Source of the DNA: Candidatus Omnitrophota bacterium | GTDB taxonomy: Bacteria; Omnitrophota; Gorgyraeia; Duberdicusellales; 4484-171 | Reading direction: 5' to 3' | Assembly: GCA_037146775.1 (NCBI GenBank) | Contig: JBAWWL010000008.1 | Coordinates: 6,160 to 70,159 of the forward strand | Length of the DNA: 64,000 nucleotides | Part shown: in pieces, positions 1-64,000 of the stretch | Position numbering within the stretch: position 1 is the stretch's first letter | Layout: every line of letters starts with the position of its first letter | Program-made: the position numbers and the translations under genes | Notes under the pieces: generated by a model | What the model was told of the DNA's origin: nothing | Database searches by the model: none | Seen by the model: only the letters and a program-made list of their open reading frames with translations

Positions 1-135
1 AAATTTTGATAGAAAATTTTTACGGAGCATCACGGAACCTATTGGCCGACGAGGTTGCGGGAAATTGGCGAAGAGAATTTCCCGCATATTCAGCCGAGTC
101 GGGAATATCCAGAGAAACCACGGGCTTTAGTCCAG

Positions 136-204
136 CAGGCCGAAGGCCTGGTGGATAGCCCAACAGGCCGAAGGGCCCGGTGGATAGCCCGCGGAGGTTC
201 ATTT
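136..204 (+). repeat. Tandem 27-nt direct repeat (caggccgaagg[c/g]cc[t/c]ggtggatagccc x2), each with a GGCC..GGCC hairpin, followed by motif agcccgcggaggttcattt
   Basis: Direct reading. The second unit differs by 2 nt. The trailing 20-nt motif recurs at 15687-15707. Confidence 0.6.
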
Positions 205-295
205 ACTTAATTCGTTAATATTATAATCATAGTTATTGTAAATTTCGCTATTATTTATTTACAACCATACCATTTTTGATATAATTTTTTATCCC

Positions 296-1837
296 ATGAA
301 AAAAGTTGAAAGAGAAAAATGGACTTCTAAGATCGGTATCATTATGGCAGTTGCCGGCTCGGCGGTGGGTTTAGGTAATTTCTTGCGTTTTCCCTCCCAA
401 GCAGCGCAAAACGGCGGCGGCGCTTTCATGATACCTTATTTTATTTCTCTTTTTTTCTTAGGCATACCGCTGATGTGGATTGAATGGGCGATCGGCCGTC
501 ATGGCGGGTTGCTTGGCCACGGTACCGCGCCGTTTATTTTTAACCGCCTCTGGAAACACCGTGCTTCCAAATATTTTGGGGCTATAGGTATTTTTGGCCC
601 AGTAGCCATTTTCGTTTATTATGTCTATATAGAGAGTTGGTTGTTGGGGTATTGTTTTTATTCTTTGCGGGGAACTTTGCTTGGTTTCTCAACCAAAGAA
701 GAAATACTGGGTTTTTTAAAAAGTTATCAGGGCCTGGGTGCGCAAAATATATTTTTATACACGTACATATTCTTTCTCGTTACGTTTGCGATGAATTTTG
801 TAATTATTTATAAAGGCATAAAAAGAGGAATAGAAAAACTTTGTAACGTCGCATTGCCCATACTTTTTATATTTGCCGTTCTTATTGTTGTCAGAGTTGT
901 GACCTTGGGTGCGCCGGTGAAAGCGCATCCGGAATGGAACATTTTAAATGGCTTGGGATTTTTATGGAATCCTGACTTTAGCGCTCTGATGAATTCAAAA
1001 GTTTGGATTGCCGCTGCCGGCCAGATATTTTTTACTTTAAGCGTTGGTATCGGCGTGATCATGACTTATGCGAGCTACCTTTCCAAGGGCGATGATATAG
1101 TGTTGTCGGGGTTGACTGCCTCTTCGTTAAACGAATTCGCAGAGGTCATTTTAGGCGGAACAATCATAATACCTTTAGCATTTGCTTTTTTTGGCGGCAT
1201 AGGTGCGCAGACAATAGCGCAAAGTGGAAGCTTTAACATAGGCTTTGTGACGATGCCGCTTATTTTCTCTAAGATATCTTACGGGGCTGTTTTTGCCTTT
1301 CTTTGGTTTGCGCTGCTATTTTTAGCCGGTCTCACGTCCAGTATTTCTCTGCTTGAACCGCCGGTTTCTTTTTTAATCGACGAATTTTCTATTTCCCGTA
1401 AAAAAGCCGCAGCCATTATTGCATCGATAACTTTTGTGCTTTGTCAGTTTCCCATCTTTTTCCTTTCCCGGGGTGTAGTGGATGAGATCGATTTTTGGGC
1501 GGGATCGTTTTTCTTGGTAGTTTTTGCTTTTATCGAATGTATTTTGTTTATATGGATATTCGGTATTGATAAAGCCTGGGAGGAGATCCATCATGGCGCA
1601 GAACTTAATGTGCCGAGATTCTACAGGTTTATTATAAAATATATCACACCGTTATTTTTAATGTTGATATTGGGATTCTGGTTTTTTCAACAGGCTGTTC
1701 CCATATGTATGCTTAAAGGCGTAGCACCCGAAAATAAGCCGTACATAATAATGACACGAGTGGTGTTGGTAGTTTTATTTTTCATTATAGCGGTTTTAGT
1801 GAGAAAGGCTTATCGAAAAAAATTTAATGAGGCTTAG
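296..1837 (+). CDS. Sodium-dependent transporter, neurotransmitter:sodium symporter (NSS/SNF) family
   Basis: N-terminal AVAGSAVGLGNFLRFP signature of NSS family. About 12 predicted TM helices. 513 aa. Confidence 0.8.
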   Translation: MKKVEREKWTSKIGIIMAVAGSAVGLGNFLRFPSQAAQNGGGAFMIPYFISLFFLGIPLMWIEWAIGRHGGLLGHGTAPFIFNRLWKHRASKYFGAIGIFGPVAIFVYYVYIESWLLGYCFYSLRGTLLGFSTKEEILGFLKSYQGLGAQNIFLYTYIFFLVTFAMNFVIIYKGIKRGIEKLCNVALPILFIFAVLIVVRVVTLGAPVKAHPEWNILNGLGFLWNPDFSALMNSKVWIAAAGQIFFTLSVGIGVIMTYASYLSKGDDIVLSGLTASSLNEFAEVILGGTIIIPLAFAFFGGIGAQTIAQSGSFNIGFVTMPLIFSKISYGAVFAFLWFALLFLAGLTSSISLLEPPVSFLIDEFSISRKKAAAIIASITFVLCQFPIFFLSRGVVDEIDFWAGSFFLVVFAFIECILFIWIFGIDKAWEEIHHGAELNVPRFYRFIIKYITPLFLMLILGFWFFQQAVPICMLKGVAPENKPYIIMTRVVLVVLFFIIAVLVRKAYRKKFNEA

Positions 1838-1995
1838 ATTTTTTTAAGCCTCGTCCTGCCTGCCTAATCGGCAGGCGAAAAGATGGCAGGATGCAGAAAA
1901 AATATGGAGCCGAATTAACTCCACACCGAACTTGTTCTGGTGCGGGGTTGCACTAAATTCACCGACTTTAGTCGGTGCTAATTAACAGAGGTAAG

Positions 1996-2103
1996 ATGAC
2001 GCTGGCGGGCTGGATTTTTTTAATTCTTTCTTGGGGGATAATTATCAGTTTATCTATTTTTTGTATTCTCAGGGTTTTTAAAGAGCCATACAAGGATCTT
2101 TAA
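1996..2103 (+). CDS. Small hydrophobic peptide (35 aa), hypothetical
   Basis: ATG preceded by GAGGT 6 nt upstream. Translation MTLAGWIFLILSWGIIISLSIFCILRVFKEPYKDL gives a single TM helix. Lies in a 277-bp intergenic gap. Too short for the ORF track. Confidence 0.3.
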   Translation: MTLAGWIFLILSWGIIISLSIFCILRVFKEPYKDL

Positions 2104-2114
2104 TAGCTTCATAG

Positions 2115-3014
2115 ATGCGTAAAATCAGGTTTGTCTTTATATTTTTTTGTGTATTTCTTTTCCTGGGTGCTTCCGGCTACCATGCGTATACCGGCCTATC
2201 CTCGTATGCCCAGGTGCATAAAAATTTCCAGACGCTTCAAGATCGGGTTGACGTCATGGTGGAGAATTTTAGCGGAGAATGCGCGTTTATCATTAAAGAC
2301 ATAAAACATCCTTCTTGCGAGATTTCGCGTAATCAAAATCGCATGTTTCCTGCCGCAAGCCTGATCAAGCTGCCTTTAGCGGCGGTTGCGTTCAAAGCAG
2401 TGAAAGAAAATAAGATTTCACTCGAGCAAACCATTACCATTGAACGTAAGGATATTACCGGAGGTTCGGGGATACTCAAAACAAAGGTTGTACCTATCAC
2501 CATGACTTTTCAGGAGCTCATTGAAACGATGATTGCTCATAGCGACAATACCGCTTCGAATAAAATTATCGGTCTCTTAGGATATGAGTACATTAACGAT
2601 GGTTTCAAGGGGCTTGGTTTAAAGGGAACGATTTTGCGCAGAAAAATGATGGATTTCTCGATGCGGCGCAAAGGCGTGGAGAATTATATCACTGCCGCCG
2701 ACACCGTGTATCTTCTGGAGAAAATTTACAAAAAAGAGCTCATCGATATTCGGTCTTCGGAATTGATGATGGCATTCTTGAGGGAGCAAAAGATAAAAGA
2801 CAGAATCCCCCGTTATTTGCCTAAACAGGTTGATGTTGCCCACAAGACGGGGCTGGAGAGGGGGGTTGTTCATGACGCCGGTATTATTTTTTCTCCCAGG
2901 TCAGATTTTGTTATCTGTGTGCTTACTAAAAGGGTAAAGAGCTATAGTAAGGCAAAAAAATTTATTGCCCGTTTGTCGCTTCTGACCTATAATCGGCTAT
3001 GTATTGATAATTAG
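2115..3014 (+). CDS. Class A beta-lactamase-like serine hydrolase (secreted)
   Basis: Signal peptide. S-x-x-K (ASLIK), SDN (HSDNTASN) and KTG (HKTGLERG) motifs in canonical order and spacing. Confidence 0.7.
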   Translation: MRKIRFVFIFFCVFLFLGASGYHAYTGLSSYAQVHKNFQTLQDRVDVMVENFSGECAFIIKDIKHPSCEISRNQNRMFPAASLIKLPLAAVAFKAVKENKISLEQTITIERKDITGGSGILKTKVVPITMTFQELIETMIAHSDNTASNKIIGLLGYEYINDGFKGLGLKGTILRRKMMDFSMRRKGVENYITAADTVYLLEKIYKKELIDIRSSELMMAFLREQKIKDRIPRYLPKQVDVAHKTGLERGVVHDAGIIFSPRSDFVICVLTKRVKSYSKAKKFIARLSLLTYNRLCIDN

Positions 3015-3026
3015 AGGGGGAAGGCT

Positions 3027-4079
3027 ATGAATTTTGAATTTCTGTTAAAGGTTTTTACCTCGCTTCTGATTTTTAGCGGTTTTTTCTTCGCGGGGTTATT
3101 GTTCAAAAAGATCGGGTATAAACTTTTGCTGGTATGGGCAAAAAGGACTAAATGGCACGCAGACGACGCGCTTGTGCCGCTTTTGCGTAACCATCTTTTT
3201 TTCTGGCTGGTACTTTTCGGTATCTATTTTTCTGCCGCGATACTGCTAAACCGCGACGCGCTTTCTCGTCTTTATTCTGTTCTTCTGGTGTGTTTTTTGA
3301 TTTCAGTAACCCTTCTTTTTTCTAAATTCGTATCAGTCCTCATCAGCATGTATTCCGAACGCATTAAAACTACAGTGGCTATGAGCGAGCTTACCCAGGG
3401 AATAGCACGCTTGGTAGTTCTTATCATTGGTTTCTTGATGATTTTGAATAGCCTGGGGATATCCATTGCCCCGCTTCTTACCACTTTAGGTATAGGCGGT
3501 TTAGCGGTGGCACTCGCCTTGCAGGATACCTTGTCTAACTTTTTTGCCGGCTTTCATATTCTTTTGGCTAAGCAAATATCAATCGGTGATTTTGTCAGGA
3601 TAGATTCAGGAATAGAAGGTTATATCACTGATATTACCTGGCGGACCACCAAAATCAGGATGTCTAACGGTAACGTTGTTTTAGTGCCTAATTTTAAGCT
3701 TTCACAGTCAATTATCATTAACTGTTCGCGTCCCGCAAGAGAGATGACGACAATGGTTGAATTGAGCGTGCATTATGCGAGCAATCTTGAAGAAGTGGAA
3801 AAGATAACATTTGCTGTCGCGAAGGCGGTTATGCAGGAAACCGAAGAGGCGGCAAGTGGATTTCAACCGATAATAAACTTTTGCGCTTTGGGCGATTCCG
3901 GTATACAACTTACCGTTATGCTTAAGGCAAAAGAATTTAACGGTCAGTTTCGGCTCAAACACGAATTTATTAAGCGATTGCATGAAGTTTACAAGGAGAA
4001 GGGGATAGTCATCCCTTGTCCGGTACGGGCACTAAATTTTTCCCAAGAAGGCGCTCGCGATATTTTTAAAACCAGATAA
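3027..4079 (+). CDS. Mechanosensitive ion channel, MscS family
   Basis: N-terminal TM helices followed by the conserved MscS beta-domain (GDFVRIDSGIEGYITDITWRTTKIR, NGNVVLVPN). Confidence 0.8.
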   Translation: MNFEFLLKVFTSLLIFSGFFFAGLLFKKIGYKLLLVWAKRTKWHADDALVPLLRNHLFFWLVLFGIYFSAAILLNRDALSRLYSVLLVCFLISVTLLFSKFVSVLISMYSERIKTTVAMSELTQGIARLVVLIIGFLMILNSLGISIAPLLTTLGIGGLAVALALQDTLSNFFAGFHILLAKQISIGDFVRIDSGIEGYITDITWRTTKIRMSNGNVVLVPNFKLSQSIIINCSRPAREMTTMVELSVHYASNLEEVEKITFAVAKAVMQETEEAASGFQPIINFCALGDSGIQLTVMLKAKEFNGQFRLKHEFIKRLHEVYKEKGIVIPCPVRALNFSQEGARDIFKTR

Positions 4080-4156
4080 GTTATCCGAGCATCTTTGTTG
4101 TGTCGCTAACAAAATTATTGTTGCGCGCCAGCTGTTATCGGATAACATAAAACTAT

Positions 4157-4462
4157 ATGTTTATACTCAGCAATTTTATCAGCGCTCTCGCAAACGTTCT
4201 TAGCGTTTTGCTTACTCTTTGCTATTGGCTTATTCTTGTTCGTGCCCTCATCAGCTGGGTTAATCCAGACCCGCATAATCCTATTGTACAGTTTTTGTAC
4301 AAGACTACCGAACCGATGCTTTACCCTATCAGAAAGATTCTCCCTTTTAGCTTAAAAATGAGCATCGATATTTCACCGATTATCGCATTCTTTTTTATTA
4401 TGTTTTTACGCGGTTTCTTGGTGCAGAGCTTATTCGATCTCGCTGCCAGGCTTGCTCATTAA
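4157..4462 (+). CDS. YggT-family small membrane protein
   Basis: About 100 aa, two TM segments, YggT-like conserved core. Weak assignment. Confidence 0.45.
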   Translation: MFILSNFISALANVLSVLLTLCYWLILVRALISWVNPDPHNPIVQFLYKTTEPMLYPIRKILPFSLKMSIDISPIIAFFFIMFLRGFLVQSLFDLAARLAH

Positions 4463-4642
4463 AGCCTTCTTATAATACACTTGCTTTTATTCGTATTCTT
4501 TGTAAAATAAAATTTACACCTTTGAACCCCAACGAATCGCGGTTTACCGAAAAGCATGCATAAAATATGGGTTTTGGTTTTTTCAACGGGAAATATATAA
4601 GCCTTTTTAGCCGAGAGGACTGATATTGACGGGGAGGTCTAG

Positions 4643-4960
4643 ATGAAGGAAATAGTTGACGAGGTGTTGCAGGAAGAAGAAAGTGCGCTCAGGTTAGTCG
4701 AACAATCCAAAAGCCGTGCGCAAGAAACATTAACCAAGGCCAAAAAAGAAGCGGATGATTTTATTGGCCAGGAAGCGTTGAAACTGAAAGATTCAATTCG
4801 CGAAAAAAAAGACCAAGCACAGCGTTCTTTTCTTGCCGAAAAAGAAAGAATTATCCGAGAAATAAAAGAATCTAGTATTCGTTTACGTCAAAACAAAGAA
4901 AAAGAAATTCCTGCGCTTGCAAGGAAAGTTTTTTCTCAAATCATCGCTATCGGCGAATAA
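4643..4960 (+). CDS. V/A-type ATPase peripheral-stalk subunit (G/H-like), coiled-coil
   Basis: 105-aa highly charged helical protein. It is the first gene of the V-ATPase operon. Good RBS (GGGGAGG). Confidence 0.5.
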   Translation: MKEIVDEVLQEEESALRLVEQSKSRAQETLTKAKKEADDFIGQEALKLKDSIREKKDQAQRSFLAEKERIIREIKESSIRLRQNKEKEIPALARKVFSQIIAIGE

Positions 4961-4962
4961 TT

Positions 4963-6003
4963 ATGTTTGATCTCGCAAAATATTCCTTTGCTAACGCTAA
5001 AATACGGGCGATGCTTTCTTCTCTGGTAGAACCTGCCCTATTTTCACGTCTTATTGAATCCAGCGATCTTTACGAGGCGCTTGATATTCTTAAAAATACT
5101 CCTTATAAAAGTATAGTAGAAAAAATAGACAGGCAGGCACCGCGGCTTGAGCCTTTAGAGCAAGAATTGCTTAAGTATGATCTTACGATGTATCGCAAGG
5201 TTTATAATGCGCTTTCTACCAAGTATGAACGGTATTTTGTGTCATTACTGATGCAACGTTACGAGCTGGAAGAGTTAAAGGTGGCTTTGCGGATATGGCA
5301 TGGGAAGATAGAGGTTGATTTGGATGACTATCTTTTAAACGAGAATATTTATTATCACATTGATTTTAAAAAAATAGTATCGGTTCAGACGATTGAAGAA
5401 ATTATTTTACTTCTAGATGAAACCGCCTACAAACAGCCGCTTTTAAAAGCTAAAGATACATTTAAAAATCACAACGCAACATTTTATCTAGAAGTCGCCC
5501 TTGATAAAGACTATTATGCGCGTTTAATCGAGGCAGCTAAAAGTTTTTCTGCCGTTGACCGTGGTATTGCGGAAAAAGTTTTAGGCATAGAAATCGACGC
5601 TGAAAATATTAATTGGTTGATACGGATGCGTAAGTATTACGCTATAGGGATGGGAGATATTCTTAATCTAGTTATACCCGGAGGCGCACATATTGATAAA
5701 GATGCGGTTAGAAAATTCTATACCACTGACGGCCTCTCGAAGGTAGTGGAGAGTGTTGCCTTTGGCGCATATATCAAGGTAAAGGATTTAGCCGAAGAAA
5801 ATATATATTTTATCGACCAATTTCTTTACGAAATACTTCTTAAAGAGATAAAGAAAACATTAGCCGGATTTCCTTTTACTATCGGAACTGTGCTGGGTTA
5901 TTTGATTTTAAAACGCAAGGAAACAAGAAATATTATTTCGTTACTGTATTCTAAAATGTGCGGAATGGACAAAGAAGATACCGGACGCCTTTTATATATG
6001 TGA
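4963..6003 (+). CDS. V/A-type ATPase subunit C (V0 d-like)
   Basis: N-terminus Y-x-F-A-N-A-K-I-R-A-M-x-S-x-L matches the NtpC/AtpC family. 346 aa. Operon context. Confidence 0.75.
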   Translation: MFDLAKYSFANAKIRAMLSSLVEPALFSRLIESSDLYEALDILKNTPYKSIVEKIDRQAPRLEPLEQELLKYDLTMYRKVYNALSTKYERYFVSLLMQRYELEELKVALRIWHGKIEVDLDDYLLNENIYYHIDFKKIVSVQTIEEIILLLDETAYKQPLLKAKDTFKNHNATFYLEVALDKDYYARLIEAAKSFSAVDRGIAEKVLGIEIDAENINWLIRMRKYYAIGMGDILNLVIPGGAHIDKDAVRKFYTTDGLSKVVESVAFGAYIKVKDLAEENIYFIDQFLYEILLKEIKKTLAGFPFTIGTVLGYLILKRKETRNIISLLYSKMCGMDKEDTGRLLYM

Positions 6004-6278
6004 TAGTTAAAAAAGTCACGCGCAAGGAGTGCGAATAATACAATATTAGTAAATACTTTCAAGAAGGTATTTCAGATTTTTTATGATGATTTAGGCATTA
6101 ACCGAAAAAATGCACTTGTCGCTCGGCATTTTTTCGGTATACCTCGACGTTATCTGAAATTCACCCCTAAATTACAAAGAAACTTAAGGGTAAATTTCAG
6201 CGTCGACCCTTCGGGCAAAAAATGTATTTAGCAAAATACATTTTTTTGGGTTAAGTATTTTCGATAAGAAGTAAAAAT
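6004..6278 (+). promoter_or_regulatory. Structured intergenic spacer inside V-ATPase operon with three perfect or near-perfect inverted repeats
   Basis: Three inverted repeats: ACCGAAAAAATGC...GCATTTTTTCGGT (13-bp stem); TCGACGTTATCTGAAATT...AATTTCAGCGTCGA; AAATGTATTT-agc-AAATACATTT. Confidence 0.5.
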
Positions 6279-8201
6279 ATGTTTACTACATCGCCCATGG
6301 AATTGGTGAGTATGTTGGTATTAAAGGAAAAAACCGAAGAGGTGATATCCTATTTGATTACCTTGGGTATTTTTCATCCGGTTGATATCAGTAAGATTGA
6401 ACAGGAATTATCGGTATTATCTGTTTCTCAGATTGAAGATGAAAGCGCCGAATGGCAGGCGTTTGAGATAAAGTTACGCGATACGCTACGTAAGTTCAAT
6501 AGTTCTCCAGCCGCGAGTAAAGAGGCCGAATCGCTGCCGGTTACATTCATAAAAAGTACTTTTGTCACCATTGACGAGAAGCTAGAGCCGCTTATTTCGC
6601 AAATAAACGAAGCTCGGGAGGCGTTAAAGATAAACGAGTCTATGCGTGCCCAGGTAAAAGATTATTTCCTTTTCCCCATTAAAAAAAGCTCACTTTATAC
6701 TTTTCTGGAAGTAACCTTAGGCCGAGTCGAAGAAAAAAACATCGCGGCCCTTGAACGCAGCCTGAAAGACATCCCTCATTTGGTATATACCCTTAAGAAA
6801 GAGCTGGGAAAAGTTACCGCTATCCTGATTGGCTTGAAACGAGACAAAGCGCTTCTTGACCGTGTATTGCATGATTTTGCTTGGGAGAAGGTAGAATTTC
6901 CCGAAGAACATAAAGAGCTTTCCAAAGATGTTGAAGCGCAGATACAGGCAAAAATAGAGGAGAGTAAAAAACGCATCGAAACCGCAAACGCTGCCATACG
7001 GGAGCTCGCGAATACTTTTCAGGGAACACTATCTAAGATACGTTCGTGTATTATTCTAAAAAAGTCTTTATTGTATGCTAAAAAATATTTGTATACGACC
7101 GATAGGACCGTGATACTGTCTGGATGGGTGCCACGTGAAGAGAAGGAACGCCTGATACGCGAAATTAAGAAAATTGCCGGCGCTTCTTATGTTGAAGGTA
7201 AGAAAGCCGAAGACGTGGATATATCTAAGGAAGAAATACCCGTCCAAATACAACACTGGACGCTCTTTAAGCCTTTTGAACTATTGATTAATTCTTATGG
7301 TGTTGTGCGTTACGGGACGATTGACCCGACAATCTTTGTTGCTTTTAGCTTTCTTTTGATGTTTGGAGCGATGTTTGGCGATTTAGGGCACGGCCTTATT
7401 TTCGTGTTAACGGGAATATTATTATTAAGCTGTAAAAAACCAAAACTAAAGCAAGCTTCGGCATTACTTTTGTATTGCGGTATAAGCTCGTCAATTTTCG
7501 GAATTTTATACGGTAGTTTTTTTGGTTACGAAAAAATATTGCCCGCCATATGGATAAAGCCCATGCTTAACGTTATCGAAGCGTTTCGGGTAAGTATTAT
7601 TTTCGGTATTACTTTGATTACTCTCGGTATTATTATTAATATTGTTAACGCATTGCGCGATAAGGATTACGTGAAGGCGGTATTTGATAAAGCCGGCCTT
7701 GTCTCCGGTATCGTTTATATTACCGCCATAGCGTGGTTAAGCAAAAATTTCGTATCTACCGGCCGCGTTTCGCCCCTGTACCCCATAGTAATATCTGGAG
7801 GATTCTTGCTTTTATTTTGTAAGCCATTTATTGAGTTATTATCAAAAAAGAAGAAAAATAAAGAAAGCTTATTTGTGTCTTTTATGGAAAGTACTGTGGA
7901 TATTTTAGAAATTGTTATGGGTTATCTGGCAAACACAGTTTCTTTCATCCGTATTGCCGCATTTGCCTTGGCGCATGCCGGATTGTTTTTGGCTATTTTT
8001 GAACTTTCGCGTCTATTACGTCAAACCGGAGGCGCGGTTTTATCTCTGGTAGTTATTATTTTTGGCAATATACTAATTATATTGCTTGAAGGTTTGGTGG
8101 TTGGAATACAGTCACTTAGGCTTAACTATTATGAATTCTTCTCGAAATTCTTTATCACAGGAAAGCATATTTACCAGCCGTTGACATTTAAAGAGCGTTA
8201 G
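6279..8201 (+). CDS. V/A-type ATPase subunit I (a-subunit, membrane)
   Basis: 640 aa. Hydrophilic N-terminal half and a C-terminal half with multiple TM helices, including a conserved Arg-containing helix. Operon context. Confidence 0.8.
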   Translation: MFTTSPMELVSMLVLKEKTEEVISYLITLGIFHPVDISKIEQELSVLSVSQIEDESAEWQAFEIKLRDTLRKFNSSPAASKEAESLPVTFIKSTFVTIDEKLEPLISQINEAREALKINESMRAQVKDYFLFPIKKSSLYTFLEVTLGRVEEKNIAALERSLKDIPHLVYTLKKELGKVTAILIGLKRDKALLDRVLHDFAWEKVEFPEEHKELSKDVEAQIQAKIEESKKRIETANAAIRELANTFQGTLSKIRSCIILKKSLLYAKKYLYTTDRTVILSGWVPREEKERLIREIKKIAGASYVEGKKAEDVDISKEEIPVQIQHWTLFKPFELLINSYGVVRYGTIDPTIFVAFSFLLMFGAMFGDLGHGLIFVLTGILLLSCKKPKLKQASALLLYCGISSSIFGILYGSFFGYEKILPAIWIKPMLNVIEAFRVSIIFGITLITLGIIINIVNALRDKDYVKAVFDKAGLVSGIVYITAIAWLSKNFVSTGRVSPLYPIVISGGFLLLFCKPFIELLSKKKKNKESLFVSFMESTVDILEIVMGYLANTVSFIRIAAFALAHAGLFLAIFELSRLLRQTGGAVLSLVVIIFGNILIILLEGLVVGIQSLRLNYYEFFSKFFITGKHIYQPLTFKER

Positions 8202-8251
8202 GATAGAATCAAAAATTCAGCGAGTTAGTTGTTTTATTGGCGCAATATTGA

Positions 8252-8596
<345 letters not shown>

Positions 8597-8718
8597 TTGC
8601 GCAGATTACACAGATTTTAAAAAGATTACATAGATGTAAGAACGCCGTCCATAAAACGTCTTAGCTTTTAATCTGCGTAATCATTTTTCTAATCGGTGTA
8701 ATCGTTTAAAAAAATAGA
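8597..8718 (+). promoter_or_regulatory. GATTAC-rich intergenic element containing conserved ~35-nt motif aatctgcgtaatc-N-ttttcta-tc-g-gtaat
   Basis: The block aatctgcgtaatcatttttctaatcggtgtaatcg is shared almost exactly with 21217-21250. It also has an inverted partner gattgcgcagatt upstream. Confidence 0.5.
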
Positions 8719-9021
8719 ATGAATTTTTTTTGTATAGCCGAAAAAGAAAGTAGTCTGGGCTTTAAATTCAGCGGTATTGAGGTACGCGAGGCTAATTCAC
8801 GTATCCAGGCGCAAGAAGCCTTACGGGTGGCTTCCGCAATAGAAGGCATAGGTATTATTATTATTACAGAAAAATGTGCATCTTGGATACGGGAAGAAAT
8901 AACTCCCTTGCTTTACCGCCAAGAGCTGCCGTTGGTGCTGGAGATTCCTTCACGTGGCTCTCGGGGGCAGCGTAAAAGTGTCGGCGAGTTTTTGAAAGAA
9001 ATTGTCGGAGTGGGGATGTAA
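8719..9021 (+). CDS. V/A-type ATPase subunit F
   Basis: 100 aa, subunit F-like (IGIIIITE core). Lies between K and E. Confidence 0.6.
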   Translation: MNFFCIAEKESSLGFKFSGIEVREANSRIQAQEALRVASAIEGIGIIIITEKCASWIREEITPLLYRQELPLVLEIPSRGSRGQRKSVGEFLKEIVGVGM

Positions 9022-9022
9022 G

Positions 9023-9667
9023 ATGCATAAAAAATTACCAATAGATACAACTAAAGAGAACGCTCAGGAATTGCTTAAAAAAATTAATCTTGAAGCTGAG
9101 GCGGAAATAGCGGATATAAACGCCATTACGAAGCGGGAGGTAGACAAGATTTTTGCGCAAGCTAACAAAGAAGTAGAAGCAAAAAAAGAGATAGATTTAA
9201 GCCAACTTCAAAAGGAAATAGAAGCCTTGAGAGAAAAAAACTTTTCTACGGTTACTCTTGAGAAAAAAAGAGTAATTTTAGGTGAACAAAACGCTTTTAT
9301 AGAAAAAGTGTTTTGCGCGGTTAAGGACGAGGCGGCGCGGTTTCGTCTTTGTGCCGAGTATGTGGCATTCCTGGAGAGAGCTATCTTGGAGGCTGTTGCG
9401 GTTATTGACAGCGAGCATATGGTTGTCTCCTATTCATCGCTTGATGAGAAAATATTCAGCGCAGAATTTATCACCAATGTGCAAAAAAATTGTGCGGTGA
9501 AATTTGGAAAAAAAATTGTTTTTAATTTTCAAAAAAGTGATTTTAATGACATGGGTGTTACTGCTGCGTCTTGCGACGGTCATTTATGCTACGATAATAG
9601 ATTTACCGCACGCTTAAAGCGCGCCTACGAAGAAATATACGCACAGTTGCAGAAGGAGATAGCGTAA
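9023..9667 (+). CDS. V/A-type ATPase subunit E
   Basis: Charged coiled-coil N-terminus and a C-terminal globular domain. The track ORF uses TTG at 9002, but the ATG at 9023 has a proper RBS. Confidence 0.6.
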   Translation: MHKKLPIDTTKENAQELLKKINLEAEAEIADINAITKREVDKIFAQANKEVEAKKEIDLSQLQKEIEALREKNFSTVTLEKKRVILGEQNAFIEKVFCAVKDEAARFRLCAEYVAFLERAILEAVAVIDSEHMVVSYSSLDEKIFSAEFITNVQKNCAVKFGKKIVFNFQKSDFNDMGVTAASCDGHLCYDNRFTARLKRAYEEIYAQLQKEIA

Positions 9668-11422
9668 ATGAAAGTATTAGGCAGGGTTTATAAAGTAGTG
9701 GGCCCGGTGGTGGAGCTGGAAGCCGTAGAGGGTTTACGTATGCTTGATATGGTGGAGGTTGGCCAGGAGCATTTAGTAGGTGAGGTAGTGCACCTGAAAG
9801 AAGATAAAGCATATGTACAAGTATACGAAGAAACCACATCTCTTAAAGCAGGAGATCCGGTTTATGCCCAAGGGTTTCCTTTGTATGTTGAATTAGGCCC
9901 GGGGCTTTTAGGCAATATTTATGACGGTATTCAAAGGCCATTAGAAGATATCGCAGCCAGAGAAGGTTTTTATATCGGCAGGGGAGTACATGTTGCGGCA
10001 TTAGACAGAAAAAAGAAATGGAATTTTACTCCATCTCGACAGTGTAACGAACAGATTAAGCAGGGCGAGGCGTTGGGGACGATTCCTGAAACCGGTCTGG
10101 TTACGCATAAAATACTAGTCCCGATTGGTGAATCTGGCCGCTTAAAATGGATTGCTGCCTGCGGTGATTATTCTTTGGAAGAAAAGATTGCGGTAATAGA
10201 AACTGTAAACGGAGAAAAAGATATATATATGTATCAACGTTGGCCGGTGAGAAAGCCAAGGCCTTATCTCGAGCGGGAAGTTGTTAACGAGCCTTTAATT
10301 ACCGGGCAGCGTATTATTGATACTTTGTTTCCCGTGGCTAAGGGTGGCTGCGTAGCGGTGCCCGGAGGTTTTGGTACCGGCAAGACCGTGGTCCAGCATC
10401 AGCTGGCAAAATGGAGCAATGCCGACGTGGTTATTTTCGTCGGCTGCGGAGAACGTGGAAATGAAATGACCGATGTCTTGCTAAACTTTCCTAAGCTTAT
10501 TGATCCGCGTACAGGAAGGCCGCTGTCAGAACGAACTATATTTATCGCCAATACATCGAACATGCCGGTGGCGGCACGTGAAGCGAGTATCTATACGGGG
10601 ATTACGCTTGCTGAGTATTATCGGGATATGGGATATAATGTTGCGCTTATGGCAGATTCTACCAGCCGCTGGGCAGAGGCGTTACGGGAGTTATCGGGCA
10701 GGCTTGAAGAGATGCCGCTCGAGGAAGGATTTCCGGCCTATTTACCATCGCGTTTGGCTGAATTTTATGAGCGCGCAGGAAAAGTAAAAACATTAAATCA
10801 CGAGGATAGCTCTATTACCATCATTGCTTCGGTTTCTCCTCCGGGGGGAGATTTTTCTGAACCGGTTACTTCTCACACGAAGCGGTTTATCCGTTGTTTT
10901 TGGGCTTTAGATAAAGATTTAGCCAACGCGCGCCATTATCCTTCCATAAGCTGGATTGATAGTTATTCCGAATATCTCGATGATATTAAAGGCTGGTGGC
11001 ATAAAAATATTGATGAGGGGTGGTTAAAGTTACGTTATGAGATGATGGAGCTTTTACAGAAGGAACAACGTTTACAGCAGGTGGTTAAACTGGTTGGTTC
11101 AGACGTATTGCCGCAAACGCAGCGTTTAATCTTGGAAGTATGTTATCTTTTCAAGAATGCATTTTTGCAGCAAAGTGCTTTTGATGATGTTGACGCTTAT
11201 TCGTCAGCCCGTAAACAGTTTTTAATGTTGAAAATCATATTACAGTTTTATCATAAAGCAGAAATATTTATTAAGAAAGGAATGACCGTGACAGAAATTC
11301 GTGAAATTCCGATATATAATGAAATTATGCGCATGAAGCTTACCTATAGCGAAAATGATATTGACAAGGTGTTGGGATTACTTGGACGGATAGAAGAGTC
11401 TTTTGAAGGGTTGGGCTTCTAA
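9668..11422 (+). CDS. atpA: V/A-type ATPase catalytic subunit A
   Basis: Walker [10 protein letters not shown]. Non-homologous insert region. 584 aa. Confidence 0.9.
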
Positions 11423-11423
11423 G

Positions 11424-12824
11424 ATGAAAGATTATAGTTTAAGAGAATATATTGGTTTGGATGAAATAGTCGGCCCGGTATTTATTGCCCGCAACATCCA
11501 TAATGTTGGCTATAACGAATTAGTGGATATAGTTGACGAGAATGGTAAGTTGCGCTTAGGTATAACCCTTGAAGTTGGCAAGGGTTATGCGGTGGTAGAA
11601 GTTTTAGGCGGAACAAGTGGCCTTTCTTTAAAAAACTGCAGGGTACGTTTTAAAGAAAAACCGCTCATGATTGGCGTGTCGGAGGATATGTTGGGTAGGG
11701 TTTTCGACGGATTAGGTAATCCTTTGGATGGTATGCCAAAACCAGCCTATGATGAACTTGTAAACGTAAACGGTTTTGCGATTAATCCTACTGCGCGCGA
11801 TTATCCAAAGAATATAATTGAAACCGGTATTTCTTCGATCGATGTGATGAATACATTGGTAAGAGGGCAGAAACTTCCTATATTTTCCGGAAGCGGACTT
11901 CCCCACGATTTGATTGCAACTCAGATAGCCCGGCAGGCGCGCGCCAGCGGTGAAAGTTTTTGCGTTATCTTTGTGGCGATGGGGGTTAAGTATGATACGG
12001 CAAAATTTTTTATTAATAGTTTTGAGGAATCGGGAGTATTGGAGCGTGTTGCGATGTTTTTAAGTCTCGCAGATAGTCCTTCGATTGAACGCACGCTTAC
12101 GCCTCGTTTGGCGCTTAGTTGCGCAGAGTTTTTAGCATTTAAGAAAAATATGCACGTTTTAGTGATTATGACTGATATGGCGAACTATTGCGAGGCGTTG
12201 CGGGAACTTTCCACCATACGAGGAGAAATCCCGGCACGCAAAGGTTACCCCGGATACCTTTACAGCGACTTGGCGAGTTTATATGAGCGCGCGGGAATGA
12301 TAAAAGGAATAAACGGTTCAATTACGCAATTACCCATTCTTACTATGCCCAACGACGACATTACGCACCCTATTCCCGATTTAACAGGATATATTACGGA
12401 AGGGCAGATTGTTTTAGAACGAGAATTATATAGCCGGGGAATTTATCCGCCGATCGCTGGTTTACCTTCGTTGTCTCGTCTGATGAAGGATAATATCGGT
12501 AAAGATTTAACCAGGGAAGATCATCCGGCACTGGCATCGCAGCTTTTTGCCTGCTATGCGCGCGTCAAAGATATCAGGGCGTTAGCGTCCATTATCGGCG
12601 AAGAAGAATTGTCTCCGCTCGACCATCTTTACCTAAAATTCGGCGATGCTTTCGAAAAAAGATTTTTAAACCAAGGGTATCATGAGCGCCGCACCCTGGA
12701 GGATAGTTTAGACTTGGGATGGGAAGTTCTTTCGATATTCCCAACCAACGAACTCGTGCGTATACGCGAGGATTTGCTTACTAAGTATTACCGAAAAAAT
12801 GCGAGCAAACATAGCAGCGACTAA
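11424..12824 (+). CDS. atpB: V/A-type ATPase subunit B
   Basis: Regulatory B-subunit family (degenerate P-loop, SGSGLPHD). ATG immediately after the A-subunit stop. Confidence 0.9.
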
Positions 12825-13416
12825 AACTAATCTGTTGAAGACTAAAAAAACGCTGGCTCTCACTGAAGAGGGCTATGGGTTGCTGGATGAAAAGCGCAGG
12901 CTCTTGATCAGCGAACTTACCGCCCTGGTTCATATTGTAGATAAGGTACAGCGGGAGCTTGATAATGCCATGCAGGACGCGTATGAGGTAGTAGATAAAG
13001 CCATTGTTGTTATGGGAAGAAAAAAAATGGAAGAGTTAAGCTTTTCTATCGATATAAAAAATAATATTTCTATTACCCAGCGCCGTGTCATGGGCGTTAA
13101 CATGCCGGCGGTTGATTTAAAAATTGTCGAAAATGCACCTTATTTTAGCCCGCTACAAGTAAGTTTCTATGTTGAAGAGGTAATCGCCAAGTTCAAGGAT
13201 ATTGTGAAATTACTTGCCCAGCTTGCTGAGAAAAAAATCGCTCTTTTACGCATCGCAAAAGAAGTGCAGAAGACTATACGAAAAGTTAAGGCGCTGGAAA
13301 AAATACACTTGCCTTTTTATCGGGAAACGCTCAAATATATAACTGACAGGCTTGATGAGGAATCACGGGAATCATTTTCCATGTTAAAAATCATTAAAGA
13401 GCGTTTGCGGTCATAG
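12799..13416 (+). CDS. atpD: V/A-type ATPase subunit D
   Basis: 205 aa, helical. N-terminus [13 protein letters not shown]...[12 protein letters not shown] is typical of subunit D. Overlaps B by 26 nt. Confidence 0.75.
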
Positions 13417-13455
13417 TATAATAATTTGGTATTTTAAGTAACATAAGGAGAGGAA

Positions 13456-13935
13456 ATGGCAATACAAACGATTGCAGTATCGATTTCCGGCAGTAATGCC
13501 TCTCTGATCACGGCAAAGTATGCTATTTATTTAGCTAAGCAGCTTCAGGCAAAGTTATCGGCGATTTATGTAGTTGACGAGAAGTCGTTGCATGAACTTC
13601 TAAAGAGTCGAATATTTGTGGAGATTGAAGCAGTGGAATACGAACATGATTTAAAAAATCAAGGGAAGACGTCTCTGGAACGGATTGTTAAAATGGCAGA
13701 AAGTAAAGGCGTTAACTGTGAGCCGCTGCTTCTTGAGGGGGTTATTCACGAAGAGGTAGTGAATAAAACTAAAGAATTGGCGGCCGATTTACTGGTTATC
13801 GGGGATTTGAAAGAGGTGTTGTCGGCAAGGGAAGTGTTTTACGACGAAGGGGAACGTATTTTTCGCGAGTCACCTTGTCCGGTAGTAGTGGTAAAAAATC
13901 CGCTTGAAGTAGAGAGACTTTATAAAGTATTATAG
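13456..13935 (+). CDS. Universal stress protein (UspA) family
   Basis: About 160 aa. ATP-binding-like G-x-x-G region and the VVVV terminal motif of the Usp fold. Confidence 0.5.
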   Translation: MAIQTIAVSISGSNASLITAKYAIYLAKQLQAKLSAIYVVDEKSLHELLKSRIFVEIEAVEYEHDLKNQGKTSLERIVKMAESKGVNCEPLLLEGVIHEEVVNKTKELAADLLVIGDLKEVLSAREVFYDEGERIFRESPCPVVVVKNPLEVERLYKVL

Positions 13936-13973
13936 CAGCGTTCATGTAAGTATCATTTAAGGAGGTTATTCCC

Positions 13974-14447
13974 ATGAAGATCTCGGATTATTTGAAAAAA
14001 GAATTCTGCATAATGGATTTGAAAGCAACCAATAAGGAAGCAGCAATCAGGGAAATTGCCTGTCTGCTTTCGGACAGGGGTAAAGTTAAGGACAAAGAAA
14101 GATTCATTCAGGATATCCTAGAGCGAGAAAGTTTGGGCTCTACCGGTATCGGCCATAAAATTGCCATTCCGCATTCCCGCACAGATGTTATAGACGGTTT
14201 TGCCATCGGATTTGGTCGTTCCCGGGCCGGTATTGATTTTAAGGCGCTCGACGATGATAAGGTAAATTTGATTTTTCTTATGGGTGCCGATCCTCAGGAA
14301 TTAAATCTTTACTTACGGTTACTCGCCGAGCTTTCGAAACTTTTAATGGAAAACGCTTTTCGCAGGGAACTGCTTTCTGTCTCGACCGCTGAAGAGGTTG
14401 TGGAGGTAATAAAGAAGTTTGAGGGGGCGGGTGCAACCATAAAATGA
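13974..14447 (+). CDS. ptsN: PTS EIIA-Ntr-like nitrogen regulatory protein
   Basis: PTS EIIA type-2 domain with phosphorylatable His in GHKIAIPHSR. 157 aa. Confidence 0.7.
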   Translation: MKISDYLKKEFCIMDLKATNKEAAIREIACLLSDRGKVKDKERFIQDILERESLGSTGIGHKIAIPHSRTDVIDGFAIGFGRSRAGIDFKALDDDKVNLIFLMGADPQELNLYLRLLAELSKLLMENAFRRELLSVSTAEEVVEVIKKFEGAGATIK

Positions 14448-15661
14448 AGCAGGCAAAAGAAGAAATCTTATCTATGGTTATGGCCGGAGGCAGGGGTGAA
14501 CGGCTTTATCCTTTAACTCTGGAACGCACTAAGCCTTCGGTTCCTTTCGGTGGGAAATACCGAATTATCGACTTTGCGTTAAGTAACCTGGTTAATTCCG
14601 GTATATACGCGATCTATGTGCTGGTGCAATATAAGTCGCAATCGCTTATAGAACATGTGCGTACTACCTGGAGCAAAGGCGCGGTATTGCCTAAACATTT
14701 TGTTACCGTGGTCCCGCCGCAGATGCGAAAAAAACAAGAATGGTACCGCGGGACTGCTGATTCCATCTATCAAAATATTAATCTTATCTATGATTTTAAG
14801 CCCCGGATAGTAGCGATATTTGCCGGTGATCATGTATACCGTATGAATATACGAGAGATGATCGATTATCATATACGCAAAAAAGCCCATCTTACCATTT
14901 CGGTGCTTCCCGTGGAAGGAAAGCAAGCGAGTGAGTTCGGCGTGGTGGGCATGGATGAGCATTGCCGGGTAACGCGTTTTGAGGAGAAGCCATTAGCGTC
15001 AAGACATAAAACAGTTTTTGCTTCGATGGGCAACTACATATTTGATACCGATTTTTTGGTCAATGTTTTAGAGGAAGATGCTAAGCGCGATACGGGCAGG
15101 GATTTTGGTAAAGATATTATACCTTATCTTATTAAAAAGCATGCAAAGGCGTATGCGTACGATTTTTCCAAAAATAATATCCCTTCTCTTAAAAAGCACG
15201 AAGCCGGCTATTATTGGAGAGACGTAGGTACGATTGCCAGTTATTGGCAGGCGCATATGGATCTTTTGGGCAGAGAACCGCGATTAGAGCTGGATAACAC
15301 CAACTGGCCGATTTATGCCTCCAACTTAGATAGTCCGCCGGCATATATCGTCGGTTCGGAAATAGAAAATTCACTCGTTTGTGAGGGGTCGAAGATCTAT
15401 GATGCAAAGATAAAAAATTCTATCATAGGCAGATCTGTAAAAATTGAACCCGGATGTCTTATCGAAGATTCTATCATTATGGATTTTGCGCATATACACA
15501 AGTCTTCATGTATAAAGAAAGCCATTATTGACCGGTTTAATATTTTGCAACGGGAAACATGTATTGGTTACCACAGGAAAGAAGACGGCAAAAACTATTA
15601 CGTAGATACTTCGGGAATTACCGTGGTGCAGCGGGGCTCGCGTAAGGCTTTCTACTTTTAA
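14444..15661 (+). CDS. glgC: Glucose-1-phosphate adenylyltransferase
   Basis: N-terminal AGGRGERLYPLT...PSVPFGGKYRIIDFALSN signature. C-terminal left-handed beta-helix domain. Confidence 0.8.
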   Translation: MKQAKEEILSMVMAGGRGERLYPLTLERTKPSVPFGGKYRIIDFALSNLVNSGIYAIYVLVQYKSQSLIEHVRTTWSKGAVLPKHFVTVVPPQMRKKQEWYRGTADSIYQNINLIYDFKPRIVAIFAGDHVYRMNIREMIDYHIRKKAHLTISVLPVEGKQASEFGVVGMDEHCRVTRFEEKPLASRHKTVFASMGNYIFDTDFLVNVLEEDAKRDTGRDFGKDIIPYLIKKHAKAYAYDFSKNNIPSLKKHEAGYYWRDVGTIASYWQAHMDLLGREPRLELDNTNWPIYASNLDSPPAYIVGSEIENSLVCEGSKIYDAKIKNSIIGRSVKIEPGCLIEDSIIMDFAHIHKSSCIKKAIIDRFNILQRETCIGYHRKEDGKNYYVDTSGITVVQRGSRKAFYF

Positions 15662-15686
15662 TCGACGCGCAGAAATCCCCAGACTT

Positions 15687-15707
15687 TAGCCCGTGGAGGT
15701 TCATTTC
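15687..15707 (+). promoter_or_regulatory. Second copy of motif agcccg[c/t]ggaggttcattt
   Basis: 20 of 21 nt identical to 185-205. Ends 10 nt before the nitroreductase ATG. Confidence 0.45.
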
Positions 15708-15716
15708 AAATAAAAG

Positions 15717-16244
15717 ATGGATATATTTGAGGCTATTAAAAAACGGCGCAGTATTCGCGGCTACAAAGATAAACCGGTCGAAGAAGAGAAATTGATAAAA
15801 ATTATTGAGGCGGCCAGAGAAGCGCCTTCTGCTTCAAACCGGCAAGAGTGGCGTTTTGTAGTGGCAAAGGACAGCGAAACCCGAAAGGAGCTTTGTGTAG
15901 CTGCAAAAAACCAGGCGTTTGTCGCTGAGGCGCCGGTGGTTATTGCGTGCTGCGCACTCACGGATAATCACGTTATGACCTGCGGCCAGTTATGTTATCC
16001 GATAGACGTTGCTATCGCGATCGATCATATGACTTTAGCGGCTGCCGCACTTGGCTTAGGCACATGTTGGGTTGGAGCGTTTCGTGAGGAGGAGGTGAAG
16101 CGCATTTTAGCTATTCCCTCGACAGTGCGTGTAGTCGAATTGTTGACGCTGGGATATCCTCGCAATAATGAGGCCTCTCCTAAAGAGCGCTTGCCTTTGT
16201 GTAACATGCTTTTCTCTGAAAAATGGAATCAATCATACCTTTGA
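15717..16244 (+). CDS. Nitroreductase family protein
   Basis: R-R-S-x-R and SASNRQ motifs of the NADH-oxidase/nitroreductase fold. 175 aa. Confidence 0.75.
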   Translation: MDIFEAIKKRRSIRGYKDKPVEEEKLIKIIEAAREAPSASNRQEWRFVVAKDSETRKELCVAAKNQAFVAEAPVVIACCALTDNHVMTCGQLCYPIDVAIAIDHMTLAAAALGLGTCWVGAFREEEVKRILAIPSTVRVVELLTLGYPRNNEASPKERLPLCNMLFSEKWNQSYL

Positions 16245-16505
16245 CACATTATGGTGAGCGGGAAATCATCACGTATCTTTAACTTTTCTATCCATTCAGT
16301 TTTTCATCTTTTGTTTTGCGGGTAATTGCAAAAGGCTGAGTTTTAGCGCGAGGAAAGGGTTGCTTTTTGCAAAGTGAGTGATATAATAAACCACTTTTTG
16401 TTCTATTTTGTATTATTACCATAATACAGTATTGGGATTTATGTATTCGCAGCCGGGAAATTTTATGTGCGGCGGCTTGAGAATGTAATGTAAGAGGAGG
16501 AGACC

Positions 16506-17456
16506 ATGTATGATCTTATCGGACAACTCAGGGAACGGGCGAAGAGAGAGCCAAAAAAAATAGTTTTTCCGGAAAGCTCGGATGAACGGATAGTTGAGGC
16601 GGTAAAATATATAGAAAAAGAAGGTATTGCTTCGCCGCTTTTGCTTACCCACGACAACCTTGAGCCGGAAAAGCAGGAAGAGTTTGCGAATATTTTCTTT
16701 GAACGCAAGCAGGTAAAAGGCATTACGTTTGAAGAAGCAAGAGAGTTGACCGAAAATCCGCTTTATTATGCGGCAATGTTGGTAAAGCAGGGCTATGCGG
16801 ATGGTTTTGTGGCCGGTTCTACCTATACGTCTTCCGCGGTCATCAAAGCCGCGCTCAATTGTTTAGAGATTGACCGTTCTCTTGGCCTAATTTCCAGCTG
16901 TTTTCTTATGGCAGTTCCGAATTGTGTGTATGGTGAACATGGTGTGTTTTTGTATGCCGATTGCGGTGTGATTCCGTATCCGACCAGCGACCAGCTGGCC
17001 ACTATCGCGGTATCTACGGGGCGTTTCGCGAAAGAAGTTTTGGGTTTTAATCCCCGGGTGGCTTTGTTAAGTTTCTCTACGAAAGGAAGCGCTGAAGGGC
17101 GCTGGATCGATAAGGTGAAAGAATCGGTCGAAATTGCTAAAACTAAGAATGCAGGTTTTCCTATTGACGGTGAGCTTCAGGTTGATGCCGCTTTAGTCCC
17201 GGAGGTTGCGAGGCGCAAACTTGGAGATAGTGAAGTCGCCGGGCGCGCTAATGTGCTGATATTCCCAAACTTAGATGCCGGTAATATCTGTTATAAAATG
17301 ACGCAGCGCCTGGCAAATGCTCGGGCAATCGGGCCGCTTATTCTGGGAACCGTACAGCCGTGCAGTGATCTTTCGAGAGGCTGCGACATTGACGATATTG
17401 TTGATTGTGCAGCGGTTACGGTAATACGTGCACAGCTTAGAAATAAACAAGTGTAA
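16506..17456 (+). CDS. pta: Phosphate acetyltransferase (short form)
   Basis: Phosphate acetyl/butyryltransferase fold. Immediately upstream of acetate kinase. Strong RBS GAGGAGG. Confidence 0.7.
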   Translation: MYDLIGQLRERAKREPKKIVFPESSDERIVEAVKYIEKEGIASPLLLTHDNLEPEKQEEFANIFFERKQVKGITFEEARELTENPLYYAAMLVKQGYADGFVAGSTYTSSAVIKAALNCLEIDRSLGLISSCFLMAVPNCVYGEHGVFLYADCGVIPYPTSDQLATIAVSTGRFAKEVLGFNPRVALLSFSTKGSAEGRWIDKVKESVEIAKTKNAGFPIDGELQVDAALVPEVARRKLGDSEVAGRANVLIFPNLDAGNICYKMTQRLANARAIGPLILGTVQPCSDLSRGCDIDDIVDCAAVTVIRAQLRNKQV

Positions 17457-17489
17457 TTTTCTTGCAGCTCACCTCAAGCGTACAAGCCT

Positions 17490-18578
17490 ATGAAAATATT
17501 AGTTATTAATTGTGGAAGTTCGTCTATCAAATATAAGCTGTATGAGTTTCCGAAGCGCAGGCTTATCGCCAAAGGCCTTATTGAACGGATTGGAGAACAC
17601 ACATCGTCGATTGCTAATCATAGCCAGGGTATACAGAAGTTATTCGAGCGTTTACTTAAAGAAAAAAGTATTGCTCGCGTTGAAGAAATTTCCGTTATTG
17701 GTCACCGTGTGGTGCATGGCGGAGAAACATTTCGTAAGCCTCACATTATTAATGATGACGTTATCGCCAAGATAAAGGAATTCTCGCAATTGGCGCCTTT
17801 ACATAATCCGGCAAATTTAGCGGGTATTATGGGATGCCGGAAAATTTTGCCTCATACTCCGCAGGTGGCGGTATTTGATACGGCATTTCATCAGACTATT
17901 CCCGATTACGCGTATCTTTATGCCATGCCGTTTGAATATTATAAGTCACACGGTGTGCGAAAGTACGGTTTTCACGGAACCTCCCATCAGTTTGTAGCTC
18001 ATCAGGCCAGCAAGCTGCTTAAAAAGCCGCTTAACAAACTAAAATTGATCACTTGTCATCTCGGTAACGGTTGCAGTATCACCGCAGTTGATAAAGGAAA
18101 AGTTGTAGACACGTCAATGGGATTTACTCCTCTTGAAGGGCTAATTATGGGTACTCGTTGCGGCGACGTTGACGTAGCCGCGGTATTTTATATGATGGAA
18201 AAAGAAAAATTGACGATTGAGGAAATGGATAGAATTCTAAATCGTAAAAGCGGCTTACTTGGCATTTCGGGTGTCAGTAATGACATGAGGGAGCTTCAGT
18301 CTGCCATAAAGCAAGGTAAAGTGAGAGCAAAACTTGCCGTGGAGATGTTTCTTTATCGAATCAAGAAATACATCGGAGCGTATTATATGATTTTGGGGGG
18401 AGCGGATGCCATTTGTTTTACTGCCGGTATTGGTGAACATAACCCTGGCATGATCAATAATTTTAGAAAAGCCATTTATCGTATTGCTCCCAAAAAGACA
18501 AAGGTGCTGGTTGTTCCTACTGACGAAGAATTAATGATTGCGGCATTATCGTATAATGTTATCCAGGGAGAGGTGTAA
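17490..18578 (+). CDS. ackA: Acetate kinase
   Basis: MKILVINCGSSSIKY N-terminus. APLHNPANL, VAVFDTAFHQT and KYGFHGTSH motifs. Confidence 0.8.
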   Translation: MKILVINCGSSSIKYKLYEFPKRRLIAKGLIERIGEHTSSIANHSQGIQKLFERLLKEKSIARVEEISVIGHRVVHGGETFRKPHIINDDVIAKIKEFSQLAPLHNPANLAGIMGCRKILPHTPQVAVFDTAFHQTIPDYAYLYAMPFEYYKSHGVRKYGFHGTSHQFVAHQASKLLKKPLNKLKLITCHLGNGCSITAVDKGKVVDTSMGFTPLEGLIMGTRCGDVDVAAVFYMMEKEKLTIEEMDRILNRKSGLLGISGVSNDMRELQSAIKQGKVRAKLAVEMFLYRIKKYIGAYYMILGGADAICFTAGIGEHNPGMINNFRKAIYRIAPKKTKVLVVPTDEELMIAALSYNVIQGEV

Positions 18579-19147
18579 TGCGTTATGGTGCGATAGCCAT
18601 GATTTTTATCGGCATGGTTTTTCCGGTTTTTGCGTACACAAACACTATTTTGATGGTTGTACCGAACGCAGATTTCAGGGATGAAGAATTACTATTGCCA
18701 AAGAAAATATTTGAAGAGGCCGGCTACAAAGTCGAAATAGCCGCGGCAAAGCAAGGAAAGGCAAAGGGTGTGTTGGGTGCTGAGGTGACAGTGGAACGGA
18801 CTTTAGACCAAATACAGGTAGAGGCTTACGATGCGTTAGTTTTGGTAGGCGGTCCGGGCGCACAAGTTTATTGGGATGATAGCCGGCTGCATCATTTAGT
18901 GCAGGCAATGTTTAAACGGAATAAGGTGATAGGCGCGATTTGCCTTGCTCCGGTATCTCTGGCAAATGCCGGCATATTACAGGATAAAAAAGCTACGGTG
19001 TGGCACTCGGAGGCAAAGCGGCTTGGCCTTGGGGGTGCGCAGTATCTATCTGACGATGTCGTCAGTGATGGCAAGGTTATCACCGCCAATGGCCCGCAGG
19101 CAGCAGAACAATTTGCCAAAAAATTTTTGGAGGAGTTAAAAAAATGA
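18578..19147 (+). CDS. DJ-1/PfpI family protein
   Basis: Nucleophile-elbow Cys in GAICLAP. DJ-1/PfpI length. Confidence 0.65.
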   Translation: MRYGAIAMIFIGMVFPVFAYTNTILMVVPNADFRDEELLLPKKIFEEAGYKVEIAAAKQGKAKGVLGAEVTVERTLDQIQVEAYDALVLVGGPGAQVYWDDSRLHHLVQAMFKRNKVIGAICLAPVSLANAGILQDKKATVWHSEAKRLGLGGAQYLSDDVVSDGKVITANGPQAAEQFAKKFLEELKK

Positions 19148-19506
19148 TGAGAACTATATTAAAATCAAAAATTTACCATGCTACCATTACCGACGCCCAA
19201 CTATATTACAAAGGAAGCATTACTATCGACGAACAGATTATGCGTGAAGCAGATTTGTATGAGAAAGAAAAAGTCGAAGTATTAAACTTGCATAATGGCA
19301 GCCGGCTTGAGACGTATGTGATCAAGGGCTCTAGCGGAAGCGGGATTATCTGTTTGAACGGACCGGCCGCGCGCATGGGGCATAAAGGTGACAAGGTTGT
19401 TATCCTTTCATACGGACTTTATAGCGAAAAAGAGCTTGAGCAAATGAAAACAAAATTAGTGGAACTAAGCGACGAGAATAAAATCAAGAATATCCAAATT
19501 GTATAG
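19144..19506 (+). CDS. panD: Aspartate 1-decarboxylase
   Basis: KSKIYHATITDAQLYYKGSITID has the conserved Gly-Ser self-cleavage site. 120 aa. Confidence 0.8.
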   Translation: MMRTILKSKIYHATITDAQLYYKGSITIDEQIMREADLYEKEKVEVLNLHNGSRLETYVIKGSSGSGIICLNGPAARMGHKGDKVVILSYGLYSEKELEQMKTKLVELSDENKIKNIQIV

Positions 19507-19540
19507 CATACTTAATATGGCATAAAATTATGTTGCGGAA

Positions 19541-20056
19541 ATGAGTGAGAAAAAACTAAGAATACATACCTGGCCCGACAAAATATTACGTAAGCGTTGC
19601 CGCCGCGTAAAGGTTGTGGACGATAACGTGCGTGATATCTTAGACCAGATGCATGCGCTTATGGTGATACATAAAGGTATCGGAATTGCGGCCAACCAGA
19701 CCGGTGTAGACTTAAGCTTATTGGTCATAGAGACGCCCGATCATTGTCTTAAGCTCGTGAATCCCCGTATTATCAAGAAAGAGGGCAGATCAAAAATCTT
19801 GGAAGGGTGCTTAAGTTTTCCTGAGTTGGAGATAGAAGTAAAACGGGCAAAAAAAATATGGCTTTCCGCTCTCAATGAGAAAGGGGAGCCTGTTGATATG
19901 GAAGTTGAAGGGGTGATGGCAATTATTTTTCAACACGAAATAGATCATCTTAGCGGCATAGTATTTATTGACCGTATACCATTCTGGAAAAGATTAAAAA
20001 TTGCAGGGAAACTAAAAAAAATTAAAAAAATAACCAAGAATGAATTGTCAAAATAA
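19541..20056 (+). CDS. def: Peptide deformylase
   Basis: The three PDF motifs G-x-G-x-AA-x-Q, EGCLSFP and QHEIDHL. Confidence 0.85.
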   Translation: MSEKKLRIHTWPDKILRKRCRRVKVVDDNVRDILDQMHALMVIHKGIGIAANQTGVDLSLLVIETPDHCLKLVNPRIIKKEGRSKILEGCLSFPELEIEVKRAKKIWLSALNEKGEPVDMEVEGVMAIIFQHEIDHLSGIVFIDRIPFWKRLKIAGKLKKIKKITKNELSK

Positions 20057-20240
20057 AGCGAACAACGCTAAAGCGTGCAGTTGTTCTTATCCGGGTTGTG
20101 GACGTAAAGGGATCTGCTGCGAATGCGTGCGTTATCATCTTTCTCACAACGAGATTCCCGGATGTTTTTTCCCTCCCGAAGCCGAACAGACGTATAACCG
20201 TTCAAAAGATTATTTTCTCTCGCTTAAAAACCATCCATGA
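20040..20240 (+). CDS. Small cysteine-rich protein (C-x-C...C-x6-CC-x-C), hypothetical
   Basis: 66 aa with 8 Cys (CSCSYPGCGRKGICCECVRYH). Overlaps the def stop, suggesting translational coupling. Confidence 0.35.
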   Translation: MNCQNKANNAKACSCSYPGCGRKGICCECVRYHLSHNEIPGCFFPPEAEQTYNRSKDYFLSLKNHP

Positions 20241-21169
20241 ATCAAACGATTGAACTTGCCATTATCGGCGCAGGCGTTGCAGGCGTAAGCGCCGCTGTCT
20301 ATGCACATCGGGCAGGTTTACAGTTTTCTTTGCTTGAGCCACATGCAATAGGCGGGCAGCTTCTTTTGATGGAGCGTGTCGACAACTACCCGGGCCTGGG
20401 TGTTGGTACACAGGCACGGGTATTGGCGGAAAACCTTGAAAAAACTCTTAGCATATTACATATCGAGCCTATCCAGGAAGCGGTTACGTCAGCGGCGATA
20501 GAAAAAAATCAACTGCGTATTAATACCGACGAGAGGTGCATTGTCGCAAAGTCGGCGATCGTGGCAACTGGTGCATCATTTAAGAAACTTGCAGTGGAAG
20601 GGGAAGAAGATTTTAGCGGCCGAGGTGTTTCTTATTGTGCTATTTGCGATGGTTTTTTCTTTAAGAACAAAGTTGTTGCGGTGGTTGGCGGGGGCAATAG
20701 CGCGGTAGAAGAAGCGCTCTATCTTTCAAATATATGTAAAAAAGTTTATCTGATCCACCGGCGGGACAATCTACGGGCGATAGCGTACTTACAAAAAGAG
20801 GTTTCCGGTAAAAGCAATATTGAAATTATTTTTAATACCGTGGTTCGCAGGATACAGGGAAAAGATTTTGTGGAAACCTTGATTTTGGAAGACGTTAAGA
20901 CGCATGCCCCCAGAGAGTTTGCGGTAAACGGTTTATTCGTTGCTATCGGTGTTACGCCGGCTACGGAAATATTACGAGGTATCGTAACTATGGATGAGGC
21001 CGGTTTCATTATAACCAACGAAGAAATGAATTCGTCGGTTCCGTTTATTTGGGCATGCGGAGATTGCCGAAACCGTCCCTTGAGGCAGCTCATAACCGCG
21101 GCCTCTGAAGGAGCCACGGCAGCCATCAGTGCCTATAAATATCTTAAGGGCGGATATATTAGTGCTTAA
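20237..21169 (+). CDS. trxB: Thioredoxin-disulfide reductase
   Basis: FAD GxGxxG at the N-terminus. Redox CAICDG. NADPH GGGNSA. 310 aa. Confidence 0.85.
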   Translation: MNQTIELAIIGAGVAGVSAAVYAHRAGLQFSLLEPHAIGGQLLLMERVDNYPGLGVGTQARVLAENLEKTLSILHIEPIQEAVTSAAIEKNQLRINTDERCIVAKSAIVATGASFKKLAVEGEEDFSGRGVSYCAICDGFFFKNKVVAVVGGGNSAVEEALYLSNICKKVYLIHRRDNLRAIAYLQKEVSGKSNIEIIFNTVVRRIQGKDFVETLILEDVKTHAPREFAVNGLFVAIGVTPATEILRGIVTMDEAGFIITNEEMNSSVPFIWACGDCRNRPLRQLITAASEGATAAISAYKYLKGGYISA

Positions 21170-21259
21170 TGTATGATTACAGTGATTATAGATTGATTAC
21201 ACCGATTGAATATTAAAAAATCTGCGTAATCTTTTCTAGTCCGCGTAATTAAGAAAGAT
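21170..21259 (+). promoter_or_regulatory. GATTAC-rich intergenic element, second copy of the ~35-nt aatctgcgtaatc motif
   Basis: atgattacagtgattatagattgattacacc ... aatctgcgtaatcttttctagtccgcgtaat. Compare with 8597-8718. Confidence 0.5.
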
Positions 21260-22210
21260 ATGAATAAAAAAGTTTCTTTGATCCTAAAATTGGTTATTAC
21301 TGTGGGGATATTGTTCGTGCTTTTCCGGCTTGTCCCTTATCATGAATTACTCGATGTATATCGGCGATCCAATAAAGTTTTTATTCTGTACGGGTTTCTT
21401 GTCAATGTCTTTATTTTTATGCTCACTATCTTTAGATGGAAACTTTTATTATCATCTTTGGGGATTAAAGCCTCCACGCATGAAGCGTTTTCTGCTTCTT
21501 TTTCCGGACTTTTCTTCAACCTTATCTTCCCTTCATTCGTTGCCGGGGATATCTTCCGTGGTTTCAGCATTTCTAACCGTCATGGCCAATCGCACAAGGT
21601 AGCTTCTTCGGTGTTGATGGATCGTTTTAGCGGTGCCTTCGGATTAACCATAGTGGCGTTGTTTTCTTTTATTTTTGGCAGGAAATTGCTGCCGCATGGT
21701 CAGATACTCATTGCGCTTTTTATATTGTGTGCGATCGTGGGTTTTGTATCGCTTTTAATTTTTAGTAAAACATTTTTTTCTTTTTTTGCCAGGATATTTA
21801 AGAAAGGTTCTCCTCTGAAAGAGAAAGTTGTTAGTTTCCACGATCAGCTTTATTTCTTCAGAAAAAATCCGAAAGTTTTCCTGAAAAGTTTGTTAATTTC
21901 TGTTCCGGTGCAGGCCTTAGTTGCGGTAATGTTTTTTATTACTTCCAAGGCTTTTGATTTGCATGTGAGTATTATGTATTTTTTTATTTTGGTGCCTCTC
22001 ATTATGATGATTGCGCTTATCCCTATTACTATCGGTGGAATAGGAACGAGAGAGGCGGCGGTGGTTTATTTTTTCTCTTTTGTGGGCATAGCGAAGAGTG
22101 TAAGCTTGGGGCTCTCGCTTCTTAACCTGGCTTTCGGTATCATCTTGGGCTTATTTGGAGGAATCTTCTATGTTACTGTACATCATCGACGGCTTCAACC
22201 TCGTTCATAA
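21260..22210 (+). CDS. Flippase-like / lysylphosphatidylglycerol-synthase TM-region family membrane protein
   Basis: 316 aa. About 8 TM helices. Resembles the UPF0104/LPG_synthase_TM topology. Weak assignment. Confidence 0.45.
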   Translation: MNKKVSLILKLVITVGILFVLFRLVPYHELLDVYRRSNKVFILYGFLVNVFIFMLTIFRWKLLLSSLGIKASTHEAFSASFSGLFFNLIFPSFVAGDIFRGFSISNRHGQSHKVASSVLMDRFSGAFGLTIVALFSFIFGRKLLPHGQILIALFILCAIVGFVSLLIFSKTFFSFFARIFKKGSPLKEKVVSFHDQLYFFRKNPKVFLKSLLISVPVQALVAVMFFITSKAFDLHVSIMYFFILVPLIMMIALIPITIGGIGTREAAVVYFFSFVGIAKSVSLGLSLLNLAFGIILGLFGGIFYVTVHHRRLQPRS

Positions 22211-22619
22211 GGTGCCGGAATTAAAAACTTCAGATCAGCCGCACATTGGGCTTATCCGTTATATCAAAACCCATCGTTTGACCGGAAGTGTAACAAATAA
22301 AGTAACCATTGTTTTTGATGGTTTTCCCAGGCCGGAAGTTTTGATGGATAAAACGTACCAGATTATTTTCAGTCTTGAGCGCACGGCGGACGCGGTGATT
22401 AAAGAAAGAATCGCCAAGATAAAAAATAAATCACAAGTGGTCGTGGTAAGTGATGACCGAGAAATCAGGGATTGCGTGCGCCAAGAAAAAGCAACGTCGT
22501 TACGTACCTTTGATTTTTTGGATAGGAAGAAAGAAAAACGTTCGGTAGAAGAAAAAGAGATCAGTTACCCCCTGCAGCATGAAATTACCGAGGAATTGCG
22601 CAAAATCTGGCTTAAATAA
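22170..22619 (+). CDS. NYN-domain (YacP-like) protein
   Basis: LLYIIDGFNLVH N-terminus typical of YacP/Rae1 NYN RNases. ATG at 22170 has GGAGG 8 nt upstream. The track start at 22155 is TTG. Confidence 0.6.
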   Translation: MLLYIIDGFNLVHKVPELKTSDQPHIGLIRYIKTHRLTGSVTNKVTIVFDGFPRPEVLMDKTYQIIFSLERTADAVIKERIAKIKNKSQVVVVSDDREIRDCVRQEKATSLRTFDFLDRKKEKRSVEEKEISYPLQHEITEELRKIWLK

Positions 22620-22718
22620 TGGCAAATGTCAAAATAAAAATGACAAATAATAAAGCTCAAATGACAAAACGAACAGTTTTGACATTTGAATTTTGTCATT
22701 TGAAATTTTCTGTACTCA
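22620..22718 (+). promoter_or_regulatory. TGACAAA/TTTGTCA repeat-rich operator-like region
   Basis: aaatgtcaaaa...aaatgacaaa...aaatgacaaaa...ttttgacattt...ttttgtcattt gives nested inverted and direct repeats over about 90 nt, immediately upstream of the MBL-fold gene. Confidence 0.5.
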
Positions 22719-23484
22719 TATGAGTTTTATAAAATTCTTAGGAACAGCCGGTGCGAGATTCGTAATGATTAAGCAGTTACGTTCTTCCGGCGGCATGTGG
22801 CTGAGCCATAAGAAAACAAACATGATGATCGACCCCGGGCCGGGAGCTTTGGTGCGCTGTAATAGCGTCCGGCCAAAGCTTGACCCCGGAACGCTGGACG
22901 CTATTCTTCTGACACATAAACATCTTGACCATGCCGGCGACATCAACGCCATGATTGAGGCAATGACCGAAGGTGGTTTTAAGAAAAAGGGAACAATTTT
23001 TCTTCCGGCCGACGCACTAGGGGAGGATGGAGTTATTTTTTCCTATCTTAAAGACTTTCCCGAGCAGACAGTATTGCTTAAGAAAGGAAAATTTTGCATA
23101 GGTGATATTTCTTTTGAAATTCCGGTCAGGAATGATCATCCCTGTGAAACCTACGGTATAAAATTCTTTATTGGCGATACTATCGTTTCGCTGGTAGCGG
23201 ATACCGACTATTTTGATGAACTGATTAGTATCTATAAAGGTTCAACCGTGCTTATCCTGAATGTGGTATTCCATCAGAGGCGTGACGATATTAAACATTT
23301 GTGTCTTGAGGAAGCGATTGAGTTGATCAAGAAAATAAAGCCGCGCAAGGCGGTTATTACTCATTTTGGTATGAGTATGCTGAAGGCGAAACCGTATCTT
23401 TTAGAAGAAAAGCTTAAAGAAGAACTGCAGGCAGATATTGTATTTGCGCGCGACGGGATGAAGCTGGAATTGTCTTTAGAGTGA
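22719..23484 (+). CDS. MBL-fold metallo-hydrolase
   Basis: HKHLDHAGD (H-x-H-x-D-H) zinc motif. N-terminal FLGTAG. Confidence 0.7.
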
Positions 23485-23573
23485 GCGGGTGGATTCTTTT
23501 TTTGATGTTTTGCACTTTACACATGTCTGCAAAAAAAATTGATTTTTTTATATAAAAATGTATACTGACACAT

Positions 23574-24623
23574 ATGCCAAGATCAACTAAGAAAAAATTT
23601 GAGCGCATAACTATCAAGTCCGAGTCAGGTAGAGAAAAAGAGCCGGTCAAAATCACCGTTATCGATTACGATGAGGCAAACTTTCAGCAGAAGGAAGTTT
23701 CTTCGGTCGAAGAATGTTTTATTTTCAGAGACAGGCCTACAATAACCTGGATCAATGTTGATGGTATCCATAAGCCAGGGGTTATCGAAAAACTTGCCAA
23801 CTGTTTCTGTCTGCATCCTTTAATTATCGAAGATATATGTGATGTTGATCAGCGGCCAAAATTCGAGGATTTAGGCAGCTATATCTATATCGTTATAAAA
23901 ATGCTTTCTTATGAAGCGGAAAACAGCGAAATAAAGATTGAGCAGATGAGCCTTGTTTTAGGTAATAATTTTGTTCTTTCTTTTCAGGAGACGGTAGGCG
24001 ATGTTTTTGGGCCTATCCGGGATCGCATCAAAAATAGTAAAGGCCGCCACCGTAAAATGGGCGCAGATTATCTGGCATATTCCTTGATAGATGCAATAGT
24101 AGATAACTATTTCAACATCCTCGATGAGTTCGGTGAGCGCATTGAGTTTCTTGAAGAAGAGATAATTTCCAGGCCCGATCAGCAGGTTTTAAAAGAGGTC
24201 TATAACCTTAAAAGGGAGATTATTTTTCTGCGTAAGTCTATTTGGCCGCTGAGAGAACTTGTGCGTTCCCTTGAACGCATTGAATCAGCGTTAATCAGGG
24301 ATACCACGCGAATTTATTTGAGAGATATTTATGACCATGTAATACAGATCAGCGATTCGATGGAGGTTTCCAGGGAAATGCTTACGGCTATGATTGAAAT
24401 GTATCTATCCAGTCTAAGTAATAAGCTTAATGAAGTAATGAAGGTTTTGACGGTTATCGCCACAATATTCATGCCTCTTACTTTTATTACCGGTATTTTT
24501 GGGATGAATTTTAAATATATTCCCGGTTTAGAGCGGTTTTGGGGTTTTCCTGCCGCCTTATTGATTATGCTTATCGTGGCTTTGTTTATGATAAGATATT
24601 TTCAGAGGAACCGGTGGATATAG
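23574..24623 (+). CDS. corA: Magnesium/cobalt transporter CorA
   Basis: C-terminal two TM helices with a GMNF motif (GIFGMNFKYIP). 349 aa. Confidence 0.85.
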   Translation: MPRSTKKKFERITIKSESGREKEPVKITVIDYDEANFQQKEVSSVEECFIFRDRPTITWINVDGIHKPGVIEKLANCFCLHPLIIEDICDVDQRPKFEDLGSYIYIVIKMLSYEAENSEIKIEQMSLVLGNNFVLSFQETVGDVFGPIRDRIKNSKGRHRKMGADYLAYSLIDAIVDNYFNILDEFGERIEFLEEEIISRPDQQVLKEVYNLKREIIFLRKSIWPLRELVRSLERIESALIRDTTRIYLRDIYDHVIQISDSMEVSREMLTAMIEMYLSSLSNKLNEVMKVLTVIATIFMPLTFITGIFGMNFKYIPGLERFWGFPAALLIMLIVALFMIRYFQRNRWI

Positions 24624-24635
24624 TAATAAACAGAG

Positions 24636-24760
24636 GACAGATGACAGAAAACAGAAGACAGAGGAGATAAGGCAGATTTTTGACTTCTGACACCTATTTT
24701 CTGACTTCTGATATCTGACGTCTGACTTCTGACATCTGTTTTAATTTGGTAATCGGCCCC
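24636..24760. repeat. Inverted pair of heptanucleotide tandem arrays (RRCAGAR x5 then CTGACNT x8)
   Basis: aacagag gacagat gacagaa aacagaa gacagag ... ctgactt ctgacac ... ctgactt ctgatat ctgacgt ctgactt ctgacat. The two halves are reverse complements and can form a long imperfect hairpin just after the corA stop. Confidence 0.7.
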
Positions 24761-24873
24761 ATCGTCTTCCCGCCTGCACCCACGGTAGTGGGTTCGGCGG
24801 GATCCCGCAGAATCCGCGATAGCGGATGCATGCGGGAAGCTTAACGCTTACTGTTAGTAAGATTAAAATTATA

Positions 24874-25164
24874 ATGTGGTATGTTTATATCATCCAGAAT
24901 GATACAAACAAACGTTTTTATATAGGTTCAACCAATAATATAACCCGAAGGTTAGCCGAACATAATAGAAGCAAGAAGTGCTCTGTTACTCATTTCGGAA
25001 AATACTTTTTGATTCATCAAGAAGAATTTTCGAATATTAAAGAAGCAAGAGTGCGAGAACAGCAAATCAAATCGTATAAGGGCGGTAACGCATTCAAGAA
25101 ATTACTTCGCGAGCGCGCTGGCTTAAATATCATAAATACGGCCCCATCGTCTAGCTTGGTCTAG
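24874..25164 (+). CDS. GIY-YIG nuclease family small protein (YhbQ/UPF0213-like)
   Basis: YVYIIQNDTNKRFYIGSTNNITRRLAEHN is a GIY-YIG motif. The ORF tail overlaps the first 25 nt of the tRNA, so the true stop is uncertain. Confidence 0.65.
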   Translation: MWYVYIIQNDTNKRFYIGSTNNITRRLAEHNRSKKCSVTHFGKYFLIHQEEFSNIKEARVREQQIKSYKGGNAFKKLLRERAGLNIINTAPSSSLV

Positions 25165-25214
25165 GATGTCAGCTTCTCAAGCTGAACACACCGGTTCAAA
25201 TCCGGTTGGGGCTG
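25140..25214 (+). tRNA. tRNA-Glu (anticodon CUC)
   Basis: Manual fold. Acceptor GGCCCCA/TGGGGCT. D-stem GTCT/GGAT. Anticodon stem TCAGC/GCTGA with loop TTCTCAA. 4-nt variable loop. T-arm ACCGG-TTCAAAT-CCGGT. Discriminator G. Confidence 0.8.
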
Positions 25215-25224
25215 TTTTTATAAT

Positions 25225-25258
25225 TCAATCCCTCTACTTACATAGAGGGATTTTTTAT
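25225..25258 (+). terminator. Rho-independent terminator after tRNA-Glu
   Basis: tcCCTCTActtacaTAGAGGGa stem followed by TTTTTTATT. Confidence 0.65.
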
Positions 25259-25581
25259 TGATACTGATCACGGTAGTTTTGCATCTGTTTCCCCGTATAT
25301 TAACCAAAAGCTTTATGCTAAATCCCTTGAAGGTGAGATGTCTTGGAGTATAATATCACTCGAAAGGTCATTGAAAAATAATTGATTTAACTTACGATAT
25401 ATATAGATATAATATTTACACCCTGTGGAGGTTTGCTCTCGGCTCATACGAAAATACATAATTTTGCGGCGTACGATTCTTTTTTCTAAAGTTAAAGTTG
25501 CTGCGTTTTCCTTTGTTGTTTGTTTTAGGGAGCTGTAATATAGCTTAATTAGAAACAGAAAGCTAACGAAGGGGGGTGAGT

Positions 25582-26388
25582 ATGTTGGTAAGGATATTTA
25601 TTATTGGGGCGTTGTTGGCGGTGTTTCTGGTTACGGCTGCCGATAATGCGCCGGCTCAACAGCAGGCGCAGGGAGGGTCTCCGGCATTGGCAGAAGTCAG
25701 CCCGCCGGTTGTGCATCAGCGCGCTCTCAGTGTGCTCAAGCGTATGAGCGATACTCTTTCTCAGGCAAAGACAATCCGTTTTAGCGCCCGCAGCATAGTG
25801 CCCGTAAGAACTCCGTCAGGGATGTGGGCCAGTCTTTATGGGACTTCGCGGGTAGTCAAGGAAGGCGCCAGCAAGCTTTTTGCCCAAACGCGGGGAGATT
25901 TTTTTCCGTATGATTTCTATTTTAACGGCACGACGATAACGGCTTATTCGCCTACGAAGAATTTATATGCCGAGAGAAATGAGCCCGGCACGGTAAATAA
26001 CCTGATTGAAAATGCTTACAAAGAAGAGGGCAGATCATTTCCGTATGCTGATATACTTGTTGCCGAGCCTTACAGCGTTTTGACCGAAGGTTTGATAAAT
26101 GCCGTATACGTCGGACAGTCGGTGATTGATGGTGTTAAGACCGACCATCTGGCTTTTTCGAATAAGGGAGTCCAATGGCAGATATGGGTTGGCGTCCAAG
26201 ATCATTTGCCGCGTTTGGTGGATGCGACATATCTTGATGACGCCAGCGAGCCCAGCTATACGGTTGAGTTTTCTGACTGGAAACTTAACGAGCCTGTGGA
26301 GGCAGGGCAGTTTATTTTTAAAAATAAATCAAAGGCGGTAAAGGTCGAGTTCCGTAAGCCTGCTGCATTCTGGCCGCGGCAGTCTTGA
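25582..26388 (+). CDS. Secreted DUF2092-like (LolA-fold) protein
   Basis: Signal peptide. Pattern resembles the periplasmic DUF2092 family. Start moved to the ATG at 25582; the track start is GTG at 25576. Confidence 0.45.
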   Translation: MLVRIFIIGALLAVFLVTAADNAPAQQQAQGGSPALAEVSPPVVHQRALSVLKRMSDTLSQAKTIRFSARSIVPVRTPSGMWASLYGTSRVVKEGASKLFAQTRGDFFPYDFYFNGTTITAYSPTKNLYAERNEPGTVNNLIENAYKEEGRSFPYADILVAEPYSVLTEGLINAVYVGQSVIDGVKTDHLAFSNKGVQWQIWVGVQDHLPRLVDATYLDDASEPSYTVEFSDWKLNEPVEAGQFIFKNKSKAVKVEFRKPAAFWPRQS

Positions 26389-26426
26389 GAGAAGAAAAAG
26401 CGGAGATATTACCGGAGGAGTATGTT

Positions 26427-26942
26427 ATGAAAAAGATAAAAATAACGATTATAGCCGTTGCGGCTGTAGCAATGGTTTTCTTTGGCGCGCACGATGTGCT
26501 AGCGCGCGGTGGAGGTGGAGGGCACATGGGAGGCGGCGGCGGCGGTGGCTGGCACGGCGGAGGAGGCGGTGGCGGCGAGCACGGTGGCGGTGGCGGCGGG
26601 CACGGACAAGGCGGCCACAGGCATAATAACAATAATAATTATTACTATGGCGGCGGCGGGTGGGGTTACGGATTTGATGATGAAGCTGTAGTCAACGTGG
26701 ATTTGGATACTGATTCACGGCCGTCTACTGTTGTGGTGGAGCAGCCTACTACCGAAGTAGTCCAGCAGCCTGTACCAACAGCAGATGCGCCTGTCGGAGC
26801 TCAGGTGACAATGCTTCCTTCCGGAGCTGAGGGCAGGATTATCGGCGGCGCGCAATTTTATATAAGCGGTAATACCTGGTATAAGCCGTATTTCGGTGCA
26901 AGCGGCGTATATTATGAGGTTGTATCTCCTCCGAACACTTAG
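26427..26942 (+). CDS. Secreted Gly/His-rich low-complexity protein
   Basis: Signal peptide, then (G6-7-[HWE]H) x4, HRH, N5Y3, G4WGYG, and a structured-looking C-terminal domain. ATG at 26427 with GGAGGAG upstream. The track start at 26385 is TTG. Confidence 0.6.
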   Translation: MKKIKITIIAVAAVAMVFFGAHDVLARGGGGGHMGGGGGGGWHGGGGGGGEHGGGGGGHGQGGHRHNNNNNYYYGGGGWGYGFDDEAVVNVDLDTDSRPSTVVVEQPTTEVVQQPVPTADAPVGAQVTMLPSGAEGRIIGGAQFYISGNTWYKPYFGASGVYYEVVSPPNT

Positions 26943-27312
26943 AGGATGTTGCCTTTGTTTATAAGAAAATCAAATTCATGAATAATATCATTGCGCGTAT
27001 CAGGAAAGAGCTCTTAGAGGTGCTGCCGGCGTTTATCTTCTTTGTTGTTATGTTCCACATCCTTATGGTTACAAGGGCGCTGACGCTTGTAATGCTCCCT
27101 ATTAGCCAAGGAGGTTTTAAGTTAGAAACGGCTTTTTGTTAAGATGCGTCTAGCGCAAAAATATAACCGGTTTTTAGGTAAGGAAAACGAACTTTCAAAA
27201 ACCTTAGATAGTTAAAATAAACTAATAAAGGGTAGCAAATTATGAATGTCCGCCTCTAAAGGGTGGACATTCTACATCTATTTACCTGTAAAATAGTTAC
27301 ACAATTTCAGCT

Positions 27313-27560
27313 TCAGAAATGCCGGACAAAACGGATCCTCCTTCGCTAAAGCTTCGGAGGGCAGGCATCCTTTGGCGAGGGATTGCTTCTCAAATCAGCA
27401 ATTTTCTTAATAATTTCCATATTTACCATACAACTGTTACCTATATAATATAGAGAGGATACCTTGAGGCTAATGACCAAGCCCTGCCCTTAAATTCTCT
27501 CTTAGCCAAAAGAGAGAGGCGAATAGCCATGATTACTTAAGGTGATCATGGCATTTTTTA
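27313..27560 (+). repeat. Structured repeat element copy A (137-nt identical core, TATAAT box, two hairpins, T-run)
   Basis: Core 27322-27458 is identical to 28545-28681. Then CTCTCTTagccaaaAGAGAGAG and GCCATGAT...ATCATGGC hairpins followed by ATTTTTTAT. Confidence 0.7.
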
Positions 27561-27789
27561 TCTTTCGATTTTTCAAAGAGTTAGGGCGTTATTGCCAAAT
27601 CATTCTTCTGCGGAAGCTCATTACACGACACCTGTGTGTAAAATTTCTTACAAGTAAGCCAAAAATGACCGGACAAAACAATTCTATAAAGTATTTGAGT
27701 TAGATTAGCATAGCGATTCGTATTTATTTTTTCGCCTTGACATTATGTATCAAATATGATACATTTAATACGGAAATAAGAAAGAGCCG

Positions 27790-28161
27790 ATGTTGAATTA
27801 CTACGAAAGTTTTCTGGTTTATAAAGGCGAACATTACAGCATATATTTCCATGCTGAAAGTAAAAATTCGTCTATTGTGAATGAATATTTCGAACATTGT
27901 GATGATGCTACCCAGGCTAGCCTATTGTTTCTTGCGAAGGCCATGGCCGATACAGGCCGTATTTATGATGAAACTAAATTTCGTATTGAGGATAAGCAAA
28001 ATAAGATTTATTGTTTTAAGCCAAGGCAGGAACGTTTTTTCTGCTTCTTTTTCGTCGGCAAAAAGATAATAATTACTTCGGCTTATACGAAAAAAAAGCA
28101 GAAGCTTGATAAGCGAGAACTTAACAGAGCAATAGAAATTCGTAAACAATATTTCATCTAA
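27790..28161 (+). CDS. Type II toxin, RelE/ParE superfamily (HigB/Gp49-like)
   Basis: KIYCFKPRQERFFCFFFVGKKIIITSAYTKKKQKLDKRELNRAIEIRKQY matches the Gp49-like addiction-module killer consensus. 123 aa. Upstream of an XRE HTH gene. Confidence 0.7.
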   Translation: MLNYYESFLVYKGEHYSIYFHAESKNSSIVNEYFEHCDDATQASLLFLAKAMADTGRIYDETKFRIEDKQNKIYCFKPRQERFFCFFFVGKKIIITSAYTKKKQKLDKRELNRAIEIRKQYFI

Positions 28162-28178
28162 CACTAGGAGGTATGAAT

Positions 28179-28448
28179 ATGAAAAAGTCGATATTCGATA
28201 AAAAGATGGGAAACAAGAGATTTAAAGCTATATATGACGAAGTAGCTATTGAGATGGGTATAGGAGAGCAGATTGCAAAACTAAGGCACAAAGCAAAAAT
28301 GAGCCAATTGGAGCTAGCCAGAAAAGTGGATACCAACCGGACTACCATATCGCGTTATGAAAGTAGAATGTATAACCGCTACAATTTGAGCACGTTATTA
28401 AGAATCGGAAGAGCGCTACATAAGAAATTAAAGATATCTTATGTATAA
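28179..28448 (+). CDS. XRE-family HTH antitoxin (HigA-like)
   Basis: Cro/C1 HTH (MSQLELARKVDTNRTTISRYE). 18 nt after the toxin stop. AGGAGG 7 nt upstream of the ATG at 28179. Confidence 0.7.
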   Translation: MKKSIFDKKMGNKRFKAIYDEVAIEMGIGEQIAKLRHKAKMSQLELARKVDTNRTTISRYESRMYNRYNLSTLLRIGRALHKKLKISYV

Positions 28449-28535
28449 AATTTTCTTTATACCTAAAATGTCCAGCCAAAGCAAGACGGGCAAAATTTAA
28501 CTTTTAGTTACTCAAAGAGTTATACAATTTCCAGC

Positions 28536-28800
28536 TAAAAATGACCGGACAAAACGGATCCTCCTTCGCTAAAGCTTCGGAGGGCAGGCATCCTTTGGCG
28601 AGGGATTGCTTCTCAAATCAGCAATTTTCTTAATAATTTCCATATTTACCATACAACTGTTACCTATATAATATAGAGAGGTTATCTTAGGGGTAACAGC
28701 TAAGCCCTGCCATATAATTCTCTCTCTTGGCTAAAAGAGAGAGGTGAGTAGTCATGATTGTTAAATACGATCATGGCTATTTTTATGTCTTAGAAAAAAT
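28536..28800 (+). repeat. Structured repeat element copy B
   Basis: Same 137-nt core (28545-28681). Hairpins CTCTCTCTTggctaaaAGAGAGAG and CATGATtgttaaatacgATCATG, then TATTTTTAT. Confidence 0.7.
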
Positions 28801-29026
28801 AATGAGGTCAGCCCTTGAAATGCGAAGTGTTTTAGCTCATTAGTTCTTAAGCTCATGAGTTTACGCGAGCTTTAGCTTGCAGTGTCAGGTGCCTGCGGCG
28901 GAAAAGCTGAAGAATCAAACTAACTTCTACCTTGACCACTTCACCTCCCGGCAGTAAAATACCCGCAACTTTCAACCAAATAACCGTTTCCATTATGGAG
29001 GTTGAAAATAGTTTTAATTAGTGCAT

Positions 29027-29980
29027 ATGAAAAAATATTTTCTTGCTGCATTTGTATGTGTTAACCTATTATCCGGTTTGACGTTTAACGCAATTGCTGC
29101 TCAATCTGAACAGAATTGGGAATTCAAGCTTGACTCCAAATATTTTTTCGCAAGCCATACCTCTTATCAATTCGGCAACCCATATATCGGTAGCGATATG
29201 CCATTAAGTCGGCTGGAATTTCCTATCAATAATCTTTGGATGGGCGCAGGCTTGAGGCGTAATTTTGCGCGCTATTCCATAGGGATTAACGCTTTGTCCA
29301 GTGCAATGCGTAATACCCGTGGTCGAATGAAGGATTCAGACTGGGAAAATACGGATGATCTTAGCGAAAGAACCATTTTTTCTACTTCAGCCAACCGCAT
29401 GAATTACGGCATTATAGCCGGCGGCGATGTTGATTTAAAAGTTTCTGATTGGCTTAATTTTGCGCCAAGCTTAGATATCCGGCCGCTTGTCGGTTTTCAG
29501 TGGCAGAAATTTTCTTTTACGGTACATGACGGCGTTCAGCACTATTATAGCCCGTCTGCACCTGATGACCCGCTTCCAGGAAATCTTTTAGATTTTGAGC
29601 AGGTTTATTGGCAGTATTTTGCAGGCTTTCGCAGCTCCTGGGATATGGGTCGGCCGTTTAAACTGCCTCCGCTTAAATTACTCACCGAATTTCACGGAGG
29701 CTATGTCACAGGCTACAATAAAGATCATCATTTACTTAAAGGTGACCGCTATACCTTTGAAACGACTGACGGATATTGTTTCTACGCTTCTTTAGGCTTA
29801 GAAGCGCAATTAACTAAAAATATCAGCTTAGGCACCGGCATTGATTATCTGATGATTAGGACAACCGGTAAGCATAATTGGCGGTATAATGCAGTTGGGG
29901 TAGATTCAATATGGAATAATGGAGTTAAAGTCTACTCAGACCAGATAGGCATTAACTTGAATTTGACATATAGATTCTAG
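29027..29980 (+). CDS. Outer-membrane beta-barrel protein, hypothetical
   Basis: Signal peptide. Alternating amphipathic beta-strand pattern. C-terminal ...NLNLTYRF ending in Phe, an OMP sorting signal. Confidence 0.5.
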   Translation: MKKYFLAAFVCVNLLSGLTFNAIAAQSEQNWEFKLDSKYFFASHTSYQFGNPYIGSDMPLSRLEFPINNLWMGAGLRRNFARYSIGINALSSAMRNTRGRMKDSDWENTDDLSERTIFSTSANRMNYGIIAGGDVDLKVSDWLNFAPSLDIRPLVGFQWQKFSFTVHDGVQHYYSPSAPDDPLPGNLLDFEQVYWQYFAGFRSSWDMGRPFKLPPLKLLTEFHGGYVTGYNKDHHLLKGDRYTFETTDGYCFYASLGLEAQLTKNISLGTGIDYLMIRTTGKHNWRYNAVGVDSIWNNGVKVYSDQIGINLNLTYRF

Positions 29981-30185
29981 TTCTATGCTCGCTCGTAAAA
30001 AATTAATTGAGGGGGAATTCTGGGGACACAATACTTAATTATTTGAAAATAATCCTCACCTTTGACGGGATAGAAATAATGGGGTCAGCCTTGAGTATTG
30101 GAAACTTATTGTAATTCCGGCACACACTGCCTGGTGCAAAAATTATACACATTTTTAACCACCACTTACACGAAGAATTACCTCG

Positions 30186-30340
30186 CGAATAGCCAAATTT
30201 TCTTATTAATCTCCATATTGACCATATAACTGTTACCTATATAAATAAGAGAGGATACCTTAGGGCCAATGGCTAAGCCCTGTTTTTTAACCCTTCGTAA
30301 CTATATTTGTTGCAAAGGGTTTTTTATTTAGACTAAAATT
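30186..30340 (+). repeat. Structured repeat element copy C (3' part only, diverged) with terminator-like hairpin
   Basis: About 85% match to the 3' half of the core (ttttcttattaatctccatattgaccatataactgttacctatataaataagagaggatacctta...). Then AACCCTT...AAGGGTT followed by TTTTTATTT. Confidence 0.55.
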
Positions 30341-30444
30341 AAATTTCTTACGCTCTTAAAGAGCGAGTGGTATAATTTTTATATGTATAGGGTAGATAAG
30401 GCAATGATGAGTGTGTATATGAATTGTGAGATGAAGGTGTAGAA

Positions 30445-30903
30445 GTGGATAGAAAGAAAATTATTTTTTCTTTTCTATATTTTTTTGTTTTCTGTATTTT
30501 AGCCTCCGCTCAGGACAGCGAAGACCTCAAATACAAAATAACCCCGACTATAAATAAAGAGTCTCCCTCCGGTGTTTATATCCCGAAAGATTTAGAAGAG
30601 TGTTTCAAAGAATTGAAAACTATGCTTCAGCCATCTTTAGTGGCAGAAATGAAAGCGAAGCCGGAAAAAGAGATGATTGGGTATCATCATGGACTAGGTA
30701 TGTGGATAAGAAATAACTGGGGGTTGTGGTCGGATTCCAGATTAAAAAAATATTTCAATAACTTAGGTATCCGGCATCCTGACGATATGTCTAGCATTAT
30801 TCTTAATTCTTTTTGGCGACATCTTCACAATCAACTTCTTGAGCTGGATAGGCAGATAAAATATTATCAAGAATATTGGGAAAACGTAAAGAAACAAAAA
30901 TAA
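30445..30903 (+). CDS. Secreted hypothetical protein
   Basis: GTG start. Signal peptide. 152 aa. No recognisable motif. Confidence 0.45.
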   Translation: MDRKKIIFSFLYFFVFCILASAQDSEDLKYKITPTINKESPSGVYIPKDLEECFKELKTMLQPSLVAEMKAKPEKEMIGYHHGLGMWIRNNWGLWSDSRLKKYFNNLGIRHPDDMSSIILNSFWRHLHNQLLELDRQIKYYQEYWENVKKQK

Positions 30904-30908
30904 AAATT

Positions 30909-31301
30909 ATGCGGCGCGCAGCGATTACGTTTATGGTTTTCAGCGTATTGATTTTTATTTCTTGCTCTCGCATGAAAAAAAATGATACGTATGGTTGTGA
31001 AGATATGGCAAAGGAAATCAAAGGTTTTATGGAAAATTGTCAGTCTTGCAGGGCCGATGACGAATGCTTTGTGGACAAGGAATTGAGCGGTTACTGTCCT
31101 TTTGGGTGTTGGTATATACGTAGCCACAGCTATGATAACAGCGAAAAAATTAAGTCAATACAAAGGAAGATGGAAGCATATATTGACAATTGCGGTCAAT
31201 GTAAATATGATTGTGCTATGTACCCAGCGCAAAATGAAATAGGTTGTAAAAAAGGAAAGTGCGTTGATTTGAGATATTTTTCAGAAAAAAATAAACTGTA
31301 A
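30909..31301 (+). CDS. Cysteine-rich lipoprotein, hypothetical
   Basis: Lipobox LIFISC. 12 Cys in CxxC/CxC pairs (CQSCRADDEC, CPFGC, CGQCKYDC, CKKGKC). Confidence 0.5.
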   Translation: MRRAAITFMVFSVLIFISCSRMKKNDTYGCEDMAKEIKGFMENCQSCRADDECFVDKELSGYCPFGCWYIRSHSYDNSEKIKSIQRKMEAYIDNCGQCKYDCAMYPAQNEIGCKKGKCVDLRYFSEKNKL

Positions 31302-31394
31302 GTGCTTAGCTTTGCCTGTCGATAAGCCGCCGATCTTATCGGGATGCCGGCGTTTGGGGTTGGATAGTCCGTGTTGTTATATGTAGAATAAAGG

Positions 31395-32444
31395 ATGCTT
31401 TTGGATATGAAGAAAAAAATGCTCGGATCAGCGATTGTGTTTATGGCGATTCTTTTTATTTCGCCTTTTGTGTTTGCTGACGCCATAAAACTTAAAAACG
31501 GCAAATTGGTTGAAGGTACGATTGTAGAAAAAAATGGCCAGTCTGTTAAGGTTGATCTTTCGGGAATCCTTTTAACGTATTATTTAGATGAGATTGAGAG
31601 CGTAAATGGCGAAAAAGTTAAGAAAGCCGAGATTAAGAACGAATCAGGTAAAGTAATAAGTAAAAGCGAAGTGCAGAAGAGTATTCCCGGTACGGATCAA
31701 TGGAACAGATTTCTAAAATTTACGGAACAGTTTTATTATTTAGATAAGCAAAATTTTAATAATATTTCCTGTGATATAAGCACTGCGTTTATTAATAATT
31801 TGTTGTCTACCGTTGAAACTCAACTGAAAAGTTTTGAAAATAACTTAACGGTTGAAAATAGCATAGATACATTCCGGTTAAAGTTTAATAAGGAAAAAGG
31901 GCTTACTTTTAATCTTCCAAAGTTTGATATCGAGATCATTTCCGAACAAGGGATGACCGATCCCGTCAGGGTGAAAAGCGGAATAAGCACGATGAAGAAT
32001 GGATTTGATAACGCGGTTAAGGGGGCTACCGATATGATTCGGGGAATATTTGAGAGCTATATATCACCCAAAAGAAACGAATATGAAATCATTGAAATTT
32101 CTGAAAGCGAAAAAGGTACAAAATTAATATACAAACATAAAGGATATACCGTAACGGATTTATATAGCGGAACTCATTGTGAATCCACGCAGACCAATGG
32201 TATGGTGACGATTCATGCAACCGAGGAATATAAAAAAGTCGACGGGAAGCTGTTGCTGGACAAGGGATCTGTGACTATGGATCAAGGGGTACAAAGTATG
32301 AGTTCCGACATAACGGTGGAATATCAACAAATAGGCTCAATATATTTTCCGTCAAAAATAAAAAACGATACTAAGATTTCCATGGGAGATATAAAAAGCG
32401 AAATACCCATTGAGGTAATTTTTAAAAATACAAAAGTTGATTAA
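31395..32444 (+). CDS. Secreted hypothetical protein with N-terminal 'LKNGK-GTI' domain
   Basis: Signal peptide, then FADAIKLKNGKLVEGTIVEK...SGILLTYYLDEIE, which is paralogous to the N-terminus of the ORF at 57217. An alternative start is at 31407. Confidence 0.55.
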   Translation: MLLDMKKKMLGSAIVFMAILFISPFVFADAIKLKNGKLVEGTIVEKNGQSVKVDLSGILLTYYLDEIESVNGEKVKKAEIKNESGKVISKSEVQKSIPGTDQWNRFLKFTEQFYYLDKQNFNNISCDISTAFINNLLSTVETQLKSFENNLTVENSIDTFRLKFNKEKGLTFNLPKFDIEIISEQGMTDPVRVKSGISTMKNGFDNAVKGATDMIRGIFESYISPKRNEYEIIEISESEKGTKLIYKHKGYTVTDLYSGTHCESTQTNGMVTIHATEEYKKVDGKLLLDKGSVTMDQGVQSMSSDITVEYQQIGSIYFPSKIKNDTKISMGDIKSEIPIEVIFKNTKVD

Positions 32445-32553
32445 CGAATTATTCAAACGAGATAATTTCTTTTCTATCCGCCGATAGCCGGACAATTGAC
32501 TCATCGTTTTGGCCCGCATTAATTTCTCTTTGCTAAACCTCCTACCATTTTAA

Positions 32554-33555
32554 ATGGCGAGTGGTATAATTAAAAAAATGAATAGTACGGTGAAGGGGAA
32601 ATTTTTTCTGGTTATTATTCTGATTGTAGCTTTGCTGCTGCCAAGAATAGCCGATTGTCAGATAAAGAAATACCGTGGCAAAAAGATACTTTATGTAAAT
32701 TCGTATCATAAGGGTTATTATTGGAGCGATGGTGAACAGCAAGGTGCCCAGAACGTTTTGGCTCCGAGTGGCGTAGAATTGAGAATAGCATACATGGATG
32801 CCAAAAATAATCCTTCCGAAGAATTCAATAAACAAGCAGGCCTAAAAGTAAAAAAGTTAATAGAGGAGTTTGAACCCGACGTTTTAATTGTCGCCGACGA
32901 TAATGCGTTTAAATATATAGTTATGCCTTATTATCGCGATGCGGATTTGCCGGTTGTATTTTGCGGCATTAATTGGGATATATCAATTTACGGCGCTCCG
33001 TACAAAAATACGACAGGCATGCTGGAGGTTGGACTTATTGAACAGGTTTATGAGCATTTGAGAAAGTTTGCTAAAGGTAACAGGATAGGTTTTCTCAGTC
33101 CTGATGTGTTAAGCGAGCGCAGGAATGGTGAATATTTTGCTCAACATATCCCGGGAGGTTTTACCTATAAAGAATATGTACCAGATTTTGAAACATGGAA
33201 AAGGAAATATCTGGAAATCCAGGACAAGGTCGATATGCTTATTTTTTCTACTCCCATTGGGGTTAAAGATTGGGATTGGGATAAGGCCGAGCAGTTTGTT
33301 TTAGAAAACATTAAAGTGCCGATAGAAGGCGATATCGGCATAGCCTTGTTTGAGATAGCGAAGATTCCCGAAGAACAAGGAGAATATGTCGCTCGAACGG
33401 CTTTGAAGATACTCGATGGTGAAAAACCGGCCAATATTCCTATTGTTAAAAACAAGAAAGGGAGCCTATGTTTAAATTTGAAAGTTGCCGAAAAATTGGG
33501 TGTTATTTTTTCTCCGGGACTCCTGAGGAGCGCGGCAAAGATTGTTCGTAAGTAA
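32554..33555 (+). CDS. Periplasmic solute-binding-like protein (ABC substrate-binding family-like), hypothetical
   Basis: Signal/TM anchor. Alpha/beta pattern resembling the type-I periplasmic-binding fold. Weak assignment. Confidence 0.3.
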   Translation: MASGIIKKMNSTVKGKFFLVIILIVALLLPRIADCQIKKYRGKKILYVNSYHKGYYWSDGEQQGAQNVLAPSGVELRIAYMDAKNNPSEEFNKQAGLKVKKLIEEFEPDVLIVADDNAFKYIVMPYYRDADLPVVFCGINWDISIYGAPYKNTTGMLEVGLIEQVYEHLRKFAKGNRIGFLSPDVLSERRNGEYFAQHIPGGFTYKEYVPDFETWKRKYLEIQDKVDMLIFSTPIGVKDWDWDKAEQFVLENIKVPIEGDIGIALFEIAKIPEEQGEYVARTALKILDGEKPANIPIVKNKKGSLCLNLKVAEKLGVIFSPGLLRSAAKIVRK

Positions 33556-33625
33556 AAATAATTATTTTAAATTTTGATTGGTAAAACTTGTGTTGGTATC
33601 TGTTAACTAATAATAGGGGGTGACT

Positions 33626-34492
33626 ATGGATAATTTAAATAAACTGCAAAAGCTGACCTTGGGGTTCATTATCGCCTTGGTGTGGTTTTTGATAATGTGT
33701 TTTGTGGTGATATTCGTTGGGAATATCTTTAAATGGTCTTTCTTGTCGGAAACCTTTAGCGTAGGTTTCTTTTCCGCTTTCGGCGTAGGCTTGGGGGCGC
33801 TTATTGCATTGGCGATTCTAAACATAACGCTTACTTTTAATTCGATTTCTCATTCTTTATTCAGAATGGCCGCAAACAGCGGTTCGGTAATGAGTGTTCA
33901 AGACAAACAAAAGTCTGCGAAGCTCTTTAAGGCGAGTATATTCTTGGCTATCGCAAGCATTTTGGGTATCGTGCTTTTTTTATGGTGCGGAGAAGTGAGC
34001 GTTAATCGTCACAAAATTAAAGTTTCTTTAAACAGCCTGGAGGCAGTTGCCAAATCGCCCCTTGCGGATAAATTAGTCGATCTTATCAATAAAGACGCTA
34101 CAGTCAAAGAAGTTTTAGACGTTCGAGATGCCATGCGGCGTAATTTGGAAGAAAAAGGAGGGTTGTCACTTTTGGTTCCGATCAATAAAATTGATTCGGG
34201 AACATTTTATGAGGTAACTCCCTGGTGGTATCAAGGCGAAGAAAAGGAAAGCAAACCAATCTCTCAGGCAAATTTACGTGTTTTCGTGCCTTACACGGAA
34301 GAATCGATAAAATTTAACGAACTCATTAAAAATAAAAAACCTTTCTATTCTATTAACCGGTATCAATTAAGAGTTTTTTATCCCATTGTGGTTAGCAACA
34401 AAGTTGTGTGTATAGTAATGTTAGATACCAGTCGTCAAGCCAGCGACCAATATCTATGGAAACGTTCTTCCTCCCAGGCTATAATAGAGTAA
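33626..34492 (+). CDS. Membrane protein, hypothetical (3-4 TM plus soluble C-domain)
   Basis: Hydrophobic helices in the N-terminal half. No recognisable motif. Confidence 0.45.
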   Translation: MDNLNKLQKLTLGFIIALVWFLIMCFVVIFVGNIFKWSFLSETFSVGFFSAFGVGLGALIALAILNITLTFNSISHSLFRMAANSGSVMSVQDKQKSAKLFKASIFLAIASILGIVLFLWCGEVSVNRHKIKVSLNSLEAVAKSPLADKLVDLINKDATVKEVLDVRDAMRRNLEEKGGLSLLVPINKIDSGTFYEVTPWWYQGEEKESKPISQANLRVFVPYTEESIKFNELIKNKKPFYSINRYQLRVFYPIVVSNKVVCIVMLDTSRQASDQYLWKRSSSQAIIE

Positions 34493-34601
34493 TAGTTTAT
34501 CGTGCAGGCATTTTTTTGATTTGTACACAATGATTTAAGCCAAGGTAGATAGCGGATTGTAAAAAGCATATAAGGCAAAATTTTTCAAGAAAGGAGTTGC
34601 T

Positions 34602-35252
34602 ATGAAAGTGAAGTCTGTGTTTATTATTGTTTGTTTGGCAATGAGTTTGTTCATTTGTGCGCAATGTATCTATGCCCAAGATCCTAAAACCATTAAGCTA
34701 CCGGCTCCGCAGATGCAAGGCGGCAAACCTCTTATGGAGGCTTTGGCACAGAGGAAAAGCGTTCGTGAATTTAGCTCTAAGGAGTTATCTTTGCAGGAGC
34801 TTTCGAATCTTTTGTGGGCGGCCTATGGGATTAACAGGCCTGAAACAGGCGGGCGCACTGCGCCATCAGCAAGGAATATGCAGGAAATCGATGTGTATAT
34901 AATCAAGGCTGATGGTTTATATCTTTATGATGCAAAAGAAAATGCACTGGTGTTAATTATCGCAGAGGATCTACGTGCTTTAACCGGCAAACAAGATTTT
35001 GTTGCCAAGGCTGCGGTCAATCTTATTTTTGTGGCAGATTTTTCCAAAATGAAGGGCCAGGCCAGCGATATGGAATTTTATTCGGCAGTCGACACCGGTT
35101 ATGTCAGCGAAAATGTGTATCTTTATTGTGCTTCCGGTGGTCTCGTAACAGTTGTGCGGGGCTTAGTGGATAGGCCGTCGTTAGCGAAGGCAATGAAGTT
35201 GCGGCCTGAACAAAAAATAATTCTCGCGCAAACCGTGGGCTATCCTAATTGA
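34602..35252 (+). CDS. Secreted SagB/ThcOx-type nitroreductase-family protein
   Basis: Signal peptide. R-K-S-x-R-E-F, LSNLLWAAYGINR and TAPSARN motifs of the SagB-type dehydrogenase/nitroreductase fold. Confidence 0.65.
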   Translation: MKVKSVFIIVCLAMSLFICAQCIYAQDPKTIKLPAPQMQGGKPLMEALAQRKSVREFSSKELSLQELSNLLWAAYGINRPETGGRTAPSARNMQEIDVYIIKADGLYLYDAKENALVLIIAEDLRALTGKQDFVAKAAVNLIFVADFSKMKGQASDMEFYSAVDTGYVSENVYLYCASGGLVTVVRGLVDRPSLAKAMKLRPEQKIILAQTVGYPN

Positions 35253-35638
35253 GTTCACAATATAACTATAATATTTTCATAATTCTAAAGTTTTTATAAA
35301 AAAAGGAGGGGGCATGAGGAAAAACAGGCGGTTATTTTGTTGATACTCTCTGTCCTTCCTTTAAGCTTGTGGTGTATGCATATGATTGGGAGATTAATAC
35401 TAAAACAAGAGAAAAAATAGAATTAGGCGAATAGCAGAGCAGGTTTTAAAGCTAATTGTATTTCAAAGATAAGCATGCGTCCCCGGAGTTGCTGCCAACT
35501 TTACGAGGATGGCGCCGTGAACCGTTCGTTGGTATGAATAAGGTCGGTTGTGTCGGTTTTGGATGGCATTAGAGTTTTTGATTAAGAAAAGTAAATTGTG
35601 TTATTTTAACAACCTGAACCCTGAAAGGGAGAAAGCTG

Positions 35639-36616
35639 ATGATAAAAAAATTACGAAAGAAATTTTTACGTTCTTTTCGTAAGCTATTGGGTACGGAGCA
35701 GATTTCACAGCAGCAATATCGACAGGAACAGCTGCAGCACCAACAGGAAGAATTGCGGCAACAATTACAGCTATTACAACTGCAACTGTTGCTTTCGCTG
35801 GGAAATAGCCTGAAGTATTCTTCGGTAGACCAAAAAAAGATCAAAGAATCAATTACATACAAACGTTGTGCCGAACTGGTTTCTCTGTTTGCGCCTATGA
35901 ACATAGAGGGCGCAAAGTATGTTCGTGTCGGAGGAAACCATGACGGGGGATATGTGATGCTGGATGGCTTTCGGGACGGGTTGGTCGAGGCAGCTTACAG
36001 CTTTGGTATCGGTGATAACGTTTCCTGGGATGAAGCCATTGCTTGTCGCGGTATTAATGTTTTTATGTACGATCATACGATTCAACGATTACCGAAAAAT
36101 CACCCAAATTTTCATTATTTTAAAACAGGAATTACCGGATACGAGAAGGGGGTTGGTTTAAAAACATTAAGTGAGCTTGTCGCGAACAATAATCACACCG
36201 CATGTAAAAACTTGATACTAAAAATGGATATCGAAGGGTATGAATGGGATGTGTTCAGAGAAATCCCCTCAAGCGTGATTAGCCAGTTTTCCCAGTTTGT
36301 TGTAGAGTTCCATGATTTGAGGTCGGCTATTTATGGTTCTGGGTATGATATGGTAGCAGAGGTGCTTAAAAAGATCAACCAAACGCATCAGAGTGTTCAT
36401 GTTCACGCAAACAGTTTTAGCGCGCCTCTGTGGATCGGCGAGTTTGTTCTTCCTACGGTTATCGAGGTAACTTTTGTGCGGCGTGCCGACTTTAAAGATA
36501 AGTTTATTGCGAACACGCGGCAATTCCCTACAGAGATCGACCAATCGTCTTGCGCGGATTTGTTTGATATATATCTGAACGGTTTTTATGATTGCAGCAG
36601 AACAGCCGAGAAATAA
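35639..36616 (+). CDS. FkbM-family methyltransferase with N-terminal Q-rich coiled coil
   Basis: Core KMDIEGYEWDV matches the Methyltransf_21 (FkbM) family. Residues 20-55 are Gln/Leu repeats. Confidence 0.65.
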   Translation: MIKKLRKKFLRSFRKLLGTEQISQQQYRQEQLQHQQEELRQQLQLLQLQLLLSLGNSLKYSSVDQKKIKESITYKRCAELVSLFAPMNIEGAKYVRVGGNHDGGYVMLDGFRDGLVEAAYSFGIGDNVSWDEAIACRGINVFMYDHTIQRLPKNHPNFHYFKTGITGYEKGVGLKTLSELVANNNHTACKNLILKMDIEGYEWDVFREIPSSVISQFSQFVVEFHDLRSAIYGSGYDMVAEVLKKINQTHQSVHVHANSFSAPLWIGEFVLPTVIEVTFVRRADFKDKFIANTRQFPTEIDQSSCADLFDIYLNGFYDCSRTAEK

Positions 36617-36722
36617 ATGCCATCCTTGGCGTTTTTAGCGATGAGCGGCCCCGTAAGGCTATGGGCGAAGTAATAATACTCGCAAACTAAATCCTGGCAG
36701 GTGTGTAGTTACCGGTAATCAT

Positions 36723-37742
36723 ATGCTAAAGCGTGCAGGAATAAAAATAATTTTTTTTAGTATACTTATGATGTTTTCTTCGGGATCTGCTATGTGCGAA
36801 GAAAATATCCATACGTACATAATGAGCGGCAATGTGAGCAAGGTAAAAATGCTTTTAGATGAAAATCCACAACTTGTGCATCAGGTGGATGCCGGTTTTA
36901 CTCCTCTTATCCGAGCGGTAGCGCGCGGCCAGAAAGCAATAGTTGAACTGCTTATTGATAGGGGAGCAAAGATTAATGAACAGGTTGGAGAATCCGAAGC
37001 ATACTTTGTAGAATCTTCGCCATTACAGGCGGCAGTGTTTTACGGTTATAAAGATATCGCGGAGCTTTTGATAAGTAAAGGCGCGGATGTCAGTTTTAGA
37101 GATACCATAGGTAAAACTCCTGTATATGCGGCACTGAACGGGATTGGAGATAAAAGAGAAATACTTGCGTTGCTTATTTCGAAAGGGGCAAGCGTAAATG
37201 GTAAAATCCAGTCGGAAGGTACATGCCCAAAGGGTGCGCTGTGTGATGGTCTGCGCCACGGAGGTTGGACGCCGCTGCATCTTGCGGTATCTCGGAACGA
37301 CAAGGAAAGCGTTGCGTTACTTATTTCCGCCGGCGCTCATATTAATGAAAAAGACGAAGCAGGTGATACCCCGCTCTATCTATCTCGCAGCTGGCCGGAA
37401 GGAAAAGAAGTGACCGAGCTTCTGATAGAGAAGGGGGCTGGCGTTGACGTAAAGAATAATTCCGGCGAAACGCCCTTACTTTTTGCGTTAATACAAAATG
37501 ATTATTCCAAGGCGCGTTTTTTTATTGAAAAAGGTGCAGATGTTAATATAAAAACCCAGGGTGATCTCAGCCCACTTGCAATAGTTTTTTCTGCCGGTTA
37601 TGATTTAGCATCAGCAAGCTACAAACGAAGCCCTCAGAATATAGCGATGATCAAATTACTTATTGCCAAAGGTGCCGATACTAATATTTCTAATGATGGC
37701 GATCCTGCCTGGGAACGTCTCATCGGCAAACATAGCCGATGA
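36723..37742 (+). CDS. Ankyrin-repeat protein with signal peptide
   Basis: N-terminal signal peptide. At least 7 ankyrin repeats (TPL..A...G......LL..GA..N). Confidence 0.7.
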   Translation: MLKRAGIKIIFFSILMMFSSGSAMCEENIHTYIMSGNVSKVKMLLDENPQLVHQVDAGFTPLIRAVARGQKAIVELLIDRGAKINEQVGESEAYFVESSPLQAAVFYGYKDIAELLISKGADVSFRDTIGKTPVYAALNGIGDKREILALLISKGASVNGKIQSEGTCPKGALCDGLRHGGWTPLHLAVSRNDKESVALLISAGAHINEKDEAGDTPLYLSRSWPEGKEVTELLIEKGAGVDVKNNSGETPLLFALIQNDYSKARFFIEKGADVNIKTQGDLSPLAIVFSAGYDLASASYKRSPQNIAMIKLLIAKGADTNISNDGDPAWERLIGKHSR

Positions 37743-37837
37743 TGTATAACCGGGGAAATATCGTTTTCGATCGAAACAGATGTGCGGATGGCAACGTATA
37801 AAATATGTTTTTAAATAATAATAAAAAAAGGATGTAA

Positions 37838-38470
37838 ATGGGATTGGTATCGCTTCTTTTTAGTAACCCGATATTGTTTCTTATATTAGCCGTGGTACTT
37901 ATTTATTCCGTTATCATTCATGAAGTCGCGCATGGGTGGGTGGCTCATCTTTTTGGCGACGAAACAGCTAAATATTCCGGCAGATTAACGCTTAACCCCA
38001 TATCGCATATTGACCCAGTAGGTACGCTGATGCTTTTTATCGTAGGTTTTGGCTGGGCAAAGCCGGTGCCGATAAGTTATCAGCATTTTAAAAACAGGCG
38101 TTTAGGGTTTTTTAGTGTCGCTTTGGCAGGATGCGCAGCCAATATAATTATCGCAATCATCGCATTGTTTTTATTACAATTTAAGATTATGAGCACAAAT
38201 CCGCTTTTTTCAATTATGCTGCCGATTATCATAAAAATAAATATTATCCTTGGCGCTTTTAATTTGATTCCGATTCCGCCTCTCGATGGCTCAAAGATCC
38301 TTATGAGTTTCCTGCCGCATCGTGCGCAAGAGAGTCTATCAAAAATAGAGCCTTATGGATTCTTTATCTTAGCGCTATTATTATATACCGGATTACTGGA
38401 CCCGGTGATATCGTTCATGCAGAACATAATCTATATTTTAATCGCTGTGCTGTTCGGCTATTTCAGATGA
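37838..38470 (+). CDS. Site-2 protease family (M50) membrane metalloprotease
   Basis: HEVAHG (HExxH) inside a TM helix. Second-site LDG motif. 210 aa. Confidence 0.7.
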   Translation: MGLVSLLFSNPILFLILAVVLIYSVIIHEVAHGWVAHLFGDETAKYSGRLTLNPISHIDPVGTLMLFIVGFGWAKPVPISYQHFKNRRLGFFSVALAGCAANIIIAIIALFLLQFKIMSTNPLFSIMLPIIIKINIILGAFNLIPIPPLDGSKILMSFLPHRAQESLSKIEPYGFFILALLLYTGLLDPVISFMQNIIYILIAVLFGYFR

Positions 38471-38556
38471 TGCGTAATAAAGAATAGAGGGTTTTTGCCT
38501 TGGTACCAATTAGTTTTCCGGGAATGTGTTGATTCAAACAATATTCCCTGATAAAT

Positions 38557-38597
38557 AAAAAACGCCGAGGATTCGAAAACCCTCGGCGTTAAGGATT
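38557..38597 (-). terminator. Rho-independent terminator (minus strand)
   Basis: Minus-strand read: CGCCGAGGgttttcgaatCCTCGGCG followed by TTTTTTATTTAT. Downstream of the only minus-strand gene. Confidence 0.6.
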
Positions 38598-38667
38598 GAA
38601 AGGAGGAATTTTTTTTAAGTCTACCGGCCCATTGCCGGAAGGCCATTCCTCCGTTTAGGCTGTTTTT

Positions 38668-39048
38668 TTAAGAGCCAGCGATATTTGTCAGCAATACCCA
38701 CCCGGTCATACCTTCATATCCACCGGTCAGAATCTTTACTTTCGCGGTTTTTTCCCAAAAATTTGTTTCCAGCACTCTTGCCAGGGTGCAATTTTCTACT
38801 TCGAAACCGTCGCGAGAAAGCATTAATACCTGGTAACTTGGTTCTGCTTCCGCTATCCGGCAAGAAGTAAGATGGTTAAACATCTTTTTATTAATACCGA
38901 TGTAAACCGGTTGTTTTCCCTGGCGAGTTTTAAGGGTCACTACTTTACCGTTGAGATCAAGCTCGTCACAGAAGCTTTGTATAGGACATAAAAAAGATAC
39001 TACCAAGAGGAACACTCCCACTAAAGCTACGGATTTTCTTCTCATTTT
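38668..39048 (-). CDS. Secreted hypothetical protein (only minus-strand gene)
   Basis: Internal ATG at 39048 with a strong RBS AAGGAGGGGG. Signal peptide MRRKSVALVGVFLLVVSFL. The ORF track extends it to 39180. Confidence 0.5.
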   Translation of the reverse strand, partial: KMRRKSVALVGVFLLVVSFLCPIQSFCDELDLNGKVVTLKTRQGKQPVYIGINKKMFNHLTSCRIAEAEPSYQVLMLSRDGFEVENCTLARVLETNFWEKTAKVKILTGGYEGMTGWVLLTNIAGS

Positions 39049-39269
39049 ATTACCCCCTCCTTTAGAATAAAGCCTAATACAACACCTTAATAATAACATA
39101 TCTCCTTCGGCAAAAACCATAGAAAACAACCCTTTCGTGTAAGCGTTTTCAGCCGTGATCGGATACGCCATGATCTTCAAGAGTCCAAAATTCTAATAGT
39201 GATGTTATATTTGTTGCCTGTGAGCTTTTTTTCTTTGATTTTTCAATGAGTATGATATAATTTTACCCT

Positions 39270-40052
39270 ATGTTAGCTAAGCGTATTATCCCTTGCTTGG
39301 ATATTAATAAGGGCAGGGTAGTAAAAGGGGTAAATTTCGTTCAATTAAAAGACGCCGGTGATCCCATTAAAAATGCCCAGTTTTATGAACGGGAAGGCGC
39401 TGATGAGCTTGTATTTTTAGATATTACTGCCAGCTTTGAACAGCGCTCTACTACTGTTGATTTGGTACGTAAGGTCGCGCAGGTGGTATTCATGCCCTTT
39501 ACGGTAGGGGGCGGGATACGCAGTGTTGAGGACATTAGAGCGCTTTTGCGTGCCGGAGCGGATAAGGTTTCGCTTAATACCATAGCGGTAAATAACCCTC
39601 CTATTGTACGTAAAGCAAGCGGTATTTTTGGCAGTCAATGCATCGTAGTTGCTATTGATGCCAAGCGCATGCATAGCGCTAAGCGTAGGGGCAAAAGTGG
39701 AAGGCAATGGGAAGTGTATATTAATGGCGGGAGAACCCCTACTGGTTTGAATGCGTTAACGTGGGCTAAACGGGTAGAATCGTTAGGTGCGGGAGAAATA
39801 CTGCTTACAAGTATGGATTATGATGGCACGAAAGATGGATATGATATTGAGTTGACCAAAGAAATTACCGCACACGTGAGAATTCCGGTGATTGCTTCCG
39901 GAGGCGCCGGACGGATTTCTCATTTCTATGATGTATTTCATGACACAGGGGTGTCTGCGGCACTCGCCGCCTCTATCTTTCATTATCGGGAAATTCGAAT
40001 AAAGGAAATCAAAGAACAATTAAAAGCGAAAGGAGTTGAGGTGCGTACATGA
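39270..40052 (+). CDS. hisF: Imidazole glycerol phosphate synthase cyclase subunit
   Basis: RIIPCLDI...KGVNF N-terminus. (beta/alpha)8 HisF signature. 260 aa. Confidence 0.9.
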
Positions 40053-40486
40053 AGAAACCAGAGACCAGAAACCAGAGGACAGAAGTCAGAAGACGGAAGA
40101 CAGAGGTCAGAGGTCAGAAGTCAGAAGACAGAAGACAGAGGACAGAGGACAGAAGGCAGAGGGGAAAGATAATAGTTCCGAAGTTAAAATTTGACGAAAA
40201 GGGGCTTATCCCTGCAATCGTTCAAGATGTAAAAAACGGCGATGTACTTATGATCGCTTATATGAATGAAGAGTCTCTGCGTATCACCTTGAAAGAAAAA
40301 AGGACTTGTTTTTATTCTCGTTCGCGCCAAACCCTGTGGAGAAAAGGCGATACCAGCGGGCATATCCAGAAAGTGAAGGCTGTGTGCTATGATTGTGATT
40401 GCGACGCGCTTCTGATTAAAGTTGAGCAAACAGGCGTGGCGTGTCACACTGGAGAGAGCAGCTGTTTTTATAGAAAAATTATTTGA
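40049..40486 (+). CDS. hisI: Phosphoribosyl-AMP cyclohydrolase with N-terminal heptamer-repeat-encoded extension
   Basis: HisI core [15 protein letters not shown]...C-x-x-C metal site. The first ~35 codons are a 15 x 7-nt repeat array encoding [21 protein letters not shown]... The true start could be downstream and non-canonical. Confidence 0.75.
40055..40159 (+). repeat. Heptanucleotide tandem array (15 units; aaaccag/aggacag/aagtcag/aggtcag...), 105 nt in-frame
   Basis: Direct reading. Same repeat family as 24636-24760 and 60612-60671. Confidence 0.75.
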
Positions 40487-40510
40487 AGTAATCACTATGG
40501 TAATATTATT

Positions 40511-42001
40511 ATGGAAATAACTCCTACGCTAAAAGATTTCTTGCGAGTGACGAAAACCAATAATCTTATTGTTTTGTCACACACATTCTATGCGGACTCG
40601 CTTACTCCGGTTTCTATCTATCATACTTTATCCAAACAGTTAAAAGGGGAAAGTTTTCTTTTGGAATCTGTAGAGGGGGAAGAAAAGGTAAGCCGTTTTT
40701 CCTTTCTTGGATTCATGCCTATATGTACCTTTAGAAGCAAGGATAGAAAAGTTTATATCAATGAAGGCAAGGAAGTTGTTTTTGAAACCAAGAAAGATCC
40801 TTTATATGAGTTGCAAAAGTTGATGCGTAAATTCAAGGTTGCTCCCAAGGAAAATTTACGTTTTTTTGGAGGTTTTGTCGGTTATGTCGGCTATGACGTG
40901 GTAAAGTTTTATGAGCCAGTAGGAAAATCTTTGCCGGACTGTCTCGGTGTTCCCGATATCTACCTTGTATTACCGAAATTTCTGATTATTTTTGACCATT
41001 TGAAAAGGCAAATAGAAATGCTTTCATTCGTGGCGATTGGACACCGGAAAGATTTAAGGAAAGTATACGCCGAGGAAAAGTCTCGCCTGGAAACGCTTTG
41101 TAAAAAAATGTATACCCCTTCTCGTTTGTCGGCGCTATCGTTTATTGCGGGTAAGCCTGAGGCTACGCAATGCAACATGAGTAAACACGATTTTCTCGCA
41201 AAGGTTAAAAAGGCAAAAGAATATATCAAAAACGGAGATATCATACAGGTGGTACTGTCTCAGCGATTTTCGCTGCCCTTCACCGGTAAGGCGTTCGATG
41301 TATACCGATACTTAAGAATTCTTAATCCGTCTCCTTATATGTTTTACCTTAATTTTAGAGAGGTACAGTTGGCCGGTTCTTCCCCGGAAATGTTGTTGCG
41401 TTGCGAACACAATGAGCTTATTACCCGGCCCATAGCCGGCACACGTAAACGAGGCAAGAATGAAGAAGAGGATAAAGCCCTGGAGCGTTCTTTGCTCGAT
41501 GATCCGAAAGAAAAAGCGGAACATATTATGCTGGTTGATTTAGCCAGAAACGACGTAGGAAGAGTTGCGGCACGAGGGAGCGTACGTACGCCTCTTTTTA
41601 TGACGGTGGAACGTTTTTCGCATGTAATGCATATTGTCAGTGAAGTTAAGGGGACGCTTGAGAAAGGAGAAAATATATTTCGCGCATTAAGCTGTTGTTT
41701 TCCTGCCGGAACGGTCAGTGGCGCTCCTAAGGTACGGGCGATGCAGATCATCAACGAACTGGAGCCGGAGGCACGGGGTATCTATGCGGGTTCGGTCGGA
41801 TATTTTTCCTTCACAAACAGCCTAGATACGTGTATAATAATACGAACGGTAGTATTTAAGAATAATCGTGCATATATTCAGGCTGGAGCCGGTATTGTCA
41901 GCGACTCCAAACCTGACATGGAATATAAAGAAACGGTTAATAAAGCGAAAGCGCAAGTATTAGCTGTACACTTAGGGAATAGAAAGGAGGACGAGATATG
42001 A
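40511..42001 (+). CDS. Chorismate-binding enzyme, anthranilate synthase component I / aminodeoxychorismate synthase component I family
   Basis: C-terminal chorismate-binding domain (GAGIVSDS, PKVRAMQII). 496 aa. No adjacent glutamine amidotransferase, so TrpE versus PabB is unresolved. Confidence 0.7.
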   Translation: MEITPTLKDFLRVTKTNNLIVLSHTFYADSLTPVSIYHTLSKQLKGESFLLESVEGEEKVSRFSFLGFMPICTFRSKDRKVYINEGKEVVFETKKDPLYELQKLMRKFKVAPKENLRFFGGFVGYVGYDVVKFYEPVGKSLPDCLGVPDIYLVLPKFLIIFDHLKRQIEMLSFVAIGHRKDLRKVYAEEKSRLETLCKKMYTPSRLSALSFIAGKPEATQCNMSKHDFLAKVKKAKEYIKNGDIIQVVLSQRFSLPFTGKAFDVYRYLRILNPSPYMFYLNFREVQLAGSSPEMLLRCEHNELITRPIAGTRKRGKNEEEDKALERSLLDDPKEKAEHIMLVDLARNDVGRVAARGSVRTPLFMTVERFSHVMHIVSEVKGTLEKGENIFRALSCCFPAGTVSGAPKVRAMQIINELEPEARGIYAGSVGYFSFTNSLDTCIIIRTVVFKNNRAYIQAGAGIVSDSKPDMEYKETVNKAKAQVLAVHLGNRKEDEI

Positions 42002-42564
42002 TACGAATATTTGTGTCTTTAACTATTGTTATTCAGTTACTATGTATCCCCCTGTATGCGCAGAGCCAGGCACAGGCGGTTACAGAGAATAAACAAGAAG
42101 CGCAGTCAGGGGCAGCGAGCGGGCCAACTACAAATTTTCAGTGGGGTCCTACAGCTGAAGAGCAGGCAGAGGCGGCGAAGCAGGCTAGCCAAAAATTACA
42201 GAGAAAAGCAGATATTCAACCTGTCGTTCAAGCGCAGAATGCTATACAGGTGCCAACCGAAGAGCATCGGGCAGTGTTGATTACAAAGCGTTCAGGATTC
42301 AGTATTGACCAAAGTCCGCTAAGAAAAATTGCCCGCGGCGCAGTCAACGTGTCGTTGGGCTGGGTAGAGATACCTCGGCAAATGATCAAAGTGAACGAAG
42401 AGGGCGGTGATATTTCCGGAGTATTTTGGGGGCCTTTGAAAGGTTTTGCATATTTTATCGGGAGAACTGCGGTCGGGATTTATGAGATGACGACATTTTT
42501 GTTACCGCCGTACAAAACCGTCGTTGATCCTGAATTTATTTTATCCGACGAAGACGACGATTAA
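41998..42564 (+). CDS. Secreted protein, exosortase-system-associated (TIGR04073-like) candidate
   Basis: Signal peptide. RGAVNVSLGWVEIPRQ...GVFWGPLKGFAYFIGRTAVGIYEMTTFLLP resembles the R-G-x-x-N...G-W-x-E-I-P family. Acidic tail. Confidence 0.4.
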   Translation: MIRIFVSLTIVIQLLCIPLYAQSQAQAVTENKQEAQSGAASGPTTNFQWGPTAEEQAEAAKQASQKLQRKADIQPVVQAQNAIQVPTEEHRAVLITKRSGFSIDQSPLRKIARGAVNVSLGWVEIPRQMIKVNEEGGDISGVFWGPLKGFAYFIGRTAVGIYEMTTFLLPPYKTVVDPEFILSDEDDD

Positions 42565-42587
42565 ACGTCTAATTAAAAGGAGCGAGT

Positions 42588-42842
42588 ATGGTAAGAATTC
42601 GGTTACGCAAACCAGGAAAAGTTGCTAAAGGCAGATATCATTTTAAAATTGTGGTTATTGATTCAGCCCGCGCAAGGGATGCGAGGTTTATCGATGAGTT
42701 GGGCCATTACGATCCTTCCAGGCAACTTCTAAAAGTCAATGTTGAAAAATACGCCTCATGGGTCAAAAAAGGAGCTAAACCCACGGAAACGGTAAGTTCC
42801 CTCGTTAAACGGTATCAAAAAGCGCAAATCGTCAAAACATAA
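42588..42842 (+). CDS. rpsP: 30S ribosomal protein S16
   Basis: MVRIRLRKPG...FIDELGHYDP. 84 aa. Confidence 0.85.
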   Translation: MVRIRLRKPGKVAKGRYHFKIVVIDSARARDARFIDELGHYDPSRQLLKVNVEKYASWVKKGAKPTETVSSLVKRYQKAQIVKT

Positions 42843-42860
42843 TTAAAAAAAGGAGTACTT

Positions 42861-43148
42861 ATGCAGCCAAATCCACAGGCAGGATTATTCGGTATTGTTC
42901 CGTTGATATTTTTCGTACTAATGCTCTATTTTTTTATTTTTAGGCCTCAGCAGCGAGAGCAGAAACGGCATCGGGAAATGATAGGCAATTTAAAGAAAAA
43001 CGATGAAGTCGTAACTCTTGGGGGTATTCATGGCACCGTCATACAAGTGAAAGAGAAAACGTTTGTGGTGCGGATTGATGACAGTGCAAAAATAGAGGTT
43101 GATAAAAGTGCGATCTCTTACGTAGTAAAGGAGAGACAGAAAGAATGA
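42861..43148 (+). CDS. yajC: Preprotein translocase subunit YajC
   Basis: Single TM. FRPQQ-R-x-K...G-x-x-G-x-V motif. 95 aa. Upstream of secDF. Confidence 0.75.
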   Translation: MQPNPQAGLFGIVPLIFFVLMLYFFIFRPQQREQKRHREMIGNLKKNDEVVTLGGIHGTVIQVKEKTFVVRIDDSAKIEVDKSAISYVVKERQKE

Positions 43149-45307
43149 TTAAAAATAGCGATTTGAAACTGCGGTTTATAATTATTGCAGTGCTTACGGC
43201 TTTTAGTGCGCTATTAATATTTCCGCTCAATAAAAAAATAAATTTGGGGCTCGATCTAAAGGGCGGTATGTATGTAGTGCTACGTGCGGATACATCGGGC
43301 CTTGCGGCAGGAAAAGTCGCTGACGCTATGGGCGGCGCCATTGAAAAGATACGTAACAGAATAGATGACTTTGGCGTTAAGGAAACATCTATCAGTTTAC
43401 AGGGAGACAATTCGATTCTTGTACAGCTTCCGGGTGTTGTTGACAGGGAGTTATTAGAGAAACTGCGCCAGGTCGGAAAGCTTGAATTTAGGCTTGTGGA
43501 AGACGACAAAGAAAAAGTAGATGCCGCGCTTAAAGGCAACGTGCCGGAAGGATACGAGCTTAAAGAATATCAATCTTCACGCTTATTGGTACGTAAAGAT
43601 GCTGCGGTGTCCGGCCAGGATTTAGATAAAAGTTTTGTTGGTTTTGATTCAAACTATCAGACGCCCATCGTTCATTTACAGTTGACACCTGAGGGAACGA
43701 AAAAATTTGCCAAAGTGACCGAAGAAAACGTGGGAAAAATGTTGGCTATTCTTCTTGACGGTCACGTGAAAACCGCACCCCGCATTGATGAAGCTATTCC
43801 AAGCGGACAAGCCATTATTCGCGGAGATTTCAGTCTTGATGAAGCCACTACGACCACTAAAGTTTTGAATTCCGGCGCTTTGCCGGTGCCGCTTAATGTT
43901 GAAGAAGAGCGTACCGTAGGGCCATTACTTGGCTCCGATTCAATAAAGAAAGGAGTAAGTTCTTTATTGTTCGGTGCTGCGTTAGTCTTTATTTTTATGC
44001 TCATTTATTATCTCTGGGCCGGAGTAGTAGCGGATATCTGTCTTGTTTTTAACTTACTTTTTACACTCGCCGCCCTAAGTGCTTTTAAAGCTACTTTGAC
44101 CATGCCGGGCATTGCCGGCTTGATTTTAGCTTTGGGTATGGCGGTTGATGCGAATGTATTAATATATGAGCGTGTACGCGAAGAGCTCGCGGCGAAGAAA
44201 CCTTTAAGTAGCGCAATGAAAAGTAGTTTTGACCGCACGTTTTTGACTATTCTTGATTCCAACTTAACTACCATTATTGCTGCCGTGTTTCTTTTTATTT
44301 TTGGAACCGGTCCGATCCGAGGTTTCGCTACTACGCTTATTTTGGGCATTCTTATCAGCATGTTTACCGCTATTTATATTGGTAAAACGCTTTTTGCGTT
44401 TATGCTTAAACGGGGAATGCATAATTTACGTATGCTGCAGTTCTTCCCTAACACCAAGATAGATTTCTTGAAGCCGCGGCACATATTACTTACCATGTCT
44501 GTCGTGGTCATTACTTTTGGTATGATCAGTTTCTTTTCCAAGGGCAACAGTGTGTACAGCATTGATTTTAAAGGCGGGCAGGTACTCGAATATAAATTAA
44601 CGCCTGCGCCGAAGGTTGAAGAGGTGAGAAAAATATTAAGCGAAGCGGGAATGTCCGGATTGTCAATCCAAGATTTTAAAGATATCCAAGGCGGAATTAA
44701 TATAAAAAGTAAAGATGATATCGCCGATAAGGTTGAAGCTACTTTAAAGAAAAACTTCAAGACGGTGGATCGGCTAAGAATCGAACAGGTTGGGCCTACG
44801 ATTGGCAAGTTGCTAAAGACGAAAGCCATCTGGGCGATAGTATTCTCGCTCATAGGCATCTTGGTTTACGTATTTATACGATTCAAACATTTTGATTTTG
44901 CTCTTGCCGGTGTAATTGCGCTGTTGCACGATATTCTGATTGCTCTGGGGTTCGCTACGTTTTTCGGCTACGAAGTTGACATGCTTTTTATCACCGCACT
45001 CTTGACTATCGCCGGCTATTCTATCAACGATACCATTGTTATTTATGATCGTATCAGAGAGTTGGCGCCGCGGATGCATAAACTTTCCATAGCCCAAGTC
45101 ATGAATCAGGCGCTTAACCAGACGTTTTCCCGGACTGTCATTACTTCCTTGACCGTATTTTTTGTTACGCTTTCGATGTATCTTATGGGAGGAGAAGCGC
45201 TTAGGGGATTTTCTTTTATCCTTTTGCTCGGTTTTATTTCCGGTGTCTACTCTACCATATACGTTGCTTCTGCTTTAGTGATTATGTTCAGAAGAGTACG
45301 TGTTTGA
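43145..45307 (+). CDS. secDF: Protein translocase SecD/SecF fusion
   Basis: 720 aa. Two 6-TM blocks and a periplasmic domain. Pairs of RND-like SecD and SecF motifs. Confidence 0.85.
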   Translation: MIKNSDLKLRFIIIAVLTAFSALLIFPLNKKINLGLDLKGGMYVVLRADTSGLAAGKVADAMGGAIEKIRNRIDDFGVKETSISLQGDNSILVQLPGVVDRELLEKLRQVGKLEFRLVEDDKEKVDAALKGNVPEGYELKEYQSSRLLVRKDAAVSGQDLDKSFVGFDSNYQTPIVHLQLTPEGTKKFAKVTEENVGKMLAILLDGHVKTAPRIDEAIPSGQAIIRGDFSLDEATTTTKVLNSGALPVPLNVEEERTVGPLLGSDSIKKGVSSLLFGAALVFIFMLIYYLWAGVVADICLVFNLLFTLAALSAFKATLTMPGIAGLILALGMAVDANVLIYERVREELAAKKPLSSAMKSSFDRTFLTILDSNLTTIIAAVFLFIFGTGPIRGFATTLILGILISMFTAIYIGKTLFAFMLKRGMHNLRMLQFFPNTKIDFLKPRHILLTMSVVVITFGMISFFSKGNSVYSIDFKGGQVLEYKLTPAPKVEEVRKILSEAGMSGLSIQDFKDIQGGINIKSKDDIADKVEATLKKNFKTVDRLRIEQVGPTIGKLLKTKAIWAIVFSLIGILVYVFIRFKHFDFALAGVIALLHDILIALGFATFFGYEVDMLFITALLTIAGYSINDTIVIYDRIRELAPRMHKLSIAQVMNQALNQTFSRTVITSLTVFFVTLSMYLMGGEALRGFSFILLLGFISGVYSTIYVASALVIMFRRVRV

Positions 45308-47192
45308 TACCCTCAAGATCTACACTCAGAAAGAAATATCGCTTGCGGCGGTCCAGGAAAGGCTTTGTCAGCTAGGCTATCGCCGTGTTGATGAGGTTTT
45401 GGAGGAAGGCGATTTTTCTCTGCGCGGAGACACACTAGAACTGCTACCGGTTAATTTCAACTTTCCTTTACGTCTTGAATGGGAATATGACGTTGTCAGT
45501 AAAATCTACAGCTTTGATAAGGCTCTGAACAAAAAGATACTTGATTACGACTTCCTTATCGTTATCCCTCATTTTAAAAAAGCCAAACGCTATACCAACG
45601 AGGATTTTCCTCTCGAGGCGGTCTTAAGGATCAAAAAGGGCGACTATGTCGTTCATAGCCGCTACGGTATAGGCCGGTTCGCCGGCGTCAAGAAATTAAA
45701 AGTAAAAGACAAGGAAGATTATTATTTCGAAATTGAATATGATAAAAAAGATAAACTTTATGTCGCCAAGGAAGAAGCACATCTTATACAGAAATATGTA
45801 AGTTTTTCGCTTAAAAGTCCCCGTTTAAACCGGCTGGGCTCCAAAGAATGGGCACGGACGAAAGAGCGCGTCCAGAAAGGCATTAAAGAATTCGCGCTGG
45901 AGTTAATCCGGATGGAGGCCCAACGCAGCTTAATCGGAGGTTTTAGTTTTTCTGCCGATTGCGACTGGCAGAAAGAATTCGAAGCTAGTTTTCCTTTCGA
46001 AGAAACCCCTGACCAGGCTAAGGCAACAATGGAAACAAAGCGTGAAATGGAATTGCCGGCCTGCATGGACAGGGTTATCTGCGGAGATGTCGGCTATGGC
46101 AAGACTGAAGTGGCTATGCGCGCTGCGTTTAAGGCAATAATGGACAATAAGCAGGTTGCGTTTTTGGTTCCTACCACTATTCTTGCGTATCAGCACTACA
46201 CTAACCTTCTGCGCCGGCTACAAATGTTTCCGGTGCGAGTCGAAATGCTTAGCCGTTTTCGCACCGCGAGCCAGCAGGAAAGAATTATTAAAGATTTAAA
46301 AGAGGGCAAAATCGATATTGTGGTGGGGACACATCGTTTGATTTCCGATGACATTGCTTTTAGCGATTTAGGCCTTCTCATTATTGACGAAGAACATCGT
46401 TTTGGGGTTGAGCATAAAGAAAAAATTAAGAAACTAAAGGTCGGCATTGACGTGCTCACGTTGACCGCAACGCCGATCCCGCGCACCCTTTATATGGGGC
46501 TGATCGGTATCAAGAATATTTCGTTGATTAAAACCCCGCCTAAAGATCGGCTGGCAGTCGAAACAAAAATCATCCAGTTTAACCAGCAGTTTTTGAGGGA
46601 AGTGATTTTGCGTGAAACCGCACGCAGGGGACAGATATTTGTAATTCATAACCGAATTGAGACGATACCGCGGATAGAAAAAATTTTGCGTTCAGTTCTG
46701 CCGGAGCATTTGAGGTTGGCGGTCATACACGGGAGGCTGTCTTCAGCGGAGATCGAGCGCGTGATGCTTGAATTCATTGATAAAAAAATTGATTGCCTTC
46801 TTTCGACGGCGATAGTAGAATCTGGGATCGATATTCCCAGCGCCAATACCATTATTATCAATGATGCGCATACATTTGGTTTAGCTGATTTACATCAGTT
46901 GCGCGGACGAGTGGGAAGGTTCAATGTACAGGCGTATGCGTATCTGGTTGTGCCGGATTTATTTTCGATTTCAAGCGAGGCTCGCGAGCGCTTGGAATTG
47001 ATTGAAAAATTTTCTCATCTGGGCGCCGGCTTTGAGGTGGCGATGAGTGATTTGGAATTACGTGGTGCAGGCAATATTTTGGGAAGAGAGCAGCACGGTT
47101 TTATCTGGATGGTCGGCTTCGATTTATATTGCCGCATCTTAAAGAAAGAGATAGAATATTTAAAAGAAGCATTTAAAATAGACGCCAGTTAA
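45300..47192 (+). CDS. mfd: Transcription-repair coupling factor, short form (lacks N-terminal UvrB-homology D1a/D2 and C-terminal D7)
   Basis: Starts in a D1b-like segment ([14 protein letters not shown]). CarD/TRCF RNAP-interacting domain ([14 protein letters not shown]). SF2 translocase motifs [12 protein letters not shown] and the TRG motif LRGRVGR. 630 aa. Confidence 0.7.
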
Positions 47193-47205
47193 AAAAGGAC
47201 AATAT

Positions 47206-48213
47206 ATGGAAAAAAATGTACGTTTCTCTATCGCGAGGTTTGCTATGCGTAAGTTTGTAGTTTTGGGGCTCACTAGCTTGCGGAGTTTTATTCTTTTCGC
47301 GGCACTGCTTACTTTCGGTTTTTCTCTTTATGCGGAAGAAGTCGACCGGATTATTGCGAAAGTTAATGGCCAGGTTGTTACCAGAAAAGATTTAGATGAT
47401 TATACCAAAGTGCTTGCGTATCGCTTTCCGGAACAGGCAGATGCGGTGGCTTTAGGTAAAGTAGACAAAAAGGAAGCATTACAGCGGCTCGTTGAAGATA
47501 CCCTTGTTTTAGACAGGGCAAAAAAAGAGAATATTGAGGTTCCCTCTTATGCGATTGACGGCCAGGTGGGGAAAATTATGGCCTCATACCCTTCTGCCAG
47601 CGAATTTGAAAACTCACTCATTGAACGCGGTCTTACGGTAACCTTGCTAAAAGAGCGTATTAAGGGGCAGTATCTTATGCGCCGTGTTATCGAGAAATAT
47701 GTAAATCTTTATGTGAATGTTTCTCCGCAGGAAGTGAGTGATTATTACGAGGCCCATAAAGATCAAATGGTTTCCGAACCGCGTTATCTGATCTGGATTG
47801 CCAAGGCAGACAAGAAAGAGCTGATAGATGCTATCGCGCAAACAGTAAAGACAAAAGGAATAGAGGAGGCTCATGCTGTCCACGAAAAGTTGTTGGTTAA
47901 GCTGGAGGCCGTGCCGTCAGAGCTTAAGGAAGGCATAGCGGTTTCGATTCGTAACCTTAAGGAGGGCGAGCAGACGGTGCAGGCATTCGGAAACCTGTAT
48001 TATTTTATGTATCTTGAAAAGATGATTCCTGCCAGCCAGCTTAGTTTAGCCGACGCAAAAGAAAAGATATTTGAAACTATCTATAACAAGAAATTTCAAA
48101 AACGGTTTCAGGAATGGATTGCAGAATTAAAAGAAAAAGCTTTTGTCGTTATCTATCTGCATGAGCTTTCTGGCCTCAAAATCTTCGATGTCCTATGTCC
48201 GCAAAACGCGTAG
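47206..48213 (+). CDS. SurA N-terminal-domain periplasmic chaperone-like protein
   Basis: Signal peptide. SurA_N-like helical domain (IIAKVNGQVVTRKDLD). Directly upstream of pdxA and rsmA, the classic surA-pdxA-ksgA order. Confidence 0.6.
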   Translation: MEKNVRFSIARFAMRKFVVLGLTSLRSFILFAALLTFGFSLYAEEVDRIIAKVNGQVVTRKDLDDYTKVLAYRFPEQADAVALGKVDKKEALQRLVEDTLVLDRAKKENIEVPSYAIDGQVGKIMASYPSASEFENSLIERGLTVTLLKERIKGQYLMRRVIEKYVNLYVNVSPQEVSDYYEAHKDQMVSEPRYLIWIAKADKKELIDAIAQTVKTKGIEEAHAVHEKLLVKLEAVPSELKEGIAVSIRNLKEGEQTVQAFGNLYYFMYLEKMIPASQLSLADAKEKIFETIYNKKFQKRFQEWIAELKEKAFVVIYLHELSGLKIFDVLCPQNA

Positions 48214-49124
48214 TTATTACTACGGGTGATCCTGCCGGCTGCGGCCCATATATTACCATGAAAGCGATTTACGCCCTCAGGCACGTAAAAGCCGATTTTT
48301 TTGTGGCGGCAGATAAACATGTGTTACAAAATACCGCTCTCTATCACGCGCTTACCGGAAGGATTACCTTAATAGACGCACATACGCCCGGGATTGAGAG
48401 ATTAGAGATAGGCAAGGTGTCGTTGCTTGGCGCCACGGCCAGCTTGAGCTATCTTGATCAAGGCTTGAAGGCCATGCAATGTTTAGGGATTGATCGTTTA
48501 GTTACCGCACCAGTATCGAAAGAAGCCGTGAAGCTGGTTTTACCCGGCTTCTGCGGCCATACGGAATATCTTGCTCGGCATTTCCGGGTAAAGAATTTTG
48601 CCATGATGATGGCTTCCCGAAAGCTTAAAGTGGTTCTTTTTAGCCGTCACCTCCCCTTAAGGGAGGTTTCCGGCGAGATCAGGAAGAAAGAATTACTCGA
48701 CACATTCTCTTTGGTGTATTCTTCTCTGAAAGAGAATTTTAAAATAAAAAATCCTGCCATGGCCGTCTGCGCGCTTAATCCGCACGCCGGTATCTCCACT
48801 TTTATGGAAAAGGAAGAAAGGGCAGTATACGAAGCAGTTAAGGCTTTTTCTGGCCGGATGCACGGCCCTTTCCCCGCGGATACGATTTTTATTCCTCAGA
48901 ATCTAAAAAAATACGATTGTATTATTACGCTCTATCATGACCAGGGAATGATACCTTTTAAGTTGCTTTCCTTAAAAGAAGGGGTTAATGTTACCGTGGG
49001 CCTTCCGATTATTCGTACTTCGCCCGATCATGGTGTTGCGTATGATGTGGTTAAGGAGAACAAAATTCCGTTCGCCTCCTCAATGATTGCGGCAATCAAA
49101 CTTGCCTTAGAACTTTCGGTATGA
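48195..49124 (+). CDS. pdxA: 4-hydroxythreonine-4-phosphate dehydrogenase
   Basis: ITTGDPAGCGPY N-terminus. PdxA metal-site motifs (LNPHAG, TLYHDQG). Confidence 0.8.
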   Translation: MSAKRVVITTGDPAGCGPYITMKAIYALRHVKADFFVAADKHVLQNTALYHALTGRITLIDAHTPGIERLEIGKVSLLGATASLSYLDQGLKAMQCLGIDRLVTAPVSKEAVKLVLPGFCGHTEYLARHFRVKNFAMMMASRKLKVVLFSRHLPLREVSGEIRKKELLDTFSLVYSSLKENFKIKNPAMAVCALNPHAGISTFMEKEERAVYEAVKAFSGRMHGPFPADTIFIPQNLKKYDCIITLYHDQGMIPFKLLSLKEGVNVTVGLPIIRTSPDHGVAYDVVKENKIPFASSMIAAIKLALELSV

Positions 49125-49888
49125 AACTTTCACATTCATTAGGCCAGGTATTGCTTAAAGATAAAGCGTGTATAGAGAAAATTCTTGCTACGCTTGAAAT
49201 AAGCGGTCAAAATGTGTTAGAAATTGGGCCGGGAACCGGTGAAATTACCGGCCGTATCCTTGAGGCGGCACGATTCTTGTATTGTGTTGAACTAGATACG
49301 CGTTTTTATAATCTTTTGCGGGAAAAATTTAAATCTTCTCATACCATTGAAATTTTTAATCAGGATATTCTTGATTTTAAGCTTTGCGAACTCAATACAA
49401 CGGTAGTTGTATTCGGTAACGTACCGTATCAGATCAGTAACAACTTGATGAGGTATCTTACCGACAACAGACAGTATATTCAAAAAGCCTACTTGACCCT
49501 GCAAAAAGAATTCGTGGATAAACTTATCGCAAGGGTTTCTACGAAATCTTACGGATTTTTAAGCTGTTTTATCCAGTATTACGCGCGCATAGAGAAAGTA
49601 TTTGATATTCCCGCGAAAGCTTTTGTTCCTGTACCGAACGTAGATTCGTCCTTTATCAGGCTTGAGTTTTATGGTCAGCCACCCTATTTGGCCAAGAATG
49701 AAATTTTTCTTTTTAAGGTCATTCGCGGCGCATTCAGCCAGCGGCGTAAAAAAATCATTAATGCGCTTGCTTTTCTCCAGGATATCAAAAAGGTGCTTTT
49801 AGCGCTGGATATTGACTCTAGCCTTAGACCGGAAAACCTTTCGCTTCAAGACTACGTGCGTATCTCTGATAAGTTTGCCCAAGGTTGA
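49121..49888 (+). CDS. rsmA: 16S rRNA (adenine1518/1519-N6)-dimethyltransferase
   Basis: GQNVLEIGPGTG SAM motif. NVPYQIS catalytic motif. Confidence 0.85.
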   Translation: MKLSHSLGQVLLKDKACIEKILATLEISGQNVLEIGPGTGEITGRILEAARFLYCVELDTRFYNLLREKFKSSHTIEIFNQDILDFKLCELNTTVVVFGNVPYQISNNLMRYLTDNRQYIQKAYLTLQKEFVDKLIARVSTKSYGFLSCFIQYYARIEKVFDIPAKAFVPVPNVDSSFIRLEFYGQPPYLAKNEIFLFKVIRGAFSQRRKKIINALAFLQDIKKVLLALDIDSSLRPENLSLQDYVRISDKFAQG

Positions 49889-49929
49889 TTTCCCGAATAA
49901 AAATGTTATAATTCTTCTATCTATACACT

Positions 49930-50316
49930 ATGGAAATAATGAAGAAACGGATATATTATCATGATACCGATTGTGGCGGGGTGGTTTATTATGCCAACTA
50001 CCTTAAGTATTTTGAGGAAGCGCGCACAGAGTATATGCGCGTAAAGGGCCTTGAGCTAAAAGAGTTAGCTGCTAAAGGTATATTATTCGTGGTACGCAGG
50101 GTAGAAATAGACTATAAAGCGCCTGCGCATTATGCGGATTTATTGGAAATTCATACACAGATTACCAAAACGAAGAATGTCTCCCTTGACTTTTTCCAGG
50201 AGATCAAGCGCGCCGACAAAACCTTAGTCAGCGCCACAACCACGTTGGTGTGCATTGATAGCACCTTTCGCCCCGCCGCCATGCCGGAAGAGCTTATTAA
50301 TAGCATGAGCCGGTAA
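49930..50316 (+). CDS. Acyl-CoA thioesterase, YbgC/4HBT family
   Basis: YHDTD...VYYANYLKYFEEAR hot-dog fold signature. 128 aa. Confidence 0.7.
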   Translation: MEIMKKRIYYHDTDCGGVVYYANYLKYFEEARTEYMRVKGLELKELAAKGILFVVRRVEIDYKAPAHYADLLEIHTQITKTKNVSLDFFQEIKRADKTLVSATTTLVCIDSTFRPAAMPEELINSMSR

Positions 50317-50663
50317 TGTATACAGTAATTAACAAAACAAAGAATCGGACGGTTGTCACCAAGGCAAAGACCGCTGATACGTTTTTCCAGCGGCTATGGG
50401 GATTAATGTTAAGGCCAGGCATGGAGAGCGAAGAAGGCCTGATTTTCTATAATGTTTCTTCGATCCACATGTTTTTCATGCGTTTTGCAATTGACGTTAT
50501 TTTTCTCGATAAACATATGCGTGTAGTGAAAATTTGCCCCGCATTGAAGCCCTGGAGCATGGCAGCCAGTTTGAAAGCCACCATTACCTTAGAACTTCCG
50601 AGCCTGAAAGCGGCCCAAGCGCAGGTTGAGATAGGCGATACGCTTGCATTTATCCCGCATTAG
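50316..50663 (+). CDS. DUF192-family protein
   Basis: About 115 aa. Pattern FFQRLWGLM...IDVIFLD matches DUF192. Confidence 0.5.
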   Translation: MYTVINKTKNRTVVTKAKTADTFFQRLWGLMLRPGMESEEGLIFYNVSSIHMFFMRFAIDVIFLDKHMRVVKICPALKPWSMAASLKATITLELPSLKAAQAQVEIGDTLAFIPH

Positions 50664-50787
50664 GAGTAAAATTCGTATAGTTTTCCCGCAAGGAAAATGC
50701 TTGTTCATTAAGGATTTTATGCTAATATATACCAATTGGGCATCTTGTTTTTCTGTATGCTAAACGTCTGCTAACAAAGGAGATACA

Positions 50788-51819
50788 ATGATAAGAGTCG
50801 GTGTTGTGGGCGCGACAGGCTATGCCGGAGAAGAATTGTTGGCTCTTCTCTTACGGCATCCCAAAGTCAAAATTACCAGTGTTACCGCTAAAATTGACAA
50901 AGTCCAGCCTATCTCAGTTATTTTTCCTAAGTTCGCCAACCGTATAGACTTGCTTTGTAAAGAGCCTGAGGTGGAAGAGATCGCTCATGAGTGTGATTTG
51001 GTTTTTTTAGCCCTGCCGCATACAGTTTCTATGGAAATTGTCCCGGCCTTGATGGGCGCAGGCAAAACCGTGATTGATTTAAGCGCTGATTACCGGCTCA
51101 AAGATATAAAGCAATACGAAAAATTTTATAATACAGTCCATAAAGATGTACCGCGCATAAGTACGGCAGTATATGGTTTGCCGGAACTTTACCGATCCCG
51201 GATCAAGAAGGCTAAGCTTATTGCTAATCCTGGCTGCTATCCTACGGTCAGCATCTTGTCGGTAGCGCCGCTTTTGGAGGCCAAGTTGATAGATATTGGC
51301 TCAATTATCATTGACGCAAAGTCAGGCGTAACCGGCGCAGGCAGAAAACTTGCCGAAGGCTTTCTTTTTTCGGAGATTAACGAGGATTTTAAGGCATATA
51401 AGATCAATAATCATCAACATAGCCCTGAAATTAACCAGGAACTTTCCAATGTCGCTGGTACAAAAGTCGAGGTAATTTTTGTGCCGCATCTTTTGCCGCT
51501 CAACCGGGGTATTCTAGCGACAATATACACTAAAAAAGCGCAGGGGAAAACCGCAAAAGCAGCAGGGAAAGACAGCGTGATTTCGGTGTATAAAAAGTTT
51601 TATGCGAAAGAACCGTTTGTACGTATTAAGGAAGAAGGCAGTTTCCCCCGGCTTAAAGACGTGGCCGGAACAAATTTTTGCGATATAGGGATTAAGGAAG
51701 ACGATAATTCTATAATTATTGTAGCGGCAATAGACAATCTCCTGAAAGGCGCTGCCGGGCAGGCCGTACAGAATATGAACATTATTGCCGGTTTAGATGA
51801 GATGACGGGTTTGGCATGA
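50788..51819 (+). CDS. argC: N-acetyl-gamma-glutamyl-phosphate reductase
   Basis: VGVVGATGYAGEEL. Active-site NPGCYPT. Confidence 0.9.
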   Translation: MIRVGVVGATGYAGEELLALLLRHPKVKITSVTAKIDKVQPISVIFPKFANRIDLLCKEPEVEEIAHECDLVFLALPHTVSMEIVPALMGAGKTVIDLSADYRLKDIKQYEKFYNTVHKDVPRISTAVYGLPELYRSRIKKAKLIANPGCYPTVSILSVAPLLEAKLIDIGSIIIDAKSGVTGAGRKLAEGFLFSEINEDFKAYKINNHQHSPEINQELSNVAGTKVEVIFVPHLLPLNRGILATIYTKKAQGKTAKAAGKDSVISVYKKFYAKEPFVRIKEEGSFPRLKDVAGTNFCDIGIKEDDNSIIIVAAIDNLLKGAAGQAVQNMNIIAGLDEMTGLA

Positions 51820-52910
51820 GGCTGCCGAAAGGATTTTTGCTCTCCGGTATCAACTGCGGCATCAAGAAGGATAAAAAAGACCTGGGGCTTATTTGTTGTT
51901 CTTCGCTTGCCAAGGCTGTTGGTTTGTTTACCACAAATGCGAATCCATGTTACTCGGTGCTTTTGAGCAAAAAACATATCAATAACCCCATTAAAGCGGT
52001 TTTAACCAACAGCGGGAATGCGAATTGTTGTTTCGGTAAGAATGGCCTTAAAGATACCGAATTGGTAGTCGCCCGGACAGCCAAGCTTTTGGGCGTTAAG
52101 AAAGAAAATATTTTATTTGCGTCTACCGGTATTATCGGCAAGCAGCTTCCGGTAGAAACCATTGTTCGGGGCTTGCCGCAGCTGGTCGCACACTTAGGGC
52201 ACACGTGCGATGATTTTGCCTCCAGCATTATGACCACGGATACATTTCGTAAGATTTCGTTTGCTTCCTGTACCGGAAAGACAGAAGAATCAGTTATCCT
52301 TGGTTTTGCCAAGGGCGCAGGTATGATTGCGCCGAATATGGCAACAATGCTTTCTTTCGTAATGACCGATGCTGCGATCCCGGCGGCATATTTTAAAAAA
52401 ATAGCAAAAGAAGCGGTTGAAGAAAGTTTTAATGCGGTTACCGTGGACGGATGTATGAGCACTAACGACACTATTTTTTTTCTTTCCAGCTCGCAAATAC
52501 CGTTGAACGGAAAAAAAGGATTAGAGGAGTTTTCGCGTCAATTAAAACATGTATGTTTGGACTTGGCAAAAATGTTGGTTAGAGACGGAGAGGGTGCAAG
52601 CAAGTTTGTCGAGATACGCGTGAAAGGCGCCCGTACCAAAAAAGAAGCAAGACAGGCAGGTATGTTTATCGCTAACTCAAACTTATTTAAATGCGCGGTG
52701 TATGGCGCTGACCCTAATTGGGGTAGAATTGTCGCAGCCTTGGGCCATGCGGGTATCCCGGTCAAGGAAGATACCGTTATTCATCTTTCCGATTTGCACC
52801 AGAAAGAAATTATCGTCACTGTTGATCTAAAGCGGGGTAACTGTGCTCTAACGGTATATACGTCCGATCTGACCCCGGAATATATTAAGATCAATGCCGA
52901 ATATAGTTAG
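51816..52910 (+). CDS. argJ: Bifunctional ornithine acetyltransferase / N-acetylglutamate synthase
   Basis: Autoproteolytic ATML site (PNMATMLSFVMTDA). 364 aa. Confidence 0.85.
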   Translation: MRLPKGFLLSGINCGIKKDKKDLGLICCSSLAKAVGLFTTNANPCYSVLLSKKHINNPIKAVLTNSGNANCCFGKNGLKDTELVVARTAKLLGVKKENILFASTGIIGKQLPVETIVRGLPQLVAHLGHTCDDFASSIMTTDTFRKISFASCTGKTEESVILGFAKGAGMIAPNMATMLSFVMTDAAIPAAYFKKIAKEAVEESFNAVTVDGCMSTNDTIFFLSSSQIPLNGKKGLEEFSRQLKHVCLDLAKMLVRDGEGASKFVEIRVKGARTKKEARQAGMFIANSNLFKCAVYGADPNWGRIVAALGHAGIPVKEDTVIHLSDLHQKEIIVTVDLKRGNCALTVYTSDLTPEYIKINAEYS

Positions 52911-52975
52911 GCGTGGTTATATAATCTTTGCATGTTTATAGCTTAAGAAATTACAGTTTTATTGGAGGAGGTAGT

Positions 52976-53827
52976 GTGGTAAAAGAAGCAATAAAAAAAG
53001 CGGATGTATTGATCGAAGCGTTACCGTATATAAAAAAGTTTCATAAGAAGATATTTGTCATTAAATACGGCGGTTCTATTTTAGGCGAAGAACGAGTGAG
53101 GAAGTCGGTATTGGAAGATATTGTTTTCTTGCGTTATACCGGTATCCGGCCGATTTTGGTACACGGCGGCGGCCCGAATATTACCGGAAAATTAAAAGAA
53201 AATAAAATTACTACCGAATTTGTTGACGGTATGCGCGTTACGGATGCGGCTACCTTAAAAATTGTTGAGGAAGAATTAGATGAGCTCAATGATTTAATTG
53301 TTAGAGAAATCAATTCCTACGGTGCGTTAGCGAAGGGTTTCAAGCGAGAAGACAGACTATTAACTGCCGTTAAAAAGAAAAGCAAGCGCGACCTTGGTTT
53401 TGTGGGAGAGGTTATTTCTTTTGATAGAAAAAAGCTGGAAGAAGCGCTGAATACATCTATACCTATAATAACTCCAATGGGCACGTCTAGCGAGGGAATA
53501 GCATTCAATATCAACGCCGATGATGTGGCGTTTTTTCTGGCCTCTCAGCTGCAGGCGGAAAAACTGGTGCTTTTGACGAACGTATTGGGTGTTATGCGAA
53601 ATCAGCAGGATGAACGCTCTCTTATTTCGACGATTAACGTAAAAGATGCCGAAGCGCTCATCCAGGGCAAGATAATTGGCGAGGGGATGATACCAAAGGT
53701 AAAGGCAGCGGTTGAATCAATCGAAAAGGGCGTAGGAAAGGCCCATATCGTTGACGCAAAAATTCCTCATGCAGTTCTTTTAGAAATATTTACTAACCAG
53801 GGTATTGGTACGGAAATTGTGAGGTAA
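52976..53827 (+). CDS. argB: Acetylglutamate kinase
   Basis: ALPYIKKFHKKIFVIKYGGS...VHGGGP. GTG at 52976 after GGAGGAGG. The track ORF starts at TTG 52928. Confidence 0.85.
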   Translation: MVKEAIKKADVLIEALPYIKKFHKKIFVIKYGGSILGEERVRKSVLEDIVFLRYTGIRPILVHGGGPNITGKLKENKITTEFVDGMRVTDAATLKIVEEELDELNDLIVREINSYGALAKGFKREDRLLTAVKKKSKRDLGFVGEVISFDRKKLEEALNTSIPIITPMGTSSEGIAFNINADDVAFFLASQLQAEKLVLLTNVLGVMRNQQDERSLISTINVKDAEALIQGKIIGEGMIPKVKAAVESIEKGVGKAHIVDAKIPHAVLLEIFTNQGIGTEIVR

Positions 53828-53829
53828 TT

Positions 53830-55011
53830 ATGTCAAGCGACGAGATAAAACAATTATTTCAAGACTATGTGTTGCCAACCTATAAACGGGTTGGGCCGGT
53901 ATTTGTCAAGGGTAAGGGGAGTTTTCTCTGGGATAGTGACGGCAGGCGTTATTTGGATTTGTTCCCCGGCTGGGGTGTTTCAATTCTGGGGCATTGCCAT
54001 ACCGGTTTGGTAAACGCTGCGAAAGCACAGCTGGAACAGTTGATTCATTTACCCAACAATCTTTATCAGCCTCAGCAGGCGCTTTTGGCTAAAGAAATAG
54101 TTACGAATGCTTTCCCGGCAAAAGTTTTTTTTGGCAATTCCGGAGCGGAAGCGATCGAAGGCGCCATTAAGCTCAGCCGTCTTTATGGCCGCGATACAAA
54201 ACGCTATGAACTTATTACTATGAAAAATTCTTTTCATGGCAGGACTTTCGGCGCACTTTCGGCGACAGGGCAGGCAAAGTATAAAGCGCCGTTTAAGCCG
54301 ATATTGCGCTCGTTCAAAGAAGCACGTTTTAATGATTTCAGTGATTTCGAAAAAAAGGTAAATAAAAAGACTGTCGGCGTACTTCTTGAGTTGATTCAGG
54401 GCGAAGGCGGCGTGAATGTAGCTTCTCAGGAATATATAGCAAAATTGTACGCGTATTGTAAACAGCATGATTTACTTTTTATCGTCGATGAAGTGCAAAC
54501 CGGTATGGCGCGCACCGGTAAAATGTTTTGCTATCAGCTGTATAATATTGTGCCGGATATTCTGCTTCTTTCCAAGGGTTTAGGCGCCGGCGTCCCCATC
54601 TCGGCGATTGTGGTTAAAAAAGAGATGGCTGATATTATTCAGCCGGGGATGCACGCTTCGACATTCGGCGGTTCGCCGTTTGTGGCGCAAGTGTCGTTAG
54701 AGGTGTTTAAGATTATTCACCAGGAACGGCTCTTGGAGCACGCTCACACCATGGGAGATTATTTATTATCTCAACTTATACAGCTGAAAAAGAAATTTTC
54801 CTTTATCAAAGAAGTAAGAGGCGTGGGGCTTATGACCGGAATGGATTTGCGTATTGATTCATTTCCGATTTTTCTGAAAGCTCTCGAGAAAGGATTAATT
54901 GTCAATTCTACGCATCAGACCGTTTTACGGATTATGCCTGCGATTAATGTTTCCAAAGAGGAACTTGATGAAGGCCTGAAAATACTTCAGGAGATACTTT
55001 CGCAATTTTAG
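53830..55011 (+). CDS. argD: Acetylornithine aminotransferase
   Basis: Class-III PLP aminotransferase. DEVQTGMARTG...LSKGLGAG (PLP Lys). Confidence 0.85.
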   Translation: MSSDEIKQLFQDYVLPTYKRVGPVFVKGKGSFLWDSDGRRYLDLFPGWGVSILGHCHTGLVNAAKAQLEQLIHLPNNLYQPQQALLAKEIVTNAFPAKVFFGNSGAEAIEGAIKLSRLYGRDTKRYELITMKNSFHGRTFGALSATGQAKYKAPFKPILRSFKEARFNDFSDFEKKVNKKTVGVLLELIQGEGGVNVASQEYIAKLYAYCKQHDLLFIVDEVQTGMARTGKMFCYQLYNIVPDILLLSKGLGAGVPISAIVVKKEMADIIQPGMHASTFGGSPFVAQVSLEVFKIIHQERLLEHAHTMGDYLLSQLIQLKKKFSFIKEVRGVGLMTGMDLRIDSFPIFLKALEKGLIVNSTHQTVLRIMPAINVSKEELDEGLKILQEILSQF

Positions 55012-55022
55012 CTTAAAGGTGC

Positions 55023-55943
55023 ATGATGAGACATTTTGTTAGTTTAAAAGATTTTTCTGCCGAACAGTTGCACGAGCTGGTAGATCTTTCTCTCGATATT
55101 AAAAATAATCCCCAGCGTTATGAAAATGCCTTAAGCGGTAAGTATGTCGGGTTAATTTTTGAAAAGCCTTCGTTAAGGACTAAAACCGCTTTTTATGTAG
55201 GAGCTCTTGAGCTTGGTGGCAAAGCGATATATTATTCACCGGAAGAAATCCAGCTAGGGAGAAGAGAGAAGATATCCGATGTCGCCGCTACCATTTCCAC
55301 TTTTATAGATGCGGTGGTATTGCGGACATTTTCTCACGAAGCTCTTTTAGAATTTGTAAAATTTTCCTCGTTACCGGTTATAAATGCATTAAGCGATTTA
55401 GTACACCCCACACAAATTCTGGGTGATTTGATTACTCTTAAGGAATTAAAAAATGACGTAAAGGACCTAAAAGTTGCGTATATTGGCGATGGTAATAACG
55501 TGTGTCATTCGCTTATTCACGCATTTTCGATTATCGGAGGAAACCTGCATATTGCCGCCCCAAAGCAGTATCAGCCAGATAAAAAAATAATGCAGGAAGC
55601 AGGTATCTTTGCCAAGCAATCCTGCGGCCGGATTACCCTGGATAATTCTCCTCAGCGTGCAGCCGAGGGTGCCGACGTACTTTATACTGATGTATGGACT
55701 TCTATGGGGCAGGAGAAAGAACAGCAAAAAAGAAAAAAAGTGTTTAAAAATTTTCAGATAAATGATGCTATTGTATCGTTGGCGAAAAAAGATTGTGTGG
55801 TTATGCACTGTTTGCCGGCGCACCGGGGAGAAGAAATCACCGAGAGCGTTCTCAACAGTAAACATTCGATTGTCTTTTTACAGGCAGAAAACCGTTTGTA
55901 TGCGGCAAAAGCTATTTTGGTTTGGGTATTGAAGGGCCTTTGA
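55023..55943 (+). CDS. argF: Ornithine carbamoyltransferase
   Basis: STRTR carbamoyl-phosphate motif (PSLRTKTAF). HCLP ornithine motif (MHCLPAHRGEE). Confidence 0.85.
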   Translation: MMRHFVSLKDFSAEQLHELVDLSLDIKNNPQRYENALSGKYVGLIFEKPSLRTKTAFYVGALELGGKAIYYSPEEIQLGRREKISDVAATISTFIDAVVLRTFSHEALLEFVKFSSLPVINALSDLVHPTQILGDLITLKELKNDVKDLKVAYIGDGNNVCHSLIHAFSIIGGNLHIAAPKQYQPDKKIMQEAGIFAKQSCGRITLDNSPQRAAEGADVLYTDVWTSMGQEKEQQKRKKVFKNFQINDAIVSLAKKDCVVMHCLPAHRGEEITESVLNSKHSIVFLQAENRLYAAKAILVWVLKGL

Positions 55944-56034
55944 GATAAATCGAGCCTATGGGCGTCATCGTTTTTGGCCATAATTTCAGTGTAGCGATTT
56001 TCGCGTTACGTCATATCTATAAAGGAGGAAGCGC

Positions 56035-57204
56035 GTGAAAAAAGTTGTTTTAGCCTATTCCGGAGGGTTGGATACTTCTTGTTGTATCCAGTGGTTGAGG
56101 GATAAGGGGTATGAGGTTGTCTGCTTTTCGGCGAATTTGGGTAGCGAGTTTTCCCCGGCTGATTTAAAAAAACGGGCACTAGAAAGCGGGGCTTCAAAGA
56201 TCTATATAAAAGATTTAAGAAAAGAATTCGCGCACGATTATATACTGCCTTGCTTAAAAGCCGGCGCTCTTTATGAAGGAAAATATGTGCTCAGTACTTC
56301 ACTCGGACGGCCGCTCATTGCGAAATATTTAGTTGATGTCGCCAAGAAAGAAAAAGCGAGTTTTGTAGCGCATGGCTGTACGGGTAAGGGCAACGACCAG
56401 GTGCGGTTTGAAGTGACATGTTCAATTTTAGCGCCGTATTTAAAAACCATCGCTCCGCTTAGGGAGTGGCATCTTGGGTCACGGGAGGAAGAAATCGAAT
56501 ACGCTAAAGAACATCATCTTCCCATCAAAACAAGCAAAGAGAAAGTATACAGTATCGATAAAAATATCTGGGGCGTCAGCGTTGAGGGCGGTATCTTGGA
56601 AGATATCACCAAAGAGCCGCCGGCGAATTCCTATTATTTTGTTAAGCCCCTAGAGAAAGCTAAGCCTCAGGCGACATATGTGGAGGTGACTTTTGATAAA
56701 GGAGTTCCGGTTGCTCTTGCCGGCACACGCATGGAATTAGTCAGGCTTATTGACCGGCTGAACCGTATCGGCAGCATGTGTGGTGTCGGTAGAAGTGATG
56801 TTATTGAAGACCGGGTAGTAGGAATCAAATCAAGAGAGATCTACGAAGCTCCTGCCGCCTGGATTCTATATACAGCTCATAGAGAATTAGAAAGTCTTGT
56901 CTTGGACAGGGAGACGCTCTTTTTTAAGGAGCAGATCGCCATGAAATACTCACATCTGGTTTACCAGGGGTTATGGTTTACCCGTTTGAAAAAGTCTTTA
57001 GACGCATTTGTTGAAGCAACGCAAAGCGTAGTTAACGGAACCGTGGGGTTGAAGTTGTATAAAGGTAATATTGTGATAGCTAAGCGTGAATCCGCGCAGG
57101 CCTTATATAAAAAAGAATTTGCGACATACGGAGCCGGTGATGTGTTTGATCGCAGTCTTGCCGAAGGTTTTATTAAACTTTGGGCTATGCCGTACAAGCC
57201 TTAA
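56035..57204 (+). CDS. argG: Argininosuccinate synthase
   Basis: AYSGGLDTS PP-loop. GTG start after AAAGGAGGAAG. 389 aa. Confidence 0.9.
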   Translation: MKKVVLAYSGGLDTSCCIQWLRDKGYEVVCFSANLGSEFSPADLKKRALESGASKIYIKDLRKEFAHDYILPCLKAGALYEGKYVLSTSLGRPLIAKYLVDVAKKEKASFVAHGCTGKGNDQVRFEVTCSILAPYLKTIAPLREWHLGSREEEIEYAKEHHLPIKTSKEKVYSIDKNIWGVSVEGGILEDITKEPPANSYYFVKPLEKAKPQATYVEVTFDKGVPVALAGTRMELVRLIDRLNRIGSMCGVGRSDVIEDRVVGIKSREIYEAPAAWILYTAHRELESLVLDRETLFFKEQIAMKYSHLVYQGLWFTRLKKSLDAFVEATQSVVNGTVGLKLYKGNIVIAKRESAQALYKKEFATYGAGDVFDRSLAEGFIKLWAMPYKP

Positions 57205-57216
57205 GGAGACAAGGTT

Positions 57217-57837
57217 ATGAAAGTCCTGGCTGTAATATGTTTTATCTGTGGTGTGTGGACTGTCGCTGTATTTGCGGACACCTTGTATCTAAAAAACGGC
57301 AAAAGAGTCGATGGTACTATTCTGGAACAGGCAGAAACCAGCATACAGATTTCTGTGAGCGGTGTTCCGGTAGTCTATGGATTGAAGGAGATCGATCGCA
57401 TTCAAAAAGATACAGTACCTGTTGTTCAAACGTCGTTTGTGGGTAAAATGGAAGAACTCAACGCTGCTCTTAAAGAAATTGTTGATGCTAAGCTTTTTAT
57501 CGATAACAAGGAAGTGCGCAGCGCCTTTAAAGGTGATACAGACCGCTGGTTGAAGGTCATGGCATATTATACCGCAACAAAAAATACACTTGAGGATTTA
57601 AAGAAGAAACTGGCGTTAATTATTCCGCCGCCTGAAGGCTCGCGTATTTACGAGTTATTGCGTTTAGCGATTGATTATCGTATTTCTGCCTGTACGCAGG
57701 CAATAAATTTACTCAGAAAAGACGATTTTGGCATTACCGACGAAGAGTATGTGTCGTATATCCGTAAATCGCGGGCTTTATGGTTTGAGGTCGCTCAAAA
57801 TTTAAAAAAACTTAAACAAGAGCAGGTTATCCCGTAA
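57217..57837 (+). CDS. Secreted hypothetical protein with N-terminal 'LKNGK-GTI' domain, embedded in arg operon
   Basis: Signal peptide, then FADTLYLKNGKRVDGTILEQ...SGVPVVYGLKEIDRI, paralogous to 31395. The rest is helical. Sits between argG and argH. Confidence 0.55.
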   Translation: MKVLAVICFICGVWTVAVFADTLYLKNGKRVDGTILEQAETSIQISVSGVPVVYGLKEIDRIQKDTVPVVQTSFVGKMEELNAALKEIVDAKLFIDNKEVRSAFKGDTDRWLKVMAYYTATKNTLEDLKKKLALIIPPPEGSRIYELLRLAIDYRISACTQAINLLRKDDFGITDEEYVSYIRKSRALWFEVAQNLKKLKQEQVIP

Positions 57838-57874
57838 GGGCCTAAGAGCGGTTAAAGATAGAGAAGGAGCATGT

Positions 57875-59248
57875 ATGTCAAAATTATGGGGAACGCGATT
57901 TAGCAAGAAAACAAATTCGCTTACCAATGCTTTTACTTCCAGTATCGCTTTTGATAAGCGTCTGGCGCGGTATGACGTTTTGGGTAGTATTGCTCACGCC
58001 AAGATGCTTGGTAAACAAAAAATTATTCCCGTGCACGACGCCGCGCTTCTGGTAAAAGGGCTTAGTTTGGTTTTGAAGGATATAGAAAAAGGAACTTTTC
58101 GTTTCAACCTTGCGGCAGAAGATATTCATTCTCATATACAGGATGTGTTGGTGAAGAAGATCGGTCCGGCTGCTCATAAATTACATACTGCGCGTTCCCG
58201 AAATGACCAGATAGCTCTTGATATAAAGATGTATCTTAAAGACGAAATAAAGAACACGATTGATTTACTTACGCATATGCAAAAATCAATTCTGTATGTA
58301 GCTATGGCAAATACCACGGTGGTAATTCCGGGGTATACGCATCTACAAGTTGCCCAGTGTGTCCTTCTGGCCCATCATTTACTGGCGTATATTGAAAGTT
58401 TAGAGCGGGATAAACAGCGCCTTAGCGACGCCCTAAAGCGGGTTGATCAGATGCCGCTTGGCAGTTGTGCGCTTTCTGGGACGGGGCTGCCGATTTCTCG
58501 GGAATATGTAAAGAAGCAGCTTAAATTCAGCACGATCACCGCCAACAGCATCGATAGCGTAAGTGACAGGGATTCTATTATTGAAGTGCTTGCGGATTTA
58601 GCGATAACCGCAGTGCATCTATCGCGGATTGCCGAAGATTTAATTCTTTGGTCGACCAAGGAATTCGATTTTATTGATATTGATTTTTCTTTTTGTACGG
58701 GTTCGAGCATTATGCCGCACAAAAAGAATCCCGACGTGCTTGAGCTGATTAGGGGTTCGGTAGGGAAAGTTCACGGTGATTTATCAAGTGTCCTGATGCT
58801 AATGAAAGGCTTACCTTTGGCATATAACCGGGATTTACAGCTCGATAAGCCGCCCATTTTTGATGCAATAGATACCGTTAAAGATATATTGAAGATATTT
58901 GCGGAAATGTTTAAAAATATCACCGTCAAGAAAGAAACGATCGCGGCTCGAGTGGCCGATGAATCGCTCTTTTCGGTGGATATCGTTGAATATCTGATCA
59001 AGAAAGGTATTTCATATCGTCAAGCTCATGATATCGTCGGCCGTATGGTGAAAGACTGTTTAGATAAAGGCAAAAAGATTTCAAGCCTCAATACGGCACA
59101 GCTTAAGCATTACTCGGATACTTTTGAACTTGATGTAAAGAATATTCTGCACGCCTGGGATTCTGTGAGTCTCAAAACTTCCTGCGGCGGCACAGCTCCC
59201 AAACTTGTATCTGTCCAGCTTGCAAAGTGGCGCAAAAAGTTACAATAA
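57875..59248 (+). CDS. argH: Argininosuccinate lyase
   Basis: MSKLWGTRFSK N-terminus. Fumarate-lyase signature GSSIMPHKKNPD. Confidence 0.9.
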   Translation: MSKLWGTRFSKKTNSLTNAFTSSIAFDKRLARYDVLGSIAHAKMLGKQKIIPVHDAALLVKGLSLVLKDIEKGTFRFNLAAEDIHSHIQDVLVKKIGPAAHKLHTARSRNDQIALDIKMYLKDEIKNTIDLLTHMQKSILYVAMANTTVVIPGYTHLQVAQCVLLAHHLLAYIESLERDKQRLSDALKRVDQMPLGSCALSGTGLPISREYVKKQLKFSTITANSIDSVSDRDSIIEVLADLAITAVHLSRIAEDLILWSTKEFDFIDIDFSFCTGSSIMPHKKNPDVLELIRGSVGKVHGDLSSVLMLMKGLPLAYNRDLQLDKPPIFDAIDTVKDILKIFAEMFKNITVKKETIAARVADESLFSVDIVEYLIKKGISYRQAHDIVGRMVKDCLDKGKKISSLNTAQLKHYSDTFELDVKNILHAWDSVSLKTSCGGTAPKLVSVQLAKWRKKLQ

Positions 59249-59283
59249 GATTACAGCGGTAACAGTAAATAATCTTACTACTC

Positions 59284-60543
59284 ATGCACGACTTTACGTA
59301 CAAAAACAACCATCTTTATTGCGAAGAAGTACGTGTCGAAGAGCTTGCCAAGAAATTCGGAACGCCTCTATACGTCTATAGTTACCATACTATCATTGAT
59401 CATTATCTAAAACTAAAAGCGGCATTCACCGAGCTTTGGCCATTGATCTGTTATTCTGTGAAAGCCAATTCAAACCTTTCCATATTGAAGGCGTTGGTCG
59501 ATAAAGGGGCTGGGCTGGATATTGTTTCCGGCGGCGAACTTTTTAGGGCTCTCAAAGCGGGATGCCCTCCTGAACGTATCGTGTATGCATCGGTGGGTAA
59601 AACCGATACGGAAATAGAAGAAGCTATCAAAAAAAATATTTTATTTTTTAACGTGGAGTCGGTAGCGGAGTTAGAAAATATAAATCGGATTGCCAAGAGG
59701 CTTAGAAAAAGAGCGAAGGTTGCGATACGGATTAATCCTGACGTGGAGCCGAAAACGCACAAATTTATCACTACCGGAAAACTAACTAACAAATTTGGTA
59801 TAGATTTTTCCAGTGCGTATAATATTTTTATGGTGCGCAGCAGATTTCCATACGCGCACATTTGCGGTGTACACCTTCATATTGGTTCGCAGATTACCGA
59901 AAGTGCACCCTACATTTCAGCTATTCGCAAGATGAGCCGTTTTATCCAGAAGCTGGAGGCCGGCGGTATTAGCTTGGAATATCTGAATATCGGCGGAGGC
60001 TTGGGGATTGTGTACGATAAAGAGACTCCGCAAACGGCGGATAATTTTGCCCGTAAAGTGCTGCCGTTGCTTAAAAAGACTAAACTTAAAATTATCATGG
60101 AGCCGGGCAGATTTATTGTAGGTAACGCCGGCATTCTAGTCGTAAAAGCGTTATACCTTAAATCAACACCGGTCAAAAAGTTTGTAATTGTTGATGGCGG
60201 CATGAATGATTTGATCCGGCCCGCTCTCTATGACGCATACCACAGAGTAGTTCCTCTTTCGCTAAAATCTAATACTCAGCATCCGGCAGAGAAAGTAGAT
60301 ATCGTTGGGCCGATATGCGAAAGTGGTGATTTTTTTGCCAAGGAACGGTTGCTGGCGAAGGTCAAGGAAGGCGGCTTTATGGCAGTTATGAGCGCAGGCG
60401 CGTATGGTTTTAGTATGTCCAGCAATTATAATTCACGGCCTCGGGCCATGGAAGTGCTTATCCACAAAGATAAAGTGCATATTATTCGGGATAGGGAAAC
60501 GTATGATGATCTGATAAAGAAGGAAAGGGTAATTTCTTTATGA
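59284..60543 (+). CDS. lysA: Diaminopimelate decarboxylase
   Basis: Fold-III PLP decarboxylase (YSVKAN PLP Lys, GGGLG, EPGR, CESGD). Confidence 0.85.
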   Translation: MHDFTYKNNHLYCEEVRVEELAKKFGTPLYVYSYHTIIDHYLKLKAAFTELWPLICYSVKANSNLSILKALVDKGAGLDIVSGGELFRALKAGCPPERIVYASVGKTDTEIEEAIKKNILFFNVESVAELENINRIAKRLRKRAKVAIRINPDVEPKTHKFITTGKLTNKFGIDFSSAYNIFMVRSRFPYAHICGVHLHIGSQITESAPYISAIRKMSRFIQKLEAGGISLEYLNIGGGLGIVYDKETPQTADNFARKVLPLLKKTKLKIIMEPGRFIVGNAGILVVKALYLKSTPVKKFVIVDGGMNDLIRPALYDAYHRVVPLSLKSNTQHPAEKVDIVGPICESGDFFAKERLLAKVKEGGFMAVMSAGAYGFSMSSNYNSRPRAMEVLIHKDKVHIIRDRETYDDLIKKERVISL

Positions 60544-61406
60544 GCACACGTGTTGCGTTTAAGAAAATGGTCGCCTCGGGCAACGACTTTGTTCTTTTGG
60601 AGGCCGGGAGTAAGAAGTCAGAAGTCAGAGGTCAGAGGTCAGAGGACAGAGGACAGAGGTCAGAAGGTAGAGCGTTGAGCAGTTTAGCGAAAAAAATGTG
60701 TGATAGGAAATACGGAATTGGAGCAGACGGATTATTGGTCATGGAAACGTCAAAAACCGCGGATGCAAGAATGCGCATTTTTAATGCTGACGGGTCAGAG
60801 GCCCAAATGTGCGGGAATGGCGCACGCTGCGCTGCTTTGTGGGTAAACGAGAAATTAAGAATTAAAGACAGGAGATTAAAGATAGAAACCAAGGCAGGCC
60901 TCTTAAGAGCGGAGGTCTCTGGTGAACAGGTGCGGATACAGCTAACCGACCCCAAAGATGTCAGGTTACATGTGCCTATTACGGTAAACAACCGGCCGCT
61001 TAAGGTTCATTTTATTAATACCGGCGTACCACATACAATTATTTTTGTTGCAGGTATCGAGTTGATCGATGTGGATGGCCTGGGCCGATTAATCCGTCAT
61101 CATCGTTATTTCAAACCAGCGGGAACAAATGTTGATTTTGTACAGGTATCCGGCGATGATCTTATAAGGGTACGTACGTACGAGCGTGGAGTTGAAGCGG
61201 AGACTCTTGCGTGCGGTACCGGATCGGTCGCGGCGGCAATCATGTACAGTTATCAACTCCCGGTCCGTAACCGCTACCACATAAAAGTATTGACTCAGGG
61301 CGGCGAAGTATTGAGTGTTTATTTTGAAAAAAAAGATAATGCATTTATAAATGTGTGGTTGGAGGGGAAAGCCCGGAATGTATTTGAGGGAGGTTATTAT
61401 GTTTAA
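60540..61406 (+). CDS. dapF: Diaminopimelate epimerase with 20-aa heptamer-repeat-encoded insertion
   Basis: ASGNDFVLL and NADGSEAQMCGNGARC catalytic Cys motifs. Insertion [21 protein letters not shown] lies between the first strand and the GIGADG region. Confidence 0.85.
   Translation: MSTRVAFKKMVASGNDFVLLEAGSKKSEVRGQRSEDRGQRSEGRALSSLAKKMCDRKYGIGADGLLVMETSKTADARMRIFNADGSEAQMCGNGARCAALWVNEKLRIKDRRLKIETKAGLLRAEVSGEQVRIQLTDPKDVRLHVPITVNNRPLKVHFINTGVPHTIIFVAGIELIDVDGLGRLIRHHRYFKPAGTNVDFVQVSGDDLIRVRTYERGVEAETLACGTGSVAAAIMYSYQLPVRNRYHIKVLTQGGEVLSVYFEKKDNAFINVWLEGKARNVFEGGYYV
60612..60671 (+). repeat. Heptanucleotide tandem array (about 8.5 units; aagtcag/aggtcag/aggacag), 60 nt in-frame within dapF
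   Basis: Direct reading. Same family as 24636-24760 and 40055-40159. Confidence 0.75.
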
Positions 61407-62274
61407 AGGTTCGATGGTGGCAATCGTCACACCGTTTAAAAACGATAGCGTGGACGAAAAAGTATTTAAGAAATTGATAGAGTTCCACATTGCAAACGGC
61501 AGCTCTGCAATAGTGCCTTGTGGTACGACCGGTGAGTCGTCAACCTTAACGTATGAAGAGCATGAGCGGATTATTGAGGTTGCCATAGAAACAGCAAAGA
61601 AAAGAATCACGATCATTGCCGGAACCGGTGCTAACTCAACTCAGGAAGCCATCATGTTGACCAAACATGCAGCCGCCTCAGGCGCAGACGCAAGCCTGCA
61701 GGTTGCACCCTATTATAATCGTCCCACGCAGCAAGGGTTGTACGAACATTTTAAAGCTGTGGCTGAGTCAGTACCTATCCCGATTATCCTTTATAATATT
61801 CCTTCGCGTACCGGCGTTAACATTGAGCCGGAAACGATAGCGAGGCTGGCCGGCAAGTGCAAAAACATTGTAGCGGTAAAAGAAGCGTCGGGTAATCTCG
61901 AGCAGATGTCGCGCGTAAAGCTTTTGTGCGGTAAAACATTTGACTTGCTTTCGGGGGATGACGCCTTAACTTTACCGGTCTTAAGCATCGGCGGAACCGG
62001 AATTATTTCCGTTGTGGCTAATATTGTGCCTAAAGATGTAGCCAACTTAGTACAGGCGTTTGAGAAAGGAGATATTGCAGGTGCTATTCAATGGCACTAT
62101 AAGTTGTTGCCGCTGGTGAAGGCGATGTTTCTTGAAACAAACCCTATACCGGTAAAAACCGCCATGGGGCTTATGGGTTTATGTGAACCGGATGCACGAC
62201 TTCCGTTATGTGCAATGTCAAATGAAAACCTGGAAAAGTTGAAAAAAGCGCTTAAGGATTACGGATTATTATAG
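61399..62274 (+). CDS. dapA: 4-hydroxy-tetrahydrodipicolinate synthase
   Basis: GSMVAIVTPF...VPCGTTGES. Schiff-base Lys in VVAVKEASG. ATG at 61399 after GAGGGAGG. Confidence 0.85.
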   Translation: MFKGSMVAIVTPFKNDSVDEKVFKKLIEFHIANGSSAIVPCGTTGESSTLTYEEHERIIEVAIETAKKRITIIAGTGANSTQEAIMLTKHAAASGADASLQVAPYYNRPTQQGLYEHFKAVAESVPIPIILYNIPSRTGVNIEPETIARLAGKCKNIVAVKEASGNLEQMSRVKLLCGKTFDLLSGDDALTLPVLSIGGTGIISVVANIVPKDVANLVQAFEKGDIAGAIQWHYKLLPLVKAMFLETNPIPVKTAMGLMGLCEPDARLPLCAMSNENLEKLKKALKDYGLL

Positions 62275-62341
62275 TGTGTACCGTGCGATATATATTTCGT
62301 GGCCCGCGGCACGCAGCCTGCGGACTATAGCGAGGCATATA

Positions 62342-63070
62342 ATGATTAAAATAGGTATTTCTGGTTTTTGTGGAAAAATGGGCCAGCGTATTTTCGCCTT
62401 AGCTAAGGCTGACAAAGAATTGAAAGTTGTTCTTGGTTTGGAGGCCGCCGGCCTGGCACAGGTAGGTACAACGATAGATGGCGTAAAAGTGAGCGCTGAT
62501 GTAGGGGGCCTTAAATCCTGCGATTGTTTTATCGATTTTACCGCTCCCGGTGCAACCATTACTCATCTCGAGTTTCTGGTCGCTTCTAAGAAGCCCGCGG
62601 TTATAGGCACCACCGGCTTAGATGATGAGCAATGCGCGCTTATTGCCCGAGCGAGCAGAAAAATTCCTATTGTTTTTTCGCCGAACATGAGCGTGGGGGT
62701 AAATCTCCTGTTTCGGTTAGCCAAAACAGCCGCAGGGATATTAAAGAATTACCGTGTGCGTATCGAAGAAGCGCATCACGTACATAAAAAGGATGCGCCG
62801 TCAGGAACAGCCAAAAAAATAGCGCAAATTATCAGCGAACAGGGTGTCACAGTTAGGGGGGAGGATATAAAAGCGATTCGCGAAGGGGATATAGTGGGTG
62901 ATCATAGAATTATTTTTGAGAGCGGCGTTGATAGGTTCGAACTCTTTCACTCGGCAAAAACACGCGATATTTTTGCGCAAGGCGCTCTTATGGCTGCAAA
63001 ATGGGTGTATAAGAAAAAAGCAGGATTGTATTCGATGGACGACGTCCTGGCTTTAAAGATAAAAAATTGA
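62342..63070 (+). CDS. dapB: 4-hydroxy-tetrahydrodipicolinate reductase
   Basis: MIKIGISGFCGKMG Rossmann N-terminus. E-x-HH-x-x-K-x-DAPSGTA motif. Start moved to the internal ATG at 62342. Confidence 0.8.
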   Translation: MIKIGISGFCGKMGQRIFALAKADKELKVVLGLEAAGLAQVGTTIDGVKVSADVGGLKSCDCFIDFTAPGATITHLEFLVASKKPAVIGTTGLDDEQCALIARASRKIPIVFSPNMSVGVNLLFRLAKTAAGILKNYRVRIEEAHHVHKKDAPSGTAKKIAQIISEQGVTVRGEDIKAIREGDIVGDHRIIFESGVDRFELFHSAKTRDIFAQGALMAAKWVYKKKAGLYSMDDVLALKIKN

Positions 63071-63081
63071 GGTTAAAAAAC

Positions 63082-64000
63082 ATGAGGCAGAAGAATGCCG
63101 GAAGACAATTTGTGTTATCCGAAAAGCTCACCGCGCTACCACCGTATCTTTTTGCTGAAATTGACCGGCAAAAAAAAGAATTGAGAGAGAGGGGGGAAAG
63201 CTTCGTTGATGTGAGTATTGGCGATCCGGATATACTTGCGCCACAGAGCGTGATTGATGCGTTATCGAGGGCTTCTTCCGTAAAAGAAAATCAGAAATAT
63301 GCGCTTGACCAGGGAAAAGACGAGTTGCGTCGCTCTATCAAGGAGTGGTTTAACCGCCGTTTTGCGGTTACTCTGGATGAGAATAAAGAAATACTGCCTT
63401 TAATCGGTTCAAAGGAAGGGTTGGTACATTTTCCGCTCGCTTTCGTCAACAGGGGTGATTACGTCATTGTGCCTTCTCCGGGCTATCCCGGCTATCGCGG
63501 AGCAGCAGTTTTTGCCGCAGCCAAAATTCATGAGTTGCCGCTTGTAGCAAAAAACTCTTTTTTGCCTGATTTAGAAAAAATTCCGCTTCATGTGCGTAAG
63601 CGCGCCAAGCTGATATATATTAATTATCCGAATAATCCCACCAGCGTTATTGCGCCCAAAGCATTCTTGGAAAAATTAATTGCCTTTTGCTCTAAGTACG
63701 GAATCATTTTGGCTTATGATAACGCCTATTCCGAGATCTACTTTGAGGATAAGCCGCATAGTGTTTTTGAAATAAAGGGAGCAAAAGAAATCGCGATTGA
63801 ATTTCATTCCTTTTCAAAAACATTCTGTATGACCGGTTTTCGAGTGGGCTGGGCCTGCGGTAATGAACAGTTGGTGAAAGGCTTGTTGAAAGTGAAAACC
63901 AATATTGATTCGGGTATTTTTGGCGGGATCCAGGAAGCGGCAAAGGTTGCTCTGGATAAGGGAGATAGCTACAGCGAACATATGCGAAATACTTTCAAAG
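63082..64000 (+). CDS. dapL: LL-diaminopimelate aminotransferase (class I/II aminotransferase), partial; continues beyond window
   Basis: Open frame from the ATG at 63082 to the window end. LPPYLFAEID N-terminus. PLP Lys in SFSKTFCMTGFRVGW. Sits in the dap cluster. Confidence 0.7.
   Translation, partial: MRQKNAGRQFVLSEKLTALPPYLFAEIDRQKKELRERGESFVDVSIGDPDILAPQSVIDALSRASSVKENQKYALDQGKDELRRSIKEWFNRRFAVTLDENKEILPLIGSKEGLVHFPLAFVNRGDYVIVPSPGYPGYRGAAVFAAAKIHELPLVAKNSFLPDLEKIPLHVRKRAKLIYINYPNNPTSVIAPKAFLEKLIAFCSKYGIILAYDNAYSEIYFEDKPHSVFEIKGAKEIAIEFHSFSKTFCMTGFRVGWACGNEQLVKGLLKVKTNIDSGIFGGIQEAAKVALDKGDSYSEHMRNTFK

What the first reader, a model, noticed from the sequence alone, without database searches (positions are those of the whole stretch)
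24636..24760. Dispersed heptanucleotide repeat family; here as two inverted arrays forming a long hairpin after corA
Immediately after the corA stop there are 5 tandem units of RRCAGAR. After an 11-nt spacer come 8 units of CTGACNT, the reverse complement. The pair could fold as a long imperfect hairpin and may act as a terminator or attenuator. The same heptamer (AGGTCAG/AAGACAG) appears as in-frame arrays inside hisI and dapF. That makes it a dispersed element family, not a local slippage product.
Basis: seen in the sequence. Interest (0 to 1): 0.7.

Follow-up and report, generated by a model that had tools for sequence, protein, structure and literature searches.

The report
Inverted heptamer microsatellite hairpin after corA
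Two back-to-back runs of a 7-base repeat (CAGARGW and its reverse complement) form a 108-base hairpin-shaped insert just after the corA gene of an Omnitrophota bacterium. It belongs to an already described class of bacterial 7-base repeats, and close relatives lack it, so it is unlikely to be an essential control element.

Summary
Five CAGARNN units (24631-24665) face about eight NNYTCTG-type units (24680-24738). The RNA hairpin is -41 kcal/mol, against -28.8 for shuffles (z -3.4). The same heptamer forms in-frame arrays in dapF (60606-60671) and at the start of hisI (40053-40165). There are 22 three-unit matches in the window against 0 expected.

It is a heptanucleotide microsatellite of the STRR / Xanthomonas GGGAATC kind. 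That class is already known to occur as convergent inverted pairs a few bases after stop codons, and its function is unknown.

New here:
- The CAGARGW family occurs in an Omnitrophota MAG and in many other phyla.
- Polarity is strict: 29 inverted pairs are CAGA-arm-first and none are reversed.
- In the fetched loci there are 497 period-7 arrays, against at most 38 for any other period from 5 to 12.
- CorA relatives at 92% and 76% identity lack the hairpin. In L307 corA runs straight into tRNA-Glu after about 20 nt; in L245 only the first 12 nt of that tRNA follow, then unrelated sequence. The 108-nt palindrome is therefore a recent, precise gain, and at least part of the T-rich run after it is older than it.

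The most likely account is slippage plus strand switching producing a largely neutral repeat, with at most an incidental terminator or 3' stabiliser effect. It is a new member of a known kind, of modest interest.

The parts
24631..24679 (+). 5' (purine-rich) arm: five CAGARNN units (24631-24665) followed by two decayed units (GATAAGG, CAGATTT)
   Evidence: Sequence; TRF period 7; pattern matches against 0 expected
24680..24738 (-). 3' (pyrimidine-rich) arm: about 8 units reading CAGANGT on the minus strand. Six have a perfect core (24697-24738). The CTGAC units carry TGA in all three frames.
   Evidence: Inverted repeat I1/I4, 73-78% complementary.
24631..24738 (.). The whole palindromic insert (108 nt). 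It is absent from CorA relatives at 92% and 76% identity and is bounded exactly by CAGAGG...CATCTG.
   Evidence: Alignment A1; downstream sequences of 57 CorA-relative loci; fold at -41 kcal/mol, z -3.4
24739..24754 (+). Older T-rich spacer TTTTAATTTGGTAATC. Its TTTTAAT is shared with relative L307, and the TGTTTT junction that leads into it with L245. It would act as a U-tract if the hairpin terminates transcription.
23574..24623 (+). corA (Mg2+/Co2+ transporter), the gene whose 3' flank received the insert
   Evidence: Pfam PF01544, E 1.3e-67. The identical protein is on NCBI MAG contig GCA_964613555.1.
40053..40165 (+). About 16 units of the same heptamer family forming the first ~38 codons of the hisI ORF (AGAAACC/AGAGACC grading into CAGARGW)
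   Evidence: The PRA-CH domain begins at residue 68.
60606..60671 (+). About 9 units of the same family in frame in the dapF loop after the GNDF strand. They encode [20 protein letters not shown].
   Evidence: The array lies at the same site as (AAGTCAG)4 in L243.
22637..22710 (.). AT-rich look-alike: decayed (GACAAAT)n facing (ATTTGWC)n between the NYN/YacP-like gene and the MBL-fold gene. It forms a hairpin.
   Evidence: TRF periods 7 and 14; RNA fold -23.5 against -12.8 kcal/mol for shuffles, z -3.9

Best explanation
This is a pair of convergent heptanucleotide microsatellite arrays, with unit CAGARGW and its reverse complement. It belongs to the same kind of element as cyanobacterial STRRs and the Xanthomonas GGGAATC repeats.

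Shown:
- It is a 108-nt palindromic insert, specific to this lineage, between the corA stop and the T-rich spacer that in relative L307 leads straight into tRNA-Glu(CTC).
- The same unit forms translated, frame-preserving arrays in dapF and, probably, hisI.
- Such arrays are abundant in some Omnitrophota and occur across many phyla.
- When paired, they always have the CAGA arm 5' on both strands, and they usually sit 4-24 nt after a stop codon.

Inferred:
- Arrays grow, shrink and homogenise by replication slippage that is peculiarly efficient at period 7.
- The inverted partner arises by strand switching of the nascent strand, which would give the fixed polarity.
- Inside genes only the stop-free purine strand and changes in multiples of three units survive. 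They encode hydrophilic R/Q/S/E/K-rich loops.
- At corA the element is largely neutral or selfish DNA. Once transcribed, it folds into a long imperfect 3' stem-loop beside a U-rich run. That stem-loop may pause or partly terminate transcription, or shield the corA mRNA 3' end. Any such effect is incidental and has not been conserved by selection.
For: Identity as a heptamer simple-sequence repeat:
- TRF period 7.
- 22 pattern matches against 0 expected.
- Only this unit forms clear period-7 arrays in the window.

Period-7 specificity:
- 497 period-7 arrays against at most 38 for any period from 5 to 12 in 2.1 Mb of fetched loci.

Slippage and concerted evolution:
- Perfect (AAGTCAG)4, (AAATCAA)4 and (AATTACC)4.5 arrays lie at the same dapF site in three Omnitrophota.
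- 25 of 117 DapF homologues show 7-residue periodicity in that loop, against 0-7 for other offsets.

Recent gain:
- L245 (92% CorA identity) and L307 (76%) lack the insert and have only a 20-21-nt spacer after corA. In L307 a full tRNA-Glu follows.

Recurrent architecture:
- 29 CAGA-first pairs against 0 reversed.
- Arms at the same locus are 0.67 identical at variable positions, against 0.40 between loci.
- For pairs of any unit, the 5' arm is purine-rich in 30, balanced in 6 and pyrimidine-rich in 3.
- In roughly half of 21 pairs an ORF of at least 90 aa ends 4-24 nt from the hairpin.

Prior art with the same anatomy:
- Xanthomonas has 70-75 convergent pairs, on average 28 nt after the upstream ORF, with function unknown (PMC4692102).
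- STRR hairpins have been suggested to stabilise or terminate transcripts (PMC2670836).

Fold:
- -41 kcal/mol, z -3.4.
- A register that abuts the U-run costs 2.8 kcal/mol more.
Against: - No copy-number polymorphism could be observed. Only one genome of this lineage is available, and DapF is identical in the two assemblies that carry it. Slippage at this locus is therefore inferred by analogy.
- All clear arrays in the window share one unit family. Purely independent local slippage from arbitrary seeds does not predict that, and another Omnitrophota locus, L242, shows five different units in 20 kb.
- The insert has razor-sharp boundaries, and no clear seed is visible in either relative (L245 has only a weak AGAAAAC...CATGTGTTTT resemblance). 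That looks as much like an insertion event as like gradual growth.
- Strict polarity could also reflect selection on function and not the mode of origin.
- There are no expression data.
Confidence: 0.6

Rival explanations
1. This is a selected intrinsic, possibly bidirectional, terminator or attenuator. It ends corA transcription and insulates corA from the downstream GIY-YIG gene and tRNA-Glu.
For: - It forms a stable hairpin on both strands.
- UUUUAAUUU follows on the + strand and UUUAUUACUAU on the - strand.
- It begins 8 nt after the stop codon.
- Family members elsewhere also sit just after stop codons.
- With the purine arm first, the last-made RNA is pyrimidine-rich, which gives a weak RNA:DNA hybrid in both directions. 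This last point is inference.
Against: - It is absent from CorA relatives at 92% and 76% identity. In L307 corA and tRNA-Glu are 20 nt apart and are probably co-transcribed.
- At least part of the U-run is older than the insert.
- Most of the 19 pairs from other genomes have no T-run after the stem.
- The stem is about 35 bp with periodic mismatches, unlike the compact canonical terminator this genome uses after tRNA-Glu at 25227-25252.
- The simple terminator scan does not flag it.
- The look-alike at 22637-22710 ends 10 nt before the next gene's start codon. A strong terminator there would silence the MBL-fold gene and corA.
Confidence: 0.15
2. This is a mobile palindromic element, or the product of a dedicated enzyme that recognises or synthesises CAGA-type heptamers. 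It was inserted as a unit, in the manner of a REP/BIME or MITE, or by templated repeat addition at a DNA break.
For: - The 108-nt insert has exact boundaries and no clear seed in relatives.
- A single unit family occupies all clear arrays in the window.
- Polarity is strict, 29 to 0, which is what addition of the same repeat to both 3' ends of a break would give.
- The same CAGARGN subfamily makes up 41% of CAGA-core arrays across loci with GC 0.32-0.69, against 12.5% expected.
- It is also present on IMG/VR viral contigs.
Against: - There is no target-site duplication and no conserved non-repeat terminus.
- Arm lengths, spacers (4-100 nt) and unit variants differ at every locus.
- The two arms here carry systematically different unit variants (GA- against GT-type), so they are not a fresh inverted copy of each other.
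- Orthologous arrays change unit sequence in place, which fits slippage.
- No transposase or RAYT gene was seen near the element, although the window was not fully annotated.
Confidence: 0.15
3. The arrays are multivalent binding sites for a protein. One option is a single-strand binder of the Csp, S1, CsrA or Hfq type on the purine-rich RNA. Another is a double-stranded DNA binder that reads opposed CAGA sites. The hairpin would then be secondary.
For: - Some pairs share only the CAGA core between arms and would fold poorly (the lowest arm identities are 0.11-0.44).
- Orientation of the core is fixed.
- CspB binds one heptamer per protein, and this was proposed for TAACTGA repeats (PMC4679880).
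- CAGAGGA units contain the GGA motif preferred by CsrA (own knowledge).
Against: - Unit sequences drift freely at orthologous sites.
- About a third of arrays lie inside unrelated housekeeping ORFs.
- No candidate protein was identified.
- Most pairs are more complementary than chance.
Confidence: 0.07
4. The arrays are an assembly or binning artefact of short-read metagenomics.
For: - The source is a MAG.
- Repeats often break or distort assemblies, and several fetched arrays lie at contig ends.
Against: - The arrays keep dapF and hisI in frame.
- The unique flanks match relatives exactly.
- The same arrays occur in isolate genomes (Streptomyces, Vibrio, Niastella, Herpetosiphon) and in chromosome-level assemblies.
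- An identical DapF, array included, is found on two contigs.
Confidence: 0.02

Closest known systems
Xanthomonas GGGAATC / Nostoc GGGGA(C/T)T heptameric simple-sequence repeats (Rehm et al. 2015, PMC4692102)
   Same: - The unit is 7 nt and the repeats are dispersed over the genome, typically in a few units.
- They lie much closer to the upstream ORF's end than to the next gene.
- 70-75 pairs per genome lie in convergent orientation, with the purine/G-rich arm first, and have stem-loop potential.
- Length and sequence vary between close species.
- Associated genes are housekeeping genes of all classes.
- No function has been found.
   Different: - The unit here is CAGARGW, which cannot form a G-quadruplex.
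- The host is an uncultured Omnitrophota.
- In this window 2 of 3 loci are inside ORFs and are translated, whereas 89-93% of the Xanthomonas repeats are intergenic.
Cyanobacterial STRR (short tandemly repeated repetitive) heptamers, such as the hairpin-forming STRRs between hupS and hupL and upstream of hoxW (PMC2670836; original description by Mazel et al. 1990, from own knowledge)
   Same: - They are 7-bp tandem units at many intergenic sites.
- Inverted sets are predicted to form hairpins near the 3' end of the preceding gene.
- Proposed roles are transcript stability, translational coupling or termination.
- STRR2, TTGGTCA, matches the GAGGTCA phase of this unit at 5 of 7 positions (own comparison).
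   Different: - They occur in a different phylum and the unit is not identical.
- STRRs are described as intergenic. In-frame arrays in core biosynthetic genes are not a described feature.
TAACTGA direct repeats of marine Beggiatoaceae, cyanobacteria and Bacteroidetes (MacGregor 2015, PMC4679880)
   Same: - It is a heptamer family shared by distant phyla with no evident transfer mechanism.
- It contains a TCAG/CTGA core.
- Some copies lie inside ORFs in the one orientation that lacks stop codons.
   Different: - Those repeats sit mostly 1 to a few nt upstream of start codons, in forward orientation.
- There are 2-6 copies per set, and only one inverted set was found in 170.
- The role proposed for them is translational.
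REP/BIME elements of enterobacteria and pseudomonads (own knowledge)
   Same: - They are extragenic imperfect palindromes just after stop codons.
- They are dispersed and often occur as inverted pairs.
- They act as 3' mRNA stabilisers or weak terminators.
- They are present or absent between close strains.
   Different: - A REP is a single 20-40-nt palindrome with a conserved GTAG head, mobilised by RAYT transposases.
- It is not built from tandem 7-nt units and never lies in frame in genes.
Rho-independent (intrinsic) terminators
   Same: A stem-loop followed by a U-rich run at the end of a gene.
   Different: - The stem is about 35 bp, with a mismatch every 7 nt and only moderate GC.
- Several folding registers are possible.
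- At least part of the U-run was not acquired with the stem.
- It is not conserved in relatives.

Membership tests
Heptanucleotide simple-sequence repeat (STRR-like / Xanthomonas-type) | Head-to-tail tandem units of exactly 7 nt, at least 3 copies | tested here: met
   TRF period 7 at 24630-24662, 24681-24738, 40073-40160 and 60613-60664; 22 matches against 0 expected
Heptanucleotide simple-sequence repeat (STRR-like / Xanthomonas-type) | The same unit recurs at several dispersed loci of one genome | tested here: met
   Three loci (four arrays) in 64 kb, all CAGARGW. Only one contig of the genome could be read.
Heptanucleotide simple-sequence repeat (STRR-like / Xanthomonas-type) | Occurs as convergent inverted pairs close to the 3' end of the upstream ORF | tested here: met
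   The pair begins 8 nt after the corA stop. Polarity is 29 to 0 in fetched loci. This matches PMC4692102.
Heptanucleotide simple-sequence repeat (STRR-like / Xanthomonas-type) | Length and sequence vary between close relatives (slippage dynamics) | tested here: inconclusive
   Presence or absence against the 92% and 76% relatives, and different homogenised units at the orthologous dapF site. No strain-level copy-number alleles were available.
Intrinsic terminator | Compact GC-rich stem (about 5-20 bp) with a 3-8-nt loop, followed directly by a U-tract | tested here: inconclusive
   The stem is long and mismatched, and the consensus scan does not flag it. In the minimum-free-energy fold the U-run lies 7 nt from the stem; a register 2.8 kcal/mol higher places them together.
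Intrinsic terminator | Transcript 3' ends map to the U-tract | not testable with these tools
   No RNA data are available for this MAG.
Intrinsic terminator | Conserved at the orthologous gene end in relatives | tested here: not met
   Absent in L245 and L307, and none of the 57 CorA-relative loci examined shows a heptamer hairpin after the stop.
REP/BIME | Single 20-40-nt palindrome with a conserved head tetranucleotide, linked to a RAYT transposase | tested here: not met
   The element consists of tandem 7-mers with variable arm lengths. No RAYT was seen near it, and the whole genome was not searched.
MITE | Terminal inverted repeats around a unique core, flanked by a target-site duplication | tested here: not met
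   The flanks TAATAAA and TTTTAAT are not a direct repeat, and there is no unique core.
Phase-variation contingency locus | A repeat in the promoter or 5' coding region of a surface or variable gene, where unit changes switch expression | tested here: not met
   The hosts are corA (3' flank), hisI and dapF, which are housekeeping genes. A change of one unit would simply inactivate them.
Rfam structured RNA families | A match at gathering score to any of 4227 covariance models | tested here: not met
   Only tRNA-Glu passes. Sub-threshold hits on the hairpin are eukaryotic snoRNA and miRNA models and are chance matches.

The most novel reading that the evidence does not exclude
Period-7 arrays may not be passive slippage products. 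They could be made by a conserved, strand-asymmetric molecular process. One candidate is nascent-strand switching that occurs only when the newly made strand is the purine/CAG-containing one. Another is templated addition of heptamers to both 3' ends of a break.

Either would explain four things:
- why 7 nt beats every other period by more than 10-fold;
- why inverted pairs are CAGA-first 29 to 0 on both strands;
- why the corA insert has exact boundaries with no clear seed in relatives;
- why the same CAGARGN unit recurs across loci from GC 0.32 to 0.69 and on viral contigs.
Probability: 0.12. Interest if true: 0.75.

Novelty: new member of a known kind. Interest (0 to 1): 0.35.

Why it matters
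For this locus it matters little. The hairpin is a recent and probably dispensable addition to the corA 3' flank.

The family is more useful.
- Why bacteria favour 7-nt repeats has been an open question since 2007, and no function is known for any heptamer family.
- Omnitrophota offer dense, translated arrays in core genes.
- The strict arm polarity seen here is a simple rule that can be tested genome-wide. It can discriminate between an origin by strand switching, selection for termination, and enzyme-driven insertion.

There are practical consequences as well.
- Such arrays disturb gene calling: the full 145-aa hisI product is not on record.
- They insert disordered R/Q/S/E/K-rich peptides into enzymes.
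- They are likely break points in MAG assemblies.

Tried and rejected
- Rfam at gathering score and at E-value thresholds gave nothing for the hairpin or its neighbour. Only chance hits to eukaryotic snoRNA and miRNA models appeared.
- A literature search for the literal repeat strings returned only eukaryotic primer and microsatellite hits. No paper links Omnitrophota with heptamer repeats.
- I tried to use collection scans as counts, to compare the CAGA core with control cores.
- A search with the hisI array peptide against 5.8 billion proteins found 10 word-sharing candidates and none significant, so it was uninformative. An earlier attempt was too short.
- An exact look-up of the 145-aa HisI found it is not on record.
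- The second assembly carrying identical CorA and DapF could not be retrieved separately, so copy numbers could not be compared.
- My first impression that nearly all DapF homologues carry a 7-residue-periodic loop was too strong. The count is 25 of 117.
- CRISPR, MITE, REP and phase-variation readings were rejected on anatomy (see the membership test).
- The idea that the two hairpins (22637-22710 and 24631-24738) bracket a mobile MBL-corA unit was dropped. The relatives keep corA next to tRNA-Glu (L245: its first 12 nt) without the downstream hairpin. Their upstream side was not examined.

Full report
**1. The observation**

The window is a 42% GC, almost entirely plus-strand gene array. It comes from an NCBI MAG named Candidatus Omnitrophota (GCA_964613555.1, contig CAZTHQ010000038.1).

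corA (23574-24623, Pfam CorA E 1e-67) ends with TAG. Eight bases later come five CAGARNN units (24631-24665). Two decayed units follow, and then about eight units of the reverse complement up to 24738.

The arrangement is far from chance. (CAGANNN)2CAGA matches 22 times in the window against 0.00 expected. The matches fall at only three places: the corA flank, 40059-40163 and 60619-60667.

The RNA folds to -41.0 kcal/mol, against -28.8 +/- 3.6 for shuffles (z -3.4). The other strand gives -37.5. As DNA it gives -18.4 (z -3.05).

The stem has a mismatch roughly every seventh base. The left arm uses ...GA-CAGA units and the right arm ...GT-CAGA units, so the two arms are separately homogenised arrays and neither is a fresh copy of the other.

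**2. The other copies in the window**

The dapF array (60606-60671) lies in frame in the loop after the GNDF strand. It adds [20 protein letters not shown] relative to the closest homologues.

The hisI array (40053-40165) begins at codon 2 of an ORF whose ATG overlaps the hisF stop. No other canonical start lies upstream of the conserved [16 protein letters not shown], so the array is probably translated. The 145-aa product is not on record in public annotation, which suggests the gene caller was disturbed.

A decayed AT-rich version, (GACAAAT)n facing (ATTTGWC)n, forms a second hairpin at 22637-22710, one intergenic region upstream (-23.5 against -12.8 kcal/mol, z -3.9).

At a 76% match threshold no other period-7 array exists in the window.

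**3. Relatives show the corA hairpin is a recent gain**

A metagenome scan with CorA returned 80 loci. I inspected the sequence after the stop codon in 57 of them.

- The closest is L245, 92% identical over all 349 residues. It has 21 nt after the stop and then GGCCCCATCGTC.
- L307, 76% identical, has 20 nt and then a complete tRNA-Glu(CTC) that starts with the same bases.
- The window's ...CATCTG|TTTTAAT TTGGTAATC GGCCCC aligns with TTTTAAT AAGCTAAATT GGCCCC in L307 and with CATGTGTTTT GGCCCC in L245.

The extra DNA is therefore exactly 24631-24738, that is CAGAGG...CATCTG, 108 nt. At least part of the T-rich run after it is older than the insert.

None of the 57 CorA-relative loci inspected has a heptamer hairpin after the stop. 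Those 80 loci, 577 kb in all, contain only two weak period-7 arrays. The enrichment is lineage-specific.

**4. What kind of element it is**

The hits span Streptomyces, Vibrio, Planctomycetota, Acidobacteriota, Bacteroidota, Verrucomicrobiota, Desulfobacterota, cyanobacteria, Omnitrophota and others. IMG/VR viral contigs saturated as well.

- The commonest units are CAGAAGA, CAGAGGT, CAGAAGT, CAGAAGG and CAGAGGA, which is the window's family.
- 41% of CAGA-core arrays are CAGARGN, against 12.5% expected, in loci with GC from 0.32 to 0.69.
- In the 2.1 Mb fetched there are 497 period-7 arrays, against at most 38 for any other period from 5 to 12.
- The 176 arrays not selected by the search pattern have diverse units, with enriched TCA and CAG cores.
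- In loci with GC at or below 0.52, 59 arrays are outside long ORFs, 25 are inside ORFs with the CAGA strand as sense, and 10 are antisense. 16 of 46 intergenic arrays lie within 30 nt of an upstream stop.

In Omnitrophota the dapF loop is a long-lived array site. L243 has (AAGTCAG)4, L244 has (AAATCAA)4 with the same 3' flank, and L242 has (AATTACC)4.5. L242 also has six other heptamer arrays, of four further units, within 20 kb. 25 of 117 DapF homologues show 7-residue periodicity there, against 0-7 at other offsets.

Perfect homogeneity within an array, combined with different units between lineages, is the signature of slippage with concerted evolution.

**5. A recurrent architecture with a strict polarity**

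Among all fetched loci plus the window, arrays of opposite strand within 150 nt of each other are CAGA-arm-first in 29 cases and TCTG-first in 0.

An X...rc(X) arrangement reads the same on both strands. This polarity therefore cannot come from the direction of replication or transcription. It is intrinsic to the sequence.

- Arms at the same locus are more alike at the variable positions (0.67) than arms from different loci (0.40). A minority share little beyond the core.
- For pairs of any unit, the 5' arm is purine-rich in 30, balanced in 6 and pyrimidine-rich in 3. The pyrimidine-rich cases are still CAG-first.
- In roughly half of 21 pairs an ORF of at least 90 aa ends 4-24 nt from the hairpin.
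- A T-run after the stem is not general.

**6. What is already known**

Heptamers are the over-represented long simple-sequence repeat class in many bacteria. A link to the DNA length held by the polymerase has been proposed (Mrazek 2007, as summarised in PMC4679880 and PMC4692102).

Rehm et al. describe 186 and 183 GGGAATC arrays in two Xanthomonas genomes. Among them are 70-75 convergent pairs with stem-loop potential. They lie on average 28 nt from the upstream ORF and 160 nt from the next gene, vary between species, are mostly transcribed, and have no identified function.

Cyanobacterial STRR heptamers form hairpins near gene 3' ends. Transcript stabilisation, translational coupling and termination have been suggested for them. 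TAACTGA repeats are shared by distant phyla.

I found no paper on the CAGARGW unit or on heptamer arrays in Omnitrophota.

The element is therefore a new member of a known kind. The cross-phylum polarity count and the abundance of in-frame arrays in core genes extend what has been described.

**7. How it most likely works**

Shown: it is a 7-nt tandem repeat family; the palindrome at corA is a recent and precise gain; it can fold stably; arrays persist and homogenise in place at dapF.

Inferred:
- Arrays grow by period-7 slippage.
- The inverted partner arises by switching of the nascent strand, which would yield a fixed polarity if switching happens only when the nascent strand is the purine/CAG one.
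- Within genes only the stop-free strand survives, because CTGAC units carry TGA in every frame. Only changes of three units keep the frame.

Function at corA:
- A register 2.8 kcal/mol above the minimum free energy puts the stem against UUUUAAUUU. Some pausing, termination or 3' protection is therefore plausible.
- Several points argue that any such effect is incidental: the hairpin is absent in close relatives, corA and tRNA-Glu are only 20 nt apart in L307 and so probably co-transcribed, other family members lack U-tracts, and the look-alike hairpin ends 10 nt before the next start codon.

I put 0.6 on this overall account. The rivals get 0.15 for a selected terminator, 0.15 for a mobile or enzyme-made element, 0.07 for protein-binding arrays and 0.02 for artefact.

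**8. Verdict**

Novelty: new member of a known kind. Interest: 0.35.

The most novel reading still open is a dedicated strand-asymmetric mechanism that makes heptamer arrays. I give it about 0.12 probability and an interest of 0.75 if true.

Noticed in passing
window 24755-25215: A second, independent insertion lies between corA and tRNA-Glu(CTC). The first 13 nt of the tRNA, GGCCCCATCGTCT, occur twice (24755-24767 and 25140-25152). They flank about 370 nt that hold a GC-rich double hairpin and a 96-aa GIY-YIG ORF (24874-25164; Pfam GIY-YIG E 1e-14; weak match to group I intron endonucleases). The ORF runs into the tRNA gene. Relative L245 has different sequence inserted after the same 12 nt, and L307 has an intact tRNA-Glu at that position. 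This looks like a small homing-endonuclease-type element that targets the 5' end of tRNA-Glu.
   Followed up: partly
window 24766-24839: Two adjacent GC-rich hairpins, CCCGCC..GGCGGG and TCCCGC..GCGGGA, each capped by an inner stem with a 4-nt loop. They lie upstream of the GIY-YIG ORF in a 42% GC genome. The fold is -57.6 kcal/mol against -37.4 for shuffles (z -5.2). There is no Rfam match, and it is a single copy in the window.
   Followed up: partly
DapF homologues P0005, P0011, P0025, P0057, P0058, P0059, P0062, P0063, P0090, P0110 (alignment): The same DapF loop in other Omnitrophota carries inserts such as PALPAGRQA, PCLSGRQA, LPRRQAGK and PPCLAGRQ. These read like an in-frame GC-rich palindrome of the type CTGCCGGCAGGCAG. 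That would be a second family of small repeat elements tolerated at this site. The DNA was not examined.
   Followed up: no
L242 8196-11724 (JGI Ga0078972_1001925): This Omnitrophota locus has seven perfect heptamer arrays within about 3.5 kb (8196-11724) of the 20-kb locus. The units are ACGCTAT, CTCAATA (in lysA and again in dapF), AATTACC, ATCAAAT and GTAGTGA. Three of them lie inside dapF alone.
   Followed up: partly
L307 505-2527: In the relative with 76% CorA identity, tRNA-Glu(CTC) is followed by a 532-aa large serine recombinase on the opposite strand. This tRNA gene appears to be an integration hot spot in the lineage.
   Followed up: no
window 26385-26942 (repeats at 26506-26605): A 185-aa ORF has a long Gly-rich tract, GGGGGHMGGGGGGGWHGGGGGGGEHGGGGGGHGQGGH, encoded by GGC-rich repeats of 21-30 nt. 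It lies next to a DUF2092 periplasmic protein gene and has a weak DUF6515 match.
   Followed up: no
window 1-64000: 60 of 61 long ORFs are on the plus strand, including clusters for his, trp, lys/dap and arg-type biosynthesis genes. This co-orientation is unusually strict for 64 kb.
   Followed up: no
window 128-190: TRF reports a 29-nt tandem repeat, 2.2 copies at 88% match (TAGCCCAACAGGCCGAAGGCCCGGTGGA), at the very start of the window.
   Followed up: no

Follow-up and report, generated by a model that had tools for sequence, protein, structure and literature searches.

A probable long-standing gene-turnover hotspot between tRNA-Glu(CTC) and hisF in an Omnitrophota clade

Known hotspots and islands

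Among the horizontal gene transfer (HGT) hotspots of 80 species, 27% are without any mobility protein and 29% hold tRNA or tmRNA genes, and the core genes flanking such hotspots recombine more often (Oliveira, Touchon, Cury & Rocha, 2017, PMC5635113). In the window (the entire 64-kb stretch of DNA analyzed), the interval from tRNA-Glu(CTC) to hisF resembles the mobility-free hotspots of that study. Lineage-specific genes are gathered at one spot between conserved core genes, their content varies among relatives, a tRNA lies at the border, no integrase or transposase is present, and the cargo is rich in envelope and exposed functions. Those hotspots were defined among strains of one species, whereas the pattern here spans genera and families of an uncultured phylum. 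The interval is also like the genomic islands, ICEs/IMEs, and prophages integrated at tRNA genes in its location directly 3' of a tRNA, its atypical composition, and its addiction module; unlike tyrosine-integrase islands, it has neither an integrase nor a second copy of the tRNA 3' end, transfer and virion genes are absent, and its composition is mosaic. The evidence below suggests that it is probably a long-standing hotspot of gene turnover in an Omnitrophota clade, a flexible island without mobility proteins.

The interval and its borders

An initial annotation of the sequence had described about 14 kb of accessory DNA between tRNA-Glu and hisF, with recognizable housekeeping genes on either side, and the extent and the flanks stand as described. 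The left anchor, tRNA-Glu (anticodon CTC; 25140–25214 by Rfam tRNA, 55.7 bits, or 25139–25215 by ARAGORN), is the only tRNA that these two methods find in the window. The right anchor, hisF (40052 being its last position), starts at 39270, giving an interval of 14,054 bp. Both are on the forward strand, as are all other features below unless noted. By Pfam and NCBIfam, the left flank encodes Pta, AckA, DJ-1, PanD, Def, TrxB, and CorA, and the right flank HisF, HisI, TrpE, S16, SecDF, and Mfd; synteny 3' of hisF is kept (hisI, trpE, rpsP, secDF, mfd).

The limits of homology to two relatives define the variable part. In relative L163 the 10 kb upstream of tRNA-Glu are collinear with the window, and homology then stops at 25219, 4–5 nt past the tRNA 3' end. 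On the other side, the window is homologous to its closest relative, L081 (hisF 92% identical), from 38553 onward. The variable region is therefore placed at about 25220–38552, approximately 13.3 kb with 14 co-oriented forward-strand genes and three repeat copies, and it is the largest version of this interval seen.

The accessory label thus stands for the cargo, which varies among relatives, but not for the one gene on the minus strand, which encodes a small secreted protein (38668–39045). This only minus-strand gene in the region lies within the homology to L081 and is core; its homologues are found directly 5' of hisF in L004, L006, L012, L081 (81%), L087, L089, L093, and L094, which also sets the right border at about 38553. 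The status of the adjoining gene, for an M50 (site-2 protease family) membrane peptidase (37838–38470; PF02163), is ambiguous: a homologue 64–66% identical lies 5' of hisF in L006, L012, and L086, and none is at the hisF-proximal place in L081.

Comparison with relatives

The blocks from pta to tRNA-Glu and from hisF to mfd are collinear in L005, L010, L011, L013, L163, L166, and L169, and what lies between them is not the same. In eight non-redundant genomes the spacing from tRNA-Glu(CTC) to hisF is 0.8, 1.3, 2.5, 3.7, 3.9, 4.4, 5.2, and 14.05 kb. The synteny comparison that the initial annotation had proposed thus bears it out: in L013, hisF follows the tRNA after 800 bp with one VIT1-like gene inside, and seven further relatives have 1.3–5.2 kb of genes unrelated to those of the window. 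The cargo sets at this spot include a lone VIT1 gene; VIT1 with further genes; a P-type ATPase; EamA with a large methyltransferase; and, in another relative, a cupin regulator, an M20 peptidase, and acetate-kinase paralogues. L163 has NTP_transf_2, GT2, PMT_2, and YfhO genes after the tRNA, in an interval of at least 6.3 kb. Altogether nine different cargos, of 0.8–14 kb, are found at this spot, and the cargo of the window between 25.5 and 37.7 kb was found in none of 160 related hisF loci, nor in the further tRNA-Glu loci examined.

Sampling around this genome is thin. Apart from L081, a 2.5-kb fragment, no other genome of the species or its genus is available, and hisF of the remaining relatives is at most 73% identical; turnover is accordingly a pattern seen across genera and families rather than among strains of one species. 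All ten cargo proteins looked up are single-member 90% clusters among ~15 billion sequences, counting as one the toxin's cluster, whose one other entry is the same gene called one residue longer. These proteins have been seen only in two assemblies of one population (the Omnitrophota MAG GCA_964613555.1 and another with a 153,777-bp contig) and one Logan contig. Such isolation points to a poorly sampled lineage and would fit a lineage-specific block inherited vertically, which seems accessory because the sequenced genomes are too distant, as would the native composition at 34.6–38.5 kb and the M50 and minus-strand genes kept here in some relatives. That the whole region arose in this way is unlikely, given that L081, the sole close relative, already differs directly 5' of 38553; that L005 and L169, with flanks 91–93% identical, differ by one inserted 1.8-kb gene right after the tRNA; that homology to L163 stops so precisely at the tRNA end; and that GC z-scores within the region range from −3 to +4. 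Part of it may nevertheless be old and vertically inherited, namely the right third (34.6–38.5 kb).

The same assemblies bear on whether an assembly or binning error fused foreign DNA to the flanks at tRNA-Glu and hisF. The source is a MAG, and one independent Logan contig breaks at 28652, within the second repeat copy. A chimera is nonetheless extremely improbable: the assembly with the 153,777-bp contig has identical genes in the same order (consecutive proteins MEI8349965–79), the Logan contig spans the right junction at 100% identity, and strand bias and the repeat family run on across the region.

Gene content, composition, and repeats

The genes listed in the initial annotation are all present by Pfam and NCBIfam; the M50 peptidase was not on its list. 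At the left are genes for a DUF2092 secreted protein (25582–26388; Pfam) and a secreted Gly/His-rich protein with a weakly matching DUF6515-like C-terminus (26427–26942; Pfam), which form a high-GC segment (25582–26942) with GC of 0.50 and 0.54, respectively, or z-scores of +2.5 and +4.0 relative to flank genes. Next is a predicted toxin-antitoxin pair, a Gp49/RelE-like toxin (27790–28161; PF05973, 32.8 bits with a cutoff of 23.9) followed by an HTH_3 antitoxin (28179–28448; PF01381, 33.4 bits with a cutoff of 23, and NCBIfam antitoxin families), with a 17-nt gap by database gene calls and GC of 0.34–0.36. By domains and arrangement this is a type II, HigB/HigA-like pair, with the toxin first and the antitoxin second as in described HigB/HigA modules; unlike those, it is bracketed by 270-nt direct repeats, the first two repeat copies described below. 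An omptin-family outer-membrane beta-barrel protein (29027–29980; PF01278, E=1.9e-12) has relatives at 79% and 60% identity, in gene contexts unrelated to the window.

A low-GC core (30445–32444; GC 0.35, z about −2.6) comprises genes for a secreted DUF6794 protein (30445–30903; Pfam), a Cys-rich lipoprotein (30909–31301), and a 345-aa secreted protein (31407–32444). In an AF2 model (pLDDT 89), the last pairs a small beta-barrel at its N-terminus with a large domain of beta-sheet; the model has no PDB match below E=0.03, and the nearest relative of the protein is 39% identical. Profile searches identify the following gene product as an ABC_sub_bind-like periplasmic protein (32554–33555) and leave a 288-aa membrane protein (33626–34492) without an assigned family. 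The segment from 34602 to 37742 is native in composition and encodes a SagB-like nitroreductase with a signal peptide (34602–35252; match under the curated cutoff), an FkbM-family methyltransferase (35639–36616; Pfam/NCBIfam), and an ankyrin-repeat protein with a signal peptide (36723–37742; Pfam/NCBIfam). The impression that the region is rich in signal peptides was borne out by a count of hydrophobic N-termini, found in 11 of 14 island proteins vs. 13 of 55 in the flanks (Fisher p=2.5e-4).

Tetranucleotide deviation is raised over 24–34 kb with a maximum z of 3.4 at 30–33 kb, in agreement with the k-mer deviation that the initial annotation had proposed looking for. With its segments of differing GC, the cargo is a mosaic of at least three compositional classes, which argues against a single origin of the region. 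Composition and context, rather than phylogeny, suggest that individual genes are foreign. All run in the direction of the flanking operons, as genes do elsewhere in the genome, which fits long residence.

Interspersed repeats, also noted initially, are confirmed as three copies (27291–27561, 28514–28786, and 30196–30282), with none elsewhere in the 64 kb. The first consists of a promoter-like TTTACC-16-TATAAT, then hairpins, then a terminator (fold z=−4.75); the second is 88% identical to it. In the third, an 87-nt core is followed by its own terminator (30196–30335 in all), 5' of the DUF6794 gene.

Searches for mobility, integron, and defense features

The initial annotation had suggested insertion beside the tRNA 3' end, and had seen neither an integrase nor a duplicated tRNA 3' end. 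The position of the insertion holds, with a breakpoint within 5 nt of the tRNA; an island of the integrase type is not what was found. Pfam and NCBIfam searches of the main ORFs detected no tyrosine or serine recombinase or remnant of one, nor did any of the six frames of the 3.5 kb of intergenic DNA show an integrase or recombinase domain by Pfam. An 18-mer from the tRNA 3' end matched only the tRNA itself at up to three mismatches, and a repeat search found no att pair. Phage, conjugation, and plasmid Pfam domains are absent from the region, blastn of 25215–33200 against phage and plasmid collections gave no match, and there was no IMG/VR similarity. The other eight cargos at this spot have no integrase either.

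These results make it very unlikely that the region is a single integrase-mobilized island (GI, IME, or prophage) at the tRNA-Glu 3' end that has decayed, losing its integrase and att repeat, even though its left border is exactly at the tRNA 3' end, its composition is atypical over 24–34 kb, and the toxin-antitoxin pair belongs to a phage-derived family (Gp49).

An attC pattern scan gave one candidate site, reported on both strands; it lies inside coding sequence, and 11 of its 25 arm positions are complementary. Control regions yielded an equal count and there is no IntI, so the region does not class as an integron or CALIN. PADLOC returned only generic HTH and ankyrin-repeat matches and no known defense system.

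A GIY-YIG cassette at the left border

While the tRNA 3' end is not duplicated, a copy of the 5' end does exist upstream, a point on which the initial annotation was incomplete. This pseudo-5' part of tRNA-Glu (24755–24842) consists of GGCCCCATCGTCT (tRNA positions 1–13), two GC-rich hairpins of 35 nt each (24768–24802 and 24803–24837), and a D-loop remnant, AGCTT, with an RNA fold z of −5.0. The same architecture is found in L163, L007, L166 (twice), and L169, and the stems show compensatory changes, with 92.6% of cells paired and none of 500 shuffles as high. Between the hairpin-disrupted copy and the intact tRNA is a gene for a 96-aa Slx1/UPF0213-like GIY-YIG nuclease (24874–25164; PF01541, E=1.5e-14), whose final 25 nt overlap tRNA-Glu. 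Among solved structures, its best matches are UPF0213 (1ywl) and SLX1. L169 (filled) and L005 (empty), with flanks 91–93% identical, differ by 369 bp inserted after tRNA position 13.

The family (111 homologues, with an identical protein annotated in an Omnitrophota MAG) has conserved Y, G, R, H, and E core columns; members are 79–96 aa long, end at KGGNAFKKL, and have no additional DNA-binding domain of the kind that makes homing endonucleases of the SegB/I-TevI type site-specific. The members reside on the chromosomes of Omnitrophota, Patescibacteria, and others, and none was found in IMG/VR. In other phyla homologues adjoin tRNA-Gly, tRNA-Pro, and tRNA-Tyr genes, and the gene is always at the tRNA 5' end.

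REP elements are short GC-rich palindromes dispersed in intergenic DNA, and copies of them flank the gene for the RAYT transposase (HUH/Y1). The cassette is similar in that short GC-rich palindromes lie dispersed between genes and flank a small nuclease gene, but the enzyme is a GIY-YIG nuclease and not an HUH/Y1 transposase. SegB of phage T4, a free-standing GIY-YIG homing endonuclease, is likewise encoded among or beside tRNA genes, and its gene, too, is polymorphic for presence or absence at an orthologous site (PMC2330249). The family described here differs from SegB in being a bare Slx1/UPF0213-type core without a DNA-binding domain, in being chromosomal and always 5' of the tRNA, and in its accompanying partial tRNA duplications with GC hairpins. 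No description of a GIY-YIG gene nested in a duplicated tRNA piece was found in the literature; this cassette is more unusual than the island itself.

Its location raises the possibility that the nuclease causes the hotspot, through predicted breaks at or near tRNA-Glu that stimulate recombination and DNA capture. The gene adjoins the tRNA in the window, L163, L166, and L169, and an intact copy is present in both of the largest intervals (the window's and that of L163), a sample too small for a correlation. It is missing from L005, L010, L011, and L013, where the cargo still differs (0.8–5.2 kb), and as an explanation of the turnover it is quite unlikely.

Assembly and role of the island

For a turnover hotspot, the mosaic of cargos would mean that genes arrived piecemeal and not as one element. 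A likely route would be recombination anchored in the conserved flanks, together with illegitimate joins beside the tRNA terminator, and the promoter-plus-hairpin repeat copies could offer internal homology for the gain and loss of cassettes. The predicted HigB/HigA-like pair may help to retain the island. Judging from its predicted surface and secreted set (the LolA-like DUF2092 protein, omptin-type barrel, lipoproteins, periplasmic binding-protein homologue, ankyrin protein, and exported nitroreductase), the island would supply lineage-specific cell-surface and secreted equipment.

Gene Content of the Interval

The only tRNA gene in the window, tRNA-Glu(CTC) at 25140–25214, is separated from the start of hisF (39270) by 14,054 bp. 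The initial annotation saw 25215–39200 as an accessory region between housekeeping operons. That observation is confirmed as a whole, the genes it listed are borne out by Pfam and NCBIfam searches, and its interpretation is likewise supported, with the borders adjusted. The flanks are housekeeping genes as described, encoding V-type ATPase, Pta, AckA, PanD, Def, TrxB, and CorA on the left and HisF, HisI, TrpE, S16, SecDF, and Mfd on the right. Between the tRNA and hisF are genes for a DUF2092 protein, a Gly/His-rich protein (weak DUF6515 match), a Gp49/RelE-like toxin with an HTH_3 antitoxin, an omptin-family barrel (aligned span 29107–29983), a DUF6794 protein, a Cys-rich lipoprotein, a 345-aa secreted protein of no known family (31407–32444), an ABC_sub_bind-like protein, a 288-aa membrane protein, a SagB-like nitroreductase with a signal peptide, an FkbM-family methyltransferase, a signal-peptide ankyrin protein, an M50 peptidase, and the lone minus-strand gene of the interval (38668–39045). 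The 850-bp gap behind the Gly/His-rich gene contains a 54-aa ORF (26978–27142) with a TM-like segment, which matches no family and may be a gene fragment.

Variability and Borders

The closest hisF relatives are all from Candidatus Omnitrophota, a phylum known almost exclusively through MAGs. All window proteins were compared by tblastn with 80 hisF loci from species-representative genomes and 80 from JGI metagenomes. The block downstream of hisF is kept in most of these and the block upstream of tRNA-Glu in a subset, while the proteins encoded between 25.5 and 37.7 kb have no homologue in any hisF locus examined. In eight non-redundant genomes tRNA-Glu(CTC) lies upstream of hisF on the same strand, at distances of 0.8, 1.3, 2.5, 3.7, 3.9, 4.4, 5.2, and 14.05 kb, and the cargo differs from genome to genome. 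It consists of a single VIT1-like gene in locus L013; VIT1 with other genes in L010, L169, and L005; a cupin regulator, an M20 peptidase, and two acetate-kinase paralogues in L011; a P-type ATPase in L007; and EamA with a 635-aa methyltransferase in L166. In the closer relative L163, twelve genes upstream of the tRNA are collinear with the window, and after it come NTP_transf_2, GT2, PMT_2, and YfhO genes in place of the window cargo. Related genomes have conserved flanks and unlike cargo, and the shared gene set that would have marked a conserved core region was not seen. The same turnover behavior appears at short evolutionary distance in L005 and L169, whose flanks are 91–93% identical: a 1.8-kb GspE/PilB-like ATPase gene is inserted directly 3′ of tRNA-Glu in the first (L005:5615–7399, vs. 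L169:10342–10356).

On the left, the window can be aligned with L163 at the nucleotide level as far as 25219, a few bases beyond the tRNA. On the right, the closest relative found, the 2.5-kb fragment L081 (hisF 92%, ~81% nucleotide identity), aligns with the window from 38553 on, and upstream of the equivalent point encodes an unrelated secreted protein. The minus-strand gene is core rather than accessory, because its homologues are found directly upstream of hisF in eight loci. From these limits the variable part, or island, is therefore placed at about 25220–38552; the accessory reading of 25215–39200 stands, but the right end of that stretch belongs to the core. The M50 peptidase gene is kept upstream of hisF in L006, L012, and L086 and absent in L081, so that these comparisons leave its membership of the variable region ambiguous.

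An assembly chimera is unlikely: the same run of consecutive proteins recurs in a second NCBI assembly, and the right junction is spanned by a Logan contig at 100% identity. A 21-kb stretch of contig CAZTHQ010000038.1 (114 kb, MAG GCA_964613555.1) matches the window at 100%.

Composition and Encoded Proteins

By GC and by tetranucleotide content, the latter a k-mer check of the kind the initial annotation had proposed, the island is mosaic. Relative to 55 flank genes, GC is high at 25.6–26.9 kb (0.50–0.54, z +2.5 to +4), low at 27.8–32.4 kb apart from the omptin gene (0.34–0.36, z −2.5 to −3), and typical at 34.6–38.5 kb (z near 0); tetranucleotide deviation peaks in the low-GC segment (z = 3.4). 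A second deviant stretch, at 4000–8000 (GC 0.38, tetranucleotide z up to 1.75), encodes V/A-type ATPase membrane subunits and probably reflects membrane-protein bias rather than foreign origin.

The island is also biased toward export. A hydrophobic N-terminal segment (signal peptide, lipobox, or transmembrane helix) is found in 11 of 14 island proteins vs. 13 of 55 flank proteins (Fisher p = 2.5e-4). The ten cargo proteins looked up are each the sole member of their 90% cluster among ~15 billion sequences, the toxin's cluster also holding a one-residue-longer call of the same gene and nothing else. For the 345-aa protein, an exhaustive HMMER search found the protein itself and otherwise nothing above 39% identity; its domain of ~250 residues defines a family of ~130 members at E < 1e-10. 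Its AlphaFold model (pLDDT 89 overall, 97 in the C-terminal domain) combines a small Sm/SH3-like N-terminal barrel with a large antiparallel sheet domain, and Foldseek gave no PDB match better than E = 0.03.

Relatives of the omptin-like gene (79% and 60% identity) occur in unrelated neighborhoods, with similarity ending at the gene ends. At the DNA level, 29107–29983 is 84% identical to L177:2078–2954, a gene flanked on both sides by radical-SAM genes in an unrelated contig. Because similarity is confined to the gene and its contexts are unrelated, the pattern indicates that genes have moved one at a time, not as part of a conserved island, and these alignments suggest single-gene transfer or shuffling.

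Mobility Functions and Internal Repeats

Neither the ORFs nor the 3.5 kb of intergenic DNA, scanned in all six frames, yielded a recombinase or transposase domain, in agreement with the earlier failure to see an integrase. Several other kinds of element were considered. The region lacks the attC-like sites of an integron or CALIN, PADLOC shows no defence system, and 25215–33200 has no DNA match in phage or plasmid collections. The SagB-like enzyme, methyltransferase, and M50 peptidase might together suggest a RiPP cluster, but the nitroreductase, which carries a signal peptide, falls under the curated SagB cutoff, and neither a precursor nor a cyclodehydratase is present.

The interspersed repeats reported in the initial annotation proved to be one unit in three copies, all within the island (27291–27561, 28514–28786, and 30196–30335), with an 87-nt core common to all. 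Each has a promoter-like element (TTTACC/TTGACC-16-TATAAT/TATAAA) followed by a short hairpin, further hairpins, and a terminator, the hairpin-rich unit behind the −35/−10 being ~90–110 nt long. Copies 1 and 2 (270 nt, 88% identical) fold far better than shuffled sequences (z = −4.8 and −5.0). The repeats may represent genes for small RNAs, or else leaders that were duplicated. The toxin-antitoxin pair lies between copies 1 and 2, and recombination between these copies could excise it; an independent Logan contig breaks off within copy 2.

Overall, the island is likely to be a gene-turnover hotspot without mobility proteins, seen here across related genomes rather than conspecifics. Such hotspots occur in many species: neither integrases nor transposases are present in 27% of all hotspots, tRNA or tmRNA genes are present in 29%, and recombination is more frequent in the core genes flanking them (Oliveira et al., PMC5635113). 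Cargo would have entered piecemeal, by recombination anchored in the flanks, and may serve lineage-specific surface or secreted functions.

A GIY-YIG Cassette at the Left Border

A duplicated tRNA 3′ end had been sought and not seen, and none was found here; it is the 5′ end that is duplicated instead. Positions 1–13 of tRNA-Glu (GGCCCCATCGTCT) recur at 24755–24767, followed by two 35-nt GC hairpins, a D-loop remnant, and a 96-aa GIY-YIG gene (24874–25164) that overlaps into the intact tRNA. The protein consists of the nuclease core alone; among solved structures, its best relatives are UPF0213 (1ywl) and SLX1. This order of hairpin-disrupted tRNA-Glu 5′ part, Slx1-like gene, and intact tRNA (24755–25214) is repeated at the orthologous locus in L163 (9883–10341), L166 (9888–10450, with two pseudo-copies), L169 (9897–10341), and L007 (2633–2950, with a truncated GIY-YIG gene). 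The cassette is absent there in L005, L010, L011, and L013. L169 and L005 make a clean filled/empty pair. The inserted DNA, 369 bp long, follows tRNA position 13 and terminates in a second copy of the 13-mer; a conserved TTGACA-17-TAAAAT promoter lies upstream of it. The hairpin stems keep their pairing through compensatory changes: 92.6% of alignment cells are paired, with four pairs changed on both sides, vs. 32–49% of cells in slid controls, and none of 500 shuffles matched this.

A group I intron does not fit, as only ~30 nt lie outside the ORF and a complete tRNA stands behind it. Nor do the hairpins resemble tRNA introns, the copies being truncated or having a tRNA arm replaced instead of interrupted.

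Tandem heptamer repeats (CAGAAGA/CAGAGGT) occur at 24628–24742, 40053–40174, and 60609–60666 in the window. In the stretch from corA to the cassette, a direct array together with its complement makes a long hairpin, and L163 (9760–9880) shows the same structure built of a different heptamer; the array in hisI is translated as an Arg/Glu/Lys-rich N-terminal extension. With Rfam at gathering and permissive thresholds, tRNA was the only real family in the window, the matches on the heptamer hairpin being chance.

GIY-YIG homologues with 47–54% identity adjoin other tRNA genes in other phyla: tRNA-Gly(CCC) in L176 (Gottesmanbacteria, 2950–3320) and L173 (3040–3480), tRNA-Tyr in L182 (2420–3010), and a tRNA-Pro copy in L181 (2390–2820). 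Each of these four loci has extra partial tRNA copies, with a CCCCGCC-N3-GGCGGGG hairpin in the D-loop, D-arm, or anticodon arm. In at least 21 of 111 family members the C-terminal tail (for example AGIVHW, AAVVQR, or TAPSSSLV) is the translated 5′ end of a tRNA. The hairpin motif lies within 200 nt of the GIY-YIG gene at every locus having one, and also in other intergenic regions, frequently paired. Single or paired REP-like hairpins (YCCCGCC-loop-GGCGGGR) are dispersed through Omnitrophota intergenic DNA, for example at L066:12603–12645, L049:18397–18430, L155:1367–1410, and L006:16527–16541; at L128:1042–1058 and 1290–1310, the halves of a single palindrome flank a more distant GIY-YIG gene. 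No relatives of the cassette protein turned up in IMG/VR, and none of the literature searched describes a link between small GIY-YIG genes and tRNA genes.

The border element is probably a selfish cassette that draws on the tRNA promoter and restores the tRNA it enters. More tentatively, and with somewhat less confidence than doubt, it can be read as belonging to a class of selfish cassettes not described before, in which a minimal Slx1-like GIY-YIG gene colonizes tRNA 5′ ends. The targets would be tRNA-Glu in Omnitrophota, tRNA-Gly and tRNA-Tyr in Patescibacteria-like genomes, and tRNA-Pro in a further lineage. Since the cassette duplicates part of the tRNA, its insertion would regenerate an intact copy; it would be expressed from the tRNA promoter, and the leftover tRNA piece would be interrupted by REP-like YCCCGCC…GGCGGGR hairpins. 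In the strongest version of this idea, the nuclease would help to make the tRNA-Glu/hisF junction a recombination hotspot, but lineages without the cassette vary in cargo too.

Significance

As an example of a mobility-gene-free turnover hotspot in Omnitrophota, the island is of modest value. The dozen or so exported proteins it encodes are candidates for surface or host-interaction functions particular to the lineage; one of them has a confidently predicted fold with no counterpart among solved structures. The border cassette, if confirmed, would outweigh the island in importance. It would represent a novel strategy by which a minimal nuclease gene parasitizes tRNA genes across phyla yet does not destroy them, and would give a tractable means of connecting structure-specific nucleases with palindromic repeats and with genome plasticity next to tRNA genes.

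Follow-up and report, generated by a model that had tools for sequence, protein, structure and literature searches.

The locus analysed here raises the question of what an intergenic element with a promoter, hairpins and terminators is, and why it stands in three copies at the borders of small accessory gene cassettes. The original prediction took the element for a candidate small RNA (sRNA) or a leader. The window, by which we mean the whole stretch of 64,000 nucleotides analysed, belongs to a contig of a metagenome-assembled genome of Candidatus Omnitrophota, and the copies lie inside a 13-kb variable region directly 3' of a tRNA-Glu(CUC) gene. All features below are on the + strand unless stated otherwise. 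To our knowledge, the mobile elements of the uncultured Omnitrophota are almost undescribed.

The anchor of the region is an intact tRNA-Glu gene at 25139-25215 (ARAGORN; Rfam tRNA, 55.7 bits), which ends in ...GGTTGGGGCTG with the CCA not encoded. From its 3' end (25215) the variable region extends to ~38.6 kb; synteny with the related locus L130, which has only ~3 kb in between, returns at 38668 (minus strand) and at hisF (39270). After the same CorA-tRNA-Glu pair, the relatives L124, L130, L136 and L106 each carry different genes. The region thus takes the position of an Islander-type island, directly 3' of an intact tRNA gene with synteny broken against relatives. Among its ORFs of at least 110 aa (25.2-39.2 kb), no recombinase domain was found with Pfam, NCBIfam or PHROGs, as expected for deletion derivatives.

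Along the region, the order is tRNA-Glu, unit 0 (a DUF2092 fragment), copy 1, unit 1 (higBA), copy 2, unit 2 (omptin-like), copy 3 and the rest. The three copies delimit units of 2.3, 1.2 and 1.6 kb, all without recombinases, and the predicted placement at the borders of accessory cassettes was borne out. The cargo of unit 0 (25568-27087) comprises a DUF2092 gene (Pfam), a second gene of 171 aa and, of a third, only the first ~36 codons; this cargo shares 80% nucleotide identity with L134 9766-11236, where it has a different, tRNA-free context, and looks like a captured chromosomal fragment of 1.5 kb with a truncated gene. Unit 1 (cargo 27790-28448) carries higB-like (Gp49) and HTH antitoxin genes (Pfam), for which the promoter scan found a promoter-like site of their own, TTGACA-17-TACATT, at 27737-27765. 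The cargo of unit 2 (29027-29980) is a gene for an omptin-like outer-membrane protein (Pfam Omptin) with its own promoter-like site at 28932-28960 (promoter scan) and a 22-nt direct repeat on both sides (28797-28818 and 30074-30094). The exact omptin-like protein is present on NCBI contig CAZTHQ010000038.1.

Copies 1 (27291-27561) and 2 (28514-28786) are 87.6% identical over 275 columns (blastn E 4e-93; the repeat search agrees). The exact-run comparison confirmed within them a perfectly identical run of 137 nt (27322-27458 = 28545-28681), around which identity is 79% in the 5' flank (27291-27321 in copy 1) and 76% in the 3' flank. The third, more diverged copy that had been announced is partial (30196-30282; 86% identical to copies 1 and 2, blastn E 1e-23 to 1e-25), lacks the 5' ~110 nt and runs into a different hairpin and T-run (30289-30327). 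To these, blastn adds 23 nt from the 5' edge of the element, located at 27657-27679 and matching 28533-28555 at 96%; the motif concerned, AAATG(A)CCGGACAAAAC, also ends the 5' flank of copy 1. The repeat is supported by reads, as two Logan contigs of SRR12676968 end 30 nt into the identical block (L041 ends at window position 27351 and L043 begins at 28652). Copies 1 and 2 are separated by SNPs in the hairpin hp1 and in the trailer described below; the copy-2 hp1 reads GGTTATCTTAGGGGTAACAGCTAAGCCCTG and the copy-1 trailer CCCTTAAATTCTCTCTTAGCC.

In copy 1, the 137-nt block contains a GC-rich hairpin (27336-27370), an AT-rich upstream region and the -35 and -10 boxes, and is followed by hp1 (CTTG..CAAG) and GCC-CTG (27463-27486). 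The G at 27486 is the junction at which the homology of the three copies ends; the repeat search places this end at 27486, 28709 and 30282. We call the part up to the junction the left module and the part after it the right module. The left module of copy 2 (28514-28709) consists of the 5' flank, the block, the promoter, hp1 (28686-28704) and CTG (28707-28709), and that of copy 3 of the AT-rich upstream region, hp1 (30259-30277) and CTG (30280-30282). The right module of copy 1 (27487-27559) comprises CC, hairpin hp2 (27496-27517), the terminator hairpin hp3 (27526-27552) and a T-run; its continuation (27560-27679) ends in the 23-nt motif, here AGCCAAAAATGACCGGACAAAAC. In copy 2, the right module (28710-28790) holds hp2 at 28720-28743 and hp3 at 28746-28782. 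Copy 3 has a right module of a second type (30283-30330), with a T-run, the hairpin AACCCTTCG..CAAAGGGTT (30289-30321) and another T-run.

The TATAAT box noticed earlier proved to be part of a sigma-70-like TTTACC-16-TATAAT promoter (10/12 match, promoter scan) at 27422-27449 and 28645-28672, with the boxes of copy 1 at 27422-27427 (-35) and 27444-27449 (-10). For copy 3, TTGACC (30218-30223) and TATAAA (30240-30245) were read from the sequence. The conservation claimed for the two 3' hairpins and their T-run also held: over copy 1, copy 2 and the L106 homologue, all 58 cells of the hp2 and hp3 stems are paired, and three pairs are changed on both sides. The second of these hairpins matches an intrinsic terminator (27526-27552 plus T6; 28746-28782), that is, a GC-containing stem-loop with a T-run, located on the transcribed strand after a transcription unit, and the copy-3 hairpin with its T-run reads as a terminator from its fold. 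We propose that these hairpins act as transcription terminators, and it is plausible that a short transcript (~80-110 nt) would cross the junction from promoter to terminator.

No coding function could be attached to the element, and the ORF comparison agrees with the earlier view that its small ORFs are unconserved. Copies 1 and 2 have the same 21-aa hydrophobic ORF (27383-27448), which is shortened in copy 3; it starts with TTG, and GAGGG lies only 1 nt upstream, which is no usable Shine-Dalgarno spacing. The minus-strand ORFs in the copies showed no conservation, and no record was found for the small ORFs when they were checked as called genes. The leader role fared no better: a strong terminator stands 115-240 nt before each gene, every gene downstream of a copy has its own promoter-like site, and no alternative pairing able to affect the terminator hairpin, as leader or attenuator logic would have it, was seen. 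That a gene follows each copy at a short distance was correct, with the gap from terminator to gene corrected from about 100-230 nt to ~230, ~240 and ~115 nt for copies 1, 2 and 3, which precede higB, the omptin-like gene and a DUF6794 gene respectively.

Searches beyond the locus added little. In Rfam 15, only the tRNA passes the gathering score, and at E values up to 10 the best matches reach 15-20 bits against cut-offs of 46.7-117 bits. Besides the three copies and the 23-nt fragment, blastn, nhmmer and the hp2+hp3 covariance model found no further copy in the 64-kb window, and none was found in 0.5 Mb of related loci. The left-module 17-mer AACTGTTACCTATATAA gave 38 matches in GTDB species genomes and the viral scan two, all by chance; a 21-base gapped pattern had no match in JGI metagenomes, and blastn against plasmids and phages had none. 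The left module was not found in any of the other genomes scanned, and its mobility is therefore not demonstrated.

Relatives of the right modules lie beside tRNA-Glu. They are few: the hp2/hp3 trailer was found in one genome (L106, JGI contig Ga0265297_10000329, of which 10 kb were seen) and the copy-3 trailer in one lineage (metagenome contigs L136 and L137). In L106, the 3' end of tRNA-Glu is immediately followed by hp2, hp3 and another ~110 nt (nhmmer E 2e-13 to 3e-16; window 27496-27663 at E 3.4e-16). Homology with the copy-1 continuation reaches to ~27663, hp3 lies ~50 nt after the tRNA, and no such promoter is present at this trailer. The covariance model recovered the predicted structure in L106 (cmsearch 111 bits) and copy 2 (109 bits) and gave no further copy in the window or the related loci; both hairpins are thus tRNA-Glu-adjacent sequence in L106 rather than sRNA-specific structure. 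The copy-3 trailer is homologous to L136 11832-11885, which there follows a tRNA-Glu 3' fragment (score 41 vs 17.1 +/- 2.8; 0/2000 shuffles, z ~8.5). The trailer of the window's own tRNA-Glu (25216-25262; a T-run, the hairpin CCCTCTACTTACATAGAGGG and a T-run) is unlike all the relatives' trailers, with right-side identities at background level, and weakly similar to the copy-3 trailer (13/2000 shuffles); we read it as the putative proximal end of the first inserted unit. The tRNA-Glu end reads ...GGGGCTG and the trailer sequence CC(C/A)TTAAATTCTCTC.

The breakpoint is common to all these comparisons. The 3' half of the window's tRNA-Glu is 100% identical to that of L106, L124 and L136, and homology stops exactly at ...CTG. 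Copies 1 and 2 are 81-83% identical to the L106 tRNA locus on the right of the junction and 55-65% on the left, whereas copy 3 is 83-85% identical to copies 1 and 2 on the left and 59-65% on the right. When the junctions are tabulated, three left modules (tRNA, X family and c family) and several right modules are joined right after CTG, and all switches thus fall after the discriminator base of tRNA-Glu, a fixed tRNA position as in Islander islands. Because all homologies switch at this one point, just after the last base of the tRNA, the element appears to be a composite, a promoter-bearing cassette end joined to an exchangeable tRNA-trailer/terminator module. A reading as a single evolutionary unit is not supported, as the two halves switch homology independently where the tRNA would end, and this suggests recombination junctions.

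In the relatives, this locus carries other features of integration. In L124, L130 and L136, the tRNA-Glu 3' end (17-20 nt) is repeated two to three times, and upstream of each repeat stands a module of ~70 nt that is conserved and contains a covarying hairpin. In L106, a 532-aa large serine recombinase and a DUF2924 protein are encoded on the reverse strand right after the trailer; a search of viral contigs found no relatives of this recombinase. Several further homologies were tried for the left module and dropped. No convincing alignment was obtained with the X module of the relatives, the promoter region did not significantly resemble the sequence upstream of the L130 tRNA (574/1000), and a pseudo-tRNA reading of the 5' block based on GCTTCTCAA, which it has in common with the tRNA-Glu anticodon loop, was likewise not significant (126-130/2000 shuffles).

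Our preferred reading, to which we give a probability of roughly 55%, is that the copies are composite junction modules at the borders of small integrase-less cassettes stacked beside tRNA-Glu(CUC) on an Omnitrophota chromosome. We read them as att-like junctions that would have arisen by serial insertion of such cassettes at a tRNA-Glu hotspot. Each cassette would end distally in a left module (with the GC hairpin, the AT-rich region, the sigma-70-like promoter, hp1 and ...GCCCTG). The right module would be an exchangeable tRNA trailer, which in copies 1 and 2 has two hairpins, the second being the intrinsic terminator, and in copy 3 a terminator hairpin of another kind; the join is placed exactly at the end of tRNA-Glu in this genome and its relatives. 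We infer that elements may have inserted at the very 3' end of tRNA-Glu by site-specific recombination, presumably with a recombinase acting in trans. Each would have supplied a terminator, now found at the end of the tRNA transcript or of the unit before, and would have had an outward-facing promoter at its far end. The series of units could have grown by repeated insertions or by Campbell-type recombination between such ends.

Several observations count against this reading. The classical hallmark, a displaced tRNA-Glu fragment, is missing at every copy: no second AAATCCGGTTGGGGCTG was found in the window at three or fewer mismatches, and what the window junctions have in common with the tRNA end is CTG alone, extended by CC in copies 1 and 2. 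The island has no recombinase, and none can be linked to the copy sites. Two successive copies with the same trailer type need either related proximal ends or homologous recombination, and the 137-nt identity could stem from recent gene conversion or duplication rather than insertion. There is also a second recurrent breakpoint, after CCGGACAAAAC.

A small regulatory RNA family, in which a promoter and a terminator frame a ~100-nt structured, trans-acting RNA duplicated within the accessory region, accounts for part of the same evidence and is in our judgement unlikely. The promoter matches well in all three copies and its region is the best conserved (86-100%), the + strand RNA folds well (z = -4.3 and -5.3) and ends in an intrinsic terminator, compensatory changes preserve the stems, and a conserved ORF is absent. 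However, the transcribed part is the least conserved (76%, copy 1 vs copy 2), and from the junction on copy 3 has a non-homologous terminator. The segment common to all three putative RNAs is only ~30 nt, namely hp1, whose one compensatory pair is statistically uninformative. In a relative without the promoter, both conserved hairpins form the tRNA-Glu trailer, Rfam has no match, and no more copies were found in the 64 kb, the 0.5 Mb of related loci or the public collections scanned. Such an RNA would be compatible with composite junctions, because promoter and terminator would still yield it.

Passive duplication is similarly doubtful. Here an intergenic stretch from the tRNA-Glu neighbourhood would have been copied by unequal or homologous recombination during the insertion of higBA and the omptin-like gene; the repeats would play no site-specific role and do nothing more than carry a promoter and terminators. 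A perfect 137-nt block with diverged flanks does resemble a recent gene-conversion or crossover tract, the cargo is flanked by short direct repeats (the 23-nt pair around unit 1 and the 22-nt pair around the omptin-like gene), and the island is without a recombinase. Moreover, the only detectable relatives of both halves adjoin tRNA-Glu: the L106 trailer downstream and, upstream, a stretch of L130 directly after the CorA stop (4519-4552) that the GC-rich hairpin resembles (3/2000 shuffles). This explanation does not account for three independent homology switches that coincide at a single nucleotide, where the tRNA ends, nor for a copy-3 trailer whose counterpart in another genome stands behind a tRNA-Glu fragment, and it is at odds with the bona fide att-type repeats and the serine recombinase at this locus in relatives.

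A bolder extension of the junction reading, which we regard as quite improbable, is that the tRNA-Glu locus of this lineage is a cassette-capture site. A trans-acting recombinase, for example a large serine recombinase of the L106 type, would join units at the last base of the tRNA, and the ~270-nt junction would itself be a functional device: its promoter and the terminator of the next unit would make a short RNA that acquires a new 3' half at each recombination, insulating the cassettes and possibly reporting or regulating the integration state. The outcome would be analogous to an integron, with a different construction.

A MITE, integron attC sites or a type I toxin-antitoxin repeat, suggested by several ~270-nt intergenic copies adjoining cassettes that include a toxin-antitoxin pair, by a closing stem GCCCT..AGGGC that copy 1 can form around the hairpins and by the hydrophobic 21-aa ORF identical in copies 1 and 2, can be set aside as very improbable: the MITE because the copy borders have no terminal inverted repeats (the inverted repeats are internal hairpins only, and no target-site duplication was found), attC (an imperfect palindrome of 57-141 nt with R''/L''...L'/R' boxes, RYYYAAC...GTTRRRY, and a conserved fold) because DNA folds give that stem in neither copy 2 nor L106, with no R''/R' box pair, no intI and no tyrosine recombinase domain in the island ORFs, and the type I toxin on the ORF evidence given above.

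With composite junctions as the preferred reading, one tRNA-Glu gene seeds a hypervariable cassette region in several lineages, and one lineage has long promoter/terminator modules at its unit borders in place of the usual tRNA-fragment repeats. If the junctions are active, they would offer a handle on those cargo-only islands that are overlooked by finders relying on integrases or tRNA fragments. For annotators, it follows that a tidy repeat of promoter, hairpins and terminator is not necessarily an sRNA gene.

The QUAD/Sib and LDR/Rdl families of E. coli are intergenic repeats that encode small RNAs. Like them, the present element is multi-copy, intergenic, a few hundred nucleotides long and equipped with its own promoter and terminator; unlike them, it has no conserved toxin ORF or antisense pair, and its transcribed part is the least conserved and differs in copy 3 beyond the junction. 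As in the intrinsic terminators of tRNA operons, hp3 has a stem of 11-12 pairs that contains GC, shows compensatory changes and leads into a T-run, but in the window it is preceded by a promoter and a 35-nt hairpin segment instead of a tRNA. In the tRNA-anchored tycheposon islands of Prochlorococcus, successive integrations push older elements outward (bioRxiv 10.1101/2020.12.28.424599). Degenerate remnants and cargo-only pieces are common to both, whereas the partial tRNAs and tyrosine recombinases of tycheposons were not seen in the window.

Closer parallels are found among elements that accrete. In CIMEs and the accretion of integrative elements of the Streptococcus ICESt type (PMC5704250; the concept is cited in PMC3146451), att-flanked segments without integration genes stand in tandem with related elements, and the internal junctions combine one element's end with the next element's start. 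The units described here are candidates for such segments, although the window has no ICE or IME, and att function and mobilisation in trans are putative. Tandem islands at tRNA or tmRNA genes, in which the 3' end of the gene recurs as a direct repeat at the borders, are known as the Islander type (PMC4383910) and from Dehalococcoides ssrA (PMC3146451). The window differs from these in that its repeat contains no displaced tRNA fragment, only CTG(CC) being common, and is long (~190 nt left plus 75-190 nt right) with a promoter and terminators, and in its tiny units (1.2-2.3 kb), all without a recombinase gene. Taken together with its relatives, the tRNA-Glu locus resembles them in having a variable region directly 3' of one tRNA gene with several small units in series, a fixed tRNA breakpoint, a conserved non-tRNA motif just upstream of each repeat, and recombinase-less units beside units with a recombinase. 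The serine recombinase of L106 (~530 aa), encoded on the reverse strand beside the tRNA-proximal junction, is placed like DsiB (PMC3146451), and with its repeats and this recombinase the layout of the tRNA-Glu locus in the relatives matches that of the Dehalococcoides ssrA islands.

Copies 1 and 2 of the repeated intergenic element (27291-27561 and 28514-28786) are 87.6% identical over 275 alignment columns and share a block of 137 nt with perfect identity (27322-27458 and 28545-28681), as the original prediction described. The third copy is partial, with 86% identity to the other two over 30196-30282 and an unrelated hairpin and T-run beyond. A 23-nt piece of the 5' edge of the element (AGCCAAAAATGACCGGACAAAAC) recurs at 27657-27679, and no further copies were found in the 64-kb window. 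The homologous flanks of the identical block are 79% (5') and 76% (3') identical between copies 1 and 2; such a perfect block amid diverged flanks indicates, as a pattern of identity, a recent crossover or conversion between these copies, which lie on either side of higBA. In SRR12676968, two Logan contigs are 100% identical to the window and stop 30 nt into the identical block (one at 27351, the other from 28652), so the repeat is no assembly artefact. The breaks fit an assembler with k = 31 at a genuine repeat, a k value that we infer.

On the + strand, promoter matching and the sequence gave an AT-rich stretch with -35 and -10 boxes in all three copies (TTTACC and TATAAT in copies 1 and 2, TTGACC and TATAAA in copy 3); the predicted TATAAT box is thus present in two copies and varied in the third. 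A small hairpin (hp1) lies ~10 nt past the -10 box, with the stem CTTG/CAAG in copy 1 and CTTAG/CTAAG in copies 2 and 3, and its one compensatory pair is uninformative with only three sequences. Homology common to the three copies ends at ...AAGCCCTG (27486, 28709 and 30282). Copies 1 and 2 continue with a second hairpin seen in sequence and fold (hp2, 27496-27517 in copy 1) and a hairpin followed by T6 that matches a terminator (hp3, 27526-27552 in copy 1). Copy 3 ends, as had been noticed, in a terminator hairpin and T-run (30289-30321, from the fold) that differ from hp3. The + strand folds more stably than shuffled sequences (z = -4.3 and -5.3).

No reading frame within the copies is kept from one to another, in agreement with the earlier view of the small ORFs. 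A 21-aa hydrophobic ORF that overlaps the promoter (MLLKSAIFLIISIFTIQLLPI, 27383-27448 and 28606-28671) is unchanged between copies 1 and 2. With a TTG start, poor ribosome-binding-site spacing and an early stop in copy 3, it is probably not a gene. The Rfam search that had been proposed returned no family for the element. The copies have no terminal inverted repeats and are therefore not explained as an IS or MITE; an attC reading and, for the 21-aa ORF, a type I toxin reading each failed their defining test, and the resemblance of the 5' block to a pseudo-tRNA was not significant. The original sRNA or leader proposal holds only in part: the element may be transcribed, but it is unlikely to act as a leader, since every copy is separated from the gene that follows it by a terminator and by separate promoter-like sites.

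The three copies sit 2-5 kb 3' of tRNA-Glu(CUC) (25139-25215), the sole tRNA of the window. Related loci were gathered via CorA, namely L124-126 (85% amino acid identity), L129-133 (83%), L136-142 (73%) and L106 (76% across the portion recovered). Every relative has the same gene order upstream, with CorA paired with tRNA-Glu, and a different set of genes 3' of the tRNA. Synteny between L130 and the window returns at the 38668(-) gene and hisF (39270). Judged from this gene order, the stretch from 25216 to ~38600 is a variable region anchored on tRNA-Glu. No recombinase domains were detected in its ORFs of at least 110 aa with Pfam, NCBIfam and PHROGs. Elsewhere in the region, a 38-nt repeat (79%; 30340-30377 and 32534-32571) closes with GCGAGTGGTATAATT, an extended -10 promoter look-alike; one site precedes a DUF6794 gene and the other is at the start of an ABC-substrate-binding-like gene, whose listed ORF begins inside the repeat at 32554.

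The 5' side of tRNA-Glu also looks like an insertion site: a 13-nt duplicate of the tRNA 5' end (GGCCCCATCGTCT, 24755-24767) precedes a 74-nt GC-rich palindrome (24766-24839), a GIY-YIG nuclease ORF then extends as far as the genuine tRNA (region 24755-25164), and the gene immediately 5' of the tRNA is GIY-YIG in L124 and 23S_rRNA_IVP in L136. This palindrome and one in L136 (11766-11819), which splits a tRNA-Glu 3' fragment, are small, GC-rich and related (..CCGCCTGC..GCAGGCGGG..), and may belong to a family of miniature mobile repeats in Omnitrophota. Right after the CorA stop, three 21-nt tandem units (TTTTTGACTTCTGACACCTAT-like, 24677-24739) gave only a sub-threshold, chance-like Rfam match.

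The right halves of the copies have homologues next to tRNA-Glu sequence in relatives. In L106, ...GGGGCTG|CCAAAAAATTCTCTC... places hp2, hp3, the T-run and ~100 nt more directly 3' of tRNA-Glu (nhmmer E 2e-13 with copy 2, 8e-11 with copy 1 and 3.4e-16 with window 27496-27663; cmsearch 111 bits for hp2 and hp3). All 58 stem cells (58/58) are paired across copy 1, copy 2 and L106, with three pairs changed on both sides. The stem conservation originally noticed is genuine, and by their position in L106 these hairpins are a tRNA-Glu trailer/terminator module. The trailer of copy 3 is homologous to L136 11832-11885, which follows a tRNA-Glu 3' fragment (score 41 versus 17.1 +/- 2.8 in dinucleotide shuffles, 0/2000 as high). 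At the tRNA-Glu of the window, homology to the L106 and L130 tRNA loci ends right past ...GGGGCTG, and the trailer there (25216-25262) is yet another terminator hairpin. When we compared 12 junctions by identity over the 45 nt to the left and the 70 nt to the right of the G in CTG, the left modules fell into three classes (tRNA, the relatives' module X and the window's promoter/hp1 module) and the right modules into several, freely combined and always at that G.

Module X (~70 nt) precedes each repeat of the tRNA-Glu 3' end in L130, L124 and L136, and carries a -10-like box, the conserved sequence TAGCGGTTCCACGA, a hairpin that shows stem covariation from genome to genome, and GAGTG; the tRNA sequence after it begins within the T-loop. 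L130 has the tRNA 3' end (AAATCCCGTTGGGGCTGCCA) three times (4808-5187), including a 169-nt unit of only tRNA end, terminator and X that occurs twice in tandem with 100% identity. L124 has a fragment 260 nt past the tRNA (X and fragment, 11820-11899), and L136 has two such units (11720-11831 and 13440-13518) on both sides of a 454-aa gene. Just past the L106 trailer (929-2988, - strand), a 532-aa large serine recombinase (Resolvase, Recombinase and Zn_ribbon_recom domains) and a DUF2924 gene form a candidate integration module for the locus.

The best-supported reading is that copies 1 to 3 are junction modules that mark the borders of small units, devoid of integrases, which accreted at a tRNA gene, and that, unlike the usual tRNA-fragment repeats, these borders are long promoter/terminator modules. 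The left module would be the distal end of one unit, and the right module the proximal end of the next or a displaced host trailer, giving the order tRNA-Glu, unit 0, copy 1, unit 1, copy 2, unit 2, copy 3 and the rest. Unit 0 comprises a terminator of its own (25216-25262) and a 1.5-kb stretch (25568-27087) that holds a DUF2092 gene, a 171-aa gene and a third gene truncated after its first ~36 codons (26979-27087). This stretch is 80% identical to L134 9766-11236, where a GGDEF gene and a complete 173-aa gene flank the block and no tRNA is close by; the comparison shows it to be a piece of chromosome that was captured or translocated. Unit 1 carries higBA and unit 2 an omptin-like gene, whose protein is encoded on NCBI contig CAZTHQ010000038.1 (GCA_964613555.1); CorA homologues point to a Candidatus Omnitrophota MAG as the source of the window. 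A unit inserting at the very last tRNA base need not restore tRNA sequence, which would account for the lack of tRNA-Glu fragment repeats in the window; it must bring a terminator for the tRNA transcript, a part the right modules would play. The left-module promoter and the next terminator would yield a short junction-spanning RNA.

This reading has weak points. No recombinase could be tied to the three sites, and a second breakpoint recurs after CCGGACAAAAC (27321/27322, 27679/27680 and 28555/28556). We therefore keep two rivals, both unlikely. One is that the copies form a genuine sRNA gene family. The other, improbable to a similar degree, is passive duplication, with no site-specific recombination involved: the GC-rich hairpin in the 5' block (CCTCCTTCGCTAAAGCTTCGGAGGGCAGGCATCC, 27336-27370) resembles L130 4519-4552 (3/2000 shuffles), a hairpin that in the L129-L133 lineage lies just past the CorA stop, on the upstream side of tRNA-Glu. 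This likeness is equally compatible with a passive origin from tRNA-Glu-flanking DNA. The hairpin was not found elsewhere in 1.1 Mb of retrieved loci and the window. The left module gave only chance matches in a 17-mer scan of genome contigs, and 0 in a metagenome pattern scan, was negative in viral, plasmid and phage searches, and was found in no other genome; the relatives' X did not align convincingly with it.

Returning to junction modules at a tRNA gene, the relatives' locus, with its fragment repeats, upstream X and L106 recombinase, has the layout of the tandem ssrA islands of Dehalococcoides, where the ssrA 3' end recurs as 20-bp repeats, each with a conserved motif upstream, a ~540-aa serine recombinase lies beside attL, and integrase-less units are explained as cis-mobilizable elements collected by accretion (PMC3146451). 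It also resembles the tRNA-seeded islands of Prochlorococcus (10.1101/2020.12.28.424599) and, in outline, fits the general rule applied by Islander (PMC4383910).

Follow-up and report, generated by a model that had tools for sequence, protein, structure and literature searches.

Adjacent small-RNA genes arranged head to tail, each with its own promoter and intrinsic terminator, are known as the OmrA/OmrB pair of E. coli and the PrrF1/PrrF2 pair of Pseudomonas. Integrase-mediated islands accrete beside tRNA or small-RNA genes and are accompanied by direct repeats of the target. In Vibrio chromosomal integrons, higBA and other toxin-antitoxin (TA) cassettes sit between the attC repeats (VCRs), where they are thought to guard the array against deletion (PMC5543033). 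The attC site has the structure of an imperfect palindrome (PMC2727003) of 55-141 nt between an R'' (RYYYAAC) and an R' (GTTRRRY) element, and cassettes that lack a gene and carry a promoter have been described in the superintegrons of Vibrionaceae (PMC11014356). TA genes are also carried by the dif (pdif) modules of Acinetobacter plasmids (PMC6449649).

The locus described here lies in a 64-kb stretch of an Omnitrophota genome, the whole of which is referred to below as the window. The sizeable open reading frames (ORFs) of the window are all on the + strand and encode mostly housekeeping functions, such as a V-type ATPase, SecDF and the biosynthesis of arginine, lysine and histidine. The locus is situated 3' of the tRNA-Glu(CUC) gene (25139-25215), and from unit A on its G+C content is 34-41% in comparison to 42% for the window. 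The repeated units occupy a variable, low-G+C stretch downstream of tRNA-Glu(CUC). Tandem 7-nt arrays of the GACAGAG / GTCAGAA type were seen at gene boundaries of the window (24605-24740, 40040-40190 and 60586-60700), and similar heptamer repeats lie 5' of tRNA-Glu in the related locus L013. A 171-aa predicted secreted protein with glycine runs broken by histidine (GGGGGGH repeats) is encoded at 26427-26942 and adjoins a DUF2092 periplasmic protein. The features of the locus are listed in Table 1.

Table 1. Coordinates of the repeated units, the TA module and neighbouring features in the window
Feature	Position	Strand	Details
Unit A	27266-27561	+	left flank S0 27266-27332; core 27322-27458; transcribed part and terminator ~27456-27561
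Core of A	27322-27458	+	137 nt, identical to 28545-28681
Sigma70-like promoter of A	27422-27449	+	TTTACC, 16-nt spacer, TATAAT; 10/12 consensus matches
Putative RNA A	27456-27561	+	~105 nt; 5' hairpin, hairpin 2 27496-27518, terminator stem 27526-27552, T run
S1	27550-27679	+	partial copy of the unit left flank; starts in the A terminator tail
TA segment	27680-28488	+	809 nt; 34% G+C vs 42% for the window; conserved block 27721-28449
TA promoter	27737-27765	+	TTGACA, 17-nt spacer, TACATT; overlaps palindrome ATGTATCAAATATGATACAT at 27745-27764
Toxin gene	27793-28161	+	122 aa; Pfam PF05973 Gp49/DUF891, HigB-type, RelE/ParE superfamily
Antitoxin gene	28179-28448	+	89 aa; HTH_3 (XRE type), E=4.7e-8, above cut-off
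Unit B	28489-28787	+	left flank S2 28489-28555; core 28545-28681; promoter 28645-28672; putative RNA B ~28679-28787
Unit B terminator stem	28746-28782	+	
22-mer AAATAATGAGGTCAGCCCTTGA	28797-28818	+	directly after the B terminator
Omptin-family outer-membrane protease gene	29027-29980	+	between units B and C
Second copy of the 22-mer	30074-30094	+	20/22 columns match
Unit C	30196-30330	+	promoter block and 5' hairpin 30196-30282; own terminators up to ~30329

The initial annotation had claimed a second full copy of a structured element downstream of the TA genes, and this copy, unit B, is real. Units A and B are 87.6% identical over 275 columns (27291-27561 vs 28514-28786, blastn E ~1e-92) and share an exact core of 137 nt, beyond which the identity is 64.5% leftward and 64-87% rightward. 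If the 34 differences were randomly placed over the 275 columns, the chance of a difference-free run of at least 137 columns would be ~2e-9. A third, partial member of the family, copy C (30196-30282), is 85-86% identical to A and B and is placed 3' of the omptin gene and 5' of a DUF6794 gene. No further copies beyond A, B, C and the fragment S1 were present in the 64-kb window.

Scans for the exact pattern AACTGTTACCTATATAANNNAGAGAGG gave 0 hits in both GTDB representative genomes and JGI metagenomes, blastn comparison of the unit with plasmids and phages gave no match, and units resembling A, B or C were absent from the relatives of the TA module that were examined. A covariance model built from A and B and applied to 17 related loci returned a single weak, terminator-driven hit in L017 and otherwise only A, B and C. 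The repeated element appears to be an orphan, without a homologue beyond this genome in the databases and loci searched. As a separate observation, the left half of the A/B core (…TCCTCCTTCGCTAAAGC…CAGGCATCCTTTGGCGAGGG…, window 27340-27400) has the short motifs CAGGCATCCyTTGGC and TCCTCCGCTACGC in common with repeats flanking the TA genes in L017 (3600-3640 and 4300-4345). This likeness was noted by eye, lies below blastn significance and may reflect a broader repeat class.

The core is composed of a 78-nt hairpin-prone left segment, which is missing from C, followed by a 59-nt promoter block that is common to C. Folding of the left segment was no better than that of shuffled sequences (z = -0.35). 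The promoter block, i.e. the rightmost 59 nt of the core, is AT-rich and carries a sigma70-like promoter, matched in B by the same TTTACC, 16-nt spacer and TATAAT (10/12 of the consensus) and in C by TTGACC (30218-30223), a 16-nt spacer and TATAAA (30240-30245). In all three copies AGAGAGGAUACCUU follows ~7 nt past the promoter and is succeeded by a small hairpin. A and B continue with hairpin 2 (UCUCUCUU/AAGAGAGA), after which a strong hairpin and a T run form the terminator; C carries terminators of its own. As judged from sequence matches only, each unit therefore has a promoter and an intrinsic terminator bracketing a short non-coding region.

The ~105-nt putative RNAs folded far better than their shuffled controls, with z-scores of -4.1 for A and -4.9 for B. 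None of the 30 predicted base pairs is broken between A and B, compensatory double changes preserving 3 of them and wobble pairing 2, despite an identity of just 64-87% in the transcribed part, and the A-B substitutions cluster at unpaired positions. When C was added to A and B, the 5' hairpin displayed no compensatory change (2-3 sequences, one genome). With two or three sequences to compare, the conservation of structure among the units is suggestive, not proof. The Rfam covariance search brought only tRNA above the gathering thresholds; two matches at E up to 5 were far below threshold and implausible.

The small ORFs found in the units are without conservation between copies. A peptide role was rejected for the 9-codon ORF after the RNA start, for a 24-aa ORF on the minus strand and for a 29-aa ORF, all of them unconserved between copies. 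The last of these is present in the public annotation as a 29-aa gene (window 28754-28843) that falls within the terminator of unit B. It is probably a false call, because copy A has no counterpart, a stop being encountered after 3 codons.

We read A, B and C as tandem head-to-tail paralogues of one small-RNA-like, hitherto unannotated gene. The units might instead be cis-acting leaders that provide a promoter and a conditional terminator or attenuator to the omptin and DUF6794 genes: B and C each precede a gene on the same strand, and hairpin 2 has a UCUCUCU arm that is complementary to the 5' AGAGAGG, which allows alternative folds. We regard this as improbable, given that A precedes S1 and a self-promoted TA module and so has no gene to control, that no Rfam riboswitch or leader was matched even at E up to 5, and that no conserved leader peptide was found. 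Moreover, promoter-like sites follow the unit terminators, one per downstream gene (27737-27765, 28932-28960 and an extended -10 at 30368-30376). The downstream genes have such sites of their own, and therefore the units look like independent transcription units rather than leaders.

The toxin encoded between A and B matches Pfam PF05973 with E=7.3e-8 (32.8 bits, cut-off 23.9) and, weakly, the solved HigB structure 6af3 (E=0.14); its plasmid homologues are annotated as RelE/ParE toxin. The antitoxin gene starts 18 nt past the toxin stop, so that the toxin comes first, in the reversed gene order. By toxin family, antitoxin family and gene order the pair can be assigned to the HigBA-like type II TA modules. 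The palindrome ATGTATCAAATATGATACAT overlapping the TA promoter is kept in relatives and is presumed to be a candidate operator for the antitoxin. The TA pair had been described as sitting exactly between the two copies. It does lie between them, off centre, at ~230 nt after A and 65 nt before the start of the B homology. It had likewise been noted that a partial start of copy A recurs at 27660. The recurrence was confirmed and reassigned: the 18-mer AAAATGACCGGACAAAAC, which has exactly two occurrences in the 64 kb (27662 and 28538), belongs to copy B, whereas copy A begins with AGAAATGCCGGACAAAAC.

The fragment S1 that contains the upstream 18-mer carries a 55+8-nt insertion and terminates at ...GGACAAAAC, precisely where the TA segment begins. 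S1 and S2 are 82% identical (55/67), and their last 23 nt reach 96% identity (E=4e-6 for a search space of 900 x 900 nt); S0, which flanks A on the left, shows only 61-66% identity to S1 or S2 (66% for S1). S1 and S2 duplicate the left flank of B, one on each side of the TA segment. A cassette-like signature does exist at this boundary, which differs from the ends of A and B. Since S1 starts in the terminator tail of A, the simplest history would be one in which the A-B tandem came first and the TA segment was inserted into it, duplicating ~67 nt of the B left flank, with S1 gaining its 55+8 nt after the duplication. Alternatively, the TA genes could have replaced the body of a further unit, of which S1 would be the left flank.

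The history of the core was analyzed by an incongruence test on an 87-nt block common to A, B and C, 59 nt of which are inside the core and 28 nt outside. A and B differ at 0/59 positions inside and 9/28 outside, A and C at 7/59 and 5/28, and B and C at 7/59 and 6/28. Outside the core, A and B are thus no closer to each other than either is to C. The gene conversion that had been suggested in the initial annotation is upheld by this incongruence, and the identity of the 137-nt core is best explained by recent homogenisation of two old paralogues. Selection alone would be insufficient, for this promoter block has diverged by 12% in C. With 18% divergence between S1 and S2, their duplication is older than the homogenisation of the core, so the exchange would have happened across the TA module without deleting it. 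This fits either non-crossover conversion or selection against crossovers that remove the antitoxin gene. Two identical direct repeats of 137 nt at a distance of 1,223 bp would plausibly serve as a substrate for homologous recombination.

The sequence comes from a metagenome-assembled genome, and the 137-nt core is a break point in an independent short-read assembly, as might happen if the TA genes had been misplaced between collapsed repeats or were present in some cells only. Such an assembly artefact or mixed population is very improbable. The tails of A and B differ at many positions, which indicates two real copies. A 1,146-bp contig with the TA genes (L006) runs into the core at both ends, and the published arrangement is the only linear path including it, because the flanks of the two cores differ.

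More than 250 relatives of the toxin were found at 69-89% amino-acid identity, many of them on contigs of ~1 kb, and the HigBA-like family is very common in Omnitrophota; viral contigs gave no toxin relative. DNA homology to the relatives is limited to 27721-28449, that is from just 5' of the TA promoter through the antitoxin stop, with an identity of 81% for L011-L016, 78% for L017 and 71% for L020. Repeats of the A/B/C type do not accompany the family in L011-L016, L017, L019-L021, L026 and L027. In L011 and its variants L012-L016 the genes are ordered LPG synthase, NYN, lactamase_B, CorA, tRNA-Glu and TA, with the units absent, and in some samples (L013, L015) the TA genes lie ~215 nt past tRNA-Glu. 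Because relatives have the TA module in the same CorA/tRNA-Glu neighbourhood, it is either old at this position or repeatedly drawn there, while its surroundings vary. A homologous TA module is also found elsewhere, next to tRNA-Val in L017.

Local direct repeats were detected around the TA module at 4 of the 10 loci that could be judged, one of them being S1/S2 of the window, in comparison to ~3% of control positions in the same sequences; the other 6 were without a flanking repeat. The cleanest candidate for a target duplication is that in L020, where a perfect 46-nt direct repeat (9867-9912 and 10755-10800) containing the promoter of a hycI-like gene flanks the TA genes 5' of hycI. In L021 an exosortase gene (EpsH) harbours the TA module in its 5' end; codons 1-9 of epsH occur on both sides (1245-1269 and 2100-2124; 25 nt, 88% identity), with a new ribosome-binding site for the downstream copy. 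In L017 an ~80-nt element in three copies flanks the TA genes. The flanking repeats of these loci are unrelated to one another in sequence, the cassette arms beside them are unconserved between loci, and their length varies from 23 to ~80 nt, as opposed to the fixed-length target duplication of transposons.

Several further arrangements were observed among the related loci. In L026 (2780-3662) the TA genes lie between def and fmt without a flanking repeat, and the antitoxin stop overlaps the fmt start (TCATGA). The operator palindrome and part of the promoter are duplicated 5' of the TA genes in L019 (2294-2313 and 2380-2399, 86 nt apart). An ~85-nt intergenic element (GGGTATTAGATTCTTCAGCGCCC...) occurs three times around an alpha/beta-hydrolase gene in L008 (8850-10010). 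Dispersed intergenic repeats can thus mimic cassette-flanking repeats, and some flanking repeats are such elements and not scars. Comparison of L011 (3546-5888) with L013 (92-274) revealed a 1,977-nt Ank/TPR segment between 183-nt direct repeats of 94% identity. The 183-nt repeat starts in the 3' end of tRNA-Glu, and in other samples the Ank/TPR segment is missing and a single repeat copy is left. This presence/absence polymorphism adjoins the homologous TA module in a related Omnitrophota species.

Repeats also surround single genes other than the TA pair at the locus. The 22-nt repeat pair listed in Table 1 flanks the omptin gene, the closest relatives of which (79% and 60% identity) are found in unrelated contexts, without the repeated element. 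The omptin gene appears to have been placed between B and C by the same kind of insertion as the TA module. At the upstream end of the region a GIY-YIG gene (ORF 24826-25164; Pfam E=1.5e-14) lies between exact 14-nt repeats CGGCCCCATCGTCT (24754-24767 / 25139-25152) that correspond to the 5' end of tRNA-Glu. In L013 and L015 heptamer repeats abut the tRNA directly and the GIY-YIG gene is missing. The gene looks like an insertion into the tRNA gene, with an intact tRNA restored downstream. A 38-nt repeat with 79% identity (window 30340-30377 and 32534-32571), in which an extended -10 (TGgTATAAT) comes after a hairpin that shows compensatory changes between the copies, brackets the DUF6794 gene and genes for 130-aa and 345-aa proteins. 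The second copy is located just 5' of the start of an ABC substrate-binding gene, which is probably leaderless.

It is tempting to bring these cases under one mechanism, and we put it forward as a doubtful speculation: recombinase-free cassettes of Omnitrophota may enter the 5' edge of transcription units and duplicate a 14-80 nt target, which would restore the promoter or the 5' end of the gene downstream of the insert. The HigBA-like module, the GIY-YIG gene inside tRNA-Glu and possibly the omptin gene would be examples of such insertion, with the A/B/C array acting as a landing pad. Such a route would fit none of the transposon, integron or integrase-island types that were considered.

No integrase, transposase or other recombinase was found by Pfam among the ORFs of the 64-kb window; nearly all ORFs of at least 120 aa were assigned to unrelated Pfam families and a few were without a match. 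Terminal inverted repeats were found neither at the unit nor at the TA boundaries. A copy of the tRNA-Glu 3' end was not found near the TA genes in the window with up to 3 mismatches allowed; repeats derived from the tRNA end are present in the relative L011. A search for an Xer/dif pair around the TA genes yielded a single weak ATAA-N7-TTAT palindrome at 28438, without an upstream partner. The palindrome overlaps the stop of the antitoxin gene; in relatives the right arm is unconserved.

These results bear on the earlier proposal of a mobilisable TA cassette that has A and B as its ends. In a specific form, A and B would be direct-repeat ends between which a single crossover within the 137-nt segment reversibly releases a circle of 1,223 bp, comprising the tail of RNA A, S1, the TA genes, S2 and the core. 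Identical 137-nt direct repeats do lie on both sides of the TA module, and one crossover between homologues that had diverged would suffice to produce a core without differences and tails that differ on both sides. The SRR12676968 short-read graph (Logan) breaks exactly at the core (L004, L006, L002) and is compatible with both integrated and deleted forms, and the Ank/TPR segment with its 183-nt repeat is present in one relative (L011) and absent from another (L013). We nevertheless judge excision of this kind unlikely. The conserved TA block leaves out the repeats, a relative has the module in the same tRNA-Glu neighbourhood without them, S1/S2 mark a different boundary, and the 64 kb contain no recombinase, attC pair or terminal inverted repeat at the places examined. 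The association of A and B with the TA module is largely contradicted from two directions, the TA family occurring without the repeats in other Omnitrophota and the repeat family, as B and C, flanking the omptin gene without TA genes.

An integron-like array, or an integrase-less attC cluster in which A, B and C would be species-specific attC sites, is hardly credible at this locus. The layout does resemble that of chromosomal integrons with a higBA-type module between similar repeats (PMC5543033), and promoter-bearing cassettes without a gene are known from Vibrionaceae superintegrons (PMC11014356). A regular-expression search of 26901-30600 on both strands revealed no RYYYAAC...GTTRRRY pair at 50-150 nt spacing, and the window encodes no integrase. 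The units consist of three local hairpins and a promoter, not of one imperfect palindrome, the TA module has its own promoter, and the cassette boundaries are direct and not inverted repeats.

The explanation that we favour, and hold with about even confidence, combines small-RNA-like paralogues A, B and C with a separate insertion of the HigBA-like module into the left flank of B and a later conversion of the core. Each unit would have AT-rich sequence upstream and a sigma70-type promoter driving a transcript of ~40-105 nt, which runs from AGAGAGGAUACCUU to the intrinsic terminator, and the product would most likely be a family of trans-acting small RNAs sharing their 5' end. The HigBA-like module would be a cassette complete in itself, from promoter and operator to toxin and antitoxin, and its position between A and B would stem from an insertion into the left flank of B that left S1 upstream and S2 downstream as an ancestral duplication of ~67 nt. 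Gene conversion across the cassette would later have homogenised the 137-nt core. If the two cores crossed over, a 1,223-bp segment with the TA genes would be deleted or excised, and loss of the antitoxin gene would be expected to penalise such a deletion, which may explain why the repeats persist around the TA genes.

To our knowledge no small RNA has been described for the uncultured Omnitrophota, and the three-copy promoter-RNA-terminator family provides a concrete candidate. The combination of S1/S2 at 18% divergence with identical cores suggests that a chromosomal TA module can sit for a long time between recombining repeats, in line with the view that addiction modules shield the DNA beside them against deletion. 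The most interesting thread is that local targets are duplicated recurrently, both around this TA family and around further single genes of the locus. Should the local repeats go back to a real insertion mechanism, accessory genes would have a new entry route into the streamlined genomes of Omnitrophota.

When the locus is set beside the known systems, the TA cassette resembles the pdif modules, which are small, TA-only and recombinase-free and lie between short recombination sites; it differs from them by the missing pair of Xer-type sites and by its chromosomal setting. Like tRNA-linked islands, the region lies 3' of a tRNA gene, tRNA-Glu(CUC), and tRNA-derived repeats are seen as the 183-nt repeat of L011 and the 14-nt repeat around the GIY-YIG gene of the window. 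Unlike such islands it has no integrase and no tRNA-derived repeat by the TA module of the window, and the repeats, of 14-183 nt, are host-specific. With the Vibrio integrons it shares an array of small cassettes in which a HigB-type TA module is enclosed by similar direct repeats specific to the species. In contrast to attC sites, the units are without attC core sites, a single palindrome or an accompanying integrase, and they contain a promoter, a putative RNA and a terminator.

The putative small-RNA units have no sequence or Rfam relationship to OmrA/OmrB or PrrF1/PrrF2. They differ from these pairs in that protein-coding cassettes lie between them and that the perfectly conserved part is the upstream region and not the RNA. 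As in OmrA/OmrB and PrrF1/PrrF2, the 5' end of the putative RNA is conserved and the rest has diverged, and homogenisation between the copies is plausible.
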